The notes under the pieces were generated by a model. That model saw nothing but the letters and a program-made list of their open reading frames with translations, was not told the origin of the DNA and did no database searches. From an uncultured Gammaproteobacteria bacterium (GTDB lineage: Bacteria > Patescibacteriota > Patescibacteriia > UBA1558 > GWA2-36-10), in assembly GCA_964424615.1 (NCBI GenBank), contig CAYRIU010000007.1, forward strand, positions 20,052 to 84,051: a stretch of 64,000 bases of DNA. Direction: 5' to 3'. Positions 1-64,000 of the stretch are shown one piece after another. The stretch's first letter is position 1; every line of letters starts with the position of its first letter. A program made the position numbers and the translations under genes.

Positions 1-3
1 TTA

Positions 4-1896
4 TTATTTTTTATCTTGATCGTTGACTTCTTTGAAATCACCTTCGACTGGCTCATCTTTTTTCTCTTCAGCTGGAGCAGCTTGATCTTGAGCGGCAGAT
101 TCTTGATAGAGAGTGGCACCAATTTTTTGCACGACTTCTTCTAGTTCGCTGATGGCTTTTTTGATAGCTTCAGTGTCCCCTGATTCTTTGACAGTGCGCA
201 AAGGCTCTAATTTATCTTCTATAGTTTTTTTATCTTCGTCTTTGATTTTTTCTTTCATGTCTTTCAAGAATTTATCAGTAGAAAAGATGACCTGATCAGC
301 ATGATTTTTGGTCTCGATAACTTCTTTTTTCTTTTTATCCTCTTCGGCATGTAGTTCAGCATCTTGCTGCATTTTTTTGATCTCTTCTTCAGATAGACCG
401 GAAGAAGATTGGATGGTGATAGATTGTTTCTTGCTAGTAGCACGATCGACAGCTGAGACATTCAAAATACCATTGGCATCAATATCAAAGCTAACTTCGA
501 TCTGTGGCACTCCACGTGGAGCTGGAGGTATGCCATACAAAGTAAAGCGTCCTAAAGTCTTGTTGTCAGCAGCCATCTCTCTCTCGCCTTGCAAGACATG
601 GATCTCGACACTATCTTGGCTGTCAGCGGCTGTAGAAAATACTTGGCTCTTGGAAGTTGGGATAGTGCTATTGCGAGCTATCAAAGGAGTGCGGATACCA
701 CCCAAAGTCTCAATACCCAAAGTCAATGGTGTCACATCAAGCAATAAAACATCTTTGACATCACCCTGGAGCACACCAGCTTGCACAGCAGCACCCAGTG
801 CTACTACTTCATCAGGATTGACGGAAATATTTGGTTTTTTGCCAAAAAAATCTTCAACAGCTTTTTGCACTAATGGCATGCGAGTCATACCACCGACCAA
901 AATCACTTCTTCTATATCGGTAGTTTTTAGCCCAGCATCAGCCAAAGCTTTGCGACAAGGCTCTAGTGTTCTTTCTACTAAATCATGAATAAGCTCTTCT
1001 AACTTGGCGCGAGTCATCTTCAAAATCAAGTGTTTTGGACCAGAAGCATCAGTGGTGATGAATGGCTGATTGATTTCTGTTTCAGCAGATGAAGACAATT
1101 CAATCTTAGCTTTTTCAGCAGCCTCTTTGAGACGTTGTAAGGCTAACTTGTCATTACTCAAATCAATACCCTCTTGTTTTTTGTACTCTTCTATAATCCA
1201 GTGAATAATTCTTTGATCAAAATCATCACCACCAAGATGAGTATCACCATTGGTTGATTTTACTTCTACTGTATCTTTGGAAACATCCAATACAGAGACA
1301 TCAAATGTACCACCGCCCAAATCATAAACTACGACTTGTTGATCTTTTTTCTTATCAAATCCATAAGCCAAAGCTGCGGCTGTTGGTTCGTTGATAATAC
1401 GTTTGACATCCAAACCAGCGATGCGACCAGCATCTTTGGTAGCCTGACGTTGTGAATCATCAAAATAAGCAGGAACAGTGATGACTGCTTCGGTGATTTT
1501 TTCACCCAAACGCTCTTCGGCATCAGCTTTGATCTTTTGTAAAATCATAGCTGAAACCTCCTGTGGTGAATAATCTTTGTCACCCATAGCCACAGCCACG
1601 CCTTCACCAGCTTTTTTGATCTGATAAGGCATGATCTTAATATCACGCTGCACTTCCTCGTCAGTGAATCTACGACCGATCAATCTTTTGACGGAAAAAA
1701 TAGTGTTGGTAGCATTGGTCACAGCCTGACGCTTGGCAATCAAACCAGCTAATCTTTCTCCGCTCTTGGATATTGCAACGACCGATGGCGTTGTTCTATT
1801 ACCTTCTTTATTTTCTAAAATTTTTGGTTGACCACCTTCAACAATAGCGACTGCTGAATTGGTAGTACCCAAATCAATTCCTATAATCTTTGCCAT
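4..1896 (-). CDS. dnaK: Molecular chaperone DnaK (Hsp70)
   Basis: 630 aa. N-terminal [19 protein letters not shown] and the rest of the Hsp70 signature are present throughout. TAA stop at 4-6. Confidence 0.97.
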
Positions 1897-1900
1897 ATTA

Positions 1901-2221
1901 TTAATTATTTAATAAGTTTATTAATTCTTGATTTTCTAACATTTGATGGACGCGTAAGACATCATCGGCTGATATTTCGTCGTTGGCTATAAAGCTCATC
2001 ACTTCATCAGCTTGCAAATCTGTCAAAATAGAATTACCGACAACACCTTGGGGCATAGTAGATAGTCGCGTCAATAAATGAGCTCCACAATGAGCACAAG
2101 TCATATGAGTCAGTAGTCCAAATTCATTCTCACTCAATACTTGCACCAAAGTCTGCTGATATTCACGCTGACAGACTGGACAATGCTTAATCAAACGTAA
2201 ATTAAGCGGTAAATTATCCAT
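1901..2221 (-). CDS. Hypothetical zinc-ribbon protein in the heat-shock operon
   Basis: 106 aa with CPVC...CAHC cysteine pairs. Its start overlaps the hsp20 stop (ATGA). No recognisable family. Confidence 0.5.
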
Positions 2222-2616
2222 TATTTTTTAATGTTAATTTTAATATTTTTTGATTTTGCTTTTTCTTCTTTTGGTAATACTATACGCAAAAGACCGTTGT
2301 CAAAATTTGCTTCTGCCTGATCACTATGTACAGACACCGGCAACAAAACGCTACGATGAAAAGAACCAGTGCGCACTTCTTTTCTATAATAATTTTTTTC
2401 ATCGATCTCGCTAGTACTTTGACGTCTACCTTCTATAGTCAATACGTCATCATTGACAGCAATATTGACCTCCTCTGGCTTGATGCCAGCTAAAGTAGCT
2501 TCAACTACTACATTTTCTTTGTCTTCATAAACATCTACCGCTGGCATAAAATTGCTCAAGCTTTTTTCGATGTTGTCAAAAGTGTCTAAAAATGGTGTCC
2601 ACGGTATTAATGACAT
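2221..2616 (-). CDS. Hsp20/alpha-crystallin family small heat-shock protein
   Basis: 131 aa. Alpha-crystallin domain pattern (VDVYEDKENVVVEATLAGIKPEEVNIAVNDDVLTIEG...FHRSVLLP). Confidence 0.85.
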   Translation of the reverse strand: MSLIPWTPFLDTFDNIEKSLSNFMPAVDVYEDKENVVVEATLAGIKPEEVNIAVNDDVLTIEGRRQSTSEIDEKNYYRKEVRTGSFHRSVLLPVSVHSDQAEANFDNGLLRIVLPKEEKAKSKNIKINIKK

Positions 2617-2663
2617 ATATTTATTCCTTTCTATATGCCTCTAAAAGGCTTTATTTATTTTTA

Positions 2664-3167
2664 TTAATTTATATTGTTAATAATTACTTTGGCTGGCCTC
2701 AAGACGCTTTGCTGAAACATATACCCAGCCTGCACTTCTTGCACCACCACTTGATCGGCTTGCTTCTCGTCAGTGATATGCCCGACTGCTTCATGCGTAT
2801 TAGGATCAAAACTATGACCAATACTGACAATTCTTTCTATTTTGTGATCGCGTAAAAAGTTTTGCCAAAGCTTCAAAGTGTGTTCTAAACCCTGTACCCA
2901 AGAATCTTTTTTTTGCTCTGGTGGTACATGACTCAAAGCTATTTCATAATTATCAAATATCGGCAACAATTCAGAAACTACTGAGGATAATACAAAGTCA
3001 TTGAGCTGAGCTAGACGCTGATCACTTTCTCTTTGTAGATTCTGATAGTCAGCCAAAGCTTTTTTCCAACCAGCTAGATTGATAGCTGCTTCGTCTGGAA
3101 TAGATGTATCCACTATATCTTCTCCGTCGTTCTGTGTATTGATTGTATCTTTTGTTTCTTCGTCCAT
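2664..3167 (-). CDS. grpE: Nucleotide exchange factor GrpE
   Basis: 167 aa. Coiled-coil N-terminus and a C-terminal GrpE motif (HEAVGHITDE...VVVQEVQAGYMFQQSVLRPAKV). Confidence 0.9.
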   Translation of the reverse strand: MDEETKDTINTQNDGEDIVDTSIPDEAAINLAGWKKALADYQNLQRESDQRLAQLNDFVLSSVVSELLPIFDNYEIALSHVPPEQKKDSWVQGLEHTLKLWQNFLRDHKIERIVSIGHSFDPNTHEAVGHITDEKQADQVVVQEVQAGYMFQQSVLRPAKVIINNIN

Positions 3168-3168
3168 A

Positions 3169-3834
3169 TTATTTTACAATTTTAGTTACTGAATCCATGA
3201 GGCCCAATGCTTGATTATAATTCATACGCAATGGCCCTAAAAATGCCAACAAAGATTTTTCTGGAGTATTCAATGGAGCTATGACTACCGAACAATGTTC
3301 TGACCAGGGATTTTCCGCTCCCAATAATACCTGCGGCCTATCTATCTTGTGAAACATATTGGACATAGCTCGCTCCAATGAATCAACCACTTGACTCATG
3401 GACAAGACCATTTTGTAATCTTCAAATTCTGGCTGAGAAAACAAATTGAACAAACCAGTGATATAAATATCATTTGATTCGCGACTCAAGATCATTGCTA
3501 AATTTGTTTTGTCAGACAAAGCTTTGACCAAATGACGAATGTCCGATTTATAAGCACTAGCTAAATCATCAAAGTCTTTGTGACTAGAATTTTCTACTGA
3601 CAATAAATTGTCCAAATAGTATCTATAGCCACTAGCAGTAGGAATGCGACCAGCTGAAGTATAAGGTTGCATGATAAAACCACGGTCTTCAAGATCAGCC
3701 ATTTCATTGCGGATAGTGGCTGCACTCAAATCAAAGCCACTCTCCTCAGCCAAGATCTTGGAACCAACTGGTTTAGCTGTGGCAATGTATTGCTCTACAA
3801 TAGCTTTTAATAATTTATCATGTCTAATCTCCAT
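3169..3834 (-). CDS. hrcA: Heat-inducible transcriptional repressor HrcA (short form, ~222 aa)
   Basis: N-terminal winged-HTH of HrcA (LLKAIVEQYIATAKPVGSKILAEESGFDLSAATIRNEMADLEDRGFIMQPYTSAGRIPT). The start is placed at ATG 3834 (MEIRHDK); the ORF-track N-terminal extension would run through the CIRCE. Shorter than the typical ~340 aa. Confidence 0.85.
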   Translation of the reverse strand: MEIRHDKLLKAIVEQYIATAKPVGSKILAEESGFDLSAATIRNEMADLEDRGFIMQPYTSAGRIPTASGYRYYLDNLLSVENSSHKDFDDLASAYKSDIRHLVKALSDKTNLAMILSRESNDIYITGLFNLFSQPEFEDYKMVLSMSQVVDSLERAMSNMFHKIDRPQVLLGAENPWSEHCSVVIAPLNTPEKSLLAFLGPLRMNYNQALGLMDSVTKIVK

Positions 3835-3854
3835 ATGAAGTATTATAAAGCAAA

Positions 3855-3881
3855 TTAGCACTCTATGTCAAGGAGTGCTAA
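3855..3881. promoter_or_regulatory. CIRCE operator (TTAGCACTC-N9-GAGTGCTAA, perfect) overlapping a minus-strand sigma70 promoter
   Basis: Perfect 9-N9-9 inverted repeat at 3855-3881. On the minus strand TTGACA (plus 3866-3871) lies inside the CIRCE spacer, then an 18-nt spacer and TATAAT (plus 3842-3847). The -10 is only ~7 nt from the hrcA ATG, so the transcript is leaderless or has a very short leader. Confidence 0.9.
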
Positions 3882-3903
3882 AAATACGCATTTTCCTCTT
3901 ATT

Positions 3904-5139
3904 TTACTCACGTCTTAGGGCTGTAATAGGGTCCAACTCAGCGGCTTTTTTGGCTGGATATGAGCCAAATATCAGGCCTACCAAAGTGGAGAAAACTAAA
4001 GACACAAAAATACCAATTAAAGATATGCTAAAAGGCCACACAAAACCATAACTATTGGCAATGATATATACCAAGTAGGTCACTATTGTGCCAACAATCA
4101 CGCCACCTACCCCACCCAAGATTGTGATAATCACTGCTTCTGTCAAAAACTGCCGTAAGATATTTTTTTTGGTAGAACCAACGGCTTTACGCAAACCAAT
4201 TTCAAATGTGCGCTCAGCAACTGTAGCATACATAATATTCATGATACCGACTCCACCGACAATCAAAGAAACCATAGCCAAAGCAATCAACAAAAGTGTC
4301 ACTCCACCAATAATAGTATTTAATATGTTCACTGCATCAGCCATAGTAGAAACCTGAAAATCATCACGCTTGGGATCTGTGATATCGTGTCTATCGCGCA
4401 ATATAGCTATAATCTCATCTTTGGTTTCTTCGCTTTTTTTGACATCAATCATCTGAGCGCCGACTGATTGTATGTAGTTGACGCCCAAAATCAATTTTTG
4501 AGTAGTCTGTAATGGAATATAAGCTAAAGTATCATAATCAAAAAATAGCACTGTACCTTGTGATTCCATAACACCAATGACTTTATAATTCATTTTATTG
4601 ATTTTGACGTTCTGGCCCAAGGCTTCACTACTCCCAAATAAATCTTCTTTGACTTTACTGCCCAGGACTATCACCCTGGCCATATTGTCATCTTCTTCCT
4701 TGGTATAAAAACGTCCTTCAGCCAAATCAATAGTGCCCATCTCAATATATTCGCTACTGACACCAAAAATAATAGTCTTTTTTACATTACCTTCCCAAGA
4801 TAATAAATCTTGAGCCATCACATGTCCATAACTTCTACTAATATTTGGTATCTTATTAATAGCTGCTCTATCATCCAAAGTCAGTGTAGTAATGACCACA
4901 CCAGTAGCCTGTGAAGAAACTCCTCCACTTTCTTGAGGTACTCTAGTTTCTGCTTGGATCAAATTGGAGCCAAAAGAAGCCAATTGACCATTGACCAATT
5001 TTTTCATGCTATCACCAGCAGAGACTATAATCATGACCGAAGAAATACCAATAATAACACCTAAAACTGTCAAAAGAGTACGAATCTTATTGATTCGTAA
5101 AGTTCTAATGGACATTTTTATAATTTCTCTATATGTCAT
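3904..5139 (-). CDS. ABC transporter permease, FtsX/MacB family
   Basis: 411 aa. N-terminal TM, a large periplasmic domain and a C-terminal FtsX 4-TM module. Start overlaps the stop of the upstream permease. Confidence 0.85.
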   Translation of the reverse strand: MTYREIIKMSIRTLRINKIRTLLTVLGVIIGISSVMIIVSAGDSMKKLVNGQLASFGSNLIQAETRVPQESGGVSSQATGVVITTLTLDDRAAINKIPNISRSYGHVMAQDLLSWEGNVKKTIIFGVSSEYIEMGTIDLAEGRFYTKEEDDNMARVIVLGSKVKEDLFGSSEALGQNVKINKMNYKVIGVMESQGTVLFFDYDTLAYIPLQTTQKLILGVNYIQSVGAQMIDVKKSEETKDEIIAILRDRHDITDPKRDDFQVSTMADAVNILNTIIGGVTLLLIALAMVSLIVGGVGIMNIMYATVAERTFEIGLRKAVGSTKKNILRQFLTEAVIITILGGVGGVIVGTIVTYLVYIIANSYGFVWPFSISLIGIFVSLVFSTLVGLIFGSYPAKKAAELDPITALRRE

Positions 5140-6377
5140 TATTCGTATCTTAACGCATCTATTGGATTAAGTTCAGCGGCTTTTTTGGCTGGATACCAAC
5201 CAGATAGCAAGCCGACTAAAAATGTAAAACCAACAGCCAAAACTACAGACTGCCAAGTAACTACAAAATCCCAAGCATAGCCTAAATAATTAGCCACTAC
5301 ACTCACCAACCAAGAAATAAGTACTCCAAAAAATATACCAAATAAACCACCGACCATACTCAAAACAATAGTCTGTACCAAAAATTGTATACTAATATCA
5401 CGACGACGAGCTCCGACTGCTTTACGTAGACCAATCTCACGAGTACTTTCATTAATTGAAACAAGCATGATATTCATAATACCGATACCACCAACAATCA
5501 AAGATATGCCAGCAACCATAGCCAAAAAATAGCTCAAAGCATTGGTCAAAGAATTCAAAGTATCCAAAGCCTGTACCTGAGAACGCACAGTAAAATCATC
5601 TTGCTCAGGATTACTGATATTATGACGCTCACGTATGACTCTCTGAATACTATCAATCGCTAAATCCATATCAGTATTTGGAGCCACCTTAAAACGTATG
5701 ACATTGACATAGTTGATGCCAAGCATAATTTTTTGTGCAGTATTGAGTGGTATAAAAACTTGATTATCTTGGCTTTGAAAAAAAGTACTACCACGACTTT
5801 TCATAACACCGATGACATCAAAATTTTCTTTATTTATTTTGATATGAGCACTCAGTGGATCGCTATTATTAAACAAGGCTTCAGCTACTTCACTACCTAA
5901 TACCACTACACGAGCGGCGGAACCATCTTCTTCTTCACTAAAAAAACGACCTCGCGCGACATCGGTAGCTTCCACAGCCAAATAACTAGGAGTAACTCCA
6001 GCAAAGCTAGTGTCTTTTGTCTGATTTTGCCAACTAGCAGTCGCTGAACCACGCACATAAGCTGTAAAATTTTCTATCTCTGGAACTTGGGCCACAACTG
6101 CCTGTCCATCAGAATATTTTAGTGTAGTAATATTAATACCCATCACCGAGGCTGGTGGACCATTTGATTCACTAGCGCCAGGTAATACTCCTATCAAATC
6201 AGAACCAACGCCTTTGATCTGGTTGACTACCAAACTCTGTGCTCCAGCGCCCAAAGATATGATGATAATCACCGAAGAAATGCCGATAATAATACCTAGA
6301 GAAGTCAAAAACGAGCGCATCTTATTACGCTTTACCATAGCCCAAGTAGTGATGACTGGATGCCAATCAAAATGCAT
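5139..6377 (-). CDS. ABC transporter permease, FtsX/MacB family (paralog)
   Basis: 412 aa, same architecture as the neighbouring permease. Confidence 0.85.
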   Translation of the reverse strand: MHFDWHPVITTWAMVKRNKMRSFLTSLGIIIGISSVIIIISLGAGAQSLVVNQIKGVGSDLIGVLPGASESNGPPASVMGINITTLKYSDGQAVVAQVPEIENFTAYVRGSATASWQNQTKDTSFAGVTPSYLAVEATDVARGRFFSEEEDGSAARVVVLGSEVAEALFNNSDPLSAHIKINKENFDVIGVMKSRGSTFFQSQDNQVFIPLNTAQKIMLGINYVNVIRFKVAPNTDMDLAIDSIQRVIRERHNISNPEQDDFTVRSQVQALDTLNSLTNALSYFLAMVAGISLIVGGIGIMNIMLVSINESTREIGLRKAVGARRRDISIQFLVQTIVLSMVGGLFGIFFGVLISWLVSVVANYLGYAWDFVVTWQSVVLAVGFTFLVGLLSGWYPAKKAAELNPIDALRYE

Positions 6378-6404
6378 ACTTTGTTTAAAATTGATACTAG
6401 GTGA

Positions 6405-7112
6405 TTATTTTACTAACTCTGTTTTTTCAGCAATGATTTGATCTTTGTTTTGCTCATCACTGACAATTTCGCCATCTTTGATACGTACTATACGCTGAGC
6501 ATGTTTGGCTGTATTGGTTTCATGAGTGACCAATATGATAGTGTGTCCTTCGGCATTTAGCTTCTGCAAAATAGCCATAATCTGCGTACCAGACTTGGAA
6601 TCAAGATTACCAGTGGGCTCATCAGCAAAGATAATATCAGGATTATTGACCAAAGCTCTAGCAATAGCCACTCTTTGCTTTTCTCCTCCAGACAATTGAT
6701 TGGATAAATATTGTGATCGATGACTGAGCTCTACACTGGCAATAGCCTGGTCAACCTTCTTCACATCCACCGCTTCACCAGAATACAATAATGGCAAACG
6801 CACATTTTCCCAGACTGATGTTTTGGGTAATAAATTAAAACTCTGAAAAATAAAACCAACTTTTTTATTACGATACACGGCTAAAGTATCATCATCCAAA
6901 GAAGATACATCCTTGTCTTGAAAAATATATTTACCGCTAGTCAAAGTATCCAAAAATCCTAGTATATGCATCAAGGTAGACTTACCAGATCCAGATGGTC
7001 CCATGATGGCTAAAAATTCGCCTTTGCTAATCTTTAAATTTATATCATGCAAAACCGGAGTGACCACCTCTTCGTTGGTATAATCTTTTTGTAGATTAAT
7101 GAGTTCTATCAT
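6405..7112 (-). CDS. ABC transporter ATP-binding protein (MacB/LolD-like)
   Basis: 235 aa. Walker [10 protein letters not shown], signature [15 protein letters not shown], Walker [13 protein letters not shown]. Confidence 0.92.
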
Positions 7113-7113
7113 T

Positions 7114-8787
7114 TTATTTAGCGTTTTTTATAGAAATAATGACTTTGTCACCAGCTTCTAAACCAGAAGTGATCTCCCACAGACCATCGTCACCCTTGAG
7201 ACCAACTTGCACTTCTTTTTCTACTGGCTTATCATCTTGTAAAACCTGCACAAATCTCACGTCACCACGAGCTGACACAGAGCGTGATGGCACTACCAGC
7301 ACTTCATCTTTACTATTAGTCAATATAGTGAGATTGGCGGTCATGCCTGATTTTATCTTATCGTCTTGGACATTGAAGCCAACTGTCACTTTGTAATAAA
7401 TGACCTCACTAATCACTGTAGAAGCTGGATCTATAAATGTCACAGTGCCAGTAAACACTTGATCATTACCAAAAGCATCCAAAGTAATATCTACCGTATC
7501 ACCAACTTTGAGCTTGGTAATATCAGATTCTGGTACATCTACTTTAATCTGAGTAGCACTCAAGCCAATCATGGAGATAGCAGCTTGTGACATACTGGAT
7601 TGCTCACCAACATCGACATTGATCTTGGTGACAATACCATCGACTGGGGCCTTGATCATAGTATCAGACATCAGACTATAATACCTGGCCAAAGTGGCTT
7701 CAGCCCGTCTAACATTGGCTCTTGCTATATCCAAATCAAATGATCTAGCTGGCGCTTTTTTCAAATCAAGACGAGCTTGGGCTAAATTAAGATTATTCAA
7801 AGCAGAAATCACACTATTATTAGCAGCTGTGATCTGACCTTGATAATATATTTCTTTGTTTCTGATATTACTGGCTGCTGACTGAGTAGTAGATATAGCA
7901 GTATTCAAAGCAGTACTCTGAGTATTCAAGCTAGCTTTCAAAGTAGAAATGACTGTCGGCGTGTAAACATTAGTAGTCACCGTAGCTAACATAACATTAT
8001 AAGTATTGGTCACTAAATCTGAAGTCAGTTCCAAGCTTTGCTTCAAAACATCCAAGGCTGCCAATATATCTGTTTGATCTTTGGTGTTTTTAGCTTTTTC
8101 AATATAGCTTGATAAACTATTCACTTGAGAGAGTACTTGATTGTACTGAATTTTGGTGTTGGTCAAAAATTGTACATCAGTCACGAATAAATATGTATCA
8201 GCATCACTATCCATGATAGCGTCATTGACCACATCCAAAGAATACTGAATAGTAAAATATTTATCACTCAAAGTATTCAAACCTACTGTTTTATAATTAT
8301 CCATCTCCTGATTGCTCGTCAATTGCAAATTACTCTGCGCATCTAGAGCAGTCTGATAAGCGGATTTGGCATTATCAAGCTCCCTTTGAGTCACTTCAAT
8401 ATCTTCGCTGCTAGCCCCGGCTATTAGCTGAGCCAAATTACTTTTGGCCACATCTACTGCGGCTTGGGCATCGGCTACTTGTGAGGCCACATCACCAGCT
8501 GATAATCTAGCCAAAATTTGGTTAGCTTTTACCTGATCGCCAACCTTGACTAGCATAGCCCCTACACGTCCACTAGCAGCAAAATTAAGATTGATATCAT
8601 CAGCTGATTCTACAGTACCAGTCACCTCCACAGTTTGTTTTAAATTTTTGATGACAGCGTCCTCTGTGGTATAAACTGGTTTATTTTTATTTATAGCACC
8701 AATAACTACAAAAACCACAATTAACACAACAACTAGCAGTGGTATCCAATATCTTTTTTTTTTGAGCTTTAAAAATAATGTTTTCAT
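7114..8787 (-). CDS. HlyD/MacA-family periplasmic adaptor (membrane fusion protein) with long coiled coil
   Basis: 557 aa. N-terminal TM anchor, a long alpha-helical hairpin region, and C-terminal beta-barrel/lipoyl-like segments typical of the MFP family. Immediately upstream of the ABC ATPase. Confidence 0.8.
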   Translation of the reverse strand: MKTLFLKLKKKRYWIPLLVVVLIVVFVVIGAINKNKPVYTTEDAVIKNLKQTVEVTGTVESADDINLNFAASGRVGAMLVKVGDQVKANQILARLSAGDVASQVADAQAAVDVAKSNLAQLIAGASSEDIEVTQRELDNAKSAYQTALDAQSNLQLTSNQEMDNYKTVGLNTLSDKYFTIQYSLDVVNDAIMDSDADTYLFVTDVQFLTNTKIQYNQVLSQVNSLSSYIEKAKNTKDQTDILAALDVLKQSLELTSDLVTNTYNVMLATVTTNVYTPTVISTLKASLNTQSTALNTAISTTQSAASNIRNKEIYYQGQITAANNSVISALNNLNLAQARLDLKKAPARSFDLDIARANVRRAEATLARYYSLMSDTMIKAPVDGIVTKINVDVGEQSSMSQAAISMIGLSATQIKVDVPESDITKLKVGDTVDITLDAFGNDQVFTGTVTFIDPASTVISEVIYYKVTVGFNVQDDKIKSGMTANLTILTNSKDEVLVVPSRSVSARGDVRFVQVLQDDKPVEKEVQVGLKGDDGLWEITSGLEAGDKVIISIKNAK

Positions 8788-8851
8788 CTCTTTAGAAATT
8801 TATCTAATAAATATAATTTTAATATCTAGGCTAAGACCTCTATATAACATA

Positions 8852-8892
8852 TTAGCACTCTATATTATAGAGTGCTAATATTTTTTTGTCAA
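8852..8892 (-). promoter_or_regulatory. Second perfect CIRCE (8852-8878) overlapping a consensus sigma70 promoter (TTGACA-17-TATAAT) for the efflux operon
   Basis: TTAGCACTC-tatattata-GAGTGCTAA at 8852-8878. On the minus strand TTGACA is plus 8887-8892 and TATAAT is plus 8864-8869, separated by a 17-nt spacer that is the left CIRCE arm. About 70 nt upstream of the HlyD start at 8787. Confidence 0.85.
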
Positions 8893-8947
8893 TTTAATAA
8901 ATTAAGCAAAAACATTATTAAATAAACATAAATTGTGGTAATAAAAA

Positions 8948-9454
8948 CTATCTAACAACTTCAATATTTTGAGTATTATAACTGTCGCAAGCACCAACTA
9001 TCATTTTACCAGTGGACTCTCTATAGAAATAATAGCCACTATTTCTGGCATCAGTGCCATAGGAAAAATTTGGATCTAATGGTATCTGACCCATGTAGCC
9101 GTTGGTCACTAAAGCTGATAAATCGATCAAAGCTGTGGTGGTAGTTGGATTACCTTTAGTAACTGTCTGGCATGTAGCAAAGGCCGTTCCACCAGTAGTA
9201 GTAGCAATGGAGTAAGTTACACCAGATGTAGGAGAAGGAGTGGTGGTGGGATGCGTACCACCGTTATCAGCCAAATAAGCACTATAAGCGTCTGCTATAG
9301 CGGTCACATCAGACCAACGTCTAGCATTATTAGCGTCACCTACTCTTTTGGCTGGATTGATAGCCACAAATGTAGCGGCAGCTAGCAAGGCAATGACTGC
9401 TATGACGATGATTAACTCTATAAGAGTAAAACCTTTTGTAAATTTTTTTCTCAT
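8948..9454 (-). CDS. Type IV pilin (prepilin-type N-terminal cleavage/methylation domain)
   Basis: 168 aa. MRKKFTKG|FTLIELIIVIAVIALLAA class III signal with G-1, F+1, E+5. N-terminal half nearly identical to the neighbouring pilin; C-terminal half divergent. Confidence 0.9.
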   Translation of the reverse strand: MRKKFTKGFTLIELIIVIAVIALLAAATFVAINPAKRVGDANNARRWSDVTAIADAYSAYLADNGGTHPTTTPSPTSGVTYSIATTTGGTAFATCQTVTKGNPTTTTALIDLSALVTNGYMGQIPLDPNFSYGTDARNSGYYFYRESTGKMIVGACDSYNTQNIEVVR

Positions 9455-9479
9455 ATTTTTTTATTTAATATTATAAATT

Positions 9480-9956
9480 TTATCTGACTAAAACTGGATA
9501 ATTTGTTCCATATTTTTTACACGAGCCTATTTTTAACTTACCAGAATCTTCGCGATACAACCAATATAAAGTATTATAACCATTAGAGCTAGTATATAAA
9601 GGATCTTTCGGAATCTGCCCAATATAGCCATCATCAATCAAAGTATCTAAAACCAAAAAAGCTGATGTTGTAGTAGCATCACAACCAGCTGTACCACTAC
9701 CACCAGTAGTAGTAGCTAACATATAAGTCACACCGCTAGACATTGTAGAACTTGGTAATGAGCTATTATTATCTGCTAGATAGGCCTGGAAGGCATCAGC
9801 TACAGCTGATAAATCCTGCCACCTAGTGGCATCTCCTGCATTACCTACTCTCCTTGCTGGATTGATAGCTACGAATGTAGCAGCAGCTAGTAAGGCAATG
9901 ATAGCAATAACAATAATCAACTCAATTAATGTAAACCCTTGATTTTTATTTTCCAT
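9480..9956 (-). CDS. Type IV pilin (major pilin paralog)
   Basis: 158 aa. MENKNQG|FTLIELIIVIAIIALLAA. An extended -10 TGtTATAAT sits on the minus strand at plus 9978-9986. Confidence 0.9.
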   Translation of the reverse strand: MENKNQGFTLIELIIVIAIIALLAAATFVAINPARRVGNAGDATRWQDLSAVADAFQAYLADNNSSLPSSTMSSGVTYMLATTTGGSGTAGCDATTTSAFLVLDTLIDDGYIGQIPKDPLYTSSNGYNTLYWLYREDSGKLKIGSCKKYGTNYPVLVR

Positions 9957-10029
9957 GTAAAAATATAATAATGTTTATATTATAACATGTTTTTGTATTT
10001 TAAGACAGTATCTTATTTATCCACAAGCC

Positions 10030-11787
10030 TTATTTATTAGCAATAGTCATATTGACCTGCAAATTGGCTTGTTGATTATTGACATCAATACTTTTGATTG
10101 TGTAATTAAATGATTTAATGTCCAAATTAGCAGCCTTTTGCCTGTCATTAACTACTGGTAACTGACTGGTCAAAATATTTTTGATATCAGTCTGATTGAT
10201 AGCCAAAACTTGAAAGGTAGCTGTAATATTGATAGCCTGGCCTACTGTAAAATTTTCAATAGTTGGCTGAATATCATCGACGGTTGTATTGACAATAGCC
10301 GGTATCAAATACAAAACGCCCTTGCTATATTCCTTGTTCAGACCACCGAGCAATTGCGTAGTCATGTCAGCTAAAATATTTTTCTTGACCTGCTCATAGC
10401 TAAGTTCTGGATAATCCCTCTGCTGACTCAAGGTAAAAGGCACAAGCTGGGCATAGACAAAATCTTTAGCGCCAACTTTATTTTCCACTCCCACTACTAC
10501 TGATTTGTCAGTAAAATCAAAACTAATTTTTGGATTAAGTAATGTTTTTATAGGACCACGCAAAAACCAAGCTGCCCCCGCTAAGCCAACCAAAATAATA
10601 GCCACAATAAAATAAACACTAGTAATCACTTTTTTCCAAGTAGCTTCTTCTACTTCTGCATCATTGACATCATCACTATTGCCCTCTGAGGCATTATTTT
10701 TTTCCTTGTGAGCTTTATCAGCTAATAAACCTAATTTGTTTCTATTGGCTTCATTAAAAAAATTGAGCTCGCTCTTGGTATGAGCTAGGCGAGCCAAGCC
10801 CAAAGCATTGATATACTTGGTAAATACAACTTGATCTTTATCTTTGTGTTCACTCAAAAAACTCTCACCAATAAAAGCTGGTACAGATAAATTGGCACTA
10901 AAATAATCCACCAATCCGCGCATCTGGGTCAGACCACCGATCAAAATCACCTGCTCTATTTTTAAATTAGACATCTGCTCCCAATAAACCACAAAACGCT
11001 TGATCTCATCGGTCAATGGCTGGAGTTGTCCCTGCAACATGAGCATCACTTCTCCGTCACCAGGTGCAGCAGTCAAGCCAACATCGCGCAATCTATTTTC
11101 GGCTTCAGCATAGCTAATATTAAATCTATTCTTCACAGCTACTAAAATCTCATTACCCCCAATGCCTATATTGATAGAAGATCGGATGCCACGTCCATCA
11201 TAAATACTAGCAATAGTCACTTTTGATCCTAAATCCAAAAGTAAGGTGGTAGTTTTTTTGAATTTATCATGCAGACCAGCAATAGCAGCTATAGACTCGG
11301 TAGTAATACCAGCTACTTCTATATCCAAATCTTTAAATAATTTGATATAAGAACGCACAATGTCCATCTCGGCTGCTATATAGGTAAACTCCCTATGACT
11401 ATTGTTGACCAAAAGCTCCTGAGAAGCAGTCAATAAATTATCAAAATCTTCTGGTATGGTCTCCTCTGCTTGATGCTGTATAGCTTCTGGTACTTCTTTG
11501 GATTTCAAAGCTTTTGGTATACTGATATTCCTAATAAAAGCCCTAGACTCTGGTATAGAAAAATATACCTTACTTGGATTTATGGGTCTGGGGTGACCAT
11601 TTTTAAACATAGCTGATAGCGCATCTTTGAGCTTGTCTGCCTTTACTAGACGACCACCCTCGATAATATCTGGTGAAATCCTAAATCTAGAATAGCTATC
11701 TACACTAAAACCAGTGCCATGCTTCTTGAGGACAATAGCCTCAATAGAGGCATCTGACATATCTAGACCAATAATATCCTTGGACAT
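10030..11787 (-). CDS. pilM: Type IV pilus assembly protein PilM fused to a PilN/PilO-like membrane segment
   Basis: Actin-like PilM N-terminus (IIGLDMSDASIEAIVLKK), a TM helix around residue 400 (VYFIVAIILVGLAGAAWFL), then a periplasmic domain. Start set at ATG 11787 (MSKDIIG); the ORF-track extension to 11850 would translate through the conserved leader element. Confidence 0.8.
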   Translation of the reverse strand: MSKDIIGLDMSDASIEAIVLKKHGTGFSVDSYSRFRISPDIIEGGRLVKADKLKDALSAMFKNGHPRPINPSKVYFSIPESRAFIRNISIPKALKSKEVPEAIQHQAEETIPEDFDNLLTASQELLVNNSHREFTYIAAEMDIVRSYIKLFKDLDIEVAGITTESIAAIAGLHDKFKKTTTLLLDLGSKVTIASIYDGRGIRSSINIGIGGNEILVAVKNRFNISYAEAENRLRDVGLTAAPGDGEVMLMLQGQLQPLTDEIKRFVVYWEQMSNLKIEQVILIGGLTQMRGLVDYFSANLSVPAFIGESFLSEHKDKDQVVFTKYINALGLARLAHTKSELNFFNEANRNKLGLLADKAHKEKNNASEGNSDDVNDAEVEEATWKKVITSVYFIVAIILVGLAGAAWFLRGPIKTLLNPKISFDFTDKSVVVGVENKVGAKDFVYAQLVPFTLSQQRDYPELSYEQVKKNILADMTTQLLGGLNKEYSKGVLYLIPAIVNTTVDDIQPTIENFTVGQAINITATFQVLAINQTDIKNILTSQLPVVNDRQKAANLDIKSFNYTIKSIDVNNQQANLQVNMTIANK

Positions 11788-11808
11788 TTTAAATACTTTA
11801 CTTCTTAA

Positions 11809-11949
11809 TTCACCCCGTTGAATAGTCCCGCTAGGCGGGACTACCGCCAAAAAAATATTTTTAATTATTTTATTTTTATCATTAAATAATTAACTCTTCT
11901 ATCACCAATAGTATTTAGGTGGCGGTATTCAACAGGGTAAATTATAACA
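11809..11949 (-). promoter_or_regulatory. Promoter plus structured 5' leader element, copy 1 (upstream of pilM)
   Basis: Minus strand: TGtTATAAT (plus 11941-11949), then ttaccctgttgaataccgcc, a 72-nt AT-rich spacer, ggcggtag, hairpin tcccgc-cta-gcggga, ctattcaacggggtgaa, about 21 nt, then the pilM ATG. Same architecture as 61654-61800. Confidence 0.6.
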
Positions 11950-11962
11950 TTTTTCAAAAAAT

Positions 11963-11992
11963 AAAAAAAGTTGGCTCAATAACCAACTTTTT
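11963..11992 (-). terminator. Rho-independent terminator after the Cys-rich pilin gene
   Basis: Hairpin agttgg-ctcaataa-ccaact flanked by an A7 run on the plus strand (T7 on the minus strand) and a T run, so it can act in both directions. Confidence 0.7.
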
Positions 11993-12026
11993 ATGATTAT
12001 ATTATATAATAAATAAAACACTTGTA

Positions 12027-12902
12027 TTACATACTAGGACAAATTTTAGTACAACCACCACAATTGGCATTGCAATAACCACCACTACAACCAACTGGTC
12101 CGGAGTGTGGGGTACCAGCAACGCCACATTCTGGGCCAGTATAGTCACACACCTCCGTCCTAGATACAGTACCATTACACGTATCGTTGCAATAAGTGCC
12201 ATTCTGCTTGATACCATCACCACACACTTCGGCACCATCATCACAAGTCTCTGTCAAAGTGATAGTAGCTGTACAAGTAGAATTGCAATGATTACTACCG
12301 CTTTCTACAATAAGATTACCACAAGTTTGAGTTTCATCTGTAGTATTGCCATCATCACAGACTTCTGTGCCTTCTATACTGCCATTGCCACAGACCTGAC
12401 AAACTCCACAATCACCACCGCAAGTACTACAGCTTTCTGTGGCATTACATATGCCATCACCACAACAAGAATTGTTCAAACAAGTACCAGCAATATAATC
12501 CTTGTGTGACTGAATAAAAAATGGCGAACTAGAAACATTGACTAGCATCACTACCGACTTACTCCAAGAGCCTACAGCCGAAGTAGTGGTAGCTGTAGAG
12601 GTAACTGTCTTAAGACCAGCATCAGTAGCAGAAATCTTATAAGAACAACTAACACCACCAATGTCAATAGAATAATCACCAGATGCACTAGTAGTAGAAG
12701 CTATCTGCCACATAGCATCACTCAAACAAGCATCAATATTGTACATCACATCATCAGACTCTAGAGTATGATAATTAGCGATATTATTTGAAGTATTGAC
12801 CATAGCGATGATCACACTGGAGACAATAAAAATAGAAGTGATCATAATCACAAAAATCAACGCTACAAACCCATTATTATTTTTTCTTAAATTATTTATC
12901 AT
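12027..12902 (-). CDS. Pilin-like protein with C-terminal cysteine-rich repeats (Myxococcus Cys-rich-repeat-like CGNG..E.CDDGN)
   Basis: 291 aa. N-terminal hydrophobic prepilin-like helix (NNGFVALIFVIMITSIFIV). C-terminal approx 150 aa has more than 30 Cys with two CG(N/D)G...E(V)CDDG(N/A) units. Confidence 0.7.
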   Translation of the reverse strand: MINNLRKNNNGFVALIFVIMITSIFIVSSVIIAMVNTSNNIANYHTLESDDVMYNIDACLSDAMWQIASTTSASGDYSIDIGGVSCSYKISATDAGLKTVTSTATTTSAVGSWSKSVVMLVNVSSSPFFIQSHKDYIAGTCLNNSCCGDGICNATESCSTCGGDCGVCQVCGNGSIEGTEVCDDGNTTDETQTCGNLIVESGSNHCNSTCTATITLTETCDDGAEVCGDGIKQNGTYCNDTCNGTVSRTEVCDYTGPECGVAGTPHSGPVGCSGGYCNANCGGCTKICPSM

Positions 12903-12906
12903 AATA

Positions 12907-14214
12907 TTAATTTGCTCCCTGAGATTGTAGAGCCCAAATCTCTGAATTTGATAAAGCTCTATTATACAAACGTAATTCGTCTATAGTGCCAGCAAAATGA
13001 TCACCAATATGCGGATAGTTGCTAGTAGAATCATTGACCAAGAATGGCAGACTAGAAGCTGTAGTTGTACTAATATTGCCAACTCCTTTTTCATAGATCA
13101 ACATTTTAGCACTATCAGTAGGTAGATCATATACGACAGTAATATTGTAGACGGTGGCGTCAGCTAATATAGAACCGGCATCCAAAATATTAGAGCAAGT
13201 TGTGCCATTACACAAAGTAAAAATTACTTGCCCAGCATCTTCATTATTCAATAAATAATAACCCTTTGAACTACCATTAAATTTATTTATAATACCATGC
13301 TCTGAGGCATCTGGTGCATCAGTCTTGACCCAGGTGGATATGGTAAAACCATTACCAAAATTGAATTGTTCTGGATTATTAACATAACAATAATCAGAAT
13401 CTGCAGGATCAAAGTAAAAAGCATTGGTACTGCCATCTACCAAACCAGTAACAGATGTTGGACCACCAGTGCCAGTGCAAATCAAATTATAACCACCCAC
13501 CTTATCTGTGGCTGCACTAGTATCTGTATCATCAAACTTGTACCAGCTGACTAAGCCATTTGGCTGCTCATTGCGCATATCAGCAGTACTAGTAGCCTCT
13601 GAGCTAGCTCGCAAGCTAATCTGATCAGATGAAGGTAAAGTGACCTTGAGATGAGTAGTGACAGTGCTATAGCTATTGGCTGTGGTAGAAGCTGTAGAAG
13701 TAGAAAAATCCAGATTAGAATTGGTCACTATCACTTCTGGGCCAGTCAAAAAATAAGAATTATCCGCACTAGCTGCGCAGGCATTGTATTGACCATTGTT
13801 GGCAATATTTGGATAACAAGTCATCTTAAGGCGATTATTTACTACTGTAATTTTTACTCCCCCACCTCTCTCTACACACACGCCTGGTAAATAATTATCA
13901 TCTTCAAAATACAAAGCTAATATTGGTGGATTGACATTAAAATTAGAGCAATCTCCATCTATATCTTTGAGTAAACCATCGGCATTTCTGATCAAATAAT
14001 TAATAGTAGATAAAGCAGAACGTCTATTACGAGAAGCGTCTATATTAGCACTGATCTTGGCAGTCGTATTACCCATAGTCAAAGCAAAATCTACAACCGC
14101 CGAAATCACAATACCAACAATAGCCAAATAAATAATAGCTTCTACCAATGTAAAAGCAGCTAAAGATTTTTTTTGACGCAAAATATTATTTTTTAAACAT
14201 ACTTTCTTGAACAT
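12907..14214 (-). CDS. Pseudopilin with C-terminal LamG/concanavalin-A-like lectin domain
   Basis: 435 aa. Prepilin-like N-terminus (SLAAFTLVEAIIYLAIVGIVISAVV). C-terminal LamG_3-like pattern (NGLVSWYKFDDTD...GYNL...FTISTWVK...IDELRLYNRALSNSEIWALQ). Confidence 0.75.
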   Translation of the reverse strand: MFKKVCLKNNILRQKKSLAAFTLVEAIIYLAIVGIVISAVVDFALTMGNTTAKISANIDASRNRRSALSTINYLIRNADGLLKDIDGDCSNFNVNPPILALYFEDDNYLPGVCVERGGGVKITVVNNRLKMTCYPNIANNGQYNACAASADNSYFLTGPEVIVTNSNLDFSTSTASTTANSYSTVTTHLKVTLPSSDQISLRASSEATSTADMRNEQPNGLVSWYKFDDTDTSAATDKVGGYNLICTGTGGPTSVTGLVDGSTNAFYFDPADSDYCYVNNPEQFNFGNGFTISTWVKTDAPDASEHGIINKFNGSSKGYYLLNNEDAGQVIFTLCNGTTCSNILDAGSILADATVYNITVVYDLPTDSAKMLIYEKGVGNISTTTASSLPFLVNDSTSNYPHIGDHFAGTIDELRLYNRALSNSEIWALQSQGAN

Positions 14215-14226
14215 TGATAAAAAAAT

Positions 14227-17200
14227 TTAACGGTAATTGAGGCGCAATGAATACAAGGTAGCTGTTTCCGAATTATTATTACAGGAAGTCAAAGCTAATC
14301 TATATCTAAAATATCTCAAGTTATTCAAAGAAGCTGGAGTGCTGCTGGTAAAATTTGACGCACTACTATCGGCAAATGCTTGACTATTATAAGTAGCAAA
14401 AGAATTGTCATTGCTACCCTCTAGTGTCAAGGTCAAAGAACAACCACTAGGTATACTTTGAAAAAGTTTGATACTATTCAAAACTTTGTCACTAGAACCA
14501 AGATCAATAATAGAAGATACTAAGCTACCAGGCGAACTATACAAAGAAGCATTGGACTCTGAACCAATAGAATAAAAAGTAGAAGTAGCAGTCATGTTAT
14601 TGTACTCTGTCTTGATCCAACCAGCACTACGCAAAGTTTTGGAAACACGCACTTCATCAATACCACCCTTAAAGAAATAACTACTAGAGCTCCAATCACG
14701 ACCAATGTACATATTATTTGAAGTGCCTATAGAATAGGAATCTGTAACAGCCGCTTTACTATTATCTGCGTTACCATTAACGTAAAATTGATAACCAACA
14801 CTTCTATCATTAGTCAAGGCAATATGCGTCCATATATCTTCTGTCAAAGCATTTGTTGTATAAACATCACCTAAGTCAACGCTACCAGATCCTGCCATAA
14901 ATTGTAGTTTATCTCCTGCTCCTTGATGATAGCGTATATTCCAACCTTCAGCTATAGTGGCATTACCATTACCTTTATATATAGGACAAGAATAATCCGT
15001 ACCCGTAGAATCCGGCTTGATCCAAAATTCTACAGTAAAATCACTGGTTCCTTGCTGATTATCAGCATTATTAGTGATAGTCTGATAGTCATAACTACCA
15101 TCATAAGTTTGACCATGACCAACTTTACCATTTGATTGTAAGGGGCCATTGGTAACATACTTGGTAGCATCATTAGTATTAAATTTGCTATTTCTATTTT
15201 TAGTGGTGCTAGCCACATTGAGTGTCACTAGATCATCCAGATGCTGAACTACTTGATAATTACTATCCCAAACGCTAGATACACGCTCCATAGGAGTAAT
15301 AATGTGGCTATTACCATAAAACATATAAATATCAGTATTCGTAATACTAGATAGAGATGGTATGCGTACATAAGCCTCTATTTGTCCTGTACTGGAGCTA
15401 TAAGATACTAATTCATGATCCAAAAGTGTGGTCTGATCATCAGCGGTAAATAAAATATCATAACCCTTGTCACTCTGTATTCTGCCACCATTGGTCACTG
15501 TTTTCAGGTAACTTTGTATTTCTGAAATCAAAACCGGAAAACTACTGTGTGGACCACTCTGCACTTGACTACTATTGATAGTAATTTTTCTTTGATAGCT
15601 AAAAGAAGTGGGAGTAGGACGTGTCTCTGGACGAGAAATAAAATACATACGAAAAACATAACCAGTACTATTATACTCTAAAAAGAAAAAACCACCCTGA
15701 GCACTAACATATCTAGCATAATGATGTGGCCAGGTAGTCATGGTAGAAGCATAAGTCGAAGTATCAGAAGTGACACTGGTGATATTCGTAGGATCAGATA
15801 CATCTAGGGCGTACATATTGGCTTCGGTAGTACTATAAGTAATGACAGTACCATCACCATCATATATCAAACCAGACGAACTAAAGGTAGCCGGAACATC
15901 ATAAGTATCAAGTAAAGTAAAACTACTACCTGTATCCCTCACTGTTTTGACTTCTGCGCTAGTTTCTTCTGTAGCTATAGCAAAAGTATTACCACTACCT
16001 GAATTACCTAAATAAACTAAATCATTAGTATGAGCGGAACCAGTATACTTATAAACCAAACTAACACTAGCCGTATTGGAAATATCCCACTTACTAATAG
16101 AATAAGCAGAATTTTCTCCAGTTACATACAAATAAGGTGTAGCTCCGCTCTCATCTAGCCACATATTATGTGGAGTGGTACCCCACTGTTGCCAAGCAGA
16201 AGATACTAGGTTACCTTGAGATGAGTTGCCAGCTAAGTCTCCAGTCAATGTAGAGCCATCAGCTGATATAGTAAATGAATATAAACCACCATAAGCGCCC
16301 GTAGCTAATAATTTGGTTTGAGCTGCGTTGATAGCTATATCCATAATCCTATTACTAGCCACAACATCAGTGGTATTGAGTGTCTGCACAATAGTCTGAG
16401 TATATAAATCAATCACTTGGATAAACTTAGCACCATCACTAAATGGTCCTCTGCCAAGATAAGCATAGTGTCCGTTGGGATGAATTTTACAAGAATAAAT
16501 CTCTTCAGCTATGGTCATATTCCACAAAAGATTAATTTTGTTCTCTCGGACATTGCTAATATCGTAGGCTGAAATACCAAGGCCACTACCACCACAAGCA
16601 TACATAGTATCTCCGTCTGGAGAAGTATCCATGGCATAGTTCGTTGGCCAACCACCAGTGATAGCAATATAAGTCTCTGGTGATAAATCAGCCCAATCAC
16701 CAAAACTGCCATTACTCGCTGACTGCAAGGCCAAAGAAACCTGACCAACAGTAGAGGTGCTCACATTGCTATAGGAAGATGAGGCAGTGATCATACTAGC
16801 CCAAAATTCATTGGCTGTGGTCCCAGACCAATCAGTCTGCTCCCAAGTTTTACTGGACCAATTGGTATAAAATGTAGTCAAAACATAATCAGCTATGCCA
16901 GTACCAGAAACTGTGACTGTCACTTGCTTGGTATCTGGGTCATCTGTGCCACCAGAAGCCACGATAGACCCAGCACTATTACGCTGCACATCACTGACTA
17001 CAATCACCCTAGTCAAGCCATTTGATATATTACTAGTGCCACTAAACTCCCACAAACCATTGTTTTTCTGCACTCCTCGGGGACTGCCATCAGCAGCTGC
17101 CACGATAGTTTGCCAGCCATTGTCCCTGATACTACGAGTAGCCTCCATACCCTCTTGGGCAAATTGGGCAATAGCTTGCTTATCACCAACACCAAAAAAA

Positions 17201-17320
17201 TTTTTATAAGAAGTAGTAAAAACATAAACAACTCCCGAGGCCAAAATAGAAAAAATAGCGATAGCTACAATCAGCTCTACCAGAGAGAAGCCTTGTATTT
17301 TTTTTAATATTTTTTTTCAT
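14227..17320 (-). CDS. Giant (~1030 aa) minor-pilin-like adhesin (beta-propeller-like region plus LamG domain); 5' end disrupted by a 1-nt frameshift in a poly-A(8) tract
   Basis: The ORF track gives 14227-17244 starting with a TTG inside a hydrophobic helix. Immediately upstream, the same frame reads KKILKKIQG|FSLVELIVAIAIFSILASGVV, a canonical prepilin signal, but the ATG at 17318-17320 is +1 out of frame across two A8 runs. A C-terminal LamG-like segment is present (TVEFWIKPD...GGIDEVRVS). Confidence 0.7.
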
Positions 17321-17322
17321 GA

Positions 17323-17883
17323 CTAATCACCATAATATACTAATCCTGCTGGAGTAGTACTGACTGTTTTTTGTTCACTCACTGTATTGACCAAGATAAT
17401 AGCCTGCTCTGGCATTTCATAAGCCAAAGTAGTAGTACTCAACCAACCAGCTACTCTAGAAAAATAAAATTCATTTTGCTGATCACTGTTGGCTAAAGAC
17501 ACGCCATTTTTCAAATCAAAAATACTATCATAAGAGCTGTCCCTCGTATCATAGCTCCTGCCTTTGAATACCACTACACAGTCACCGCTATTGAGACAGG
17601 CTGAATTATTATCCAATACCTTGACACCCCAATCGTCGGAAAAATATCCAGTCACAGCATAATTTCTAGCTTTGGCAATATGATCGACTACCGCTTTAGC
17701 GCTAGCGTCCAAACTTTTTTCTTGAGTACGACTACCCAACAAAGAAGCACCAGAAGACAACAAAATCAACATAATAGCCACTATCAACAAAACTTCAATC
17801 AAAGTAAAAGCTCCTTGGGGCAATATACCTTTTAGTCGATATTTATATATTTTTTTTATAAATAAATGCACAACAATTAACAC
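17323..17883 (-). CDS. Pseudopilin (prepilin-type N-terminal domain protein)
   Basis: 186 aa. ...KGILPQG|AFTLIEVLLIVAIMLILL with G-1 and E+5. The exact start is uncertain. Confidence 0.75.
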   Translation of the reverse strand: MLIVVHLFIKKIYKYRLKGILPQGAFTLIEVLLIVAIMLILLSSGASLLGSRTQEKSLDASAKAVVDHIAKARNYAVTGYFSDDWGVKVLDNNSACLNSGDCVVVFKGRSYDTRDSSYDSIFDLKNGVSLANSDQQNEFYFSRVAGWLSTTTLAYEMPEQAIILVNTVSEQKTVSTTPAGLVYYGD

Positions 17884-17891
17884 GTTACATT

Positions 17892-19106
17892 TTAGCCACC
17901 GCCTGATAATTCCATCAGTTTGAAGATTGGCTGGATGATACCAATAGCCACCACACCAACTACCAAACCAATGACAATCAATAAAGCCGGCTCCAAGATA
18001 CTGGAAAAATTCTTGGAAGCATTGTCAACATCTTCTTCATAAAAATCAGCTAGATAATCAAGTACATCGCTCAAATTACCAGAGTTTTCACCGACTCTGA
18101 TCATACGATACAACATAGGTGGAAAATATTGTCTATTAGCCATAGCATCAGATAGTGAATTACCTTTCAAAATATTATGATAAACTATGGTCAGCTGCTC
18201 TCTATAGACAGCGCTAGTCAAAGTATCTGATACTATTTTGAGAGCCTGATCAATAGTGATGCCACTATTCAACAAAGAGCCCATAGTACGACAATACAAA
18301 GCTAAATTCATTTCACGAATAATGTGACCTGCCAAAGGGATTTTCAGATAAAAATAATGTAGCCACAATCTAGTATTATAAAATCTCTCCATAATCTGTG
18401 CTGCTACTACCACTCCCACTACCACAGCAATAATCACCCACCAATAACTACTCAAAAAAGCAGAAGATGCTTGTAATAGCTTGGTCAGTGGTGGCATATT
18501 GTCACCCAAGGCAGCAAAAAAACCTTGTAATTTTGGCAACACCAAAGTAGATACCATGGTCATCAAGCCTAACACGGCAATCAAAACTATAATTGGATAA
18601 ATAGAAGCCGCTTTTATTTTACTACGTAGCTCATATGTTTTGTGTTGCTGGACAGCCAAAATTTCTAAATTTTTAGCTAGTGTACCAGATGATTCACCGA
18701 CAGCTACCATATTCACAAAAAGATTGTTAAAATCTTTGGGATACTTTTTCAAAGCACTGGCAAAAGAATTACCTTTGCGCACTTCATTGAGCAAGCCGAC
18801 CATACGATCATGCACCAATGGTGAAGCACCATCAGCCAAAACTTCCAAAGCAGCGTCAATAGACATGCCAGATTTTATCATCACTGAGAGATGTTTGGAC
18901 ATCATGACTCTGTCCACCAAGCGCATAGAGCCGATAATAATCTGCTTTTTGGTTATATTTTTTTTGTCTTTGCTATATTGTTCTAGAGAAACCAAAGTCC
19001 CCTCCTGCAAAGCTAAACGATTGCGAGCTTCTTGGATATTAGCCGCATCCATTTTGCCTTTGACGATCTTACCTTGATTGTCAGTGAGTTTATAATTAAA
19101 CTGCAT
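17892..19106 (-). CDS. pilC: Type IV pilus inner-membrane platform protein PilC (GspF family)
   Basis: 404 aa with two T2SS_F domains and three TM segments. Confidence 0.9.
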   Translation of the reverse strand: MQFNYKLTDNQGKIVKGKMDAANIQEARNRLALQEGTLVSLEQYSKDKKNITKKQIIIGSMRLVDRVMMSKHLSVMIKSGMSIDAALEVLADGASPLVHDRMVGLLNEVRKGNSFASALKKYPKDFNNLFVNMVAVGESSGTLAKNLEILAVQQHKTYELRSKIKAASIYPIIVLIAVLGLMTMVSTLVLPKLQGFFAALGDNMPPLTKLLQASSAFLSSYWWVIIAVVVGVVVAAQIMERFYNTRLWLHYFYLKIPLAGHIIREMNLALYCRTMGSLLNSGITIDQALKIVSDTLTSAVYREQLTIVYHNILKGNSLSDAMANRQYFPPMLYRMIRVGENSGNLSDVLDYLADFYEEDVDNASKNFSSILEPALLIVIGLVVGVVAIGIIQPIFKLMELSGGG

Positions 19107-19108
19107 AT

Positions 19109-20794
19109 TTATTGTTTAGTCACTCTAAATATTTCCTCAATGGTTGTCTTGCCAGAAAATGCTTTCATAAATCCGTCCTCTAGCATAGTCACCATACCAT
19201 TGGCTATGGCTAGTTTGGTTATCTGATCAGAATCTGCGCGAGCCACAATCAGCTCTCGAATATTTTCTTCTATTTTCAAAACTTCAAAAATACCCAAACG
19301 GCCAGTATAGCCAGTGTGATTGCAAGCATCACAACCCTTACCTCGATAAAGACGCACTTCTTTGACTTGGCTAGTATTGATAAATTTATCAATATTGATT
19401 TCTTTTTTTATATCTGCTATTTCTTGTTCAGACAAAATATAGCTATAAATACATTTCATACATATCTTCCTGACCAATCTTTGACCAATAATCACATTGA
19501 CAGTAGAAGCTACCAAAAATGGCTGTATCTCCATATCAAGTAGACGTGGCAATGAGGTAGCAGCATCATTGGTATGCAAGGTAGACAAGACCAAATGTCC
19601 AGTCATAGCTGAATTCACAGCGATACCAGCAGTTTCATTGTCACGAATTTCTCCCACCATTATAATATCTGGATCTTGACGCAATAACGAACGTAAACCA
19701 GCAGCAAAAGTCAAATTAGTAGCTGGATTGACCTGCACTTGATTGACGCCATCCAAGCTATACTCTACTGGATCTTCGATGGTACAAATATTGATATCAC
19801 GTTTATTGAGAATCTTGACCAAGGCATACAAAGTGGTGGTTTTACCAGAACCAGTAGGTCCAGTGGACAGGATCATACCGTATGGCTTATTGATAGCTTC
19901 ATTGACTACTGCCAAATCTTTTTCATTCATACCTAGCTCTTCTAGGGTAAAAAATTTACCCTGAGAAGACAAAAGTCTCATAACTACTTTTTCACCATGA
20001 ACAATTGGCAGAATAGAGACTCTGATATCTAGCTTGATATTTTCTACCTCTGTCACAATCTTACCATCTTGAGCTGCCCTAGTTTCATCAGTACGTAGTT
20101 TGGCTAAGATTTTTATCCTAGTGACTATCATGTCCAAAATATTTTTTGGTAAATTCATGATGTCATATAGTAGACCATCAATACGAAATCTAATAACAAT
20201 TTCTTTTTCTGTTGGTTCGATGTGAATATCAGAAGCATGATTCATAAAACCATAGTTGATAATATCATCTACCAATCGGATGACAGATACATCTTCCCTA
20301 GAAGCACCCTGGGCTTTGATAGCGTTTTTTTGGATGTTGCTGACATACTCAGTCTGAATACTCTTTTTGTATAGACGCAAAGCATTTTCTAGTTCGCGAT
20401 CTGTGGCGTAGTATGTCAAAACTTTGTCGCCCAATTTTTTTTCCAAAGCCTTGACCATCGGATAATCAAATGGATCAGCCATGGCTACATGAGTGCCTTC
20501 GGTATCTCTTTTGAAAATAAGCATCTTTTGCTTACGAGCGACTATCTCTGGCAACTGAGTCAAAATCTCTGGCTTGATATTTTCCTTAGCCAGATTGACA
20601 TATTTTACATGTAAATTGTTGGCTATCAACTGTCCTATTTCTTGTGCCTTGATGAGTTCCTGCTCAATCAAAAAACCAACAAAATCTATTTTTTTCTCTC
20701 GAGAAGTTTTGAGAGCTGTATCCAAAACATCAGGCTTGATCAAGCCGTATTTGCTTATGATTTGATAAACCTTCTCATCGGTCACTATGGACAT
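19109..20794 (-). CDS. pilB: Type IV pilus assembly ATPase PilB (GspE family)
   Basis: 561 aa. GspE N-terminal domain, Walker A GPTGSGKTT, Asp/His boxes, and a tetracysteine Zn motif (CMKC...CDAC). Confidence 0.92.
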   Translation of the reverse strand: MSIVTDEKVYQIISKYGLIKPDVLDTALKTSREKKIDFVGFLIEQELIKAQEIGQLIANNLHVKYVNLAKENIKPEILTQLPEIVARKQKMLIFKRDTEGTHVAMADPFDYPMVKALEKKLGDKVLTYYATDRELENALRLYKKSIQTEYVSNIQKNAIKAQGASREDVSVIRLVDDIINYGFMNHASDIHIEPTEKEIVIRFRIDGLLYDIMNLPKNILDMIVTRIKILAKLRTDETRAAQDGKIVTEVENIKLDIRVSILPIVHGEKVVMRLLSSQGKFFTLEELGMNEKDLAVVNEAINKPYGMILSTGPTGSGKTTTLYALVKILNKRDINICTIEDPVEYSLDGVNQVQVNPATNLTFAAGLRSLLRQDPDIIMVGEIRDNETAGIAVNSAMTGHLVLSTLHTNDAATSLPRLLDMEIQPFLVASTVNVIIGQRLVRKICMKCIYSYILSEQEIADIKKEINIDKFINTSQVKEVRLYRGKGCDACNHTGYTGRLGIFEVLKIEENIRELIVARADSDQITKLAIANGMVTMLEDGFMKAFSGKTTIEEIFRVTKQ

Positions 20795-20796
20795 AA

Positions 20797-21213
20797 TTAT
20801 ATTTTCTCTGAATTATTTTTGGCTTGTTTACTCTGAGTCTTAGAATTCAAATATTGATTGATTTTTTCGACCAGTATACCCAGAGTAATATTATCTTTAA
20901 TCAAATAATCCACTGCTCCTAGATCCACGCCTTTTTTCTTGTCATCCTCTTGACCAAGATTGGATAATATAATCACTGGAATATTTCTAGTTTTGGGATT
21001 TCTTTGCAGTTCCGTCAAAACCTCAAAACCACTTTTCTTGGGCATGATCATGTCCAAAATAATCAAATCAGGATCTTCTAGTTGAGCTTTTTCCAAGCCT
21101 TCTTCCCCGTCTTGAGCCAAAACTACATCAAAATTCTTTTCTTTGAGCTCGGCTTCATAAACTTTGCGCAAGAAGTTGTCATCATCAACAAATAAAATCT
21201 TGGGATTTGGCAT
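20797..21213 (-). CDS. CheY-like response regulator (receiver domain only)
   Basis: 138 aa. ILFVDDD...DLIILDMIMPKKSGFEVL with the conserved Asp and Lys positions. Confidence 0.88.
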   Translation of the reverse strand: MPNPKILFVDDDNFLRKVYEAELKEKNFDVVLAQDGEEGLEKAQLEDPDLIILDMIMPKKSGFEVLTELQRNPKTRNIPVIILSNLGQEDDKKKGVDLGAVDYLIKDNITLGILVEKINQYLNSKTQSKQAKNNSEKI

Positions 21214-21215
21214 AT

Positions 21216-22766
21216 TTATAAAAGATTATTGACGTCTAAAATTAAATTAACTCTACCAGAAGAAGATATAGCCAAACCTTTAAACTTTGGCAATAACTTC
21301 ATGATGCTAGGATTTTTTTTCATCACCAATTCGCTTTCTTTTATATTACTAGATATTGGCAAGGCATAAAGATTTTTTTGAATATTCAAAAACAATACAT
21401 ATTTAGCTGGAGCTTTGATCTCTAGTGGTAATATAGAATGTAAATTCAATAATTTGATTCTTTTTTTATTATAAACAAAATATTGATCATTGCTAAGATT
21501 TTTGATCTCTGGCAATTTGACTACTCTATCCACATAAGACATCGGTATAGCCAAAGACCAGTCACCAAGCTGCCAAGCAATGCTCCTAAATATAGACAAT
21601 GGCAATGGCAAATGTAAAATAAATTTAGTGCCTTTATTCAAAGTACTACTGACCTCTACCTGACCATTGAGCTTGCTCATCCTATCTTTGACTACACTCA
21701 AGCCTACTCCTCGACCACCATGGATGTCCATATTCTTTTTGCTGGACATGCCTGTATGAAAAAGCAAACTTGGTATATCAATCAATTTTAATTTGCGACT
21801 TTCTTCCACGCTGATGACACGCTTGTGTACAGCCAAAGCCAAAACCTTTGACCAATCAATACCACGACCATTGTCACTGACTGTGACGACCAACTCATCA
21901 GCCTCCAAAACCGCATTCAAAACTATCTGCCCATTTTTTTGACTAGATTTGATACCATGCACAATAGAATTTTTAATCAACTGCACAATAACCTCTAACA
22001 GCTCATCCAATATAGACTTGTCTAGTGATATATCATTGTGTTCTATGACCAGGGTAGCATTTTTGTGCTCATCACGGGCAATAGAGCGTACTAGATAAGG
22101 TAAATTGGAAAATACCTGCTCCAAGGGCAAAATACGCATCCTCTCTAGTTCACGACGCAAATTATTGGCCAGAGTATCAGCTGTCACAACATTGGAAAGA
22201 ATTTGGCTTTGTCCAGTCTTTATGGCCGCACCTTTGATACTCATGATATTGACCAGAAGATCATCCAACAAATTTTGTATTTTATCCAAATCTCTAGCTG
22301 CCACAATCATCTCTGTGCTTTCATGCGGAGCAACTAGCTCATCACCAATATGCTTAGTGTTTATTTTATCTGTCTTTTTTATTTTGACTGGAGACTTTAA
22401 TATTTTTTCTAAATCAGCAATAGCTTGCTTAAAATCCAACTCCCCGCCACCCTGACTAATATGTTGCAAATTGGCATGCAAAGTATCCAAGGCACGAAAT
22501 ATGAGATCTAGACTATCTTTATTGACCAACAGAGTGCCATTGATCATAGCCTGGACCAATGACTCGACCTGATGCACATACACTATAGTATCCTTGTAAC
22601 CCATAGTAGCAGCCGAACCTTTCATAGCATGCAGGATGATAAATAGGGTCTGTAAATATTCGGAATTTTTAGGATTTTTTTCTAACAAAAGTAAAACATC
22701 AGCAATGGATTTAAGCTGCTCTTGAGTGCTTGATAAATACAAATCTTTATATTTCTCACTAAACAT
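21216..22766 (-). CDS. cheA: CheA-like histidine kinase (HPt, HATPase_c and CheW-like domains)
   Basis: 516 aa. HPt (LHAMKGSAATMGY), ATPase G-boxes (DNGRGID...GGRGVGLSVV), and a C-terminal CheW-like domain. Confidence 0.88.
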   Translation of the reverse strand: MFSEKYKDLYLSSTQEQLKSIADVLLLLEKNPKNSEYLQTLFIILHAMKGSAATMGYKDTIVYVHQVESLVQAMINGTLLVNKDSLDLIFRALDTLHANLQHISQGGGELDFKQAIADLEKILKSPVKIKKTDKINTKHIGDELVAPHESTEMIVAARDLDKIQNLLDDLLVNIMSIKGAAIKTGQSQILSNVVTADTLANNLRRELERMRILPLEQVFSNLPYLVRSIARDEHKNATLVIEHNDISLDKSILDELLEVIVQLIKNSIVHGIKSSQKNGQIVLNAVLEADELVVTVSDNGRGIDWSKVLALAVHKRVISVEESRKLKLIDIPSLLFHTGMSSKKNMDIHGGRGVGLSVVKDRMSKLNGQVEVSSTLNKGTKFILHLPLPLSIFRSIAWQLGDWSLAIPMSYVDRVVKLPEIKNLSNDQYFVYNKKRIKLLNLHSILPLEIKAPAKYVLFLNIQKNLYALPISSNIKESELVMKKNPSIMKLLPKFKGLAISSSGRVNLILDVNNLL

Positions 22767-23199
22767 AAATTTTCAATGTAGAAAATATCTGCTCTATCTC
22801 TAAAATATAAATTTTTTGCTTAGCAACTTTAATATACTTTTGCAAAATATTTTTTGTTTTTTCCGTAAAAATTTTATTAGCGGATATTGTATCCATGCCT
22901 TGGTCAACTATCAAGGCATAAAAATCTCCTTTGTAGCTAAACAATAAACATTGGAGATTGGTCGGCATTTTCCAATTACACCCCAAAAATTTATCAGTGC
23001 GTAAAACAGTCACCAGATGTCCATTGAGATAAGAAACTCCAGCTATATATTTATTATTGATGGGCAGTGCCGACAAATGCTCACAACTAAAAAATTGACT
23101 ATCTGCATTCAAGGGCACGGCCAATATTTTATCAGCCAATTGAAAAGTAATAAATTGTTGTTTTTTAGCTGTCATATTAATTTTTACCCACCAAATCAC
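22759..23199 (-). CDS. cheW: CheW-like coupling protein
   Basis: 146 aa. CheW fold pattern (FITFQLADKILAVPLN...VSYLNGHLVTVL). Overlaps the cheA start by 8 nt. Confidence 0.75.
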   Translation of the reverse strand: MIWWVKINMTAKKQQFITFQLADKILAVPLNADSQFFSCEHLSALPINNKYIAGVSYLNGHLVTVLRTDKFLGCNWKMPTNLQCLLFSYKGDFYALIVDQGMDTISANKIFTEKTKNILQKYIKVAKQKIYILEIEQIFSTLKIYV

Positions 23200-24319
23200 T
23201 CAATGTATCTGTGACCTTGTTGAGAGCTATAGATGATTTGTTCAAAGACCTAGTGACCACTAGCTGCTCACCTATGACCTTGGCTATATCATCAGTTTGC
23301 TTGACTAGTAGTTTTGATTGCTGGGAAATATTGGAAATAACTTTATTCACCTGATTAGCATCCTCATAAGTCTTGTTAGTCTCTGTATTTACCACTTGGA
23401 TATCATGAGCAATACTGTCAATATTATTACTAATCTTAGTTAAAAAATTTAATGTTTGACTAACAACGCTAATACTTTTATTTGTTTCTTGCCATTCATA
23501 GACAGCTGACTTCTTGGATTGGTCTATCTGTCTACGCATATCTTGAGCCAATGACTGTATACTACTAGCTGCCTGCTCACTGATATTATTGAGATCACGA
23601 ATTTGTGTCACCAAACCAGCAAATTCTTCACTATAAGAAGCTTTTTTGGCTTCAATAGACATATTTAAGCTAAAAAATTTGGTAGTTTCTGCTACTGTCT
23701 CTACCCTCTGCGCTATCTCACCTACTTGTTGGGCATATTGATCCAAAGCTTGGCTCAATTTTTGTGTGTCGGTCAATAAATTTTTAACTGCTACCAAGCT
23801 AGCCAAAGCCTTTTCTGATTGTATTTTACCATCCTCTGCTAATTTATTAGCTTTACCAACACTATCAGTAGCTGCTCCAGTTTTGTGTGTGATCTCTACT
23901 AGAGAATGAACCATTTTGGACAATGACTGACTACCTGCTTTCAAGCCACTTTGTTGTTGTTGAGACGAAGAAGTTAAAAATTGAGAAATCTGATTATTGG
24001 TTTGACTAATATTTGACAAGCCTTGTATAGAGGTCAATAGTAAGCCTACTACCTTACTCAGTTCATTGACAGCTACTTGTGCTGGGGCTGTCACGTTCTT
24101 ACTCAGACGACGAGTAGCGACTAGAGAAAGGCCAAAAACTAAAGCTAAAGAAACAAAAAGTCCAATCAAAATGTTAGCCGGCAAAACTCCCGCTTGCAGA
24201 AAGCCACGATATTGACTGGAGAGAGCAAAAGAGGCCAATAAAACAACCAACGGTAAAATAGATACCGCTACAAACCAAAGAATAAATTTCAAGTAAATTT
24301 TTGTTTCTACAAGTTTCAC
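23177..24319 (-). CDS. Methyl-accepting chemotaxis protein-like transducer (PilJ-like)
   Basis: 380 aa. Two N-terminal TMs, then a coiled-coil with the MCP signalling-hairpin motif (TTKFFSLNMSIEAKKASYSEEFAGLVTQIRDL resembling [31 protein letters not shown]). Confidence 0.75.
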   Translation of the reverse strand: MKLVETKIYLKFILWFVAVSILPLVVLLASFALSSQYRGFLQAGVLPANILIGLFVSLALVFGLSLVATRRLSKNVTAPAQVAVNELSKVVGLLLTSIQGLSNISQTNNQISQFLTSSSQQQQSGLKAGSQSLSKMVHSLVEITHKTGAATDSVGKANKLAEDGKIQSEKALASLVAVKNLLTDTQKLSQALDQYAQQVGEIAQRVETVAETTKFFSLNMSIEAKKASYSEEFAGLVTQIRDLNNISEQAASSIQSLAQDMRRQIDQSKKSAVYEWQETNKSISVVSQTLNFLTKISNNIDSIAHDIQVVNTETNKTYEDANQVNKVISNISQQSKLLVKQTDDIAKVIGEQLVVTRSLNKSSIALNKVTDTLSDLVGKN

Positions 24320-24433
24320 TTTTTTTGTTTTTCTTTTCCCTTTTGGTTAATTAAATTATAACATATTTTAGACCAAAAACAAAGAGCGCCTAATGTGCAT
24401 AAGACGCTCTATGATTATGAGAATAAAAAGTCA

Positions 24434-26599
24434 CTAGTTCCGTAAAAAATCTTCCAGCATATTTATTAGCTCTTGCTGTTTATCTACTTTGGCTTGCTCC
24501 AAATATGCATTTAGATCGGCAATCTGAGATTGATCAAAACTATTTTCACTGTGTTGCAAGTTCCAATCTTTCACTATACCAACATTGTGGGCAAATTCTT
24601 TGTAATCTTTAGTCAGCCAATAGACTTGTGCTAATTTCCAGTAAACATCACGAGAGTGTGGCGCTAAATCCCTAGCCAATAAGGCTTGTTCTTGAGCTTT
24701 TTCATATTCGCCTTTTCGCTGGTATTCTTTTTCTAAAGCAAATTTTATTTCTACTCTCCAGGGAGCTAATTTTGACATAGCTTCTAACAAATAAATATCT
24801 CTATCAATAAATGACTGATCAAAATTACCGACAAACTGATAAAAATTGGATAAAAACATGCCGGATCTGATATCCATTGGATATTTTTCATAATTTGATT
24901 CCAGATATTGACCAGTTAAATTCATAAATTCAAATCTAATATCATCAGTGGCATATGGATTACTAATAATCAAGCCCAAAATATCATTCAGAGATGCGGT
25001 TTTTTCTTTGTCACCTAACGGTACCATACCATATGATTTAATCCAATTATTCTTAACCATCTGAAAATCATCCGCAGTCTTTGCTCTTTGCGCCTCGGTA
25101 AATGTCTGAACAAAAATAATGTTACTCCTCCAAGGCTTCCAAGCCATATAATAAACTAAAGCAAAAGATAATAAAATTAATAAAATTTTTCTAAATAATA
25201 AATTAAAACGGTGTGTATTTAAATTTTCTTGCCAAGTTTTAAACCAAGACATCAGTCTAGATTGACGATCTATATCTGAGATGGTCAATGAAAATAAATA
25301 GGCTAAAATTAGATAAAAAACAACATTAACATTAAGATTGTCAAAGATAAAGAAATCTTGAACCAAAAAACTAATCAAAAAAGCTGCCCACAAAGATGGC
25401 ATCACCCAAGTATCCCCTCTTTTGATCAGGCTACGTAAAATAAACAAAAGATAAATAAATATAGCAATATATAAACCAAAGCCTACTAAACCGCCATGGA
25501 CCAAATGCTGGACCAAAATATTGTGCGGTCTATCAAACCATATCTCTGAGCCCATAGTTACAAAAATAGCCGAAGGGAAATACTTGTTAAAAGAGTCAGA
25601 AAAATTCTCCTCACCCCATCCGAGCAATGGTTTTTCTCTAAAAGAATATAAAATACTATTTTTCCAGATCATCAAACGTGATTGAGTGCTAGTATCAGTC
25701 AAAGATATATTGGCCAATCTAGAAAAAATTGGCACTGATTTTACCCAGGAGCTATCTTTTTGTACAAAAATCAAAGTAATAAACAGTAAAGCCGCTATCA
25801 CCAAACTGATCACGGTATAATAAAATTTTTGCCTATTATGCCTTTCATAATATAAATATGCTGAGGCCAATAGAAGAGCAAAAAATACTAGACCCAAAAA
25901 AGCACCTCTAGTCTCAGTGGCTAATAAGATAACAATAAATATCACGATGCTAATGGCATAATAAAATGCTGACCAAGAATAAAAATTATGGTTTATAAAT
26001 TTTTTAATCAACAAATAAGTAGCCAAAACTATATTCAAAAATAAATAAGAACCGACGTAGGCCGCATTACCTAAAGTACTAGATAAGCGTTGACCGCCAG
26101 CTGAGCTCATTAGAAAACTTACATTCAAAACCTGCCCCACAGCATACAAGGCAACCAAGACAGCCACAAACAATGAAGTCTTAAATAAAACCTGCCAATC
26201 CTCTGCCGTTTTATTAATACCAATCAAAACTATGACATACATCAAGATGTGATACCAATTGACTAGACCATCCATTCTTTCAAATGAACTCCAAAAACTA
26301 AAAAGAAAATGACCACCAAAAATACTAGAAATAGTCAAAGTCAAAATAAATAAGACAAACAAAATCAAACCTTTGTTAAATTTTGGCCACTGATAAGTAT
26401 TTTTTATAACCAACCAAATATAAAGAGGAAATATGATATCAATAATCAGTCTAAAAAATATATTGCGAGGAAAAACAAAAGGAAAATATGCATCACCGTA
26501 TATAATAAGCGGAGCAAACAAAATCAGCATTAAACCGCATTTGATCACTAATTTTAATATTGCATCTTTTCCTACAAAATGACTAGATAATTTTGACAT
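24434..26599 (-). CDS. O-antigen ligase/polymerase-like (Wzy_C-type) polytopic membrane protein with C-terminal TPR repeats
   Basis: 721 aa. More than 10 TMs in the N-terminal 430 aa and a TPR-like C-terminus. Paralogous in architecture to 46009-48195. Confidence 0.65.
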   Translation of the reverse strand: MSKLSSHFVGKDAILKLVIKCGLMLILFAPLIIYGDAYFPFVFPRNIFFRLIIDIIFPLYIWLVIKNTYQWPKFNKGLILFVLFILTLTISSIFGGHFLFSFWSSFERMDGLVNWYHILMYVIVLIGINKTAEDWQVLFKTSLFVAVLVALYAVGQVLNVSFLMSSAGGQRLSSTLGNAAYVGSYLFLNIVLATYLLIKKFINHNFYSWSAFYYAISIVIFIVILLATETRGAFLGLVFFALLLASAYLYYERHNRQKFYYTVISLVIAALLFITLIFVQKDSSWVKSVPIFSRLANISLTDTSTQSRLMIWKNSILYSFREKPLLGWGEENFSDSFNKYFPSAIFVTMGSEIWFDRPHNILVQHLVHGGLVGFGLYIAIFIYLLFILRSLIKRGDTWVMPSLWAAFLISFLVQDFFIFDNLNVNVVFYLILAYLFSLTISDIDRQSRLMSWFKTWQENLNTHRFNLLFRKILLILLSFALVYYMAWKPWRSNIIFVQTFTEAQRAKTADDFQMVKNNWIKSYGMVPLGDKEKTASLNDILGLIISNPYATDDIRFEFMNLTGQYLESNYEKYPMDIRSGMFLSNFYQFVGNFDQSFIDRDIYLLEAMSKLAPWRVEIKFALEKEYQRKGEYEKAQEQALLARDLAPHSRDVYWKLAQVYWLTKDYKEFAHNVGIVKDWNLQHSENSFDQSQIADLNAYLEQAKVDKQQELINMLEDFLRN

Positions 26600-26718
26600 A
26601 TTTTAATTAATATTGATGATAAAAAAATTATTTTTCTTCGAGCGACCCTGAGCGAAGTCGAGGGAGAGTCGAGAGGTTATGCTTAGTTCTCGACTAGCTC
26701 GAACAAAAAACCAAAATT

Positions 26719-26748
26719 TGACAAAAACGAGCATTTATTATTATAATA
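26719..26748 (+). promoter_or_regulatory. Sigma70-type promoter TTGACA-18-TATAAT for the sugar-transferase/flippase operon
   Basis: TTGACA at 26719-26724 and TATAAT at 26743-26748. The ATG is at 26773. Confidence 0.6.
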
Positions 26749-26772
26749 TAAAATAATTATAAAGACAAATCA

Positions 26773-28137
26773 ATGAAAAAAGGACTATTATTATTAGGCG
26801 ACATTTCTGTACTATACCTCAGTTTAGCACTAACCCTTTGGCTACGCTATGGCCACATAGATCAAGATCTGTGGAATAGGCATTTACTACCGTTTAGCAT
26901 TATATTTGCTATCTGGCTTCTAGTCTTTTTTATCAATGGTCTATATGAATCTAAAAAAGTGCGTTTTGATTTTAGTCTCTATAGTCACCTCTTACAAAAT
27001 CTCACTATCAATGCAGTTATAGCTACAGTTTTTTTCTATATTTTTTCCGATAATTTTGGCCAAATGAAGCCAATGACTATACTATTAATTTTATTATTAG
27101 TATACGCTCTATTATTTTTTGTCTGGCGTAAATCATTTTATACTTTGATTTCTAGCCGCTCTCTAGGAAACAACCTAGCCTTGATAGGGCTCAATGATGA
27201 ATCATTGGCTTTGGCCGAAGAAATTATCAATAAACCACAACTTGGTTATCAATTGAAGTTAATCGTCAATCCGGATTTTGTCACTATACCAGAAAAATTC
27301 CAAATCATACCAGTCAGTAAAAACTTAATAGACCTAAAAAGTGAATTTCTAAAACATAAAATTCAAACTGTAGTGGTAGTCAATAATCCCAAATATGCCA
27401 GCGAAGTAGCTCGTTATCTATTTGAAAATATCAATCTAAAAATACAGTATTATAATCTAACTAATTTCTACGAAAAAATCATCGGCAAAATACCGTTGAT
27501 GTTGCTAGAAAAAACTTGGTTTGTAGAAAATTTTAATGTACATAATAAAAATGGTTTTGCTATCAGCAAAAGATTTATTGATCTATTTTTTGCTAGTTTT
27601 TTTGGCTTGATATCACTTATCTTTATCCCCTTTATCATTATAGCTATAAAGCTAGAATCCAAGGGCAAGATAATATATAAGCAAGAAAGGGTTGGTCTCA
27701 ATAATAAAAAATTTAATGTTTATAAATTCCGCACCATGCAAGAAAACGCTGAACAAAATGGTGCTGTCTGGGCATCTATAAATGATCCACGAGTGACTAA
27801 AATTGGCAAACTCATGCGTCGCACTAGATTGGATGAAATACCACAATTTTTCAATATACTCATTGGTAATATGAGCTTTGTGGGACCACGTCCTGAGAGA
27901 CCAGAGTTTGTAGAGCAATTAAAAAAAGAAATACCTTTCTACAATGAAAGGCATCTCATCAAACCGGGCTTGACTGGCTGGGCTCAAATCAACTATCCCT
28001 ATGGAGCATCGGTAGCTGATGCCAAAGAAAAGCTACAATATGATTTATTTTATATAAAAAATCAATCAGTGGCTCTTGATATCTCTATCATACTCAAGAC
28101 TATCAATGCCATGTTTAATATTGCTTTGGGAAGATAA
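26773..28137 (+). CDS. Polyprenyl-phosphate sugar phosphotransferase (bacterial sugar transferase, WbaP/CpsE family)
   Basis: 454 aa. N-terminal TMs and a C-terminal Bac_transf domain (KRFIDLFFA...VYKFRTM...DEIPQFFNILIGNMSFVGPRPERPEF). Confidence 0.9.
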   Translation: MKKGLLLLGDISVLYLSLALTLWLRYGHIDQDLWNRHLLPFSIIFAIWLLVFFINGLYESKKVRFDFSLYSHLLQNLTINAVIATVFFYIFSDNFGQMKPMTILLILLLVYALLFFVWRKSFYTLISSRSLGNNLALIGLNDESLALAEEIINKPQLGYQLKLIVNPDFVTIPEKFQIIPVSKNLIDLKSEFLKHKIQTVVVVNNPKYASEVARYLFENINLKIQYYNLTNFYEKIIGKIPLMLLEKTWFVENFNVHNKNGFAISKRFIDLFFASFFGLISLIFIPFIIIAIKLESKGKIIYKQERVGLNNKKFNVYKFRTMQENAEQNGAVWASINDPRVTKIGKLMRRTRLDEIPQFFNILIGNMSFVGPRPERPEFVEQLKKEIPFYNERHLIKPGLTGWAQINYPYGASVADAKEKLQYDLFYIKNQSVALDISIILKTINAMFNIALGR

Positions 28138-29402
28138 TGATAAATAAAATAAAAAATAGAATCTATAATATATTACGCCAGAGTGAAAAATATACCCAAA
28201 CTGATATGGTTTACTTAGCCAAAGGTGGTTTTTGGTTAACTCTTGGTTATGGAACAAATATATTAAAGGGGTTAATTCTTAGTATTTTGATGGCCAACCT
28301 GCTAGCCAAAGAAAGTTATGGATATTATAGATATATATTATCAATATTTAGTCTAGTGGGCATATTTTCCATAGGGGGAATGAGTACAGCCATTACTCAA
28401 TCGGTAGCTAGAAATTTAGATGGCATATTTAAACAAGCAATAAAAATTATCCTAAAATGGTCATTACTAGGTAGTGTGGCGTTACTGGTGATATCAGCAT
28501 ATTACTTTAATAAACATAACCTAAATTTTACCTGGATTTTTATATTTTTAGCTTTACTATTTCCATGGTATTCAATATCTAGTTATTATGGTGCTATACT
28601 TTCTGGTAAAAAAAGATTTGATGTGCAGACCAAATATTTTACTATCTACTCCTTAATTACTTCAATTGTAATAATTACCACCATTTTATTAACAAGTAAT
28701 GTATTTTGGATCATATTTGCCTTTATACTCTCTGATGGAATAGTTGGTGGATTCTTTACTTACAGAGCATCAAAAAAATATTTATTAAATGACAAAGTGG
28801 ATCCAGATAGCTTAAATTATGGAGTCAAATTGTCACTCATAGGTATTATAGGACTTATAGCTCAAAACATAGACAAAGTAATATTACCAATACTCCTAGG
28901 CTTCCAAGAATTAGCTGTCTATTCTATAGCCTTGGTAGTACCAGAACAAATTAAAGTTTGGTTTAATAACTTTGGCACACTAGCTTTGCCAAAATTTTCG
29001 GAGCATAAACCAAGTAAAGAAATAAAAGAAAAAATTATAAAAGCTAGTTTTAAGGCTATGATCTTGGTATTTTTGATTATAATAATTTATTGGATAAGTG
29101 CCACTTGGATATTTAACTTAATATACCCAAAATATACTGAAGCCATAATATATTCAAAGGTACTGAGTCTATCATTATTAGCCATACCTTCATTTCTCAT
29201 CAATAATTTCTTTAAAGGAAACAAAAGAAGTGATATTATACTAAAAGAAAATATATTTTATTCCAGTTTACAAATATTATCTGTGATAATATTTACTTAC
29301 TTCTTTGGTTTGTGGGGACTAGTATTTGCTCGCACAATTACTAGATTGTTTACATTTGTATATGACATATACCTACTAAAAAAAATGCCTACATCTATAT
29401 AA
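28137..29402 (+). CDS. Polysaccharide flippase (Wzx/MOP superfamily)
   Basis: 421 aa, about 12 predicted TMs. Start overlaps the stop of the sugar transferase. Confidence 0.7.
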   Translation: MINKIKNRIYNILRQSEKYTQTDMVYLAKGGFWLTLGYGTNILKGLILSILMANLLAKESYGYYRYILSIFSLVGIFSIGGMSTAITQSVARNLDGIFKQAIKIILKWSLLGSVALLVISAYYFNKHNLNFTWIFIFLALLFPWYSISSYYGAILSGKKRFDVQTKYFTIYSLITSIVIITTILLTSNVFWIIFAFILSDGIVGGFFTYRASKKYLLNDKVDPDSLNYGVKLSLIGIIGLIAQNIDKVILPILLGFQELAVYSIALVVPEQIKVWFNNFGTLALPKFSEHKPSKEIKEKIIKASFKAMILVFLIIIIYWISATWIFNLIYPKYTEAIIYSKVLSLSLLAIPSFLINNFFKGNKRSDIILKENIFYSSLQILSVIIFTYFFGLWGLVFARTITRLFTFVYDIYLLKKMPTSI

Positions 29403-29435
29403 TGTAGACATTTTTTAGTATAAATAAAATTACTT

Positions 29436-30254
29436 TTATTTTTTTTCTATTACATAAGTAGTGCCATAACCAAAATTTCTGAGAAACTTTATATTTTTAT
29501 ATCTATCTAAAAATTTTATTAATGGCAATAAAAACTGAAAATGTGGCAAACATAAAGAAGATGCCTCATATTCGATAAGTTTAAAACCATACTTTACAAT
29601 CTTTTTTTGCATTATCCATGGGAATCTAAAAATATGCACTAAATCTTTATTACCGGTATAAAATTCATTCACACCCTCTCTCACAAATATAAGGGCTAAC
29701 AACATTCTCAAAATACCAAAAGGTAAAGCAAAAATCATCCTCTTACCTTTATACCAAAAGGCTCCCCTGCCGACTTGAACTAATGAACATAAATTCATAA
29801 TAGTTGGTATAGCTACTACAGCTCTATTCTTAGTAACACGCATCAATTCTGTCAAACCCTTATCAAAATTTGGTAAATGCTCCAAGACATGGGAGCTTAC
29901 AACCAAATCAAAACTATTGTCATCAAAGGGTAAATTTTCTGAATCAGCTAACAAAAAAGTTATATCACTAACCTTTTCTGTAGCTGCATATTTTACACAA
30001 GTATCAATATTTGGTTTAGATATGTCGCAAGCTGTCACTGAGGCGCCAGCCTTAGCCATCATAACAGCTAAAATACCTTCACCACAACCAGCATCCAAAA
30101 CTTTCATACCTGGTTTTATATACTTCAAAAAAACTAAGTATTGTTGTCTGTGTGCATATCTCCTTAATAGACTAGGAGACTCGAATCTTTTCACAATAAT
30201 ATTATCCGAATATTCACTGTAAAAATCTTTATTCTCTTTATAAATTTTTTGCAT
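29436..30254 (-). CDS. Class I SAM-dependent methyltransferase
   Basis: VLDAGCGEGILAV motif I and a downstream acidic motif. Confidence 0.8.
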   Translation of the reverse strand: MQKIYKENKDFYSEYSDNIIVKRFESPSLLRRYAHRQQYLVFLKYIKPGMKVLDAGCGEGILAVMMAKAGASVTACDISKPNIDTCVKYAATEKVSDITFLLADSENLPFDDNSFDLVVSSHVLEHLPNFDKGLTELMRVTKNRAVVAIPTIMNLCSLVQVGRGAFWYKGKRMIFALPFGILRMLLALIFVREGVNEFYTGNKDLVHIFRFPWIMQKKIVKYGFKLIEYEASSLCLPHFQFLLPLIKFLDRYKNIKFLRNFGYGTTYVIEKK

Positions 30255-31320
30255 TTTGATAAATTTCTAAATATTTTTTAACTACATTATCCCAGCTATT
30301 ATTTTTTGACCACTCAATACTAGCCTTCGAAAATGATTCTTTTAAATTAGAGTCTTCTAATATTTTTAAAATAGCTTGAGATGTTTGTTCAATATTATTT
30401 TGTTCAACAAGCAAGCCATTGAACCCTTCTGATACAGCGGCTGCAATACCATTATCCCTTGTACCTATGACTGGTAATCCTGCTGAAGCAGCCTCAAGAA
30501 AAACTAATCCGAATCCTTCAAAATGAAAATCATGATTTACAGAAGTTAATATAAATAACTCAGCAGATAGATATAATTCTCTTAATCTTTTATCATCAAT
30601 TGACCCTAAAAATACTACTCTATCTTTAATATTATTATCTATAATAATTTTTTGACACTCACTATAAATATTTTTATCAATATTACCAGCAATATAGTAT
30701 TTTATATTTGGATGTTTCTTGGCTACTCGAACAAATGCGGCAACAGAAATATGATAACCTTTTCTATAAGATAAATTACCCACACTTAGTATAAAAGGTT
30801 CTGACGGAATCTGCCTATCTCCAGAAAATTTTTCATGGTTAATCCCCAATGGAATCACTGAAGAGTTTTTCAACCATACTTCTTTTTTTATCTCATCTTC
30901 AATATATTGACTAATACACAAAACGCTATAAGCTCTAGTGTAAATATGTTTCACAAGCCAACGAGTTAATGGCTGATGCAAAGGTCTCACGGAATATGCC
31001 CCAGTAGCCGTGATAATATGCTTGATGCCCAAACCAAAACTAGCAAAATAGGCCGTAATAGCATAAGGATTTAGTTCTAAAGAATGAACTATATCAATAT
31101 TATTTTCTTTGATATAACGCCTTACTTTAAATGCAGTATAAATTGCTGACCACGATCTTTTTAAAATAGTAACTTCTCCATCAAAACCAGAATTAACTTC
31201 TGTTAATATCTTAACGTCATGACCACTATCAATCACACGAGTAATAATCTCTCTAGAAAATCTGCCCCAACCACTTTTTGTATCAAGAGAATTTGCTAAA
31301 TATAATATCTTCATAGACAC
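30238..31320 (-). CDS. Glycosyltransferase family 4
   Basis: 360 aa. GT-B fold with the C-terminal E...E motif region (FEGFGLVFLEAASAGLPVIGT). Confidence 0.85.
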   Translation of the reverse strand: MSMKILYLANSLDTKSGWGRFSREIITRVIDSGHDVKILTEVNSGFDGEVTILKRSWSAIYTAFKVRRYIKENNIDIVHSLELNPYAITAYFASFGLGIKHIITATGAYSVRPLHQPLTRWLVKHIYTRAYSVLCISQYIEDEIKKEVWLKNSSVIPLGINHEKFSGDRQIPSEPFILSVGNLSYRKGYHISVAAFVRVAKKHPNIKYYIAGNIDKNIYSECQKIIIDNNIKDRVVFLGSIDDKRLRELYLSAELFILTSVNHDFHFEGFGLVFLEAASAGLPVIGTRDNGIAAAVSEGFNGLLVEQNNIEQTSQAILKILEDSNLKESFSKASIEWSKNNSWDNVVKKYLEIYQNAKNL

Positions 31321-32451
31321 TTAAACCAAAAGAAATAAATTTTCTAATTTTTTCTCATCATCCAATATTAAAGCTTGCAAGGCAAACATACTAACCCAAG
31401 AGTTGACATGTTTTGCTTCTATACCATTGCTCATTTTACCAAAAAGAAACCCACCAACCTGAGATTTATTTGGCCCAAAATATTGATATTTTTTAATACT
31501 TAACAATATCTCATCTATTTTCTTATCAGAAATACCCAAAAGTATAGCTAATCGAGATATTTGAGCCAATATATCTACACGCTCATTATAATTAAAAACT
31601 TCTCCATGTTTATGACGTGGGACTATACCATCTTTAGTATTTAATAATGCCCATTCTACACCCTTTTTAGCAGCATTTAGATATTCTTGATTTTTTAAAA
31701 ACATACCTGCTACGTACAAACCTTCAGCTGAATAAGCGTGTGGGTGCAAATTAGTGCCATCTAAGTCGCCATAGGTTAAAAATTGACCATCTTGTTTCTG
31801 CTTTGTTAAAGCATAGTTACATAATTTTTCTGCTGCTATTTTATATTTTTCTTCATTTGTCAAATCATAAATATTCAGAAATCCTATAGCTAATTTGGCA
31901 TGATAAGGCCCTGCCTGAGTAGACCATGTTTTACTATGATCTTTAATCAAACCATCATCTTTACCAACCTGAGCTGCTATTGAACCATCTGTATCCTGAA
32001 AAGATATCAGCCAATCAGCCGCTTTTCTAGCAGCTAATAAATATTTTTCGTCTTTATTGTATCTATACAAATTTGCCAACCCATTAGCTATCATACCAAT
32101 ATCAAAAGAATGAAATTCTTCTGGTTTAATTGGTCCATTTTTTTGTGAATGATAATAGGCCGTAAGAAAAGCACCGCTACTATTTTGTTTTTTTAACAAC
32201 CAATCTCCTATAATAATAGCTTTATCAAATAAAATATTATCGTTAGTAACTTTATATAAATATAAAAAAGTGGTTAGTGCATAACCTGTAATTTCTAAAT
32301 AGGCGTAGGAAAATTGATTATTTTCTAAATCATACCAGGCATTAAAACTGCCTGCCAAATCATTTCCCTCAGTATCCAAAATATCAGCACTATTTTGAAC
32401 ACCTGAATGCATAAACCAATCTATAGCTGCTTTAACTTCTTTTTTTTGCAT
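31321..32451 (-). CDS. Hypothetical protein, possibly an (alpha/alpha)6-barrel family enzyme
   Basis: 376 aa and soluble. Repeated aromatic/Gly-rich helical hairpin pattern. Family assignment is not secure. Confidence 0.4.
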   Translation of the reverse strand: MQKKEVKAAIDWFMHSGVQNSADILDTEGNDLAGSFNAWYDLENNQFSYAYLEITGYALTTFLYLYKVTNDNILFDKAIIIGDWLLKKQNSSGAFLTAYYHSQKNGPIKPEEFHSFDIGMIANGLANLYRYNKDEKYLLAARKAADWLISFQDTDGSIAAQVGKDDGLIKDHSKTWSTQAGPYHAKLAIGFLNIYDLTNEEKYKIAAEKLCNYALTKQKQDGQFLTYGDLDGTNLHPHAYSAEGLYVAGMFLKNQEYLNAAKKGVEWALLNTKDGIVPRHKHGEVFNYNERVDILAQISRLAILLGISDKKIDEILLSIKKYQYFGPNKSQVGGFLFGKMSNGIEAKHVNSWVSMFALQALILDDEKKLENLFLLV

Positions 32452-33145
32452 ATTTCATTTTAAAATTATTTATTTCCTCTGGCGTTGGCCATTTAAATTT
32501 TGTAGCTTGTGATTCATCTTGTGGTATGCGAATAATATTACCTTGCTCTATATTTTTAATAGCCTCAACAAAAAGTTTAGCCGCTAATGGAACACTTTTT
32601 TTTCTTAATGATTCAACCGTATCATTATCGACAACTTGAATCGGTTGTTGTAAAAATATATCACCATCATCAAGACCTGGGTTAACCCAATGTATTGTCA
32701 CTCCCGCGTATTGCGTCTCGTCATTATACAGCATCCAAAACTCAGATTTTCCACCCCTGTATTTTGGTAATAATGAGGAATGGGCATTGAGACAACCAAT
32801 TTTAGGTATTGCCAAAACATCAGAACGTATAATTTTAGTTCCGTACAAAAGTAAAATATCAGCATCAGATGTTTTTAATATCAATTGTGATTCAATGCTA
32901 TTATGTTTATCGATAAAAGAATATGGTATATTATTTTTACGAAGAATATCCCTTGGCTCCTTAAAACTTGCTGTATGCATTATATTATTAATACGATGCT
33001 TCCAGCTAATCCTCTGTATATTTTTTGGAGAAAAAATAACGCCTACTAATTCTACTTTAGCATCAATTAAATTTTTTATAACCTCATAAGAGGCTGGTAA
33101 ATAACTCGTAAATAAAAAAACTTTTACAGATTTTTTTTTGTCCAT
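32432..33145 (-). CDS. Formyltransferase-domain protein (Fmt/ArnA-N-like sugar N-formyltransferase candidate)
   Basis: 237 aa. Formyl_trans_N pattern (LNAHSSLLPKYRGG...HWVNPGLDDGDI). Confidence 0.75.
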   Translation of the reverse strand: MDKKKSVKVFLFTSYLPASYEVIKNLIDAKVELVGVIFSPKNIQRISWKHRINNIMHTASFKEPRDILRKNNIPYSFIDKHNSIESQLILKTSDADILLLYGTKIIRSDVLAIPKIGCLNAHSSLLPKYRGGKSEFWMLYNDETQYAGVTIHWVNPGLDDGDIFLQQPIQVVDNDTVESLRKKSVPLAAKLFVEAIKNIEQGNIIRIPQDESQATKFKWPTPEEINNFKMKYAKKRS

Positions 33146-34101
33146 TCTATATTTAATCTTAAGCCTTCATTAATACCAACTTTTGGACTCCAGCCAAAAA
33201 GATTTTTAGCTTTAGTGTAATCAGAGGTTAGTTTTGTCACCTCAGCTGGCCTTTCTGCGATATATAATATTTCTGAGCTAGAACCAGAAATTTCTTTTAT
33301 ACTTTCTGCAATCTCTTTTATGCTAATACCATGACCAGCGCCAAAGTTCACTACTTCCCCAATAGCTTTTGGATGTATGCCCATTATTAGAAAACCATCT
33401 ACTGTATCTGAAACATACGTAAAATCACGACTTTGTTCACCTGTGCCATAAATTGTTAAAGGTTTATTATTCAAAGCGAGGTTTATAAACTTGGGTATGA
33501 CATCATAAGTATGCCTTGGTCCATAAGTATTAAATGGACGAATAATAGCGATTGGCAAATTATATGTAATATACCATGAATAGGCTGCCCGATCAGCCGC
33601 TACTTTTGAGGCGCCATATGGAGATGTAGGATTAAGTAAATTTTTCTCACTGATAGGATCTGCATAACTACCATAGACTTCACTAGAAGATGTAATCACT
33701 ATTCGCTCAATATTATCTAGACCTCTGGCTGCTTCTAAAATATTCAAAGTACCCCCCAAATTTACATCAAAAACCTCAAGTGGTTGCTCAAAACTTTTTG
33801 GAACATATGCCTCAGCAGCAAGATGTAATATAATTTGCGGCTCAATCTTTCTGATAAGTTCCATGGAATCCCTAGAGGCAATATTACCGGTAATTATATG
33901 TTTAAATTTATTTTTTAAATGTGCAATATTCTTAAAATTAAGATCTCCTCCTCTATCTGATACAGAGGTACCTCGAACAAAAATAGATACTATGGCACCC
34001 AAATCTAACAATTTTTCCACTACATGTGAACCCATGAAGCCGTCTGCTCCAGTTACTAAAACATGTTTATTTTTATAATTACCAAATTGATAATCGGTCA
34101 T
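33124..34101 (-). CDS. NAD-dependent epimerase/dehydratase (SDR family, nucleotide-sugar 4,6-dehydratase or 4-epimerase-like)
   Basis: 325 aa. Rossmann motif VLVTGADGFMGSHVV and a YxxxK catalytic region. Confidence 0.85.
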   Translation of the reverse strand: MTDYQFGNYKNKHVLVTGADGFMGSHVVEKLLDLGAIVSIFVRGTSVSDRGGDLNFKNIAHLKNKFKHIITGNIASRDSMELIRKIEPQIILHLAAEAYVPKSFEQPLEVFDVNLGGTLNILEAARGLDNIERIVITSSSEVYGSYADPISEKNLLNPTSPYGASKVAADRAAYSWYITYNLPIAIIRPFNTYGPRHTYDVIPKFINLALNNKPLTIYGTGEQSRDFTYVSDTVDGFLIMGIHPKAIGEVVNFGAGHGISIKEIAESIKEISGSSSEILYIAERPAEVTKLTSDYTKAKNLFGWSPKVGINEGLRLNIEWTKKNL

Positions 34102-34184
34102 AATAATTATTTAATATTAATTTTAACAACACTAATACTAACACACGTAAATACTAAAAACAATGGTGTATTATATATTTTTTA

Positions 34185-35270
34185 CTATAAAATATCATTA
34201 CAGATATTAATAATTTTTTTGCTTGTATCACCATCACCAAATGGGTTTGCCCAATTTTTCTCTGTTGATAACATACTTTTAACTGATTCCAAAATTTTAT
34301 CAGGATTAGTGCCAGCCAAAATATTAACACCCACCTCAACTGTTTCTGGCCTTTCAGTCTCATCACGCATTGTAACGCAAGGCACACGAAGAATACACGC
34401 TTCTTCTTGCAGACCACCAGAATCCGTCAGTACTATTTTGGCTCCAGCTTCTAATTGCAAAAATTCTAGATAGCCCAATGGCTCGATGACAATAATATTA
34501 TCATTAGTTATATTTAAACTAAATTTATCTAAATTTTTTTTTGTTCTAGGATGCATAGGAAATATCATTGGCATATCTAGATCCTTCTGCACCAAAGATA
34601 TACCATCGATAATACCTTTTAGGCCTGTATAATTATCAACATTTTCAGCTCGATGAGCAGTAACTAAAATATACTCACCTTTTTTTATATTTAATTTATC
34701 AAAAATATTTACCTTTTTTTCAGCTACTTTCAGGTTTTGCTGAACAGCCTCAACTATAGTATTGCCAGTCAAAAATAATTTATGTTCATCTATTTTTTCA
34801 TCTTGTAATTTACCAAATGCATCTGAAGTTGGCACAAATAATAAATCAGAAATATGGTCAACAATAATACGAGTAATTTCCTCTAGCATATCTAAATTAT
34901 GACTACGCAAACCAGCCTCTACATGTCCTACTTTTATACCCAATTTATTGGCTGCCAAAGCACCAGATAAAACACTATTGGTGTCACCTAAAACCAAAAC
35001 TACCTCTGGCTTTTCTTTTTCAAGTACTGCCATAATACTAGGAATCATCAATCCAACTTCCTTACGATATTCGTTTCCATTGATGCCCAAATTATATTTA
35101 GGTTGTTCTAGCTCTAGATCCTCAAAAAATTTTTGATCCATATTATAGCTATAATGCTGACCGGTATGCAAAACAAAAAAATCTAAATCATTTTTTTTAC
35201 ATAAACGAATAATAGGAGACATCTTGATAATCTCTGGTCTAGTGCCTAAAATAATACATATTTTATTCAT
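34185..35270 (-). CDS. wecB: UDP-N-acetylglucosamine 2-epimerase (non-hydrolysing)
   Basis: 361 aa. N-terminal ICIILGTRPEIIKMSP and the conserved HVEAGLRS motif. Confidence 0.9.
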   Translation of the reverse strand: MNKICIILGTRPEIIKMSPIIRLCKKNDLDFFVLHTGQHYSYNMDQKFFEDLELEQPKYNLGINGNEYRKEVGLMIPSIMAVLEKEKPEVVLVLGDTNSVLSGALAANKLGIKVGHVEAGLRSHNLDMLEEITRIIVDHISDLLFVPTSDAFGKLQDEKIDEHKLFLTGNTIVEAVQQNLKVAEKKVNIFDKLNIKKGEYILVTAHRAENVDNYTGLKGIIDGISLVQKDLDMPMIFPMHPRTKKNLDKFSLNITNDNIIVIEPLGYLEFLQLEAGAKIVLTDSGGLQEEACILRVPCVTMRDETERPETVEVGVNILAGTNPDKILESVKSMLSTEKNWANPFGDGDTSKKIINICNDIL

Positions 35271-35319
35271 AATTTCAGATAGTTACTTGTTTTATATAAT
35301 GAATCGTCATTTTTAAAAT

Positions 35320-36051
35320 CTAGTTTAAAAAAATATCATCTAAATTTTTTTTTCTAGCAACCACGCCTATTTGCTGGGCAGCCTGAGGAAAAATCTTCAT
35401 AAACAATTTATCCAATATATTTTTTGGCTTTCCAATATAAGATATATTTTCTATCTGTAAACCATGCATATTAAGAATCTGACGAAGCATAGCTGGGCTA
35501 AAAAATATTTTATGCTGTGGCTGAGTGTACAATTTCTTTTCAATATTTCTTAAAGATATAAAATTATCTTTTGCTTCATTATAGGTTAACTCTGTCACAT
35601 CGCCCATTGAATCTTTTTTTCTAAAATAAATACGAAATACATTAATATAGCTAAATACATTAGGAGTGTCTATTATTAAAAATCCATCATCCTTTAATAT
35701 CCTAGCACACTCTAAAATCATTTCTCCTGGCTTCCATGAATGCTCAATAATTTCCCCGGCATAAATACAATCAAATGTCTTGTCTGGCACCACAGTAGAG
35801 AGGTTGTGCAAATCCCCAATGTATTGATTCTGAATACCAAGTTTTTCTGCTAAGTTCTTATTAACATCGAGTCCGAAATATTCACCACCATTAGTTTTGA
35901 TTATTTTTTCTATATCTATATTTTTTTCTCCATCACCAAGATTACCAACATCTAATATTTTAATTTTTTTATCTTTTATAAAATAAGAAAGGTGTTCAGT
36001 GCGTGAACGAAAAAACAATGAATCTTTTATACTAAAAAAATTATTTCTCAT
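35320..36051 (-). CDS. Class I SAM-dependent methyltransferase
   Basis: 243 aa with a Methyltransf_11-like core (ILDVGN...FDCIYAGEIIEH). Confidence 0.75.
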   Translation of the reverse strand: MRNNFFSIKDSLFFRSRTEHLSYFIKDKKIKILDVGNLGDGEKNIDIEKIIKTNGGEYFGLDVNKNLAEKLGIQNQYIGDLHNLSTVVPDKTFDCIYAGEIIEHSWKPGEMILECARILKDDGFLIIDTPNVFSYINVFRIYFRKKDSMGDVTELTYNEAKDNFISLRNIEKKLYTQPQHKIFFSPAMLRQILNMHGLQIENISYIGKPKNILDKLFMKIFPQAAQQIGVVARKKNLDDIFLN

Positions 36052-36055
36052 AAAC

Positions 36056-37111
36056 TTATCTTATATCATTTATAATACTACTGACTATCCTATGGGCGGT
36101 CATTCCATCCCAAAGTGGTATGGAGATATTTTGTTTATTATAATTAATTTTTTTGTACCCATTTAAAATTGATTTTTTGGTCACTCCAGCTAAAATATTT
36201 GTCCCCAACTCTACTGTAATTGGTCTTTCAGTTTCAGTTCTAATAGTCAAACATGGCACCCCCAAAACACTAGCCTCCTCCTGAATACCACCTGAATCAG
36301 TCAAAATTAATTTGGCATTTTTCTGATAGTATAAAGATTTTTTATATGATAATGGTTCCAATATTTTACAAATATTTTCTAGTCTCTTTAATAAACCAAA
36401 TTTTTCTGCCATATTTTTGGTTCTGGGATGAAGAGGTAAATATATGATAGCATCTTTTGCTATAATCTCAAGAGTATCCAAAATTTCTGTAAATATACTT
36501 TTATCATCAACATTTTCTGCTCTGTGTAATGTGCAAAAATAAAATTCTTCTTTAGATTCCTCTATTTGCGGTAAAAAATGCACCAAATTATCTATCATGA
36601 TGTTCCCAACTAAAACGATTTGCCCTCTTAATTTTTCATTTTGCAAATTTTCAACTGCATCTTCAGATGAGGCTAAGAGAAAATCAGATAATTGATCAGT
36701 GAGAATACGATTGTGTTCCTCTGGCATTTTATAATTTCTAGATCTTAAACCAGCTTCTACATGGGCTAGCTTTATTCCTAGTTTATTGGCAACAAGAGAG
36801 GCTACTAAGGTAGAATTTACATCACCAACTACTACCACTAAATCTACTTTCTCTTTCAAAAAAATATTTTCTAACTGCACCATAATATCAGCCATTTGCA
36901 CTATCACCGAGTGTCTACTTGGTTGTAAATTGTAATCAAATTGCAAATCAAACTCATCCAAAAAATCCTTAGACATATTAGCGTCAAAATGTTGACCTGT
37001 ATTAATCGTGACAAAATTTATATGACTTTTTTTTAACTCACGATAAAGTGGTGCGATTTTAATAAAATTTGGTCGAGCCCCACCTATTAAAGCTATTTTC
37101 TTAAATGTCAT
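36056..37111 (-). CDS. UDP-N-acetylglucosamine 2-epimerase (second paralog)
   Basis: 351 aa. IALIGGARPNFIKIAP and HVEAGLRS motifs. Confidence 0.88.
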   Translation of the reverse strand: MTFKKIALIGGARPNFIKIAPLYRELKKSHINFVTINTGQHFDANMSKDFLDEFDLQFDYNLQPSRHSVIVQMADIMVQLENIFLKEKVDLVVVVGDVNSTLVASLVANKLGIKLAHVEAGLRSRNYKMPEEHNRILTDQLSDFLLASSEDAVENLQNEKLRGQIVLVGNIMIDNLVHFLPQIEESKEEFYFCTLHRAENVDDKSIFTEILDTLEIIAKDAIIYLPLHPRTKNMAEKFGLLKRLENICKILEPLSYKKSLYYQKNAKLILTDSGGIQEEASVLGVPCLTIRTETERPITVELGTNILAGVTKKSILNGYKKINYNKQNISIPLWDGMTAHRIVSSIINDIR

Positions 37112-38267
37112 ACTGTTTAATAAATTGTAAAATATTCATTGACCTCTTTTCCCAAGTATATTGCTCAATATCTATCATGGCTCTCTGGCTAATATTTTGG
37201 GCTAATTTATCGTCAATAAAAATCTTAATAATAGCACCAGCAAAACTTTCAGTATTGCCTGGTTTGACTAACAGGGAATTAGACTCATTCAAAATCTCCC
37301 TAATGGCTGGCAAATCTGTAGAAATTATTGGCACACCAGAGGCCATATATTCAAACATTTTTAAAGGGGACATATAAAGACGATAGTGTTTTTGATCTGG
37401 ATAAGCCATTAATAATGCATCTGCTGATTTTTCATATTTTATGACTTCATTTTTGTTGACGTGTCCAATAAGTTGATAATTTTCTGGACCAATATTTAAT
37501 TCATTTAATATTTTTTTAGTATATTCAATTTCTTTTTTATCTAAACCAACGACCAATAAATAGGCTTTCGTATATTGAGATAAAACTTCCTTAAATGATG
37601 CGAAAATTAAACTCATTCCTTTTTCCTGGCCCATGGTGGTCAACTTACCAATATAGGCGATTATCTGTCTATCTTGAGGTAAATATAAATCTTTCCTGAG
37701 TATAATTTTGTTTCCATTTACTTGCCTAAAACTATTTAAATCTACGCCATCAGGGGCCACTAAAATTTTATTTTCATTTATACCAAAATCGACTAATTCT
37801 TTTTTTATGCCATTACTGATGGTTACAAAATAAACGCGACTATATATATATCTACGAAACCAATTTATATTTTCTGACCAAGTATGAATTTCATAATATA
37901 ACTGATATTTACCAAACAGAGATAACATTGCTAAGATAAAATAATCACGAGAGTAAATTACCCCACGATATTTTATTTTTTTTAAATAAATAATACAAGA
38001 AATTGCAAAAGAGATACTTTGTAAAATAAAACCAAAACTATTATTAAAAATTTTTATAGCATCAACAACTGGTATTTTTTTTATCTTAAATTTATTAGTA
38101 ATATCATAAAAAGAAAAAATATCTTCCTTAATCCAATTATTACGATTAGAGATAATTAGCTCTAATTCGTCTCCAGAATCAACAAAAGCCTCACACATTT
38201 TGACAATTTGTGTTCCATGCGCTTTTTCTGTGGGAATTCTAGAATTAGCTAAATATATTATTCTCAT
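37101..38267 (-). CDS. Glycosyltransferase family 4
   Basis: 388 aa, GT-B fold, Glycos_transf_1 C-terminal domain. Confidence 0.8.
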   Translation of the reverse strand: MRIIYLANSRIPTEKAHGTQIVKMCEAFVDSGDELELIISNRNNWIKEDIFSFYDITNKFKIKKIPVVDAIKIFNNSFGFILQSISFAISCIIYLKKIKYRGVIYSRDYFILAMLSLFGKYQLYYEIHTWSENINWFRRYIYSRVYFVTISNGIKKELVDFGINENKILVAPDGVDLNSFRQVNGNKIILRKDLYLPQDRQIIAYIGKLTTMGQEKGMSLIFASFKEVLSQYTKAYLLVVGLDKKEIEYTKKILNELNIGPENYQLIGHVNKNEVIKYEKSADALLMAYPDQKHYRLYMSPLKMFEYMASGVPIISTDLPAIREILNESNSLLVKPGNTESFAGAIIKIFIDDKLAQNISQRAMIDIEQYTWEKRSMNILQFIKQYDI

Positions 38268-39079
38268 TTAATTTTATTTATTAATTTCAAAGATCGGAAA
38301 ATCAACAAAAAATTATAGTATATTTGAAATAATTCGTAATTTAATGGTAACTTTTTACCATGTTTAAATTGTATCAAAAATAATCTCCAAAAATAACCCA
38401 AGGAAGCCCTTAAATGCCAAAGGAAAACCCACTTAAACCAACTCCTAAAAGTCAGGGCGCCCCAAGTCTTTAATTGCATATTTAAATACTTTAAAGATTT
38501 TTTCTTAAACTCTCTAAACGTAGGAAATGGCACATAAAGTGATTGATTTAACTTTACTACCTTGCTACTCATATTAAAAATTAATTTTTCGTGAATTGGT
38601 TTGGCATATTTAGTACCTGTGATAGTATTGAATAGTCTTATTTGATAATTAGGGTAGGTACTTGATAATTCTATAATTTTTCCTTCTATTAAATATTTTC
38701 TACTGATATTATATAAATTATCTTTGATATTAAAATCTAATCCTTTGATAGTCTCAACCAACTCCTTACTAACAAACTCATCTGAATCTAAAATAAAAAC
38801 CCATTCATATTTTGCATTAGCTATCAATTGATTCCTCAAGCCACTAAAATCTTTTATACTACCATCGACATTTTTAAATTTTTTATCCTGAATAATAATC
38901 TTACAACCATGTCTTCTGGCAATATCCAATGTATCATCTGTACTACCACCATCATTAATAATAATTTCTGCAAAATCATTAACTGATTGCAGGCATTTAT
39001 CTAATGATTGAGCGGAATTGAAAGTCAATATTAAAACAGAGCATGGTATATTGTTTGTGTTTAGACTATTTATTATCAT
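38264..39079 (-). CDS. Glycosyltransferase family 2
   Basis: 271 aa. N-terminal GT-A motif (SVLILTFNSAQSL...INDGGSTDDT) and DxD (LDSDE). Confidence 0.85.
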   Translation of the reverse strand: MIINSLNTNNIPCSVLILTFNSAQSLDKCLQSVNDFAEIIINDGGSTDDTLDIARRHGCKIIIQDKKFKNVDGSIKDFSGLRNQLIANAKYEWVFILDSDEFVSKELVETIKGLDFNIKDNLYNISRKYLIEGKIIELSSTYPNYQIRLFNTITGTKYAKPIHEKLIFNMSSKVVKLNQSLYVPFPTFREFKKKSLKYLNMQLKTWGALTFRSWFKWVFLWHLRASLGYFWRLFLIQFKHGKKLPLNYELFQIYYNFLLIFRSLKLINKIK

Positions 39080-39088
39080 AAAATAAAA

Positions 39089-40933
39089 CTACTTAAAATA
39101 TTCCTTATACCAAGCTTGGAAAGTCATAACTGCCCAAATCATATTAAGAGCATATTCTTTTTGATCTAAATGTCCCTGAAACAACTGATTGATTTTAGTG
39201 TAATCCAAATACTGCTTTGTTTCAGTATTAAAACCTGGAGACAAAAGCTCTTGGGCAAAATCTTTAAGATCTCCTCTGAGCCACTTGGCTGCTGGAGAAA
39301 ACCACCCACGTTTTTTTTCACTAAATAAATATTCTGGAAAATAATCTTGTAGGGCTTCGATAAATATTTTTTTGCCCTGCTGACGTTTATTTATTTTCCA
39401 AGCAGTTGGTATATTAAACGCTAGTTCTACCATATTTTTATCCAAAATAGGCACTCTTTGCTCCAAGGCCCAAGCCATACTCAACTTATCAGATCGTAAT
39501 AAAGATTCTTCTGCTAACCAAGTTTTAATATCCAATATCATGGAATTTTTGGTATAGTCTTGACCAAAGTTAACAAAAAATGATTGCCAATAATCCTGTA
39601 CAGTTTCCAAATCATTTACACCACTATGCAAAACACTGGATACTTGGTCTTCTTTTTGTGCCATGTAGCTAAAAAATCTATCCTGAACATTACTAATATT
39701 TACCTTCTTAAATACATTTTCTTTCTTGACTATTTTTGCTATATGTCTAGTCAAAAAATTATCCCTCAAATGCTGCGGAAATCTTTGCCATCGATCTATC
39801 CAGTAATTCAGATAATATCTTTCGTAGCCAGCAAAAAGCTCATCGCCACCATCGCCTCCCAAGATAACATCAACCTTTTGCTTAGCAAATTTAGCTAATA
39901 AATAATTAGCAACTTGAATATGATTGGAAGCCAAATCATCCATCTGATAGGCTACTTTGGAAAAATTATCAATAATATCTTGAGGTGCAATATCAATCTG
40001 CTGGTGATCAGTGTGATAATACTCTGCGGTCTTTTTAGCTAAAATGGCATCAGCATTATATTTCTCATAATCAATATCCGTCTTGAATCCTACTGTAAAA
40101 GTCTTGACTGGCTGTGCGACATGCTGCTGCATACTTCCCAAAATAGCTGTGGAATCAAAACCGCCCGAGAGAAATAAGCCCAATGGTCGATCAGACATCA
40201 ATTGGCTTTTGACTGCCATATCAAAAGTATGACGCAAATCATTTGTAGCTTGCTGATAGTCTGTATATTCTTGACTATTAGATAAATTATAATAACGCTT
40301 GATATCTAGCTGATTATTTTTTATCATCAAGTAGTGACCCGCCGGTAATTTAAAAATATTTTCAAAGGCAGTTTCTGGCTCTGGTATATACAAAAAACGA
40401 AAATAAATATTAAGAGCCCTAATATTCAAAATTCTTTTGATAGGATGTTCTAAAATACTTTTTATTTCAGAAGAAAAAATTAATTTATTATTTTGCCAAA
40501 AATAATACAATGGTTTAACACCAAAAGGATCACGAGCTAAGTATAATGTTTGGCTCTTTTTATCCCAGATAGCCAAAGCAAAAATACCATTGAGCTTATC
40601 AAAAATCTTAACCCCCCATTCCTGAAAACCAAGCAGAATAACCTCAGTATCGGTTTTTGATTTAAAAATACATCCTTTTTCTTCTAATTCTTTTTTAATT
40701 GACGCAAAATTATAAATTTCACCATTATAAACAATAGCTAAATTTTTATCTGGACTCAGCATTGGCTGATGACCAGCTGGACTCAAGTCAATGATTGATA
40801 AGCGATTGTGCCCCAAAGAAATATTTTCTTCCAACAAAATACCACTGTCATCTGGACCACGATGACTAGTTTTTTTGACCATTGCTTGTATCAAATTTTG
40901 GTCTCTGAAATTAAAACCATTTATACCACACAT
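39089..40933 (-). CDS. asnB: Asparagine synthase (glutamine-hydrolysing)-family amidotransferase
   Basis: 614 aa. N-terminal MCGI nucleophile and the SGGFDS PP-loop. Its position inside a glycan cluster suggests a sugar-acid amidotransferase role (inference). Confidence 0.85.
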   Translation of the reverse strand: MCGINGFNFRDQNLIQAMVKKTSHRGPDDSGILLEENISLGHNRLSIIDLSPAGHQPMLSPDKNLAIVYNGEIYNFASIKKELEEKGCIFKSKTDTEVILLGFQEWGVKIFDKLNGIFALAIWDKKSQTLYLARDPFGVKPLYYFWQNNKLIFSSEIKSILEHPIKRILNIRALNIYFRFLYIPEPETAFENIFKLPAGHYLMIKNNQLDIKRYYNLSNSQEYTDYQQATNDLRHTFDMAVKSQLMSDRPLGLFLSGGFDSTAILGSMQQHVAQPVKTFTVGFKTDIDYEKYNADAILAKKTAEYYHTDHQQIDIAPQDIIDNFSKVAYQMDDLASNHIQVANYLLAKFAKQKVDVILGGDGGDELFAGYERYYLNYWIDRWQRFPQHLRDNFLTRHIAKIVKKENVFKKVNISNVQDRFFSYMAQKEDQVSSVLHSGVNDLETVQDYWQSFFVNFGQDYTKNSMILDIKTWLAEESLLRSDKLSMAWALEQRVPILDKNMVELAFNIPTAWKINKRQQGKKIFIEALQDYFPEYLFSEKKRGWFSPAAKWLRGDLKDFAQELLSPGFNTETKQYLDYTKINQLFQGHLDQKEYALNMIWAVMTFQAWYKEYFK

Positions 40934-41940
40934 TAGAAATAAGTAATAATCTTTTTAATCAAACTCTGCAAAGAATGATGTTCTACCACAATTTTTTTTA
41001 AATCATCAGCACTCAAATTATGCCAAGGTGCTTGTAAAATAAATTTAGCAATAGTAGCTGGTTCGTCATTTTCTGGATATAATGGTAATCCTATAGCCTC
41101 TGAATTACCCTTGGTAGTTACTGGAAATATACCAAACAGCATGGCTTCTAGCATGGTTTTGTCTATAGTTTCTGAAGCCATATTGACCATCAAGCTGTAC
41201 TGCGGATATATCTTTTTGAGCTCTGGCGCAGGCAATGGACCCATGAACTTTACACGATCTTCGAGTTTTAATTCTTTAACTAATGCACGCATTTCATCGG
41301 CATAATCCTGCTCCACATCACGACCATAAATAGTCAGATTATATTCTGATGGCAAATATAATAAAGCTCTAATTCCTATCTCCAATCTTTTGGAACGACA
41401 AATACGATGAACAGTCAAAATATTTTTGGCGCTATAAATTTTTTCTCCTTTGGCATCAGCCCAAAAACTCAAATCAATACCATGTCCGGTTACTACTTTT
41501 TTTGGTGTAATGTATTGTGGTAAACTTTGCGGAGTAGCACAAAACATATTCGTCGCTAGCCAGCCAGTAACTCGTAAATACCAAGTCATAGTATAATGCG
41601 TATACCATAAATAAAATTTACGCCTCCTCATCTTCCAATACCAGCCACCCAAAGCTGACCATTCGGGATTCATGTGTACAAAAACATGAGTATATTTTAG
41701 GGAGAAAATTAATTTATAAAAATTTAAAATCCAACGCCATTTTGGTAAATTATTTTCTTTGCCCAAAGAATAAACTGGGAAATGATTATCAAAACTACCT
41801 TTCCACAAACAAATAACTTGCACATCTACGCCATTTTTTATGAATTCATCAATCCACTGAATGACAAAAGCCAAATCATCATCCTGATCATTGATACGCT
41901 GTGTAATAAAAAGTAATTTTATTTTTTGATTGCCTGCCAT
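40933..41940 (-). CDS. Glycosyltransferase (GT4-like)
   Basis: 335 aa with a C-terminal Glycos_transf_1-like region. Confidence 0.7.
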   Translation of the reverse strand: MAGNQKIKLLFITQRINDQDDDLAFVIQWIDEFIKNGVDVQVICLWKGSFDNHFPVYSLGKENNLPKWRWILNFYKLIFSLKYTHVFVHMNPEWSALGGWYWKMRRRKFYLWYTHYTMTWYLRVTGWLATNMFCATPQSLPQYITPKKVVTGHGIDLSFWADAKGEKIYSAKNILTVHRICRSKRLEIGIRALLYLPSEYNLTIYGRDVEQDYADEMRALVKELKLEDRVKFMGPLPAPELKKIYPQYSLMVNMASETIDKTMLEAMLFGIFPVTTKGNSEAIGLPLYPENDEPATIAKFILQAPWHNLSADDLKKIVVEHHSLQSLIKKIITYF

Positions 41941-42989
41941 TGTTTCAAAATTAAAGTAAAAGTTTCCTGGTTATCTACCTTTTTTTCTTTTAGTAAATTA
42001 TTTTTTATACTCTGATAAAAATCGGGCTGACGCATTTTTTCCATAGCCTGGACCAAAGCTTTTTGATTATTTATTGGTATGACTAGACCATGTATATTAT
42101 CTTGTATTATTTCTCTAGCACAGCCCACATCAGTCATAATCACTGGCAAATGACAATTCTTGGCCTCTACCGCTACTAGACCATAGCCTTCGCTGTCAGA
42201 GGTCAAAAGCAAACAATCAGCAGTATGATAAAGGTCGCCTAATTTTTCTTGCCAACCAAAAAATATAACTTGTTCTGTAATATGCAAATCGTCAGCTAAT
42301 TTTTTCAAATTATCTTTTTCTGGACCATCACCCACCACCACTAATTTTATTTTCTGCCGATCTGCTATATTTTTGATTGCAGCTAACTGCAATGCAATAT
42401 TTTTGACTGGAACCAAACGACCGACAGTCAAAAAAATAAAATGCTCCGGATAAATTTTGTGCAAATCAATAATATTGGTGTTAGATAAATTTTCTGTATT
42501 TATAACCACTGGAGCAATATAAATTTTATCGGCACTGACGCCATATTTTTCTATCAGATAATTTTTCAAACGCTGACTTACTACTCGCACCAAATCAGCA
42601 TTTTCTAAACATTTTTTGGCTAAATAATTTCTTAATATATTATTTTTTTCAAAACCATGTATTTGTACTTCATATTTCAAATGAAATTTTTTAGCTAAAA
42701 CTAGACCCAAAAAACCCAAAAAACCACTATCCTGGACAGTCAATAAGTCAAATTTTTCTTTTTGTAATAAACTATTTAAATTTTTATGGACATTAAATAA
42801 AGATGCAAATTTGTTAGAACCATCAATACCCCAAGCAATAACTTGAGCAGATAATTCAATCTTTTGCTCTTTAGCTGGCACCACTACTAAATATTTGTCT
42901 AGTTGATTAGCTAAAACAAGCGTCCGCTGGGCTACAGAAGATTGTGATTCAAATATTTTTTTATCTAAACTTAGAGATAATATTTTCAT
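41919..42989 (-). CDS. Glycosyltransferase family 4
   Basis: 356 aa, GT-B fold. Confidence 0.8.
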   Translation of the reverse strand: MKILSLSLDKKIFESQSSVAQRTLVLANQLDKYLVVVPAKEQKIELSAQVIAWGIDGSNKFASLFNVHKNLNSLLQKEKFDLLTVQDSGFLGFLGLVLAKKFHLKYEVQIHGFEKNNILRNYLAKKCLENADLVRVVSQRLKNYLIEKYGVSADKIYIAPVVINTENLSNTNIIDLHKIYPEHFIFLTVGRLVPVKNIALQLAAIKNIADRQKIKLVVVGDGPEKDNLKKLADDLHITEQVIFFGWQEKLGDLYHTADCLLLTSDSEGYGLVAVEAKNCHLPVIMTDVGCAREIIQDNIHGLVIPINNQKALVQAMEKMRQPDFYQSIKNNLLKEKKVDNQETFTLILKQWQAIKK

Positions 42990-44098
42990 GATTGTAATAT
43001 CTTTATAGTATCAATAGCGGCTTGATTATAAGAATAATTATAACTCAAATACTTTATTTTCTGGGAATAATTTATATAATTATTATCTTCTTCCAATTTT
43101 TGCAGACACTGAGTGATTTCTTCAATTTTTTGAGGATCAAACAAAATAATGTCTTTTTTTAACCAGTCAAAACCAATTTCCTGAGAACTAATAAAAGGAA
43201 TTTTGACTTGGATGCAATCCAACATGGTATTGGGACTGATATCACTCAAAGAGGGAAAGATCATTAATCTACTTTCGGCCATTTTTTTAATCAAATTATG
43301 TCTAGATAATTTTTCTGCTAAAACTATATTTTGATAGTTATTTTCCTTAATAAAAAATTCTAACTTACTTTTCAATGGTCCATCGCCAATCAAAACTAAT
43401 CTATATTTATCTTGCGACCAAGCGACAAAAGCTTTGACCAGATTAAAAATATTATTTTTATTTATAAAACGCCCAGCAAAAATAATATCATTATTAATAC
43501 GATTTTCATCCCGCTGAATATTTATTTTTTGGTCAATAGGATTCTGAACAACAGATAATTGTTTATTTGCTAAACCATAATAATGTTTTGTAAAAATATT
43601 TTTTTGCCACTCAGTAGTAAATATGACACCACGACACTGTTCAAAAATCCAATTGATTAATTTAAAACGATTGAGATCTTTTCTATACAAATCTTGTTCA
43701 TAATACTGATCTAGAGTTACCGACTCACTTTCTACGTATCTCTCCCAAATAAAATCACCACCGACTCTGATATAAAGTGGTTTGGCAAAAATACGACTGA
43801 TAGTAGCCGCTGGTAAACCAGCACTAAAATGATCAAAACAATAAATCAGATCATATTTTGGAGTTAATTTAAAAAGCGCCAAAAAATAACGCCAATAATT
43901 ACTTAATTTATTCTTACGTAAAACCCTATGAACCCTATATACCAAAGTTTTGTCTATATCGTATATTTCTTTATCAGAGTAGCATACTACTACTACTTGA
44001 TGACCTTGGGCCAAAAACTGCTCAGCAATAAGCGGAATATAGGTAGCTGGACCTCCTATCTCCGGTGCAAATATGCCTGTAGCAATAAGTATTTTCAT
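42986..44098 (-). CDS. Glycosyltransferase family 4
   Basis: 370 aa, GT-B fold. Confidence 0.8.
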   Translation of the reverse strand: MKILIATGIFAPEIGGPATYIPLIAEQFLAQGHQVVVVCYSDKEIYDIDKTLVYRVHRVLRKNKLSNYWRYFLALFKLTPKYDLIYCFDHFSAGLPAATISRIFAKPLYIRVGGDFIWERYVESESVTLDQYYEQDLYRKDLNRFKLINWIFEQCRGVIFTTEWQKNIFTKHYYGLANKQLSVVQNPIDQKINIQRDENRINNDIIFAGRFINKNNIFNLVKAFVAWSQDKYRLVLIGDGPLKSKLEFFIKENNYQNIVLAEKLSRHNLIKKMAESRLMIFPSLSDISPNTMLDCIQVKIPFISSQEIGFDWLKKDIILFDPQKIEEITQCLQKLEEDNNYINYSQKIKYLSYNYSYNQAAIDTIKILQS

Positions 44099-44108
44099 AT
44101 TTTATATA

Positions 44109-44316
44109 CGCCATTCTGGAATGACACAACAATTAAATATCTTTACTTAAATTTATCCGTCATTCTGGAGGCCGTAGGCCTATAGAATCCCATTGGGATC
44201 CTATCGCTGGACTTCCTCGTCATCCTGAACTTGTTTCAGGATCTCATTGGGATTCCGGATCACCCGCCCGCCATGACCGCCAGTCAGGCGTGTCGGGCGG
44301 GAGTCCGGAATGACAT
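44109..44316. repeat. GC-rich (~50%) structured island with nested inverted repeats, flanked by 11-nt direct repeats c(t/c)ggaatgaca
   Basis: ggaatgac (44120) pairs with gtcattc (44159); gtcatcc (44218) pairs with ggaatgac (44308). Hairpin cccgcccg/cgggcggg (44263-44303). Two copies of cattgggat. Composition contrasts with the ~33% GC surroundings. Confidence 0.5.
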
Positions 44317-44321
44317 AATAA

Positions 44322-44612
44322 CTAAAGCTCTTTACTCAAATCCTTCCAATCCTTATTAAACGAATCAATTAGTTTATTTTTCCAATCTCTATGCCAATTC
44401 TTCAACTGCTTTTCTCTAGAAATAGCCTCATAAACATCCTCATAAATTTCATAATAAACTAACTTATCTACATTATATCTACGAGTAAATCCTTTAGCTA
44501 CTTGCTCTTTGTGTTGAAATATTCGGCCTAATAAATTACTAGTGATGCCTACATACAAGACTGTGTTATTTTTATTTGTCAAAATATAGACAAAATATTG
44601 CTTGTCGTACAT
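44322..44612 (-). CDS. GIY-YIG nuclease family protein
   Basis: 96 aa. YFVYILTN...LYVGITSNLLGRIFQH...YYE...AISREKQLK is the GIY-YIG core. Confidence 0.85.
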   Translation of the reverse strand: MYDKQYFVYILTNKNNTVLYVGITSNLLGRIFQHKEQVAKGFTRRYNVDKLVYYEIYEDVYEAISREKQLKNWHRDWKNKLIDSFNKDWKDLSKEL

Positions 44613-44715
44613 AATCGCTTTTCTAGCCTGTATTTTAGCTAATAAAACTTGCTTTAGCCTTATAAATACTATAAAATTATACCAGAATAGCTAAAAATAA
44701 TCAATATATAAAATA

Positions 44716-44727
44716 GCTAATATTAGC
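44716..44727. promoter_or_regulatory. Perfect 12-bp palindrome GCTAATATTAGC, 15 nt upstream of the GT4 gene start; further TAGCTAA(T/A) half-sites at 44634-44647 and 44688-44700
   Basis: Seen directly in the sequence. Candidate operator for a dimeric regulator. Confidence 0.4.
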
Positions 44728-44741
44728 CAAAAAATCAATTT

Positions 44742-45923
44742 ATGACAGTAGATAAAAAACTAAGTGGTAAAAAAATATTATACCTCATCACCCAAACTAA
44801 ATGGGGTGGAGCTCAAAAATATGTCCTGGAGCTGGCTACATATTTTGCTAAAAATAATGAGGTACATATAGCCCATGGCGAGGTGGATCATCCTAATAAA
44901 AAATTTTTAGACTACTGCCAAAAACTAAATATCAAAACTATCCCCATAAAATATTTGGTACGCAACATAGACCTCAGTAATGAATTTTTGGCTACCAAAG
45001 AAATTACAAAATTGTTAAATAAAAATAACTATAATATCATACACCTCAATAGCTCAAAGGCAGGTGCCGTCGGCTCTCTGGCTAGTATGTTTTATAACTT
45101 TAACCCACTAAATGTCAAAGCTAAAATAATCTACACTGCTCATGGATATGTTTTTAACGAGCCTCTCAATACTCTAGTACGTCGAGCCTACATCATGTCT
45201 GAAACTTTCTCAGCTGGACTACAAAACAAAATAATAGCTGTCTCAGAATACGACAGGCAATCAGCTATAGATCAAAAAATATGTTTGCCAAACAAAATCA
45301 CAGCCATACATAATGGCGTCAATGAAGCGGATTATAATTTTTTACCAAAAGAAACTGCTCGAGCTGAACTAAAGCTTGATTCAAAATATAAGTATATCGG
45401 CACCATTGCTAGCTTTTACAAAGCCAAGGGCTATCATTATCTTGCTGAAGCTATCAAAATGATCAAAGACGAAACACCACATTTTTTGGAAACACATCGT
45501 TTCACTTGGATTGGTGATGGACCAGAGCTCACTGAAATACAAAAATATTTAGAAGAAAATAAATTATCAGAATATATCACTATCACTACACCGACTGACA
45601 ATGACTGGCGATTTATAAAAGCTTTTGACTATTTCGTCTTGCCATCGGTCAAAGAAGGTCTGCCATATTCCCTTTTGGAGGCTGGACTGGCTAAGATACC
45701 AGTGATTAGTACTGAGGTTGGTGGTATACCAGAGATTATCAAAAATAAAGACAATGGCTATCTGGTCACGCCAGCCAATCCCCTATCTCTCAAAAATGCC
45801 ATATTAGAACTCAGCGATAATCATGCCCTATCTCAAAATATAGCTGATAAAAATTATATTAATATCAAAGAAAATTTTTCTCTAGATAAAACCATCTTAG
45901 AAACAGAAAATATATATTTATAA
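44742..45923 (+). CDS. Glycosyltransferase family 4
   Basis: 393 aa. Glycos_transf_1 domain (LPSVKEGLPYSLLEAGLAKIPVISTEVGGIPEII). Confidence 0.85.
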   Translation: MTVDKKLSGKKILYLITQTKWGGAQKYVLELATYFAKNNEVHIAHGEVDHPNKKFLDYCQKLNIKTIPIKYLVRNIDLSNEFLATKEITKLLNKNNYNIIHLNSSKAGAVGSLASMFYNFNPLNVKAKIIYTAHGYVFNEPLNTLVRRAYIMSETFSAGLQNKIIAVSEYDRQSAIDQKICLPNKITAIHNGVNEADYNFLPKETARAELKLDSKYKYIGTIASFYKAKGYHYLAEAIKMIKDETPHFLETHRFTWIGDGPELTEIQKYLEENKLSEYITITTPTDNDWRFIKAFDYFVLPSVKEGLPYSLLEAGLAKIPVISTEVGGIPEIIKNKDNGYLVTPANPLSLKNAILELSDNHALSQNIADKNYINIKENFSLDKTILETENIYL

Positions 45924-45936
45924 AATATTTTTAAAT

Positions 45937-46006
45937 AAAAATACCCCCTCTTTTTCTCCCCCTAAATTAGGGGGAGATGTCCGTGAGGACAGAGGGGGTA
46001 TTTTTT
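45937..46006. repeat. ~65-nt nested-hairpin repeat, copy A; probable bidirectional terminator between convergent genes
   Basis: Outer stem taccccctct/agagggggta. Inner perfect palindrome ctccccctaa-a-ttagggggag. Flanked by an A run and a T run. Near-identical to the reverse complement of 55643-55707. Confidence 0.75.
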
Positions 46007-46008
46007 GG

Positions 46009-48195
46009 TTATTTTTGATTTTTTAAATCTTCTAAATATTTGATGTACTCACCAACTGTCGACTGCATTTCGGGGTGTTGAAATAAAACATTTCGTAGGT
46101 AATCTATAGCTTTCTGATACTCCTTGCGAGACTCATAAATAGAAGCCAGGGAAATATATGCACTATAATTATTTGGATCGCTTGGTATGGCTTTTTCTAC
46201 CAATATACTTTCTGCTTTATCTACTAAACCAGCTTCAAAATAATATTTACCAATAAGACGATAACTTTCACTCGTCGCTGTAGGAAAATGTTCATTAAAT
46301 TGATCAATGTAAAAATTCATTTTATTATAGTCTTTTAACTGTAGGGAAATATTAATAATATTGAGATAATCACTTTCACGTCTCTGACTGATGGTTAATA
46401 TCTTTTCTAAATATTCTATACTTTTTGCTAAATCTTTTTTGAGATAATATCCCTGAGCCAAAGTGGTATAAATCTCCAATCTATTGGGAGAATCATCAAT
46501 ATTATTAATAATCACATTTATAGATTCATCTATATAAAAATCATTAAAACTAGAATAATTTTGGTAAAGTTCAGCTAAAATAAGACGTGTCCTGATATCA
46601 TGCGGATCTTTTTTCAAAACATCCAATGCTGATTTTTCTGCTTCTTCAAAAATTTGTTTTTGTAACTGAAAACTAAAATCTTTACTATCTAAAGTTTGTA
46701 AAGAATATTTAACCAACTGAGATGTAATCTCAGAATTACCATATGTATGGTAAGATAAGGCTTTCTTATATAGCCCCAAAACCTTATTTGGGTCAATAAC
46801 ATAATTTCTAACAGCATCTATACTAGTAGCATTAGCTTTAGCTGGTAACCATAAAATATTATAAGCCACTAAAATAACTATAACTATATTAATATAAAAA
46901 AATAAACTACCGATTTTTTTTATACTATTTGGCAGGTAAAAAAAATGTTCTTGCTCATTGCCACCACTCAGTACTCCTACAAAAGCTAACATAGCAATAA
47001 CCAAAATCCAAGTATTAATAGTATCAAAAACAAACAAATTACTAAATAAGTAACTGATAAACAAACCTAAAATAATAATAGCTAAATTAAAATCTTTATT
47101 CTTTATTTTCCATAATGCAAAACTAGTGGCTACAAAAATTAATAAATAAGCTAATAAGCCCACAATACCACTGCTACCTAGATAGTCAAAAATAAAACTA
47201 TGGGCTTTATCAAACCATTGTTCTGTAATTTCTGGATTATAATATTTATTAATGCCATAAATAATATTTTCCGGTCCATAACCTAAAATTGGTTTATCCT
47301 TGAATGCTTCATAAGTGACCTGCCATGTCAGCAAGCGATTATTGGTGCTAAAATCTGAGCGAGAAATACTGGTTAATCTTTTTAAAAACAAAGTATGCTC
47401 AACCCAACCAGAATTTTTTTGACTTATAACTAAAGTACCAAACAAGATGGTCAAAAAAATTAAGCTAAAAAAAATATATTTTATTTTTTTATCTTGTGAC
47501 CAGCTATAAAATATAGCCCAAATAAATATACCCAGTAATAAGCCCAAGATACTACCTCTGGAAGCATTTATAAGAATACTAAAAACTAGAGTTATGGCTG
47601 TGATACCACATAATATAGCCATTTTCCTACTTTTATCCAAGTGATATATAATAGCAGCGATAAAAACATTTATCATTAAATAGGAGCCCAAAAAAGCTGT
47701 GTTCCCTATAGTACTGGCATTAGCAAAAAAACTACCCTGTACACCAAGACGATCTAAAAACATAAAAAACATGACACACCAAGAGCTAAGTAGTGCAATT
47801 TTTAAAAACCACAGCCAAGTCTCTCTAGTCTTAAAAGTATTAATAAGTGCCAAAAAATATAAAGTCAAAAATATAATATTTAATAATCCATCCATACGCT
47901 CATAATTCCCCCAAAAACTATGGTAAGGGTTGACACCAAAAATTGTAGCTAATAACTGTACACCAAAAAATATCAACCAAGAATACCAAATATAATTTTT
48001 TTTACCGGCAATTTTACCATCAACAAAAAAATTATAGGAAACCAAAAGCATGACTAATAATACTAAAAATCGAAAAACAAAATTTTTCAAACTAATAAAT
48101 GGAAAAAAGAAACTATCACTTACAAACAATGGTGTAAATAAAACAAATATCAAAATTAACTTTTTAACTTTTTCTATTACCTTATTTTCAAGCAT
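46009..48195 (-). CDS. O-antigen ligase/polymerase-like polytopic membrane protein with C-terminal TPR repeats (paralog of 24434-26599)
   Basis: 728 aa. More than 10 TMs, then TPR-like repeats. Confidence 0.65.
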   Translation of the reverse strand: MLENKVIEKVKKLILIFVLFTPLFVSDSFFFPFISLKNFVFRFLVLLVMLLVSYNFFVDGKIAGKKNYIWYSWLIFFGVQLLATIFGVNPYHSFWGNYERMDGLLNIIFLTLYFLALINTFKTRETWLWFLKIALLSSWCVMFFMFLDRLGVQGSFFANASTIGNTAFLGSYLMINVFIAAIIYHLDKSRKMAILCGITAITLVFSILINASRGSILGLLLGIFIWAIFYSWSQDKKIKYIFFSLIFLTILFGTLVISQKNSGWVEHTLFLKRLTSISRSDFSTNNRLLTWQVTYEAFKDKPILGYGPENIIYGINKYYNPEITEQWFDKAHSFIFDYLGSSGIVGLLAYLLIFVATSFALWKIKNKDFNLAIIILGLFISYLFSNLFVFDTINTWILVIAMLAFVGVLSGGNEQEHFFYLPNSIKKIGSLFFYINIVIVILVAYNILWLPAKANATSIDAVRNYVIDPNKVLGLYKKALSYHTYGNSEITSQLVKYSLQTLDSKDFSFQLQKQIFEEAEKSALDVLKKDPHDIRTRLILAELYQNYSSFNDFYIDESINVIINNIDDSPNRLEIYTTLAQGYYLKKDLAKSIEYLEKILTISQRRESDYLNIINISLQLKDYNKMNFYIDQFNEHFPTATSESYRLIGKYYFEAGLVDKAESILVEKAIPSDPNNYSAYISLASIYESRKEYQKAIDYLRNVLFQHPEMQSTVGEYIKYLEDLKNQK

Positions 48196-48199
48196 AAAT

Positions 48200-49027
48200 C
48201 TATTTTAAATCTATTAATCCTTGTAAGCGATCAATTTCTTTCTGCTCTTTACTACCAGATATTTTTTCATATTCACGCCACATTATGATGGCCTGTGTAT
48301 AATCTTTTTTAACTCTCTCTAAATAATAGGCATACTCTTTTGTGATATCTAGTTTGTTATCTACTGTTGCTATGCCCATACTGTAAATATTATCTGCTTT
48401 ATTAACATCGCTAGAATATCTACTATACAAATTAGCTAGCCTGATATAGCCCTCCGCTTCTTTTGGGTAAATATTAATAACTTTATAGAGTAATGTAGCC
48501 GAATCTTTATATTGACCCATCATTAAATATAAATTACTCAAATTAATCATGGTCTTATAATCATCAGGCCATAATTCAAAAATCTTTTTATAAGCAATTT
48601 CAGCTTCTTGATATTTAGCTAAAATATCATAAGCATGAGCAATATTAAAATAATCATCTTTCAAATTTTTATACTCTGATTTAGATGGCGTGTTGTTTGC
48701 TATGGCTTTTTGTGAAATGTCAATTTCGTTTAAATAAACATTTTTTACATTATCTGGTGGTAAAACCGACCCCTCTGTCGGTCGCTCTGGCGTGTTTTTG
48801 AAATATTTATCAACATCACTAACGTCTAATTGACCAGCTAACGCTCTTTTTTGCTCTACTTTTTTTTGATAATAATTATAATAAAAAATGCCACCAAAGC
48901 CTATAATTATAGCTAATAATATAAAGATGGTTTGACGCCACTTTGCTAGCCAAATCTTTTGTTTGTTATTATCCATATTTGTTAAGTTAATTACCAATAA
49001 TATAGCAAACTTTGTATATTTTAGCAA
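48200..49027 (-). CDS. TPR-repeat protein with N-terminal membrane anchor
   Basis: About 258-275 aa with one TM then TPR repeats. The ORF-track start is a TTG; the ATG at approx 48976 (MDNNKQK) is more likely. Confidence 0.6.
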   Translation of the reverse strand: MLKYTKFAILLVINLTNMDNNKQKIWLAKWRQTIFILLAIIIGFGGIFYYNYYQKKVEQKRALAGQLDVSDVDKYFKNTPERPTEGSVLPPDNVKNVYLNEIDISQKAIANNTPSKSEYKNLKDDYFNIAHAYDILAKYQEAEIAYKKIFELWPDDYKTMINLSNLYLMMGQYKDSATLLYKVINIYPKEAEGYIRLANLYSRYSSDVNKADNIYSMGIATVDNKLDITKEYAYYLERVKKDYTQAIIMWREYEKISGSKEQKEIDRLQGLIDLK

Positions 49028-49058
49028 AATCCCGCCCCGCTTACGCGGGACGGGATTT
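49027..49058 (-). terminator. GC-rich hairpin downstream of the 1181-aa gene
   Basis: aaatcccgccccgc-ttac-gcgggacgggattt. The T tract on the minus strand is short (4 nt), so termination efficiency is uncertain. Confidence 0.5.
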
Positions 49059-49105
49059 GCAATATATCAAATTACCTTGACTAACAGATTTTCTAAAAAT
49101 TAATA

Positions 49106-52100
49106 TTAATTCTTAGATAGAGTCTGTGAATCAGTTGGTAAAACTTTGACATAGACAGAATCAGCCCAATCAGCTGAAGTACCATCAGAGGCATGAGGAC
49201 TTGCACTTCTATCTGACCAAATAAAGCCAGTTTCATACAATGACAATAAAGTCAAAGTTGTAGAAGTACCAGCTTCAGCAGTAGAAACGCCAGAAGCATT
49301 AATCTTGGTACCGAAAGATTGTGCGGATGCAGCACCAGTTATATCACCCTTCAACACATAAGTTTGTGTTGTACCTTTGGTAATGGTCTGATCGTTGGTT
49401 GTAGTGACAGTAATTGTCTTATTAGCCACGTTTAAATTTGGATAATAAGTATTCAAAGCTGTGGAGTCACCATCTTTGTACAACTTGATAGTACCATTGG
49501 TAATAGTGGTGGCACTGGTAGAAGCATAGGTCCAAGACATCTGTCTCCAGCTCAAATCAGCTACTGCATCAGCAGTGATTGAGAAGCGAGAAATTGTCTG
49601 AGTACCATTGTCTAATAAATTGGTTGGAAGTGCGACCAAGGCAATAGTTGGCTTGGTAGCTCTCACAATCATTACGTTACCAGTGACTGCACTTGGACCA
49701 GAGTAAGTAGTAGATCCAGATAGATCACCAATAGCGCTAAATTTATTAGAATCACTGCCATCAGCAGCAACTAGACTCAATTGAACAGCGTTATTGGCAC
49801 CAGTGATTGAACCACCAGAGAAGGTCGATAAATCAGCTTTGATGCTCAAAACTGCAGTACTGTCTTTATCTACAAACATACCTAAGTTGTAGAATTGAGC
49901 AATACCACTACCATTCAAATAAGCATAGGCAGTATTTGTACCTGTCTTAGTTGGATATTCAACAACCACTCTAGAAACAGGGGCAGTGAAACCACTTGTG
50001 TCATTTTTAACCTGTAGATTATTAATGACAAATGGTTCTTTTGTGGCAGTAAATTCAACTGAATTTACTAATACACCAGTCAAACCAGCCACGATGATAG
50101 TGGCATCTGGTTTGGCACCAGCGCTAGTGGCAGTGACACCGCCAGTAGCGACAGCCATGCTTTGTAAAGTTGTGTAGCTTGAAGTGACTGTTGTATTAGT
50201 GACGGCACTAGTACCATCAGCATTCATAGATAGATTGATAACGGCGCTAGCTAAACCGGATTTGACATCAGCATAGACATCGACCTGTTTGTTTTGACCG
50301 GCATTCAACACTAATCTGCTACCCATACTCAATGTAGTAGTACTGTTGGAAGAAGGCAAGGTTGTCTTGCTAGCCAATTCAGTAGTACCCAACATCAATC
50401 TCAAGTTCTGTAATTCACCAGAAGTAGCGCCAATAATATAAATATTATCAACGGTAACACCTTCTGTTGAACCAGCTGAGATGGTAAATGAAGCTATTTT
50501 AGCGCCAGTAGCTGGAGATGTTAAGTATTGATCACCATAAGCATTGTACTTAGCTGTACTCAAAGCTGAGGTGGTAACACTCAAAGTATTACCTTGGGCA
50601 GCTGGAAGAGTGACAGTTGACAAGGAAACTTGACCTTGTGCATCAGTGCTTGATGTGATGTCAACCTTGACACTACCAGTTGTAATATCAGCACTAGCTA
50701 CTGTTTTAATGTCGGCATAAATGTCGATCATCTTTGAGGTACCAGCTGGGACAATCAAGCTTGAGCCAAAGGTAAATAATGTACCTGCTTCAGCTATATT
50801 CTTTGTTGAACCAACTTGAACGCCATCAAAATAGACCTTACCATTTAACAAACCGCTACCAACAGTGGTAGTTGGGTCAACGGTAAAGCTCTTAATTTTA
50901 ACATCTTCACCATTGGCAGTTACCTTAAAGGTGGCTAATTTAATATTAGTACCTTTGGCAGTTACTGAACCAGAAGCAGAAGAGTTGTCACGAACTAATG
51001 ACAAAGTACCAGACTGTATATCGTATTGACCAGCTGGAGTCAAGGCAGTCCAAGAAGAACCATGTACAAATACATTGTAACCCTTGTCTCTAACTACTAA
51101 ATCGGAAGCGTATTGGACGCTAAATTTGAAGTTTCTGGTTGATCCTTTAATAATATCAGCTTTGACTGAGAAGGTCTTTGATTGACCCTTCAAAATATCA
51201 TAAGCGGAATTTGATAAATCAAAGTATAAAATACCATCAGCATCAAAATCAGCTACAGTGGCTAAAGTAGTGCCACCGACTTGCAATCTGAAATTGTTAA
51301 CATCACCAGTGGCAATGCTACCAATTTTGGTCAAACGCAAACCATGAAGAGCTAAATCTTGATCATTAGCAGCCAAGGTTAATTTGTAAACTTCAAAATC
51401 TTTTTCATCAGCATTAACAGTGACAGTGCCTGATGGAGTACCGTAATTACTGATAGTGGCGTAACCCAAATCAGAAGCTAAGGCGCTAGTCATTAAACTA
51501 CCAACTACAGGCAAAGCACCAGCAACTGATGAAGCGCTAGTAGTCAAAGCAGTCAAGTTAAAACCTAATGTGCGACCAGAAGCAGAAAGCACTGCTAGAT
51601 CAGCCTTTAACCAAACAGTCTTAGTGGCACCGGCTGGAATTGTGATAATACCATTGGCATCACTATCATTGAAGGTTAATACTTTTGTAGAAATAGAACC
51701 ACCATCAACTAACTTGGTGTTACCTTCATACAAATAAGCCTCGGCAATGTCAGCATCAGATGATATACCAGTGCGCTCAAATTTCATTTGAGTAACTTTG
51801 ACACTACCTTCATTAGAGGCGGTCAAATTGACAGCTAAAAATGGCACCATTGATTGGGATCCATTTGTATCATCGGAAATGATAGTAGCTGAAGCTGGAT
51901 TCATAGCTGACATAGAGACAGTCAAGGAACCAGGATTTGTTACTACTGGGGTATCATTTGGCATAAAGTCTTTGATAGCAGACTCAGCGCCAGTGATAGA
52001 TGAACCATCAGAGTAGCCAGTCAAGCTGGTCACAGTGACAGCGTCAGAAGCCATATAGCCATTGGCTGCGTAGGCAGCGTCAGAGGCAAAGGCTCTCTTG

Positions 52101-52651
52101 GTAGTACCATCAATGTAATACATGGTAGTACCCATCTTCACTACAGTACCAGTTGGATACATGGTGGATACATCAGCACCAGTGGTGTTGTAGGAAGCGA
52201 AGAAACCTGGAATCACGTCAACTAAACGTGAGGCCCAGTTGTCACCATATAAAGCTTTGGCGATGGTATCGGTTGGGATCCAGCGAGCCATACCGCCTGG
52301 TTCAATAGCATAAACCTTGGCAGTGTTCATATGAGTGACTAATTTGGTGCCAGGACGGACAGTCACAGCAGCACCATCTGCATACATATCTAGTTCGGCA
52401 ACAGCTACTCTGACAACTTTGTCAAAGTTTGGATACCAAGTAGCATATTCTTTCTGACTTGGAAAGACATGCTTCTTCATATCAGTACCGATCAAGTATA
52501 CAGCAGCGCCTGATTGACCCTTCAAGGCCAACAAGGAGCCGGCTGGGTAGCTACCAGCAGCGTTGGCCACTGGCACAAAAGAAGCGCCAACTGACCATAA
52601 CACAGTGGTAATCACCACGGAGTATACGAATAGTTTTTTTAATAAATTCAT
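49106..52651 (-). CDS. Large secreted Thr/Ser/Ala-rich surface protein (1181 aa)
   Basis: Signal peptide MNLLKKLFVYSVVITTVLWSVGASFVPVANA. Low-complexity beta-rich repeats throughout. TATAAT lies 12 nt upstream of the ATG (plus 52664-52669). Confidence 0.8.
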   Translation of the reverse strand: MNLLKKLFVYSVVITTVLWSVGASFVPVANAAGSYPAGSLLALKGQSGAAVYLIGTDMKKHVFPSQKEYATWYPNFDKVVRVAVAELDMYADGAAVTVRPGTKLVTHMNTAKVYAIEPGGMARWIPTDTIAKALYGDNWASRLVDVIPGFFASYNTTGADVSTMYPTGTVVKMGTTMYYIDGTTKRAFASDAAYAANGYMASDAVTVTSLTGYSDGSSITGAESAIKDFMPNDTPVVTNPGSLTVSMSAMNPASATIISDDTNGSQSMVPFLAVNLTASNEGSVKVTQMKFERTGISSDADIAEAYLYEGNTKLVDGGSISTKVLTFNDSDANGIITIPAGATKTVWLKADLAVLSASGRTLGFNLTALTTSASSVAGALPVVGSLMTSALASDLGYATISNYGTPSGTVTVNADEKDFEVYKLTLAANDQDLALHGLRLTKIGSIATGDVNNFRLQVGGTTLATVADFDADGILYFDLSNSAYDILKGQSKTFSVKADIIKGSTRNFKFSVQYASDLVVRDKGYNVFVHGSSWTALTPAGQYDIQSGTLSLVRDNSSASGSVTAKGTNIKLATFKVTANGEDVKIKSFTVDPTTTVGSGLLNGKVYFDGVQVGSTKNIAEAGTLFTFGSSLIVPAGTSKMIDIYADIKTVASADITTGSVKVDITSSTDAQGQVSLSTVTLPAAQGNTLSVTTSALSTAKYNAYGDQYLTSPATGAKIASFTISAGSTEGVTVDNIYIIGATSGELQNLRLMLGTTELASKTTLPSSNSTTTLSMGSRLVLNAGQNKQVDVYADVKSGLASAVINLSMNADGTSAVTNTTVTSSYTTLQSMAVATGGVTATSAGAKPDATIIVAGLTGVLVNSVEFTATKEPFVINNLQVKNDTSGFTAPVSRVVVEYPTKTGTNTAYAYLNGSGIAQFYNLGMFVDKDSTAVLSIKADLSTFSGGSITGANNAVQLSLVAADGSDSNKFSAIGDLSGSTTYSGPSAVTGNVMIVRATKPTIALVALPTNLLDNGTQTISRFSITADAVADLSWRQMSWTYASTSATTITNGTIKLYKDGDSTALNTYYPNLNVANKTITVTTTNDQTITKGTTQTYVLKGDITGAASAQSFGTKINASGVSTAEAGTSTTLTLLSLYETGFIWSDRSASPHASDGTSADWADSVYVKVLPTDSQTLSKN

Positions 52652-53023
52652 TTTTCTTTGTTAATTATAATGTCCCAAAACTGTTGAAAAAAGTCGTAAG
52701 CAATAGGCATCTCATATGATCAGTATGAGACTAAACTATGAATCAAAGGACTTGTCATAAGACATCGACCTTTCTAATCACAGTGACCATAGGCCCAAGG
52801 CGCAGTCACAATTTTCTCAAATTAAGGAACAGTTATTAAATGCTCTAGATGGCTTTTTATCGCCACAAGAGCTTCCCTAGATCGCGCGCGATTTAGCGAT
52901 AAGTTAGGGACAAATGAATCCATCAATATCTGATAGACCCCTTTGCCCATAACCTATCTTCGACGGACTAAGTCGAGATCGGCTAGACCCAGGATCAATA
53001 CGCTAACTATGTAAAATTACTTA

Positions 53024-54397
53024 TTAGTAAAATTCTTTAGGGGCCACTTCTTCAGGAATACCTTCGTCTTCTTTGATACCTTGTTCAGATATCGCTTCTG
53101 GAGTAGTTGTTTCATCACTAGATTTTATGACTGTGCCAGGTATGGTTGGTTTGGTAGTAGTTGGTACAGGCAAAGTGATCGGCTTGGTGCTGGTACTAGT
53201 GGTAGTGGCATTCACACCATTGATATTGATAGCTTCTATTCTTTTGATCACTTCTTCAGCTTGCTGATAAGTCTCCTTGACCTCAGTGATCTTCTCCATA
53301 CTATCTTTGAGATTACCCTGAGCCAAAAGATCTTTAGCTTGATTGAGGTTGGCCTCCATGATTTCTGGGTGAGACTTCAAAGTATCAATACTTTCTATGG
53401 CCTTAGCATCAGATTCTACGGCTTTGGCAGTGGATGCCTTAGGTAAACTATTAATATCTTTTTTATCAACGCTTTCTACTTTAGTTTTGGCATCAGCTAC
53501 TTCTTTGGATAGGACATTCAATTCTGAGTTCACTATCTTGGTCACTACTTCAGTCACTGCTTTTAGCTCATCACTATTGACCGCGTTAGTGGCGATGACT
53601 GCGGTAGTCTGAGAAGCTGGACCATCAGCTATTGGAGCATCTTTTGTGATGTTAGTCACCACTTCTTCATGGACAGTGATAGCTAAATTGACAGCTGAAT
53701 CTTTGACTTCTTGGTTGACTTTCTTGGCATCGCCCAATGCTTTGGCAATCTCTGTACCTTTGACGGTGGAAACTTTTTGATCAAGATTACTAGCTGTTTC
53801 ATTAGCTACATTAGCTACTTTTTCTACCAAAGCCACTACCTGCACTGGTGTCTTTTCTTCTTTGACTATTTTCAGAGAGTTATCTACTGCTACTACATCC
53901 TTTTCTAGATGACTCACGGCTTGCTTGATGGCCTTCTCGGTTTTTACACTATTGACTTGACTGTCATTATTTTCACTATCTTTCAAAATTTGGTCTATCT
54001 CATCCAAACGTGTATTGATATGTTTGATATGAAGCTCAGTCTTCTTGACTGGACTCAAGGTCAAGGCTAGCTCGGCTTCCTCCAAATTGCGTTTGAGTGG
54101 CCACATAGCATCGCCAGGTACAGTGGACTGTGCGAGTGCTACTAGACTAAAGCCAGAACCAACTGATAATACCAATACGACAGCCACTACCTTGGTCAAA
54201 GATGGCAATAATGTTGAGAAAAAATTAGCAAAAAACAAAGTAAAGCCATCACTAAATGATCGCTTCTGAGATTTTATCAAGCGACTCTGCACTGTCACCT
54301 CAGACATTATAGAATACTTGGTGGCATGAGCCCATTGCTCATCAGGATTGATGCTTGATAATTTTTTTAATTGAGCTAATTGTTTACGAATGCTCAT
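53024..54397 (-). CDS. Putative anti-sigma factor (cytoplasmic N-terminus, single TM, coiled-coil/Ala-Lys-rich extracytoplasmic domain)
   Basis: 457 aa. TM around residues 55-85. Lies immediately downstream of the ECF sigma gene. Confidence 0.5.
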   Translation of the reverse strand: MSIRKQLAQLKKLSSINPDEQWAHATKYSIMSEVTVQSRLIKSQKRSFSDGFTLFFANFFSTLLPSLTKVVAVVLVLSVGSGFSLVALAQSTVPGDAMWPLKRNLEEAELALTLSPVKKTELHIKHINTRLDEIDQILKDSENNDSQVNSVKTEKAIKQAVSHLEKDVVAVDNSLKIVKEEKTPVQVVALVEKVANVANETASNLDQKVSTVKGTEIAKALGDAKKVNQEVKDSAVNLAITVHEEVVTNITKDAPIADGPASQTTAVIATNAVNSDELKAVTEVVTKIVNSELNVLSKEVADAKTKVESVDKKDINSLPKASTAKAVESDAKAIESIDTLKSHPEIMEANLNQAKDLLAQGNLKDSMEKITEVKETYQQAEEVIKRIEAININGVNATTTSTSTKPITLPVPTTTKPTIPGTVIKSSDETTTPEAISEQGIKEDEGIPEEVAPKEFY

Positions 54398-54436
54398 AAT
54401 GTTTATACCAACTTACTTAATATATTAAGTAAATAA

Positions 54437-54991
54437 TTATTTATTGTTATTCAAAGATTTTAATTTATTGAGTGCCCTATGTATCAACACTCTGATATTA
54501 TTTTTATCCTTTTGCATGATCTGAGCTATGTCATCTATAGATAGATCTTCGACATAGCGTAAGATCAAAACTTCTTGATACTCTGGCTTCATCTTTTGTA
54601 ATAAGTCCAGCAGGGATTGTAAATCAATAGACTTATCAATACTGTCAGTCTTTTGATCAGTATATGGATCCTCTGTCTCATCAGCGTACTCGAGTGGCAA
54701 CTCTTGGCGTCTAGACAAGCGATAAAAATCAATAACGGCATTGCGGGCTACTCGAAAGATAAAAGCACCAAAATTTTGAATGTCTTTTTTATCTACCAGA
54801 TGTTGCCAAGTCTTCAAAAATATATCTTGCGTAATATCTTGAGCCACAGCTTTATCGCTGACCCTAATATAGACAAATCGATAAACCCTGGTCATATATT
54901 GGTCATAAAAAAAAGCAAAAGCTTCAGAATCGCCATTTTTCAGCTTTAGCAACTGTATTTTCTCTTGTAAACTATCCTTCAAACTGTACAT
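54437..54991 (-). CDS. ECF-family sigma-70 factor
   Basis: 184 aa. Region 2 (FYDQYMTRVYRFVYIRV...DITQDIFLKTW) and region 4 HTH (QEVLILRYVEDLSIDDIAQIM...IRVLIHRALNKLK). Confidence 0.88.
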   Translation of the reverse strand: MYSLKDSLQEKIQLLKLKNGDSEAFAFFYDQYMTRVYRFVYIRVSDKAVAQDITQDIFLKTWQHLVDKKDIQNFGAFIFRVARNAVIDFYRLSRRQELPLEYADETEDPYTDQKTDSIDKSIDLQSLLDLLQKMKPEYQEVLILRYVEDLSIDDIAQIMQKDKNNIRVLIHRALNKLKSLNNNK

Positions 54992-55169
54992 AAATATAGA
55001 CGGGCTTAATCTAGAAATATTACACCCTAATTAGGCCAATTAGGCCATATTTTACACTATAATGCCCACAAATGTAAATCGTGGTAATATATAGACCACA
55101 TTATACCAGAATTTGCTATGTTTGTAAAGTATCACAAATGGCTTAAAAATTAAGATATATCAGTAAAAA

Positions 55170-55290
55170 CGGCGCGGTGGACTATGAAAATGTCATTGCG
55201 AGGAGTGTAAACGACGAAGCAATCTATAAGCTGGTAGATTGCCACGTCCCGCCGCGCGGGACTCGCAATGACATTAAGACCACCGCGCCG
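55170..55290. repeat. GC-rich 121-nt long imperfect hairpin (11-bp and 11-bp outer stems plus an inner 7-bp hairpin)
   Basis: cggcgcggtgg (55170-80) pairs with ccaccgcgccg (55280-90). gtcattgcgag (55192-202) pairs with ctcgcaatgac (55262-72). Inner gtcccgc-cgc-gcgggac at 55246-62. Confidence 0.6.
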
Positions 55291-55374
55291 TACTGTTAAT
55301 AACCGTCTCTTAAATTGACTATTAATTGATTAAGGTATAGAATAGTGTATACATAAATACTTATTTTAGATCAT

Positions 55375-55665
55375 ATGGAGAATATAATTAGACTATCAGT
55401 ATCAGAGGCTGCCAAACTAATTGGGGTATCATCCAAAACAATCAGGCAGGCTATCAAAGCTGAAGAGCTAACCTACATAGTAGTCAAAGGACGTTATAAA
55501 ATAAGTTTTGCCTCTCTAGTGGAGTGGTCGCAAAAATCAACCAGAAGATACCACCAATTACAAAAACAAGGTGTCGGGCAATTTGTAGACCAATGGAAAA
55601 TACGCAACAAAAAATATAGCCCAAATCCTGAATTGATCAATAAAAAAATACCCCCTCTGTCCTAG
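55375..55665 (+). CDS. Excisionase-family/MerR-like helix-turn-helix DNA-binding protein (HTH_17)
   Basis: 96 aa. LSVSEAAKLIGVSSKTIRQAIKAEELTYIVVKGRYKISFASLVEW matches the excisionase-family HTH. The last 7 codons run into repeat copy B. Confidence 0.7.
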   Translation: MENIIRLSVSEAAKLIGVSSKTIRQAIKAEELTYIVVKGRYKISFASLVEWSQKSTRRYHQLQKQGVGQFVDQWKIRNKKYSPNPELINKKIPPLS

Positions 55666-55707
55666 CGGACATCTCCCCCTAATTTAGGGGGAGAATGAGG
55701 GGGTATT
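55643..55707. repeat. ~65-nt nested-hairpin repeat, copy B (inverted relative to copy A)
   Basis: aaaaaataccccctctgtcctagcggacatctccccctaatttagggggagaatgagggggtatt differs from the reverse complement of copy A at only a handful of positions. Sits between convergent genes. Confidence 0.75.
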
Positions 55708-55708
55708 A

Positions 55709-56794
55709 TTATTTCATCTCCAAGTCCATCTCTTTACCATCACGAACTATCTTGAGAATAATCTTATCACCTAACCTTTAGTTTTGCAGAATAGACGTAA
55801 TAGTTCTATCTTTGGTGACAGAATCATTATTGATAGATAAGATGCGATCTTTAGCTTTGAGACCAGCTCTAGAGCTAGGAGTATTTGGTAAGACTGCTTT
55901 ATTGAGAGTAGCACTATAAACATAATCACCCTTGATCTCGATACCACTGTTGTTTTCTAAGTCAATATAGCTAATACCCCACACTGGTCTTTCGGTGTTG
56001 TCCAATAAGTGTTTGACTGCCTGTTTTAAGTAATCAGCTGGCAAAAGCACAACCTCCTTATTTGGCAACCTATAACCCAAACCAATCAAATCACCCTTGA
56101 GGTTAAAATATGGAGCTGCTGAAACCATATTATCCGTGCTCATGTCAGTCAACTTATAATAATAATCTATACTATCAGTAGACAAATATATACCAGTAGT
56201 AAAGTGAATATTGCCCAACAAAGCTGTGCTAAAAGTATGATTCAAACTATTAGCCAACTCTTTATCAGTAAAAATCCTCTCCCCGGCTTTGACTCCTTCG
56301 GTCAATTGAAAATTGACAGCCAAAAGATTAGAGGCCTTGATTTTTATAAACACCGCGCCAGAAAAAGCATCTTTTTTGATTTCTTCTATGCCAAATACCT
56401 GATCATTAAGCACTACCTTGCTTTGAGTGTTCAATAAAACCTGGTCAGTGGACATCAACCATCCGTCTGAGGTCACTACCACAGCTGAACCAAGATAATC
56501 AGCTCGATCAAATATTGGATTGTCCAAATCAGAAATTGTTTTACTGTTTTTGTATAAGCCAGCAATACTAGCTTCGTATTTGTTTGCTACTGATGTCAGA
56601 GGTTGCTCTAAATTGATCTTGATATCTGGCTGATTGGATAAGAATGATATATTGGAAGGCACGAACCATTTGCCTAGCAAATAGCCACCGAAGCCAGCCA
56701 CCAGACCAAAAATAACCGCCAAAATAGTCAAGCTAAATAATGACTGCGGTCTCTCAGTAGTTGGTCTCACAAAATGTTCTTTTTTTTCTTCCAT
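55709..56794 (-). pseudogene. Membrane-anchored PDZ-domain protein interrupted by an in-frame TAA (reported ORF 55778-56794; the frame continues 22 codons to 55709)
   Basis: After ...DRTITSILQN the codon at plus 55778-55780 is TAA. The same frame continues RLGDKIILKIVRDGKEMDLEMK*, the expected last beta-strands of the PDZ domain. An N-terminal TM is present. Confidence 0.6.
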
Positions 56795-56820
56795 CCCTTT
56801 GAAATTATGTTAATTAATCT

Positions 56821-57549
56821 TTATAAGATAATATATAATGAACTGACTAATAAAAATGTTGTGACTAACAAAATGATAAAAATCGGCCACTTTGCCTTCT
56901 TTTTATCATCAAGTGCTAAAGTCACAAAATAGTAAAACCACAAGGTCACTATAGTACTAGAAACATAAAAACTAACAGGCAAAAAATATACCAACATAAA
57001 AGCCTGAGCAAAGAATATAGCAATTAAGAGCCAAAATGTCCAATGCCACGATTTACTGGCCATCAGATCACGAGTCATAGACATAATAGCCAAAACAACT
57101 AAAATAGCAACATAATAAAAATCTAAATTCAAAAAAATAGTCAAAGAATAAACACTAGACAGTAAAAACCATAAATTGAGTATATACCAATATTTTTTGA
57201 AAGACATGTAGCCCAACTGGTTGGGAGCTAGATAATTTTTGAAATATTTCTTTAGCATCCACCAAGTAAAAGCCCATAAAAAACAAATAACTATGGCTGA
57301 TAAATAACGAGCTAGATTATTTTTTAGCATCAACAAAAAACCCAATTGAGCTAAATAAATAAGTAAAAAATTTGACCACTGCAATTTGTGCTTCCAAAAA
57401 GAATAGCCACTAGTAAAAATAGCCGTCAGTAAAATACTCAGCAATGACAAAATGACCCAAACTAGTAAACCTTTTTGACTATAGAAAAAAACACACCAAG
57501 AAATCAATAAAAAAAGCGGATTCAAAATAAAAACAGTTGATTTAAACAT
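56821..57549 (-). CDS. Hypothetical polytopic membrane protein
   Basis: 242 aa with 7-8 predicted TMs; Trp/Phe-rich. Confidence 0.5.
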   Translation of the reverse strand: MFKSTVFILNPLFLLISWCVFFYSQKGLLVWVILSLLSILLTAIFTSGYSFWKHKLQWSNFLLIYLAQLGFLLMLKNNLARYLSAIVICFLWAFTWWMLKKYFKNYLAPNQLGYMSFKKYWYILNLWFLLSSVYSLTIFLNLDFYYVAILVVLAIMSMTRDLMASKSWHWTFWLLIAIFFAQAFMLVYFLPVSFYVSSTIVTLWFYYFVTLALDDKKKAKWPIFIILLVTTFLLVSSLYIIL

Positions 57550-57961
57550 GATGACTTAATATATTAATAATATCATCTATTTCATCTTTGAGCTCTGGTA
57601 TAGAAATTTTGAGCTCCTCCAAGATACCAATAGCCTTGGTCAAACTAGATAAGTCTCTATTTTCAGTGTACTTTGTCCATAGTGAAAAAGCCATATAAAG
57701 AGGCAAGTGATACTCACCAATAGAACGATCGCTACTCTTGATATTTAATAAAAATTCTTTGGTCTGCTGAATATTTTGTGAGCTAGGATCAGCAATCACT
57801 GCCGTCAATTTTGGACGAACTACTTTCAAATACTGCGCTTTACTACCAATAATGGGTTCTGTAGCAAAAAATTTAAAAAAAATAAAAATTATCAATAACA
57901 AAAGCACTGGAAATCCAAATAGCCAAATATTCTTTTGTCCAATTTTTTTAATTGAAAGCAT
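57542..57961 (-). CDS. Hypothetical protein with N-terminal TM anchor
   Basis: 139 aa. Overlaps its neighbours by 8 and 14 nt (operon). Confidence 0.45.
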   Translation of the reverse strand: MLSIKKIGQKNIWLFGFPVLLLLIIFIFFKFFATEPIIGSKAQYLKVVRPKLTAVIADPSSQNIQQTKEFLLNIKSSDRSIGEYHLPLYMAFSLWTKYTENRDLSSLTKAIGILEELKISIPELKDEIDDIINILSHHV

Positions 57962-58271
57962 TTTGGTTTTCTATTTTTTCCCACTGAGCATTATCATCTG
58001 ACCAAAGAAAAGCATCCAAATGATAAGTGAAATTCTCAGGATCATAAATATACTCTACACTAACACCAGAACCAATGCGATTCGAGTAGGTAGTTTTTTT
58101 ATCCAAAACTTTGGGATTTTTGGCAAAACATAGTTTAATACGGCCCATGGGGCTGGTAAACTCTAAAACCTCTTGACTGCCATCATGATCAAGCTCTTCA
58201 GAATACTCATCTTCTAAATCAAACTTTTGCTTGATCTCTTGTTTTAATTCTAACCACCTCTCAGGTAGCAT
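57948..58271 (-). CDS. Hypothetical protein
   Basis: 107 aa, acidic and soluble. Confidence 0.4.
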   Translation of the reverse strand: MLPERWLELKQEIKQKFDLEDEYSEELDHDGSQEVLEFTSPMGRIKLCFAKNPKVLDKKTTYSNRIGSGVSVEYIYDPENFTYHLDAFLWSDDNAQWEKIENQNAFN

Positions 58272-58274
58272 ATA

Positions 58275-58808
58275 TTAAAAATTAATGTTTTTGTAATCTA
58301 ACTGATCACCAATTTTTATACCATAAAGGTCTACCAGACCACTATTGATCTCCAAAACCCTATTAGCTGGCTCTGGTGAGCGATAAATGAGCAAATCCTT
58401 GTCTTCAGTACCTGGTGCTGGAGCCAACATATTGCGCTCAATACCAACTACTTTATCATCATTTATCCATAATAAGTCAATATTAAACTTCATGTCAATC
58501 ATCCAAAAAGATAAGATGCTTTTGGCTGGAAATACAAAAAGCATAGATTGATTCTGATCTAGACTATCACGACCAGACAAGCCTTTTTTTTGAACAGCAG
58601 CATCAATAGCTAATTCCGTCAAAAAATCATGTCCACTGACAGATACTTGTGGCCGATTGTCATCGGTGACTGAGTTATTATCTAAATTTTCAGTAACATC
58701 TTCTTTAGTAAAGTCTTTTACCAAATCTACATTGGATATTTTCAAGAAAAAAGCTGCTAGCAAACAAATAAAAATAATGAAAATAACCAACCATTTATAA
58801 TTTTTCAT
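58275..58808 (-). CDS. DUF192-family protein with N-terminal TM
   Basis: 177 aa. MLFVF...WMIDMKFNIDLLWIN...RVLEINSGLVDLYGIKIGDQL matches the DUF192 (COG1430) pattern. Confidence 0.65.
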   Translation of the reverse strand: MKNYKWLVIFIIFICLLAAFFLKISNVDLVKDFTKEDVTENLDNNSVTDDNRPQVSVSGHDFLTELAIDAAVQKKGLSGRDSLDQNQSMLFVFPAKSILSFWMIDMKFNIDLLWINDDKVVGIERNMLAPAPGTEDKDLLIYRSPEPANRVLEINSGLVDLYGIKIGDQLDYKNINF

Positions 58809-59856
58809 ATTTTTTATTTAAATAATTATTGATTTGTGAATTCAAAATAAGTACAAAGGCAACAAATATAAACAACACTATGATCTTGATGCTGGTATTA
58901 AAAAATATAGCTATAGAACCAAAACATAAACTTAAAAATGATATAAATAGTACGATTTGCGACTGACTCAAGCCAATTTGTCTAAGTTTAAAGTGTAAAT
59001 GTTCATTATCACCTTGCCAAATAGACCTGTGTTTACGAAAACGACGCCACATTACCAAAAATACATCAATAATAGGTGCGCCCATGACTAATAAGGCTGT
59101 GGCTATCTTACTACCAGAAATAATGGCCAACACTCCTAAAATAAAACCTATAAAAGTACTACCTCCTTCTCCCAAAAAAACTTTGGCTGGATGCCAATTC
59201 CAGATTAAAAAACCAAGAATAGCACCAGCTAAAGCCAAGCTGATAAAAGAAGTTGGCGAATATTTGATATCCCAAGTCAGACTAACAATGAATATCATGA
59301 CACTAGCCACCAGACAAATACTAGAAGCTAATCCATCTATACCATCTAACAATTTGGTGGTGTAGGTCATGCCTAGTAGCCACAAAAAGGTCAAAATCAA
59401 ACTAAAATAACCAAACCAAATATGTTCAATTTTCAAGATACCGCCAGCAGGATTAGTGACATAAGTAATATGTAAACCAGACACCATGACTACTACAATA
59501 GCCAACACTGGTCCAAATAATGACTGCCAAGGCTTCAAAGAAAATTTGTCGTCTAGCCAACCACTAATCATCAGGATCAAGCCAGAAAATAATAAAGCCC
59601 ACATAATCTGCGATGGAATCTTGCTATCCACCAGCCACCCTTGTCGAGCCAAAATACCTACGATAATAAACAAGGATATAAAAATAGCCAAACCACCACC
59701 TAAGGGTATTGGCTGACGATGAATCTTGCGTGGATTGTCTGCTGGATCATCCACAAAGTTAAATTTTTTAGCTAAAATAATATAAAAAAATGTCAAAAGC
59801 ACTGACAAAATAAAACTAGCAACAAATATAAAAAAATAATTATAGCTTAGGCTCAT
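58795..59856 (-). CDS. MraY/WecA-family polyprenyl-phosphate N-acetylhexosamine-1-phosphate transferase (WecA/TagO-like by context)
   Basis: 353 aa. Multi-TM, DGIDGLAS motif and VFLGEGGS motif. No mur/fts neighbours in the window. Confidence 0.75.
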   Translation of the reverse strand: MSLSYNYFFIFVASFILSVLLTFFYIILAKKFNFVDDPADNPRKIHRQPIPLGGGLAIFISLFIIVGILARQGWLVDSKIPSQIMWALLFSGLILMISGWLDDKFSLKPWQSLFGPVLAIVVVMVSGLHITYVTNPAGGILKIEHIWFGYFSLILTFLWLLGMTYTTKLLDGIDGLASSICLVASVMIFIVSLTWDIKYSPTSFISLALAGAILGFLIWNWHPAKVFLGEGGSTFIGFILGVLAIISGSKIATALLVMGAPIIDVFLVMWRRFRKHRSIWQGDNEHLHFKLRQIGLSQSQIVLFISFLSLCFGSIAIFFNTSIKIIVLFIFVAFVLILNSQINNYLNKKYEKL

Positions 59857-60238
59857 TTTTGGCTAAAAATGTTTCTAAAATTGCTGTGGCCGCATATTTG
59901 TCTATATCTTTGGTAACACCTTGTTTGGTGTATAATTGTGAAGTAAAACTTTCATCGACTATATGAATTGGCACACTAATATGCTGACGACAATATTCAA
60001 TAAAATTTTTGGTAATATCTCCTCGCTCATTCTGACGACCAGACAAACTAGTAGGTAGACCAATCACCAAACCATCAATATTTTCTTGTTTGATAATGCT
60101 TTCCAATTCTGTAATAACACTTTCTTGGCTAATATTAGCTATAATTTTATAAGGTACAGCAATACTACCCAGAGTCCCCAAGCTCAGGCCAATATTTTTA
60201 TCACCATAATCCATGCCTAAAAATTTTTGCTGTGACAT
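59840..60238 (-). CDS. ruvX: Holliday-junction resolvase-like protein RuvX/YqgF
   Basis: 132 aa. LGMDYGDKNIGLSLG...GLVIGLP. Confidence 0.85.
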   Translation of the reverse strand: MSQQKFLGMDYGDKNIGLSLGTLGSIAVPYKIIANISQESVITELESIIKQENIDGLVIGLPTSLSGRQNERGDITKNFIEYCRQHISVPIHIVDESFTSQLYTKQGVTKDIDKYAATAILETFLAKNEPKL

Positions 60239-60240
60239 AT

Positions 60241-60984
60241 TTATGTTAAAATCTCACAACCATCTTCGGTGACTACGACAGTATGTTCAAAATGAGCACA
60301 CAAAGAACCGTCATGACTATCAACGTTCCAGCCATTGTCAGCTGTCACCACCCTAAAGTCACCACCCATCACTAGCATTGGCTCTATAGCCAAAACCAAG
60401 CCAGGAAACATCTTGGCTAGCTTATGACCAACATTATAATTTGGCACAAAAGGATCTTCATGTACTGCTCTACCGACTCCATGACCAGCCAAATCTTTGA
60501 CAATGCCATAGCCATGTGGTTTTACAAAATTTTCAATGGCCTGACCAATCTCCTCTATTCCTCTATCTGGACCAACTTGACTAAGAGCAATTTCTAAAGA
60601 TTTTTTGGTGACTGTTAATAATTTTTCAGCTGCTTTGGATATCTTGCCAACCGGCACAGTCAGCGCCATATCAGTATACAAACCTTTGTATTTGATGCCC
60701 AAATCCAAACCTACAATATCACCTTCTTTAAGTGGCATCTTATTTGGTATACCATGCACCACTGTCTGATTGATAGAAACACACAAAGAATTGGGGAAAC
60801 CATGATAATTCTTGAAAGATGGCTTAGCACCAGCTTTGGCTATCAATTCTTCGGCAAATTTGTTAAGCTCCAAACCACTAACTCCCGGCTGTACTTTGGC
60901 AGCTACAGCATACAATACTTCGTGCAAGATCTTTCCACCTTCACGCAAAGCATCTATTTCTATAGCGGTTTTTTTATCTAGCAT
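60241..60984 (-). CDS. map: Methionine aminopeptidase type I
   Basis: 247 aa. VHGIPN, DIVGLDLG, GHGVGRAVHE and the metal ligands are present. Confidence 0.93.
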   Translation of the reverse strand: MLDKKTAIEIDALREGGKILHEVLYAVAAKVQPGVSGLELNKFAEELIAKAGAKPSFKNYHGFPNSLCVSINQTVVHGIPNKMPLKEGDIVGLDLGIKYKGLYTDMALTVPVGKISKAAEKLLTVTKKSLEIALSQVGPDRGIEEIGQAIENFVKPHGYGIVKDLAGHGVGRAVHEDPFVPNYNVGHKLAKMFPGLVLAIEPMLVMGGDFRVVTADNGWNVDSHDGSLCAHFEHTVVVTEDGCEILT

Positions 60985-61627
60985 GTTTATCTAGATAATC
61001 AATAATTAATTTAGCCACATCAGCAATACTACCCTTACCGTCAATAACAACTAATTTATTTTGCTGCTCATAATATTCCAAAAGCTTGGCGGTTTCTTCT
61101 CTGTAATACTTCAATCTCTTGCGCAACAAATCTTCACGATCATCTTCACGAAAATGCAAGGGTTCATGGCAAATTTCACAAGTAGAATCAAGACTAGAAG
61201 GACGATGTTCTATGTGAAAAACATGGCCATTGCTACAAATACGACGACCAACTATACGACTCACTGCTATCTCATCAGTGATATCAATATTGATAACCAA
61301 ATCAATCAAATAATGCTGATCTAGATTGGAAGCTTGATAAATAGTACGAGGAAAACCATCTATTAAGAAACCCTTTTTATATTTTTCTGTTTTTAGCTCC
61401 TCTAGCATCAAAGATATCATCAAACTATCAGGTATCATCTCACCATTGTTCACAAACTGCCCTATACGGAGTCCTAACTCTGTCTTTTGTCTGATAGCTG
61501 ACCTCAATAAATCTCCGGCAGCCAAAATATTGATATCTAAATAATCGGTAATCACCTGACTCTGAGTACTTTTTCCTGAACCCTGTGGTCCCATCAATAT
61601 TACTTTATTTATTTTATAATCTGCCAT
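60974..61627 (-). CDS. adk: Adenylate kinase (long form with Zn lid)
   Basis: 217 aa. P-loop GPQGSGKSTQ; lid Cys/His cluster C-x2-H...C-x2-H. Confidence 0.92.
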   Translation of the reverse strand: MADYKINKVILMGPQGSGKSTQSQVITDYLDINILAAGDLLRSAIRQKTELGLRIGQFVNNGEMIPDSLMISLMLEELKTEKYKKGFLIDGFPRTIYQASNLDQHYLIDLVINIDITDEIAVSRIVGRRICSNGHVFHIEHRPSSLDSTCEICHEPLHFREDDREDLLRKRLKYYREETAKLLEYYEQQNKLVVIDGKGSIADVAKLIIDYLDKHAR

Positions 61628-61653
61628 TTTGTTATTTATTTATATAATTATAA

Positions 61654-61800
61654 TTCACCCCGTGAAATAGTTTTCGTGTTAAACACGAAAACTACCGCTA
61701 ATTAATACTATTAAAAAATACTTTTAGTTTATATTTATATGAACTTTTAAATTTTAATCATACTATGCTGTAGCGGTATTTCACTGGGTAAATTATAGCA
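61654..61800 (-). promoter_or_regulatory. Promoter plus structured 5' leader element, copy 2 (upstream of adk)
   Basis: Minus strand: TTGAGT-17-TGcTATAAT (plus 61792-61800), then ttacccagtgaaataccgcta, a 72-nt AT-rich spacer, tagcggtag, hairpin ttttcgtgtt-taa-acacgaaaa, ctatttcacggggtgaa, 24 nt, then the adk ATG. Confidence 0.6.
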
Positions 61801-61821
61801 AAAGTATGCACTTTACTCAAT

Positions 61822-61853
61822 CAAAAAACCCGATCCGCCAGCTGGCGGATCGG
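61822..61853 (-). terminator. Rho-independent terminator downstream of secY
   Basis: Perfect 10-bp stem ccgatccgcc-agct-ggcggatcgg, followed on the minus strand by GTTTTTTG. Confidence 0.8.
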
Positions 61854-61869
61854 CCTCTATTTATATCTA

Positions 61870-63147
61870 TTAAAAACCCTCATAATCTCTCATCACCAGC
61901 TGAGCATCTATCTGTTTGACTGTCTCAATAGCTACAGATACAACGATCAATAAACTAGTGCCACCAAAAGCTAAGGTAGCAATACCAGCAAATGATCTAA
62001 TCAAGTCTGGCAATATAGCAATCAAACCCAAGAAAATAGCGCCAGCAAAAATCACTCTATTCATCACCATGTTCAAATAATCAGCTGTAGGACGACCAGG
62101 TCTGATACCAGGTACAAAACCACCCTGTTTCTGTAAATTTTCTGCTATTTGCTGTGGCTTGAAAATGACTGAGGTGTAAAAATAAGTAAATAAAACTACT
62201 AACAAGAAATACACTACATTGTGGAATAATTTACCTTGAAAAGTATCAATAATCCACTGAGAAAAATTGGCTATCCACAATACACTAGATTTTAAGAAAA
62301 ACTGAGCAATCATTGGTGGTACCAGCACAACTGACACAGCAAAGATGATTGGAATCACACCAGCTTGATTGACTCTCAATGGCAATTGAGTATTGACGCC
62401 ACCCATAGTCTTGGTGCCGACCATATGTCTAGCATAAGACACTGGTATATTTCTCTGACCTTCAGTAATCAAAACTACAGCTGCAATAGTAAGTAATGCA
62501 ATAGCTACAAAAAGTACCAAATTCAAAACTTGTGAACTATCAAAAGCAATCAATGTATTGCGTACTGTTGATGGCAAACGACTCACGATACCAGCAAAAA
62601 TGATCAAAGAAACTCCATTACCTACATGCTTTTCAGTAATCAGCTCTCCTAACCACATCAAAAATAAAGTACCAGCTGTGATCAATATCAGAGTAGTGAC
62701 AAGCTCCATGCTAGTCATATTGCCCAACAAACGACCCTGAGTCTGGCTGGACAAAAGACGAATATAGCTATAGGCCTGTATCAAGGCCAATGGCACGGTC
62801 AATAAACGTGTATATTGGTTTAATTTTTGCTGACCATATTCACCCTCCTTGGACAAAGCTTCAATCTTTGGCACTATCATGGCCAATAACTGAATAATAA
62901 TGGAAGCAGTGATATATGGACCAACGCCCAACATGATGACAGAGAAATTTTGTAAAGCACCGCCAGAAAACATACTCAAAAGTCCCAAAACTTGATTACC
63001 TTCGAGATAGCTTTTTAATTCAGCGACATCAACTCCAGGTACTGGAATATGAGCAGCGACTCTATATACTAGCAACAAGGCAAAAACATACAGAATACTA
63101 TTACGAACATCTTTAGCTTTCCAGATTTGTTTTAACTTGTCTAACAT
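61870..63147 (-). CDS. secY: Preprotein translocase subunit SecY
   Basis: 425 aa with 10 TMs and conserved SecY plug and TM2/TM7 regions. Confidence 0.95.
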   Translation of the reverse strand: MLDKLKQIWKAKDVRNSILYVFALLLVYRVAAHIPVPGVDVAELKSYLEGNQVLGLLSMFSGGALQNFSVIMLGVGPYITASIIIQLLAMIVPKIEALSKEGEYGQQKLNQYTRLLTVPLALIQAYSYIRLLSSQTQGRLLGNMTSMELVTTLILITAGTLFLMWLGELITEKHVGNGVSLIIFAGIVSRLPSTVRNTLIAFDSSQVLNLVLFVAIALLTIAAVVLITEGQRNIPVSYARHMVGTKTMGGVNTQLPLRVNQAGVIPIIFAVSVVLVPPMIAQFFLKSSVLWIANFSQWIIDTFQGKLFHNVVYFLLVVLFTYFYTSVIFKPQQIAENLQKQGGFVPGIRPGRPTADYLNMVMNRVIFAGAIFLGLIAILPDLIRSFAGIATLAFGGTSLLIVVSVAIETVKQIDAQLVMRDYEGF

Positions 63148-63156
63148 AAAATTTTA

Positions 63157-63633
63157 TTATTGCTTCTTTTCTGATGCTTCTTTTTTGACTTTGACTACGA
63201 TAGCTTGACCACCAAGTTCTTCAATCTTATTTTTGGCAGTCTCGGAATAGGCATTAGCCTCAACAATTAATTTTTTATCTAAGGTGCCAGTAGCCAAAAC
63301 CTTGAGACCGTTGGCCACAGTATCTACTAAGCCCTTCTTGGCCAATATTCTGACATTTACTTTTTCACCATCTTTAAAAATTTCATTCAAAACTCCGATA
63401 TTCACTGTAGCATACTTTGGATGAATAGAACGGAAACCTCTGTTTTTTGGGATGCGCAAAAGATAGCTACGCATACTACGCACAGCAATACCTACTCTAC
63501 CACCAGATCTAGCTCTCTGGCCTTTCATACCACGAGTAGAATAATTACCTCGTCCAGAGCCAGTACCACGACCTAGTTTTTTACGACGATGAGTAGAGCC
63601 CTCTGATTTTTGTAAATTACTTAAAGTCAACAT
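63157..63633 (-). CDS. rplO: 50S ribosomal protein L15
   Basis: 158 aa. Gly/Arg-rich N-terminus (RGTGSGRGNYSTRGMKGQRARSGG). Confidence 0.92.
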   Translation of the reverse strand: MLTLSNLQKSEGSTHRRKKLGRGTGSGRGNYSTRGMKGQRARSGGRVGIAVRSMRSYLLRIPKNRGFRSIHPKYATVNIGVLNEIFKDGEKVNVRILAKKGLVDTVANGLKVLATGTLDKKLIVEANAYSETAKNKIEELGGQAIVVKVKKEASEKKQ

Positions 63634-63635
63634 AA

Positions 63636-64000
63636 TTATTTTTCCTTTTTAGCTACAGTTTTATGAGTTGCTGTTTTAGCTTTTGGAGCAACATGGGCAG
63701 CAACTTTATTTTCTGTATTATTTTGGACTTTCATGACTTTGGATTTTGGAACAAAAGATGACAAGGCCATCAAAGTAGCACGAGAATTGTTGATCTTGTT
63801 GCTAGCTCCCAAAATCTTAGCTGTAGCATCTTTGATGCCAGCTAAATCCAAGATAATACGCACGACACCACCAGCTTTGATACCACTACCTTTTTTGGCT
63901 GGCTTGATCATAATTCTAGCTGATTTCTCTTTGATTGTCACTGCGTGAGGTAAAGTACCGTCTACTATATTTACGGTAATCATGTGTTTTCTGGCCTGAG
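63636..64000 (-). CDS. rpsE: 30S ribosomal protein S5 (C-terminal part; gene continues beyond the window edge)
   Basis: VNIVDGTLPHAV...IKPAKKGSGIKAGGVVRIILDLAGI aligns with the S5 C-terminal domain. The frame stays open upstream of the internal Met at 63983 to the window end. A Lys-rich C-terminal tail is present. No rpmD between rpsE and rplO. Confidence 0.85.
   Translation of the reverse strand, partial: QARKHMITVNIVDGTLPHAVTIKEKSARIMIKPAKKGSGIKAGGVVRIILDLAGIKDATAKILGASNKINNSRATLMALSSFVPKSKVMKVQNNTENKVAAHVAPKAKTATHKTVAKKEK

Follow-up and report, generated by a model that had tools for sequence, protein, structure and literature searches.

Two inverted copies of a short hairpin repeat, copies A and B, bracket 9.7 kb of the 64-kb window (the whole stretch of DNA analyzed, 64,000 nucleotides) and very probably belong, independently of each other, to a dispersed family of GC-rich, nested-palindromic repeats ~60 nt in length that occurs in the low-GC genomes of tiny uncultured bacteria, the Patescibacteria. 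The element is best read as an undescribed repeat, similar in kind to SPRITE, MITE and REP sequences, that occupies terminator slots. The DNA between A and B is an ancestral chromosomal operon together with a core HTH gene, and not a cassette.

Structure of the two copies

A near-identical inverted repeat pair had been described at this locus in the earlier note, and the pair is genuine: its arms, 45946-46006 and 55643-55703, are 61 nt long and 92% complementary. Copies A and B agree at 92% of positions and share an identical core of ~40 nt. All five differences between them lie in unpaired parts (linker TTTTT versus ATT; hairpin-2 loop GTGA versus GCTA), and 23/23 stem pairs are identical. 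The 21-nt core, CTCCCCCTAAATTAGGGGGAG, is found at just these two sites in 64 kb (0 expected from 100 shuffles), and a covariance-model scan with filters off detected no third copy in the window. The copies and their surroundings, by position in the window, are as follows.

44742-45923, plus strand: glycosyltransferase (GT4/GT1) gene; stop 17 nt before copy A
45941-46001, plus strand: copy A, 61 nt; covariance model 89.1 bits
45941-45950, plus strand: copy A outer stem, 5' arm; pairs with 45992-46001
45956-45976, plus strand: copy A hairpin 1; conserved 8-bp stem CTCCCCCT/AGGGGGAG
45978-45991, plus strand: copy A hairpin 2, TGTCC-GTGA-GGACA
45992-46001, plus strand: copy A outer stem, 3' arm, GAGGGGGTAT
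46009-48195, minus strand: gene for Wzy_C (O-antigen-ligase-like) plus TPR protein, the last gene of the ECF-sigma operon; stop 7 nt past copy A
48200-54991, minus strand: remainder of the conserved operon; order matches relatives L048 and L049
48200-49027, minus strand: TPR protein gene
49106-52651, minus strand: 1181-aa Thr/Ala/Ser-rich protein with an N-terminal signal-like segment
53024-54397, minus strand: DUF5667 membrane protein, anti-sigma-like by position
54437-54991, minus strand: ECF sigma factor
55375-55665, plus strand: conserved HTH_17 gene, 96 aa; TAG stop (55663-55665) in the hairpin 2 loop
55648-55706, minus strand: copy B, 59 nt; covariance model 79.2 bits
55648-55657, 55658-55671, 55673-55693 and 55697-55706: outer arm, hairpin 2, hairpin 1 and outer arm of copy B, in plus-strand order
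55709-56794, minus strand: PDZ-domain protein gene, the last gene of a long ribosomal-protein/secY/adk/map transcription unit

Copy A reads ATACCCCCTC-TTTTT-CTCCCCCTAAATTAGGGGGAG-A-TGTCC-GTGA-GGACA-GAGGGGGTAT, and its flanks, AAAA (45937-45940) and TTTTT (46002-46006), lengthen the helix and give U-tracts on either strand. The fold proposed earlier, a 10-bp outer stem enclosing a 21-nt palindrome, is present, but a second inner hairpin, TGTCC-N4-GGACA, had been overlooked; as single-stranded RNA or DNA, either strand of the element folds into a three-way junction in which a 10-bp closing stem surrounds two hairpins. Folding of each strand of A and B gave -42 to -45 kcal/mol (z = -6.8 to -8.2). 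The apical AAATT of hairpin 1 in copy A is variable across the family. The GC content of the window copies is 52-54%, against 35% for the window. Rfam 15 yielded 0 matches at the gathering threshold in the window, and five family loci returned nothing relevant at E <= 1.

Gene junctions

Both copies lie at convergent gene junctions, and here the gene layout agrees with the earlier description. The glycosyltransferase gene converges on copy A with the Wzy gene, which closes the ECF-sigma unit; the HTH gene converges on copy B with the PDZ gene, behind which lies the ribosomal operon. The native PDZ stop (55709-55711) is 2 nt from copy B. In the window, the PDZ gene also carries a nonsense change, an in-frame TAA at 55778-55780.

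The last 7 codons of the HTH gene had been ascribed to the repeat; only five (IPPLS) and the TAG stop derive from it, and seven is reached only if the preceding AAAAAA (KK) is counted. The same gene had been regarded as an excisionase-family part of a cassette, which is not what comparison indicates: it is a conserved, single-domain core HTH_17 gene in a fixed neighborhood. Its product has 331 homologues, those among the matches listed being 54-94% identical and labelled Komeili-, Parcu-, Nomura- and Uhrbacteria, and the HTH gene faces the PDZ gene in a fixed convergent arrangement beside the ribosomal-protein operon.

The same junctions in relatives

Two relatives, L048 and L049 (Wzy 81% and 60% identical to that of the window, respectively), keep the gene order and orientation of the segment (PDZ, HTH, ECF sigma, anti-sigma-like, giant protein, TPR, Wzy, GT) without the repeats, the outcome that the earlier note had proposed as a check on its own suggestion of a mobile segment. 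The covariance model found no copy of the element in either. Exactly at the two junctions, relatives have ordinary bidirectional terminators or palindromic repeats of other kinds; L048, for example, has AAAAAACTTCCGC-TAGTGA-GCGGAAGTTTTTT between Wzy and GT and a plain hairpin between PDZ and HTH.

Site B is polymorphic at close range: of 17 HTH proteins that cluster together at 90% identity, some come from loci with the element and others from loci without it. Their tails end in IPPLS* where the element is present and in INPEG*, INPTGNPTG* or ...TLS* where other palindromes are. Alignment of the site-B DNA shows conserved flanks, AATAAAAAAA and TTATTATTTCAT, with variation confined to the hairpin cassette between them. 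Downstream of secY, where Komeilibacteria have the element, a plain hairpin is found in the window (61829-61852) and a further one in L045. Furthermore, the element lies between DUF192 and MraY-like genes in Komeilibacteria, at a place where the window genes overlap.

A dispersed family

The dispersal of the repeat, raised as a possibility in the earlier note, was confirmed at unrelated loci of several genomes. An exact 28-mer occurred 14 times at 13 loci in 6 MAGs, and an outer-arm pattern search gave 28 further metagenome loci. In total, 36 distinct copies with sharp ends and unrelated flanks were collected from low-GC MAGs and metagenome contigs, and the element-bearing contigs and MAGs are mostly labelled Patescibacteria or Komeilibacteria. 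With a strict pattern, five copies are scattered over the 860-kb contig Ga0233448_1000001 and four over the 812-kb contig Ga0233431_1000006. Every copy adjoins the 3' end of a gene or, rarely, lies inside an ORF.

The consensus is (A)TACCCCCTC, a 3- to 7-nt linker, CTCCCCCT-loop-AGGGGGAG, A, TGTCC-loop-GGACA and GWGGGGGTA(T), although gathering the family by exact-match patterns inflates its apparent conservation. Elements are 59 to 68 nt long, with the terminal inverted repeats (A)TACCCCCTC and GWGGGGGTA(T) in 36/36 copies, and their GC content is 0.49 to 0.62, versus 0.28 to 0.44 for the host loci. Variants are genome specific: the loop AGTCT in 4/4 copies of the 812-kb contig, AAATT or AATTT with a TCTTT linker in Komeilibacteria copies, and a TCTGT or TCAGT linker with a GAA loop in CAZEWH01 copies. 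Such variants point to intragenomic copying.

Selection on RNA structure as an alternative

The same data might reflect a functional structured RNA motif under RNA-level selection, and not mobile DNA: a three-way junction in 3' untranslated or intergenic sequence that a conserved protein binds, a small RNA, or a site of mRNA stabilization or processing. In its favor are the high stability of the fold (z about -7), the constancy of the stems against linkers and loops that differ in sequence and length, and one compensatory change (U-A to C-G) in L007. In addition, copy A and a Komeilibacteria copy share 98% identity, although the secY DNA of the two genomes agrees at only 70.5%. Nevertheless, we consider this explanation very unlikely. 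Copies run either with or against transcription (6 sense and 9 antisense tandem copies, plus the convergent ones), one lies in frame inside an ORF, and orthologous sites of close relatives differ in presence or absence. The genome-specific variants suggest copying within genomes, and no Rfam family was matched. Covariation did not exceed that of shuffled controls, a test that is uninformative here because the family was collected with exact-match patterns.

A probable role in termination

The element is probably a bidirectional intrinsic terminator or 3'-end-forming structure, as its position and flanking tracts suggest. In that role it would take the place of the simple, GC-rich terminator hairpins found at the two junctions in relatives. 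Among the 36 copies, gene context was convergent for 7, tandem for 15 and divergent for 0. The convergent share (32%) compares with ~5% of window junctions (P = 7e-5), and the enrichment persists when the window copies and L052 are left out (P = 0.013). A T-run follows all sense tandem copies (6/6), and A-rich sequence comes next in the direction of transcription for 8/9 antisense ones. The 10-nt flanks of the window copies have 8/10 A on the left and 7/10 T on the right in one case and 7/10 A and 8/10 T in the other. A GC-rich helix followed directly by a U-tract past the stop codon is found on both strands for copy A and on the minus strand for copy B; on its plus strand, copy B has a weaker U-tract in its tail (UAUUAUUAUUUCAU).

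A simple terminator scan did not call the element, whose branched 60-nt structure is atypical of a terminator hairpin. Sixteen of 35 copies have weak T-runs (<6 T in 10 nt), and nine lie inside apparent operons in a non-terminating orientation, so termination cannot be the universal role of the family. The reading that the earlier note ranked as simplest, a dispersed REP-like family of bidirectional terminators, appears right in substance, to judge from the dispersal, the enrichment at convergent junctions and the plain terminators of relatives.

Possible mobility

The family behaves much like a nonautonomous mobile element, or one that otherwise copies itself and replaces resident sequence, in the manner of MITE, REP or SPRITE sequences. 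This is suggested by the sharp ends and unrelated flanks, the genome-specific variants, the presence or absence at orthologous sites, a 60-nt copy in frame within a C39 peptidase gene (intragenic copies make up 1-2/36) and a nested palindrome, CCTGCCTGCCGGCAGGCAGG, inside the hairpin-2 loop at L042:2457-2537. No transposase or autonomous partner of the element was found in the window, and no clean empty site was recovered among the loci compared.

A TA target duplication is at most possible. TA stands at both ends of nearly all copies, and the site-B alignment fits such a duplication. On the other hand, this palindromic TA pairs within the stem, and compensatory CA/TG takes its place in L007.

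A more specific proposal, that the element is a REP mobilized by a REP-associated tyrosine transposase (RAYT), or an IS200/IS605-derived palindrome acting through single-stranded hairpin DNA, is very unlikely in our assessment. The GC-rich imperfect palindrome and its extragenic positions are in keeping with it, and half of the copies have a T.T mismatch fixed at position 9/53 of the closing stem, which recalls strand-discriminating irregularities. The one Y1 transposase gene among the loci compared lies exactly at the Wzy-GT junction of relative L049, but that enzyme is of the IS200 type (NF033573, 120 bits), scores 28.7 bits on the RAYT model against a cut-off of 80 and is flanked by hairpins unrelated to the element. 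Furthermore, the window is devoid of a Y1_Tnp gene, strict patterns find ~5 copies per genome instead of hundreds, no REPIN or BIME doublets occur, and a conserved GTAG-like 5' tetranucleotide is not seen.

The 9.7-kb segment

The suggestion that the inverted pair marks an invertible or mobilizable 9.7-kb segment is not supported. Such a surface-antigen cassette, whether a site-specific inversion switch or a MITE-flanked composite, with the HTH_17 gene as its excisionase or recombination directionality factor, is extremely improbable. It would account for the genuine inverted repeats at both borders, for the match of the HTH gene to excisionase-family models (PF12728 and TIGR01764) and for short contigs (L015 and L016) that end within copy A, and MITE pairs are known to flank mobilized segments (PMC10969869). 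Against this, the element-free L048 and L049 keep the whole gene order and its direction with respect to the flanks, the convergent HTH-PDZ adjacency is kept in every relative examined, and the HTH protein belongs to the conserved core described above. The segment points the same way in L014, an independent assembly with 99.99% identity, no composition boundary coincides with the repeats, and assembly breaks in a palindromic multicopy repeat are expected with k-mer assemblers. No recombinase, integrase or transposase is encoded in the 64-kb window, where all substantial ORFs were scanned with Pfam, or in a further 10 kb, and no recombinase is present in the gene tables of L014, L045 and L053. 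A second orientation was absent from the assemblies of the window, L014, L048 and L049 and from all HTH-PDZ loci. That A and B face opposite ways and lie 9.7 kb apart is incidental.

Relation to known repeats

With the copies taken as members of a dispersed family, a close counterpart in behavior is SPRITE, a small, dispersed, noncoding repeat present in few copies (30 per 2.2 Mb) in which a long stem is followed by a U-rich tract and which lies near gene 3' ends, with strong overrepresentation between convergent genes (PMC3049150). A cognate IS and a demonstrable target duplication are not known for SPRITE; co-option as a terminator has been proposed, and such repeats insert into one another (PMC3049150). 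The present element is likewise small and dispersed, has a low copy number and lies at 3' ends and convergent junctions. SPRITE is AT-rich (28% GC), with a single 18-bp duplex and AAAA/TTTT ends, and is confined to S. pneumoniae and S. mitis (PMC3049150), whereas the present element is GC-rich (52-57%, in a genome of 35% GC) and branches into a three-way junction with a pair of inner hairpins. It shows no apparent similarity in sequence to SPRITE, and its copies are spread over several divergent genomes of Patescibacteria. SPRITE is a functional analogue only, because composition and architecture differ from its published description.

MITEs are defined as noncoding, usually AT-rich, intergenic elements of <500 bp with terminal inverted repeats of ~4-30 bp and, in young copies, flanking direct repeats (PMC10969869). 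The present element is short and noncoding, with terminal inverted repeats of ~10 nt, as in the Correia elements of Neisseria and RUP (PMC10969869), and it has several dispersed copies that are present or absent at orthologous sites. The TA at both ends recalls IS630/mariner-type MITEs, and AT-rich intergenic sites, a stable transcript structure, presence/absence polymorphism and nested insertions are also shared. The element departs from typical MITEs in being far shorter (~60 nt), GC-rich instead of AT-rich and present in very few copies.

The REP/REPIN-RAYT systems of Proteobacteria share the GC-rich imperfect palindrome and extragenic placement downstream of genes, and REPs can serve as terminators or mRNA stabilizers. 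The present element differs in being branched and not a single hairpin, with few copies, all singletons and without inverted doublets, and RAYT was not found in the window. Rickettsia palindromic elements (RPEs) are also palindromic repeats of a reduced genome that can insert in frame in coding genes, as the present element does in the C39 peptidase gene, and it can also supply codons to the end of a gene, as with the IPPLS tail of HTH. RPEs measure ~100-150 bp and are frequently intragenic (PMC10969869), whereas only 1-2/36 copies of the present element are. Finally, canonical bidirectional intrinsic terminators resemble the element in their GC-rich helix with an A-tract and a T-tract between convergent stops, the same slot as that of the relatives' terminators. 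The closing stem of the present element, in contrast, encloses ~40 nt with two more hairpins, and its sequence recurs across loci and genomes, whereas terminators are unique to each site. The element is a further case of the known kinds of small palindromic repeats, and the family itself is undescribed.

Sequence, fold and location of the repeat pair

The repeat search returned one outstanding inverted pair in the 64-kb window, with 61-nt arms (45946-46006 and 55643-55703) that are 92% complementary. The only differences between copies A and B of the element are in the linker and the second-hairpin loop; 23 of 23 stem pairs are identical. The copies and the genes that end at them are as follows.

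45941-46001, + strand: copy A, ATACCCCCTC TTTTT CTCCCCCTAAATTAGGGGGAG A TGTCC GTGA GGACA GAGGGGGTAT
55648-55706, reverse complement: copy B, ATACCCCCTC ATT CTCCCCCTAAATTAGGGGGAG A TGTCC GCTA GGACA GAGGGGGTAT
44742-45923, + strand: GT4/GT1 glycosyltransferase (GT) gene, stop on one side of copy A
46009-48195, - strand: Wzy_C+TPR gene, stop on the other side of copy A
55375-55665, + strand: 96-aa HTH_17 gene, end overlapped by copy B

The predicted fold of each copy on either strand (-42 to -45 kcal/mol; z -6.8 to -8.2) is a three-way junction, in which a 10-bp closing stem, extended by flanking A/T runs, encloses a 21-nt palindrome and the hairpin TGTCC-N4-GGACA. The near-identical inverted pair and its few differences are as the earlier note described them; its fold, an outer 10-bp stem around the palindrome, was correct but omitted the second inner hairpin. 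The 21-nt core has no further site in the window with 3 mismatches allowed (0 expected from shuffles), and a covariance model built from the family, run with filters off, found no third copy in the window or in another 10 kb of this genome (L053). Rfam gave no relevant match, either for the window at gathering threshold or for five family loci at an E-value threshold, and ARAGORN found no tRNA or tmRNA that could be an integration site.

Both copies indeed occupy convergent gene junctions, GT/Wzy for A and HTH/PDZ for B, and lie 0-17 nt from each of the four stop codons. They are thus at the 3' ends of four transcription units and enclose no single functional module. Copy B supplies the HTH_17 codons ATA CCC CCT CTG TCC (IPPLS) and the TAG stop; the gene end is repeat derived, as claimed, but over five codons rather than seven. 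The native stop of the PDZ-domain gene (55709-55711, - strand) is 2 nt past the end of copy B. Within this gene, position 55778 (- strand) is T in the window versus A in the 99.99%-identical contig L014, which turns a conserved Tyr codon into TAA and removes the last 23 residues; this is either a true nonsense polymorphism or an assembly error.

The window has three convergent junctions, with the element at two and a plain bidirectional hairpin at the third (29402/29436). The latter is an AT-richer single-hairpin terminator (29385-29416); those after the giant gene (49029-49056) and after secY (61829-61852) are GC rich with T-runs, and the three illustrate the non-repeat terminator form in this genome.

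Five - strand genes lie between the copies, encoding an ECF sigma factor, a DUF5667 membrane protein, a Thr/Ala/Ser-rich 1,181-aa protein with a signal-like segment at its N terminus, a TPR protein, and the Wzy_C-TPR protein. A 384-nt divergent intergenic region separates this ECF-sigma operon from the HTH gene. The rest of the window carries dnaK-grpE-hrcA, a MacB/HlyD transporter, type IV pilus and che-like genes, a polysaccharide cluster, and the secY/ribosomal-protein operon. Two Wzy_C (O-antigen-ligase-like) paralogues of ~720-730 aa (24434-26599 and 46009-48195) flank the polysaccharide cluster. Direct repeats of ~505 nt (70-90% identity) are accounted for by adjacent paralogous pilin genes with the N_methyl motif (8948-9956 and 9189-10222; 168 and 158 aa), located within the type IV pilus cluster (PilM, PilC, PilB) beside che-like genes and two Laminin_G_3 giant proteins. 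Perfect CIRCE operators, TTAGCACTC-N9-GAGTGCTAA, occur at two sites (3855-3881 and 8852-8878; 0 expected by chance). One is at the start of the hrcA-grpE-hsp20-dnaK operon, and the other, unusually for an HrcA site, is ~65 nt upstream of the HlyD/MacB-type ABC transporter operon (7114-8787 and downstream).

The segment between the copies

The earlier note proposed that the inverted pair could mark an invertible or mobilisable 9.7-kb segment that includes an excisionase-family HTH gene. The arrangement is unchanged in L014, an independently assembled contig from sample ERZ27282891 with 99.99% identity over 21 kb. Two short contigs end within copy A, as expected, because palindromic multicopy sequence breaks k-mer assemblies. 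Two relatives found via the Wzy protein, L048 (81% identity) and L049 (60%), retain the full gene order and relative orientation (PDZ, HTH, ECF sigma, DUF5667, giant protein, TPR, Wzy, GT), and the covariance model detects no element in either, so that synteny is conserved without the repeats, an outcome the note itself had listed as contrary to its proposal. L048 has a textbook bidirectional terminator at Wzy/GT (AAAAAACTTCCGC-TAGTGA-GCGGAAGTTTTTT) and a plain hairpin at PDZ/HTH; L049 has an IS200-type insertion at Wzy/GT.

The HTH_17 protein has 331 homologues, with 54-94% identity among the matches listed and source labels that include Komeilibacteria, Parcubacteria, Nomurabacteria, and Uhrbacteria, and its gene converges on the PDZ gene beside the ribosomal-protein operon in every locus fetched. 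This is a core gene and not a mobile-element excisionase. Gene tables and ORF scans show no integrase, recombinase, or transposase encoded in the window, and the base composition profile has no boundary at the repeats. The L014 arrangement, the element-free synteny, the core HTH gene, and the flat composition together give no support to an invertible or mobilisable segment, for which L014, L048, and L049 show a single orientation. Judged from the assemblies, the segment is an ancestral ECF-sigma operon and not a phase-variable or mobile surface-antigen cassette.

The L049 insertion (9634-12128) comprises a 617-aa ORF and an IS200-type Y1 transposase (NF033573, 120 bits), exactly at the position orthologous to copy A, and is bracketed by its own hairpins (CCGCCAGC-TTTA-GCTGGCG and CCACCAGC-GTTA-GCTGGTGG). 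The transposase was considered as a RAYT partner and rejected, being IS200 type with flanking hairpins unrelated to the element. Similar CCGCCAGCTGGCGG hairpins also occur in the secY terminator of the window (61829-61852) and within an element in L013 of the TAACCCC family described below.

A dispersed family

The exact core 28-mer has 14 matches at 13 loci in six species-representative MAGs, labeled in the database as Candidatus Komeilibacteria, “Patescibacteria group,” “bacterium,” and, in two cases, “uncultured Gammaproteobacteria.” Element loci of the last two (CAZEWH01 and CAYVXP01) have 34-43% GC and housekeeping genes. A pattern anchored on the outer arms and half of hairpin 2 added 28 metagenome loci, for a combined total of 36 distinct copies, and had no match in viral contigs, giving no sign of phage origin. 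The copies have unrelated flanks and sharp ends and come from several genomes, which bears out the view of a dispersed repeat. An 860-kb and an 812-kb contig, probably near-complete genomes, carry five and four copies, respectively, spread along each.

The stems TACCCCCTC/GWGGGGGTA, CTCCCCCT/AGGGGGAG, and TGTCC/GGACA are near-invariant; copies differ in the sequence and length of both loops and of the linker (3-7 nt). Variants are genome specific: an AGTCT loop occurs in 4/4 copies of the 812-kb contig, a TCTTT linker is common to Komeilibacteria copies, and CAZEWH01 copies have a TCTGT/TCAGT linker and a GAA loop in common, which points to intragenomic copying or homogenization. Copy A matches a Komeilibacteria copy within an ORF at 60/61 positions (98%), versus 92% for copy B of its own genome; the secY genes of the window and Komeilibacteria genomes have 70.5% DNA identity. 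The covariance model was built on an alignment of 26 copies of regular length. With invariant stems and a single compensatory pair, the family offers too little variation for a covariation test to be informative, and this invariance partly reflects collection of the copies with exact patterns. Near-invariance across distant hosts may also stem from horizontal spread or a sequence-specific recognition factor.

The covariance model also detects longer relatives, and structures related to the element were noted at L042:2457-2537, L041:12770-12860, L009:3685-3772, L013:3676-3770, L047:1-130, and L048:2740-2830. That of L042 is an element copy with the palindrome CCTGCCTGCCGGCAGGCAGG nested in the loop of hairpin 2. 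A second family has the same architecture of closing stem plus hairpins, with TAACCCC...GGGGTTA around two or three C5/G5 hairpins.

Other palindromes occur in the window. A second nested GC-rich element of ~125 nt (55169-55296) is located in the ECF sigma/HTH divergent region, with an outer stem CGGCGCGGTGG/CCACCGCGCCG and an inner stem GTCATTGCGAG/CTCGCAATGAC around two hairpins; the fold of 55150-55320 has -73 kcal/mol (z -8.5). The CTCGCAATGAC pair is found again at the orthologous site of three loci (L046, L050, and L051), and L004 has it at an unrelated locus, indicating another dispersed family, and in relatives several different palindrome families are piled up in this intergenic region. 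A GC-rich palindrome cluster at 44110-44325 (GTCATTCTGGA..., TCCGGAATGAC, CGGGCGGG...; -80 kcal/mol, z -4.9) separates a glycosyltransferase gene from a GIY-YIG gene of 96 aa.

Probable gain, loss, and replacement of elements at orthologous sites

Among 17 HTH proteins of one 90%-identity cluster, the C-terminal tails differ after ...NKK. The tail IPPLS* marks presence of the element (the window and L052 of MAG JAUPVE01); INPEG*, INPTGNPTG*, and ...TLS* come from other palindromic repeats, of the CAACCCGNCGGGTTG type, and ...NKKIIPPLS* has both kinds. DNA alignment of the copy B site shows a conserved left flank, AATAAAAAAA, and a conserved right flank, TTATTATTTCAT, which is the end of the PDZ gene; only the intervening cassette varies.

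Cassettes at the copy B site
Window, L052: TA-CCCCCTC...GGGGG-TA
L050, L051: 17-nt hairpin and T-run
L047, L045: longer arrays around a plain terminator

The Komeilibacteria genome is syntenic with the window at 54.7-64 kb and has the element directly downstream of secY, a slot filled by the plain hairpin CCGATCCGCCAGCTGGCGGATCGG in the window (61829-61852) and by another hairpin in L045. Another copy separates the DUF192 and MraY-like genes of this genome; their counterparts in the window overlap. A complete 60-nt element is located in frame within a Komeilibacteria C39-family peptidase gene (L017:1026-1086, equivalent to L003 and L038), adding TPSLSPPKLGGDVREDRGGI in a variable acidic linker after the N-terminal membrane helix. 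No insertion-free allele was found in the 90% cluster of this peptidase, and in homologues at ≤65% identity the linker varies too much for an empty site to be recognized. The element in L011 is not behind a Wzy orthologue; the 731-aa gene there is topA. These observations fit a discrete unit inserted or swapped in at terminator positions and do not fit an anciently conserved orthologous sequence.

Putative function and mechanism

Genes flank 22 copies on both sides; 7 of these occupy convergent junctions, 15 tandem junctions, and none a divergent junction. Convergent junctions make up ~5% of those in the window, and the enrichment has P = 7e-5, or P = 0.013 after exclusion of the two window copies and the orthologue L052. 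A T-run follows the 3' arm in 19/35 copies. It follows all six sense tandem copies, and eight of nine antisense tandem copies have A-rich sequence in the direction of transcription; copies in apparent operons are therefore mostly without a terminator configuration. In both window copies the left flank is an A-tract and the right flank a T-tract; on the + strand, the U-tract after copy B is weak.

The best-supported reading is that A and B would act as bidirectional intrinsic terminators or 3'-end structures, a reading supported by the plain terminators that relatives carry at these positions. The branched helix is atypical of an intrinsic terminator, and a simple terminator scan is blind to the element because its loop limit is 8 nt. 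The earlier description of a dispersed terminator-like repeat is thus supported by unrelated loci, convergent enrichment, and terminator slots, with termination itself predicted from sequence.

TA at both element ends is compatible with IS630/mariner-like TA duplication in the copy B site alignment. The TAs pair within the stem, with compensatory CA/TG in their place in L007, and no partner transposase was seen in the window. It is conceivable, though we consider it unlikely, that the element is a “mobile terminator” of Patescibacteria, a 60-nt three-way-junction cassette among several related GC-rich nested-palindrome families. Such a cassette would spread within genomes and horizontally between distant ones, overwrite native terminators, occasionally land in frame in genes, and be recognized by a sequence-specific host or element factor. 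A mobile terminator would explain near-invariant stems (98% copy match) despite ~70% secY DNA identity.

Comparison with known repeats and implications

Among known systems, the element most resembles SPRITE of S. pneumoniae, a dispersed, terminator-like repeat of low copy number near gene 3' ends that is strongly enriched between convergent genes and has no known IS partner or target duplication (PMC3049150); the element shares its low copy number, terminator-like form, gene 3' ends, and convergent enrichment. It agrees with the definition of MITEs (PMC10969869) in size, terminal inverted repeats, noncoding nature, intergenic location, and polymorphism but is not AT rich. It differs from REP/RAYT systems in copy number, in doublet organization, and in the RAYT gene, none being present in the window. 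The copy inserted in frame and the repeat-derived HTH tail are reminiscent of Rickettsia palindromic elements. Full-text literature searches on Patescibacteria/CPR yielded no account of such repeats, MITEs, or terminators, and the element is a new family of small dispersed palindromic repeats of an already known general type.

The tempting interpretation of a phase-variable or mobile surface antigen is removed, and the “excisionase” is a core HTH gene. Patescibacteria have reduced genomes of ~0.8-1 Mb, usually held to be poor in mobile DNA, and a family of small dispersed palindromic elements is now documented in them. Elements and ordinary hairpins are interchangeable at terminator positions, codons are added to gene ends, and short-read assemblies are broken, with consequences for the annotation of gene ends, operon boundaries, and contig breaks in CPR genomes. 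Stem near-invariance across divergent hosts points to a recognition factor or horizontal spread, and the family provides a tractable case of repeat-driven terminator turnover.

Follow-up and report, generated by a model that had tools for sequence, protein, structure and literature searches.

A 121-nt palindromic element occupies positions 55170–55290 of the window, the 64-kb stretch of Patescibacteria DNA analyzed here, and separates two divergently transcribed genes. To its right, 85 nt from its end, starts the gene of a small helix-turn-helix (HTH) protein (55375–55665), the product of which matches the Pfam family HTH_17 (PF12728); to its left, at a distance of 179 nt, lies the start codon of an ECF sigma factor gene (ATG at 54991), both distances being as given in an earlier sequence-only reading of this DNA. 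The element has a GC content of 56%, slightly lower than the ca. 60% claimed in that reading, and the window as a whole has 35% rather than 33%. In all relatives, including those that have no such element, the genes follow the order PDZ protease, HTH, sigma, anti-sigma. By Pfam assignment of 59 proteins encoded in the window, the 25 most frequent of 88 families include housekeeping ones, such as DnaK, SecY, glycosyltransferases, and a type II secretion system (T2SS) ATPase, and there are no recombinases, integrases, or transposases among these 25.

Both flanking genes have candidate promoters. For the ECF sigma operon, a sigma-70-type promoter is predicted on the reverse strand at 55100–55128 (TTTACA, a 17-nt spacer, and TG-n-TATAAT; 11 of 12 consensus matches plus the TG extension), while the predicted promoter of the HTH gene is on the forward strand at 55315–55343 (TTGACT, 17 nt, TAGAAT; 10 of 12 matches). 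Each reads away from the element. The latter is bracketed by the predicted −35 boxes at 55128 (reverse strand) and 55315 (forward strand), and no promoter-like site was found inside it. Judging from promoter consensus alone, the element is thus probably not transcribed. In all orthologous loci the blocks CTTTGTAAAG and TATACCAGA at the sigma promoter are retained, as is the block GTAGAATAGTGTATAC at the HTH promoter, which is found even in locus L130 and, as the close variant GTATAGAATATTCTATAC, in L131.

Structure of the element

The element can fold into a long hairpin on either strand (z-scores of about −9 to −11). The forward strand folded as RNA has a predicted energy of −69.4 kcal/mol (z −10.8), and the reverse strand −70.0 kcal/mol (z −9.1), with none of 200 shuffled sequences reaching these values in either case; folding as DNA yields −43.9 kcal/mol (z −10.2). 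On the reverse strand, TTTTT (55165–55169 in forward coordinates) comes after the full hairpin; this T run is not kept in the orthologues.

Two perfect 11-bp stems had been described in the sequence-only reading, and both are present where it placed them. The outer stem is formed by CGGCGCGGTGG (55170–55180) and its exact complement CCACCGCGCCG (55280–55290), and the inner one by GTCATTGCGAG (55192–55202) and CTCGCAATGAC (55262–55272). Each of these outer-arm and inner-arm 11-mers is unique to the element within the 64-kb window. The two stems are separated by the left spacer ACTATGAAAA (55181–55190), mostly unpaired in the fold, and by the right spacer TTAAGA (55274–55279).

The core of the element (55191–55273) consists of two units in inverted orientation, each built as TGTC-ATTGC-GAG-[variable mini-hairpin]-GNN-GCAAT-CTA. 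Unit A, on the forward strand (55191–55226), is parsed by a regular expression into the TGTC tag, ATTGC, GAG, the 13-nt insert GAGTGTAAACGAC, GAA, GCAAT, and the tail CTA, the insert being a decayed mini-hairpin. The same parse of unit B, on the reverse strand (55235–55273), gives TGTC, ATTGC, GAG, the 16-nt insert TCCCGCGCGGCGGGAC, GTG, GCAAT, and CTA. Unit B contains a perfect 7-bp hairpin with a 3-nt loop, GTCCCGC-CGC-GCGGGAC (55246–55262), which had also been seen in the sequence-only reading and is indeed separated from the left inner arm by 43 nt. The spacer between the units, TAAGCTGG (55227–55234), is the apical loop of a central helix predicted by the folds (GCAATCTA/TAGATTGC), and the CTA tails of the two units pair together. 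The core is hence a doublet with its tags outside (TGTC at 55191–55194 on the forward strand and at 55273–55270 on the reverse strand) and with unlike partners, as the units differ in GAAGCAAT vs. GTGGCAAT and in their inserts.

A widespread repeat family

The pattern GTCATTGCGAG-N30-60-CTCGCAATGAC was found in 92 contigs of a viral collection, with the GC content ranging from 37 to 74%, and the pair of arms recurs in several phyla. From 91 distinct doublets of this collection, the regular expression extracted 167 units of the same architecture, and both units of the window are parsed identically. The sequence GNNGCAAT, which was not imposed by the search, is present in 85 left and 82 right units of these 91 doublets. 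GTC is preceded by C in 69% of cases and by T in 26% (93 family doublets). The tail is CCA in 105 of the 167 units (63%) and CTA, as in both units of the window, in four; the GTGGCAAT variant is seen in 16. Matching doublets, again with the features that the search had not imposed, also occur in the genomes of Bradyrhizobium, Methylobacterium, Sphingomonas, Sphingopyxis, and Allosphingosinicella, as well as in Anaerolineae and Dehalococcoidia (Chloroflexota) and in Hymenobacter (Bacteroidota). The only plasmid match in a BLAST search with the element was between unit A and a unit carried on Methylocystis plasmids (94% identity over 33 nt), and there was no match to phage records. These matches show, at the level of sequence, that the core belongs to a family of tagged palindromic repeats that is very widespread and near-fixed in sequence across distant phyla.

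In other genomes, several copies occur within 8 kb, with six arm-motif matches at locus L104 and four at L110; at locus L144, one doublet out of five has an inverted spacer. The motif GCGNAGC, CCGNAGG, or a similar one was present in 35 of the 83 distinct unit cores, with 5.8 expected from shuffled sequences. Complementarity of the flanks is not a trait of the family, as the 93 doublets did not differ from a control with shuffled partners, the exceptions being L013 (14 nt) and L009. The 150 open reading frames (ORFs) beside the doublets mostly encode terminases, portal and capsid proteins, and structural proteins of gene transfer agents (GTA), a dominance that reflects the bias of the collection toward viral and GTA sequences. 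Among the 25 most frequent of the 56 Pfam families of these ORFs, no linked transposase, including Y1_Tnp, was found.

In the 64-kb window, the GTCATTGCGAG subfamily is represented by a single doublet and its sister subfamilies by four units. The latter are found in the GC-rich island at 44109–44316, which includes a doublet of the GTCATTCTGGAG type at 44158–44192 and, at 44218–44246, units with an 8-bp stem and a 5-nt loop. The sharing of motifs between the element and this island, noticed in the sequence-only reading, is real: the four units have the same tag and design and other stem sequences. Such a low copy number within the window gives no sign of local proliferation.

The outer stem did not behave as part of a widespread family. 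The pattern CGGCGCGGTGG-N80-110-CCACCGCGCCG had three matches in the viral collection, all in unrelated high-GC, coding-like sequence. A search for the outer stem together with the inner arm in 596 Gb of genomes gave 22 matches, of which 21 were chance or unrelated ones (the chance ones in repeat-rich, high-GC genomes); L109, the sole homologue, proved to be the orthologous locus.

Turnover and inversion at orthologous loci

In eight distinct related Patescibacteria loci, with sigma genes 80–93% identical, the corresponding place is also occupied by a long hairpin, and its outer stem is homologous; scanning metagenomes with the sigma protein added only one new orthologue, L134. The hairpins of L109, L122/123, L124, L125, L126/127, L128, and L134 have DNA-fold z-scores from −6.6 to −9.9, and the outer stem shared by all of these loci, located equivalently between the two genes, can be written (G)CGGC-NNNN-TGG(CC). 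The L134 version, 14 bp long and still perfectly paired, has its central 4 bp altered on both arms (TCGC/GCGA). More distant relatives lack this hairpin: L131 has no GC-rich element, with its sigma and HTH genes and the two promoter motifs all retained, and L130 has an unrelated 16-bp inverted repeat at the equivalent place. Insertions are tolerated in the spacer between the divergent promoters.

The contents of the outer hairpin vary. L122 has an intact mini-hairpin, CCGTAGG, at the position of the unit A insert, and the place of the unit B hairpin is taken by other perfect hairpins, ACCAGCCCTTC/GAAGGGCTGGT in L122 and L126 and TCCCGTCGCG/CGCGACGGGA in L128. More drastically, L109 carries a nested insertion, L124 and L125 contain a different palindrome (CCCCTTGACA/TGTCAAGGGG), and the hairpin of L134 encloses a doublet of the GTCATTCTGGAG type, like the one at 44158–44192 of the window. 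Neither an empty outer hairpin nor a fresh insertion with recognizable junctions was found among the loci compared.

The orientation varies as well. The left spacer of the window is homologous to CCTATGTTTAT in L109 and L122, while in L126 and L128 it is reverse-complemented and located on the opposite side, meaning that the whole composite has been inverted. The other spacers behave similarly: the inter-unit spacer of the window is kept in L122 and replaced by its exact reverse complement in L126, and the right spacer is homologous to ATTAGAAG in L122 and, as the reverse complement, to ATTGGAGG in L126. In alignments, the reverse-complement orientation scored 88.5 and the forward one 35 for L122 vs. 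L126, 71 and 37 for the window vs. L126, and 51.5 and 24.5 for the window vs. L128. L124 and L125, whose sigma genes are 97% identical in DNA, also align better in the reverse-complement orientation (45 vs. 18). Independent assemblies of the same strain share one orientation (the window with L001–L004 and L129; L122 with L123; L126 with L127).

Hence, comparison of the orthologues shows both turnover of the contents, by nested insertion or by exchange for another palindrome or another subfamily of repeats, and repeated inversion of the composite. From this turnover we infer mobility at this site.

Comparison with known repeat classes

The closest known relatives of the doublet seem to be the CGTC repeats (Di Nocera, De Gregorio, and Rocco, 2013; BMC Genomics 14:522; PMC3733652), a superfamily of repetitive extragenic palindromes (REP) that includes Neisseria dRS3 and Rickettsia RPE-4 and RPE-6. 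In these repeats, the tag, often TGTC and with CCTC allowed, is unpaired at one end of a stem-loop, and the untagged end has a short unpaired tail with the consensus CCA. In the four CGTC families described there, the stems have 8–9 bp opening with A-T pairs and the loops 4–5 nt, and complex stem-loops are drawn with some of the pairing counted as loop. The repeats are numerous in each genome, mainly extragenic, and have no dedicated transposase; HH dimers, with the tags outside, predominate and are often heterodimers (PMC3733652).

The family described here resembles them in the (C/T)GTC tag, the A-T start of the stem, the short tail (mostly CCA in the family and CTA in the window), the extragenic location, and the occurrence in several phyla, as well as in the doublets with outside tags, often unlike partners, and a spacer of 20–100 bp or shorter. 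The window doublet itself carries the tag and is an HH heterodimer, and the sister units at 44218–44246 match the published stem and loop sizes exactly. There are also differences. The window stem has only 5 bp (ATTGC/GCAAT), beyond which come a GAG/GNN internal loop and another, variable hairpin, instead of 8–9 bp and a loop of 4–5 nt. The host belongs to Patescibacteria, has 35% GC, and carries very few copies in 64 kb. Finally, the window doublet is enclosed in an additional outer stem, which is not a family trait. The exact string GTCATTGCGAG was not found in the text or supplements of PMC3733652, and literature searches with exact strings such as GTCATTGCGAG and GAAGCAATCCAG returned only unrelated primers. 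Overall, the features fit the CGTC-tagged REP superfamily.

Similar to REPINs and BIMEs, composed of the GTAG-tagged REPs of E. coli and Pseudomonas, two inverted units form one long extragenic hairpin with a conserved 4-nt tag at the foot of each unit, and the substrate is likely a hairpin of single-stranded DNA. However, the tag is (C/T)GTC and not GT[AG]G, and the 25 most frequent of the 56 Pfam families beside the doublets include neither a RAYT nor a Y1 transposase. Moreover, REPINs are species-specific and co-evolve with RAYT (TnpA-REP), whereas the unit described here is near-identical in genomes with GC content from 37% to 74%.

The element shares several traits with a miniature inverted-repeat transposable element (MITE), one of the options raised in the sequence-only reading. 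It is small (121 nt), non-coding, and intergenic, has terminal inverted repeats, and belongs to a repeat family. The idea of a MITE-like repeat family with relatives in the island at 44109–44316, now seen as sister subfamilies, was essentially right. The strict definition of a MITE does not hold, as there is no target-site duplication at the borders (AAAAA/CGGCG ... CGCCG/TACTG) and a related transposase or parental insertion sequence was not found. Direct duplications flanking the element are absent in the window, L109, L122, L126, and L128. Nor are the outer arms repeated in the window, and their matches in the viral collection are chance ones in high-GC DNA.

Many unit cores resemble the very stable DNA mini-hairpin motif GCGNAGC (review, PMC13037366), as they carry GCGAAGC, GCGCAGC, GCGTAGC, GCGGAGC, or CCGNAGG far more often than expected by chance. 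This is a structural motif rather than a family of elements, and unit A of the window has lost it (TGTAAAC), while unit B has the 7-bp hairpin with the 3-nt loop.

Several other candidates were tried and rejected. There is no CUGAUGA core as in hammerhead ribozymes and there are no R′/R″ boxes (GTTRRRY) as in attC sites, and an intrinsic terminator is contradicted by the T run being on one strand and in this genome only.

Interpretation and alternatives

Taken together, the element is probably a composite selfish DNA palindrome, that is, a REP/REPIN-like doublet within a lineage-specific GC-rich outer stem, rather than a gene, a small RNA, or an attachment site. Such an element would be commonplace, the unusual part being its host, a member of Patescibacteria (CPR). 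The doublet of inverted, non-identical units is carried at the tip of an outer stem specific to this lineage, each unit following the consensus of the (C/T)GTC tag, ATTGC, GAG, a variable mini-hairpin, GNN, GCAAT, and a C(C/T)A tail. That so many cores are built around the GCGNAGC mini-hairpin suggests action in single-stranded DNA, and the element may function and evolve as single-stranded hairpins or as an extruded cruciform. The units could spread via single-stranded intermediates with the help of an enzyme acting in trans. Rather than reflecting selection on a product, the complementarity of the arms and the inversions may arise when replication switches template or strand at inverted repeats. 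Effects on the promoters, such as absorption of negative supercoils from divergent transcription or blocking of stray antisense transcription, would then be secondary.

A bolder version, which we consider rather unlikely, is that the outer hairpin is a conserved chromosomal dock between the divergent promoters, whose loop time and again captures, exchanges, and flips unrelated palindromes (doublets of the GTCATTGCGAG and GTCATTCTGGAG types and the CCCCTTGACA palindrome), or else a selected insulator absorbing supercoils. Were the dock to exist, CGTC-type doublets would be moving into single-stranded hairpin loops without a linked transposase, and the locus would be a natural experiment for finding the mobilizing machinery.

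It is also unlikely, to a slightly greater degree, that the outer hairpin or cruciform is maintained as a cis-acting structure that insulates or tunes the divergent promoters, through supercoils or a regulator such as the HTH protein, with the REP doublet as a passenger. The location exactly between the divergent −35 boxes, the occurrence of a hairpin there in every one of the eight distinct relatives with at least 80% sigma identity, the homologous and perfectly paired outer stem, and the different inverted repeat at the equivalent place in L130 are what one would expect. The persistence in every close relative and the two-arm changes in L134 could also be explained by selection on the hairpin itself. 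However, in L131 both genes and the two promoter motifs persist in the absence of any GC-rich element, and the contents, spacers, and orientation vary freely among the relatives, of which there are only eight lineages. The outer arms are ca. 100 bp apart, which is beyond the reach of one dimeric HTH protein unless a cruciform is extruded. As known from work on E. coli, template-switch correction of quasi-palindromes can keep arms perfect without selection, and covariation in four orthologues is too thin to distinguish between the two.

The inversions raise the possibility of a phase-variable switch, with the outer or inner inverted repeats serving as invertase sites and the orientation controlling the expression of the sigma factor or the HTH gene. 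Close relatives differ by at least two independent inversions, including one between genomes with 97% identical sigma genes, and the wider family offers an example within a single contig, the spacer inversion in L144. Still, a switch is improbable. The segment has no promoter-like site and is itself nearly palindromic, so that flipping would change little; no recombinase or transposase was found in the 25 most frequent of the 88 Pfam families of the window proteins; and independent same-strain assemblies agree on a single orientation. RecA-independent strand switching at short inverted repeats can yield the same inversions.

The small structured RNA proposed in the sequence-only reading, or a structured leader or terminator RNA, is very improbable. 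The predicted RNA fold is indeed very stable, the T run following the reverse-strand hairpin is terminator-like, and in the covariation analysis of four orthologues some changes in L126 preserve pairs as G-U. On the other hand, the element lies upstream of the two predicted promoters, with none found inside it, it folds equally well on both strands, its orientation is flipped in close relatives, and the T run is not conserved. Rfam models gave no matches at the gathering score in the whole window and ten related loci, and a search of the region with E-values up to 10 yielded only one 15.5-bit chance match. In addition, GCGNAGC has been characterized as a DNA mini-hairpin (PMC13037366).

Least probable of all is an attachment or recombination site of a mobile element recognized by the adjacent excisionase-family HTH protein as the directionality factor: the protein does match HTH_17 (PF12728), but the gene order is kept on both sides in all relatives, with and without the element, and therefore nothing has integrated here, no integrase is among the 25 most frequent of the 88 Pfam families of the window proteins, L131 has the HTH gene, the sigma gene, and the promoter motifs in the absence of the element, and the contents of the hairpin are exchanged between relatives. 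In favor of such a site, Neisseria dRS3 units, of the same superfamily, are integration targets of filamentous prophages.

Implications

Under the preferred reading of the element as a composite selfish palindrome, a reduced, AT-rich Patescibacteria genome shares tagged palindromic repeats with alphaproteobacteria, Chloroflexota, and Bacteroidota, which widens the range of hosts for an already known class of selfish DNA. For annotation, this means that GC-rich hairpins of this kind should not be called small RNAs or translated as small ORFs. The orthologous series captures the swapping of contents and inversion on a very short evolutionary scale, with flanking genes as similar as 97%, and a locus with such repeated turnover could help to find out how repeats that are not linked to a transposase move.

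Structure of the hairpin

The 121-nt element at 55170-55290 is a genuine, non-random hairpin between the divergent ECF sigma (minus strand) and excisionase-family HTH (plus strand) genes, 179 and 85 nt from their respective start codons. Its outer arms, CGGCGCGGTGG and CCACCGCGCCG, form an 11-bp stem, with GTCATTGCGAG and CTCGCAATGAC as inner arms; each of these 11-mers occurs once in 64 kb. Positions 55246-55262 form a further hairpin of 7 perfect base pairs. Arms, inner hairpin and distances agree with the sequence-only reading, as does the higher GC content, but the values are 56% for the element and 35% for the window rather than about 60% and 33%.

Spacers of 10 and 6 nt, mostly unpaired, separate the outer stem from two inverted copies of one unit type. 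Unit A (55191-55226, plus strand) reads TGTC-ATTGC-GAG-GAGTGTAAACGAC-GAA-GCAAT-CTA, and unit B (55273-55235, minus strand), whose region includes the 7-bp hairpin, reads TGTC-ATTGC-GAG-TCCCGCGCGGCGGGAC-GTG-GCAAT-CTA. Each unit may fold on its own, or the two may pair, yielding the long hairpin. The RNA folding energy is -69.4 kcal/mol for the plus strand (z -10.8) and -70.0 kcal/mol for the minus strand (z -9.1), and the DNA folding energy is -43.9 kcal/mol (z -10.2); no shuffled sequence matched these values in either the RNA or the DNA folds.

The core belongs to a large repeat family

The core is a member of a very large repeat family. The exact pattern GTCATTGCGAG-N30-60-CTCGCAATGAC was found in 92 viral-collection contigs spanning 37% to 74% GC; by a rough, uncomputed estimate, 22 fixed bases should yield well under one match by chance. 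Among the left units of 91 distinct doublets (pairs of inverted units) 85, and among the right units 82, have GNNGCAAT, which the pattern did not demand, at the expected position, its variants being GAAGCAAT (122 times), GCGGCAAT (21) and GTGGCAAT (16). The tail CCA, also outside the pattern, ends 63% of units, GTC is preceded by C (69%) or T (26%), and inserts fall into two main length classes, 6 nt and 12-13 nt. Units A and B share family features outside the search pattern; their tail, however, is CTA and not the commonest CCA. A genome scan revealed canonical doublets in Bradyrhizobium, Methylobacterium, Sphingomonas, Sphingopyxis, Allosphingosinicella, Anaerolineae, Dehalococcoidia and Hymenobacter, and a unit on Methylocystis plasmids is 94% identical to unit A over 33 nt.

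GCGNAGC (with all four N), CCGNAGG or similar sequences occur in 35 of 83 distinct unit cores, compared with 5.8 expected and a maximum of 11 in shuffles. Such sequences form very stable "mini-hairpin DNA" (PMC13037366), and their enrichment favours single-stranded DNA structure over RNA. The orthologous locus L122 has CCGTAGG where unit A has a decayed TGTAAAC.

In the viral-collection contigs, canonical doublets often adjoin genes for terminase, portal and capsid proteins, and GTA-type domains occur as well, which suggests that many of these matches are GTA-like or prophage clusters of alphaproteobacteria. One further contig (L144, IMGVR_UViG_3300029305_010155, 43% GC) carries five GTCATTCTGGAG-type doublets in 5.3 kb, within tandem repeats of ~500 nt; a 47-nt spacer is conserved in four of the five and reverse-complemented in the fifth.

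Other repeats in the window

The sequence-only reading had hinted at a family link with the GC island at 44109-44316, and this is borne out: the island (DNA fold z -5.3), flanked by minus-strand ORFs at 42986-44098 and 44322-44612, contains four CGTC/TGTC-tagged REP-like units of sister subfamilies. These are CGTC-ATTCT-GGAG-GCCGTAGGCC-TAT-AGAAT-CCCA, which includes a GTA-triloop hairpin (44158-44192, plus strand); CGTC-ATCCTGAA-CTTGT-TTCAGGAT-CTCA (44218-44246, plus strand); TGTC-ATTCCGGA...CCCGCCCG/CGGGCGGG...TCCGGAAT-CCCA (44315-44248, minus strand); and a truncated unit (44126-44110, minus strand).

In addition, a palindrome of ~66 nt, AAAATACCCCCTCT...CTCCCCCTAAATTAGGGGGAG...AGAGGGGGTATTTT, has two copies in opposite orientation (45937-46005 and ~55643-55708). 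The latter provides the final codons and stop of the HTH ORF; since T7 follows on the minus strand, it probably terminates the convergent PDZ-protease operon. Because different palindromes occupy that position, orthologues differ in their HTH C-terminus (95-110 aa). Another GC-rich palindrome type, CTTCGAGCG...GTCGAG.../...CTCGAC...GCTCGAAG, is present at 26636-26720 and in the relative L109 (2300-2360); in L109 and L134 such a palindrome has inserted downstream of the HTH promoter, ahead of the start codon (in L134, in the HTH leader region).

Host and promoters

Source records label the sigma homologues that are 62-68% identical as Patescibacteria, Parcubacteria or Komeilibacteria, and the anti-sigma partner contains DUF5667; hence, the window most likely comes from a Patescibacteria (CPR) genome. 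We infer that the other labels of two closer MAGs are binning errors.

A promoter scan predicted a sigma-operon promoter, TTTACA-17-TGnTATAAT (55128-55100, minus strand), and an HTH promoter, TTGACT-17-TAGAAT (55315-55343, plus strand); both motif blocks are kept in orthologues. Since the element is situated between the two -35 boxes, neither promoter, judging from these consensus matches, should transcribe it. TGTAAT-N16-CGTCTA (54997-55024, minus strand), whose end is 5 nt upstream of the sigma ATG, resembles an autoregulated promoter of the ECF type, from which a leaderless sigma mRNA would arise. The blocks TATAGACG and ATATTACA are invariant in all orthologues, including the distant L130 and L131.

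Orthologous loci

We compared the sigma/HTH intergenic regions of relatives with 80-93% identical sigma proteins, in addition to four same-strain contigs. All these relatives have a long hairpin at the equivalent spot (DNA fold z -6.6 to -9.9), with an outer stem that is homologous and paired throughout: CGGC-GCGG-TGG in the window, L109 and L126, GGCGCGGTGAC in L124 and L125, a 14-bp GCGGC-TCGC-TGGCC/GGCCA-GCGA-GCCGC in L134, and, in L128, a shorter GCGGCCAG/CTGGCCGC. What the stem encloses varies. L122, L126 and L128 contain the window's heterodimer, its unit B carrying different perfect hairpins; L109 has the heterodimer plus a nested palindrome, L124 and L125 a different palindrome on CCCCTTGACA/TGTCAAGGGG, and L134 a GTCATTCTGGAG-subfamily doublet resembling the unit at 44158-44192.

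At the element's position, L130 (ENA ERZ27247363 k141_1172609, 2042-2500; sigma 68%) has a perfect 16-bp inverted repeat, CCCCGCTAGAGGTGCC/GGCACCTCTAGCGGGG, which encloses 78 AT-rich bases, is unrelated to the element and abuts the sigma promoter -35 box. L131 (sigma 66%) retains the genes and promoter motifs but has no GC-rich element at all.

L126 and L128 carry the composite, spacers included, as the reverse complement of the arrangement in the window, L122 and L109. Reverse-complement and forward alignment scores are 88.5 and 35 for L122 against L126, 71 and 37 for the window against L126, and 51.5 and 24.5 for the window against L128. For L124 against L125 they are 45 and 18 (52 of 58 bases identical in reverse complement), despite 97% DNA identity of the sigma genes. 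Assembly artefacts are an unlikely cause, as the longest perfect inverted repeat (14 bp) is below the assembly k-mer size and independent assemblies of each strain show one orientation.

Several relatives (L109, L122/L123, L124, L125, L134) carry, in the stretch from the sigma promoter to the hairpin, perfect 15-bp palindromes, CAACCTCGAAGGTTG (CAACCTTCGAGGTTG in L134) or CAACCCGTCGGGTTG, numbering one to three; none occurs in the window. L125 has an extra copy near the HTH start, and L124 and L125 differ by a ~60-nt indel between copies. L129 (JGI Ga0182407_112347) matches the window exactly across the intergenic region and the first 120 nt of the sigma gene, but is only ~60-80% identical over the remainder of that gene; either recombination or chimeric assembly would explain this contig.

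Origin of the element

The simplest account is that the element is selfish palindromic DNA. A composite hairpin would have entered the tolerated, probably untranscribed sigma/HTH spacer in the clade ancestor; nested insertions, exchange of contents and inversions would have remodelled it since. In E. coli, replication is known to correct quasi-palindromes and to switch strands at inverted repeats. At this locus such events would preserve perfect complementarity of the arms and invert the interior with no need for selection, which makes compensatory changes in the outer stem weak evidence for function.

The strict persistence of the hairpin position would also fit a cruciform or insulator selected at the locus, but the absence of the element from L131 and the free exchange of hairpin contents would not; even taken together with a conserved hairpin dock capturing repeats, we consider such a function unlikely. 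Still less probable is an invertible switch: relatives do differ in orientation, but the element has no internal promoter, orientations are not mixed among independent assemblies of a strain, and no recombinase is among the 25 most frequent of 88 Pfam families for window proteins. The two other options of the sequence-only reading are contradicted, a small structured RNA by promoter geometry, similar folding of both strands, flipped orientation and an Rfam search without match, and an attachment site by the gene order, which is conserved to either side, and by the HTH gene, which is retained even where the element is lacking.

Relation to CGTC-tagged REPs

By their tags, REPs form two superfamilies, GTAG and CGTC (Di Nocera et al., 2013, PMC3733652). 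In CGTC repeats, which include Neisseria dRS3 and Rickettsia RPE-4/6 and are known from five phyla, chiefly from alphaproteobacteria, the tag is frequently TGTC, A-T pairs open the stem, the tail is CCA, and the commonest dimers have tags outside (HH) and often unlike partners (PMC3733652). The element is similar in tag, A-T stem start, HH heterodimer and extragenic position, and differs in its 5-bp stem, internal loop and second hairpin. As, moreover, the exact GTCATTGCGAG is not found in the text or supplements of PMC3733652, we place the element in the CGTC superfamily, but outside the four families numbered there. CGTC repeats have no known dedicated transposase (PMC3733652); in agreement, none is among the 25 most frequent Pfam families of ORFs neighbouring our family members.

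Thus, the element is a REP/REPIN-like CGTC/TGTC-tagged doublet inside a lineage-specific outer stem. This class of repeat is known; our literature searches found no report of it from Patescibacteria.
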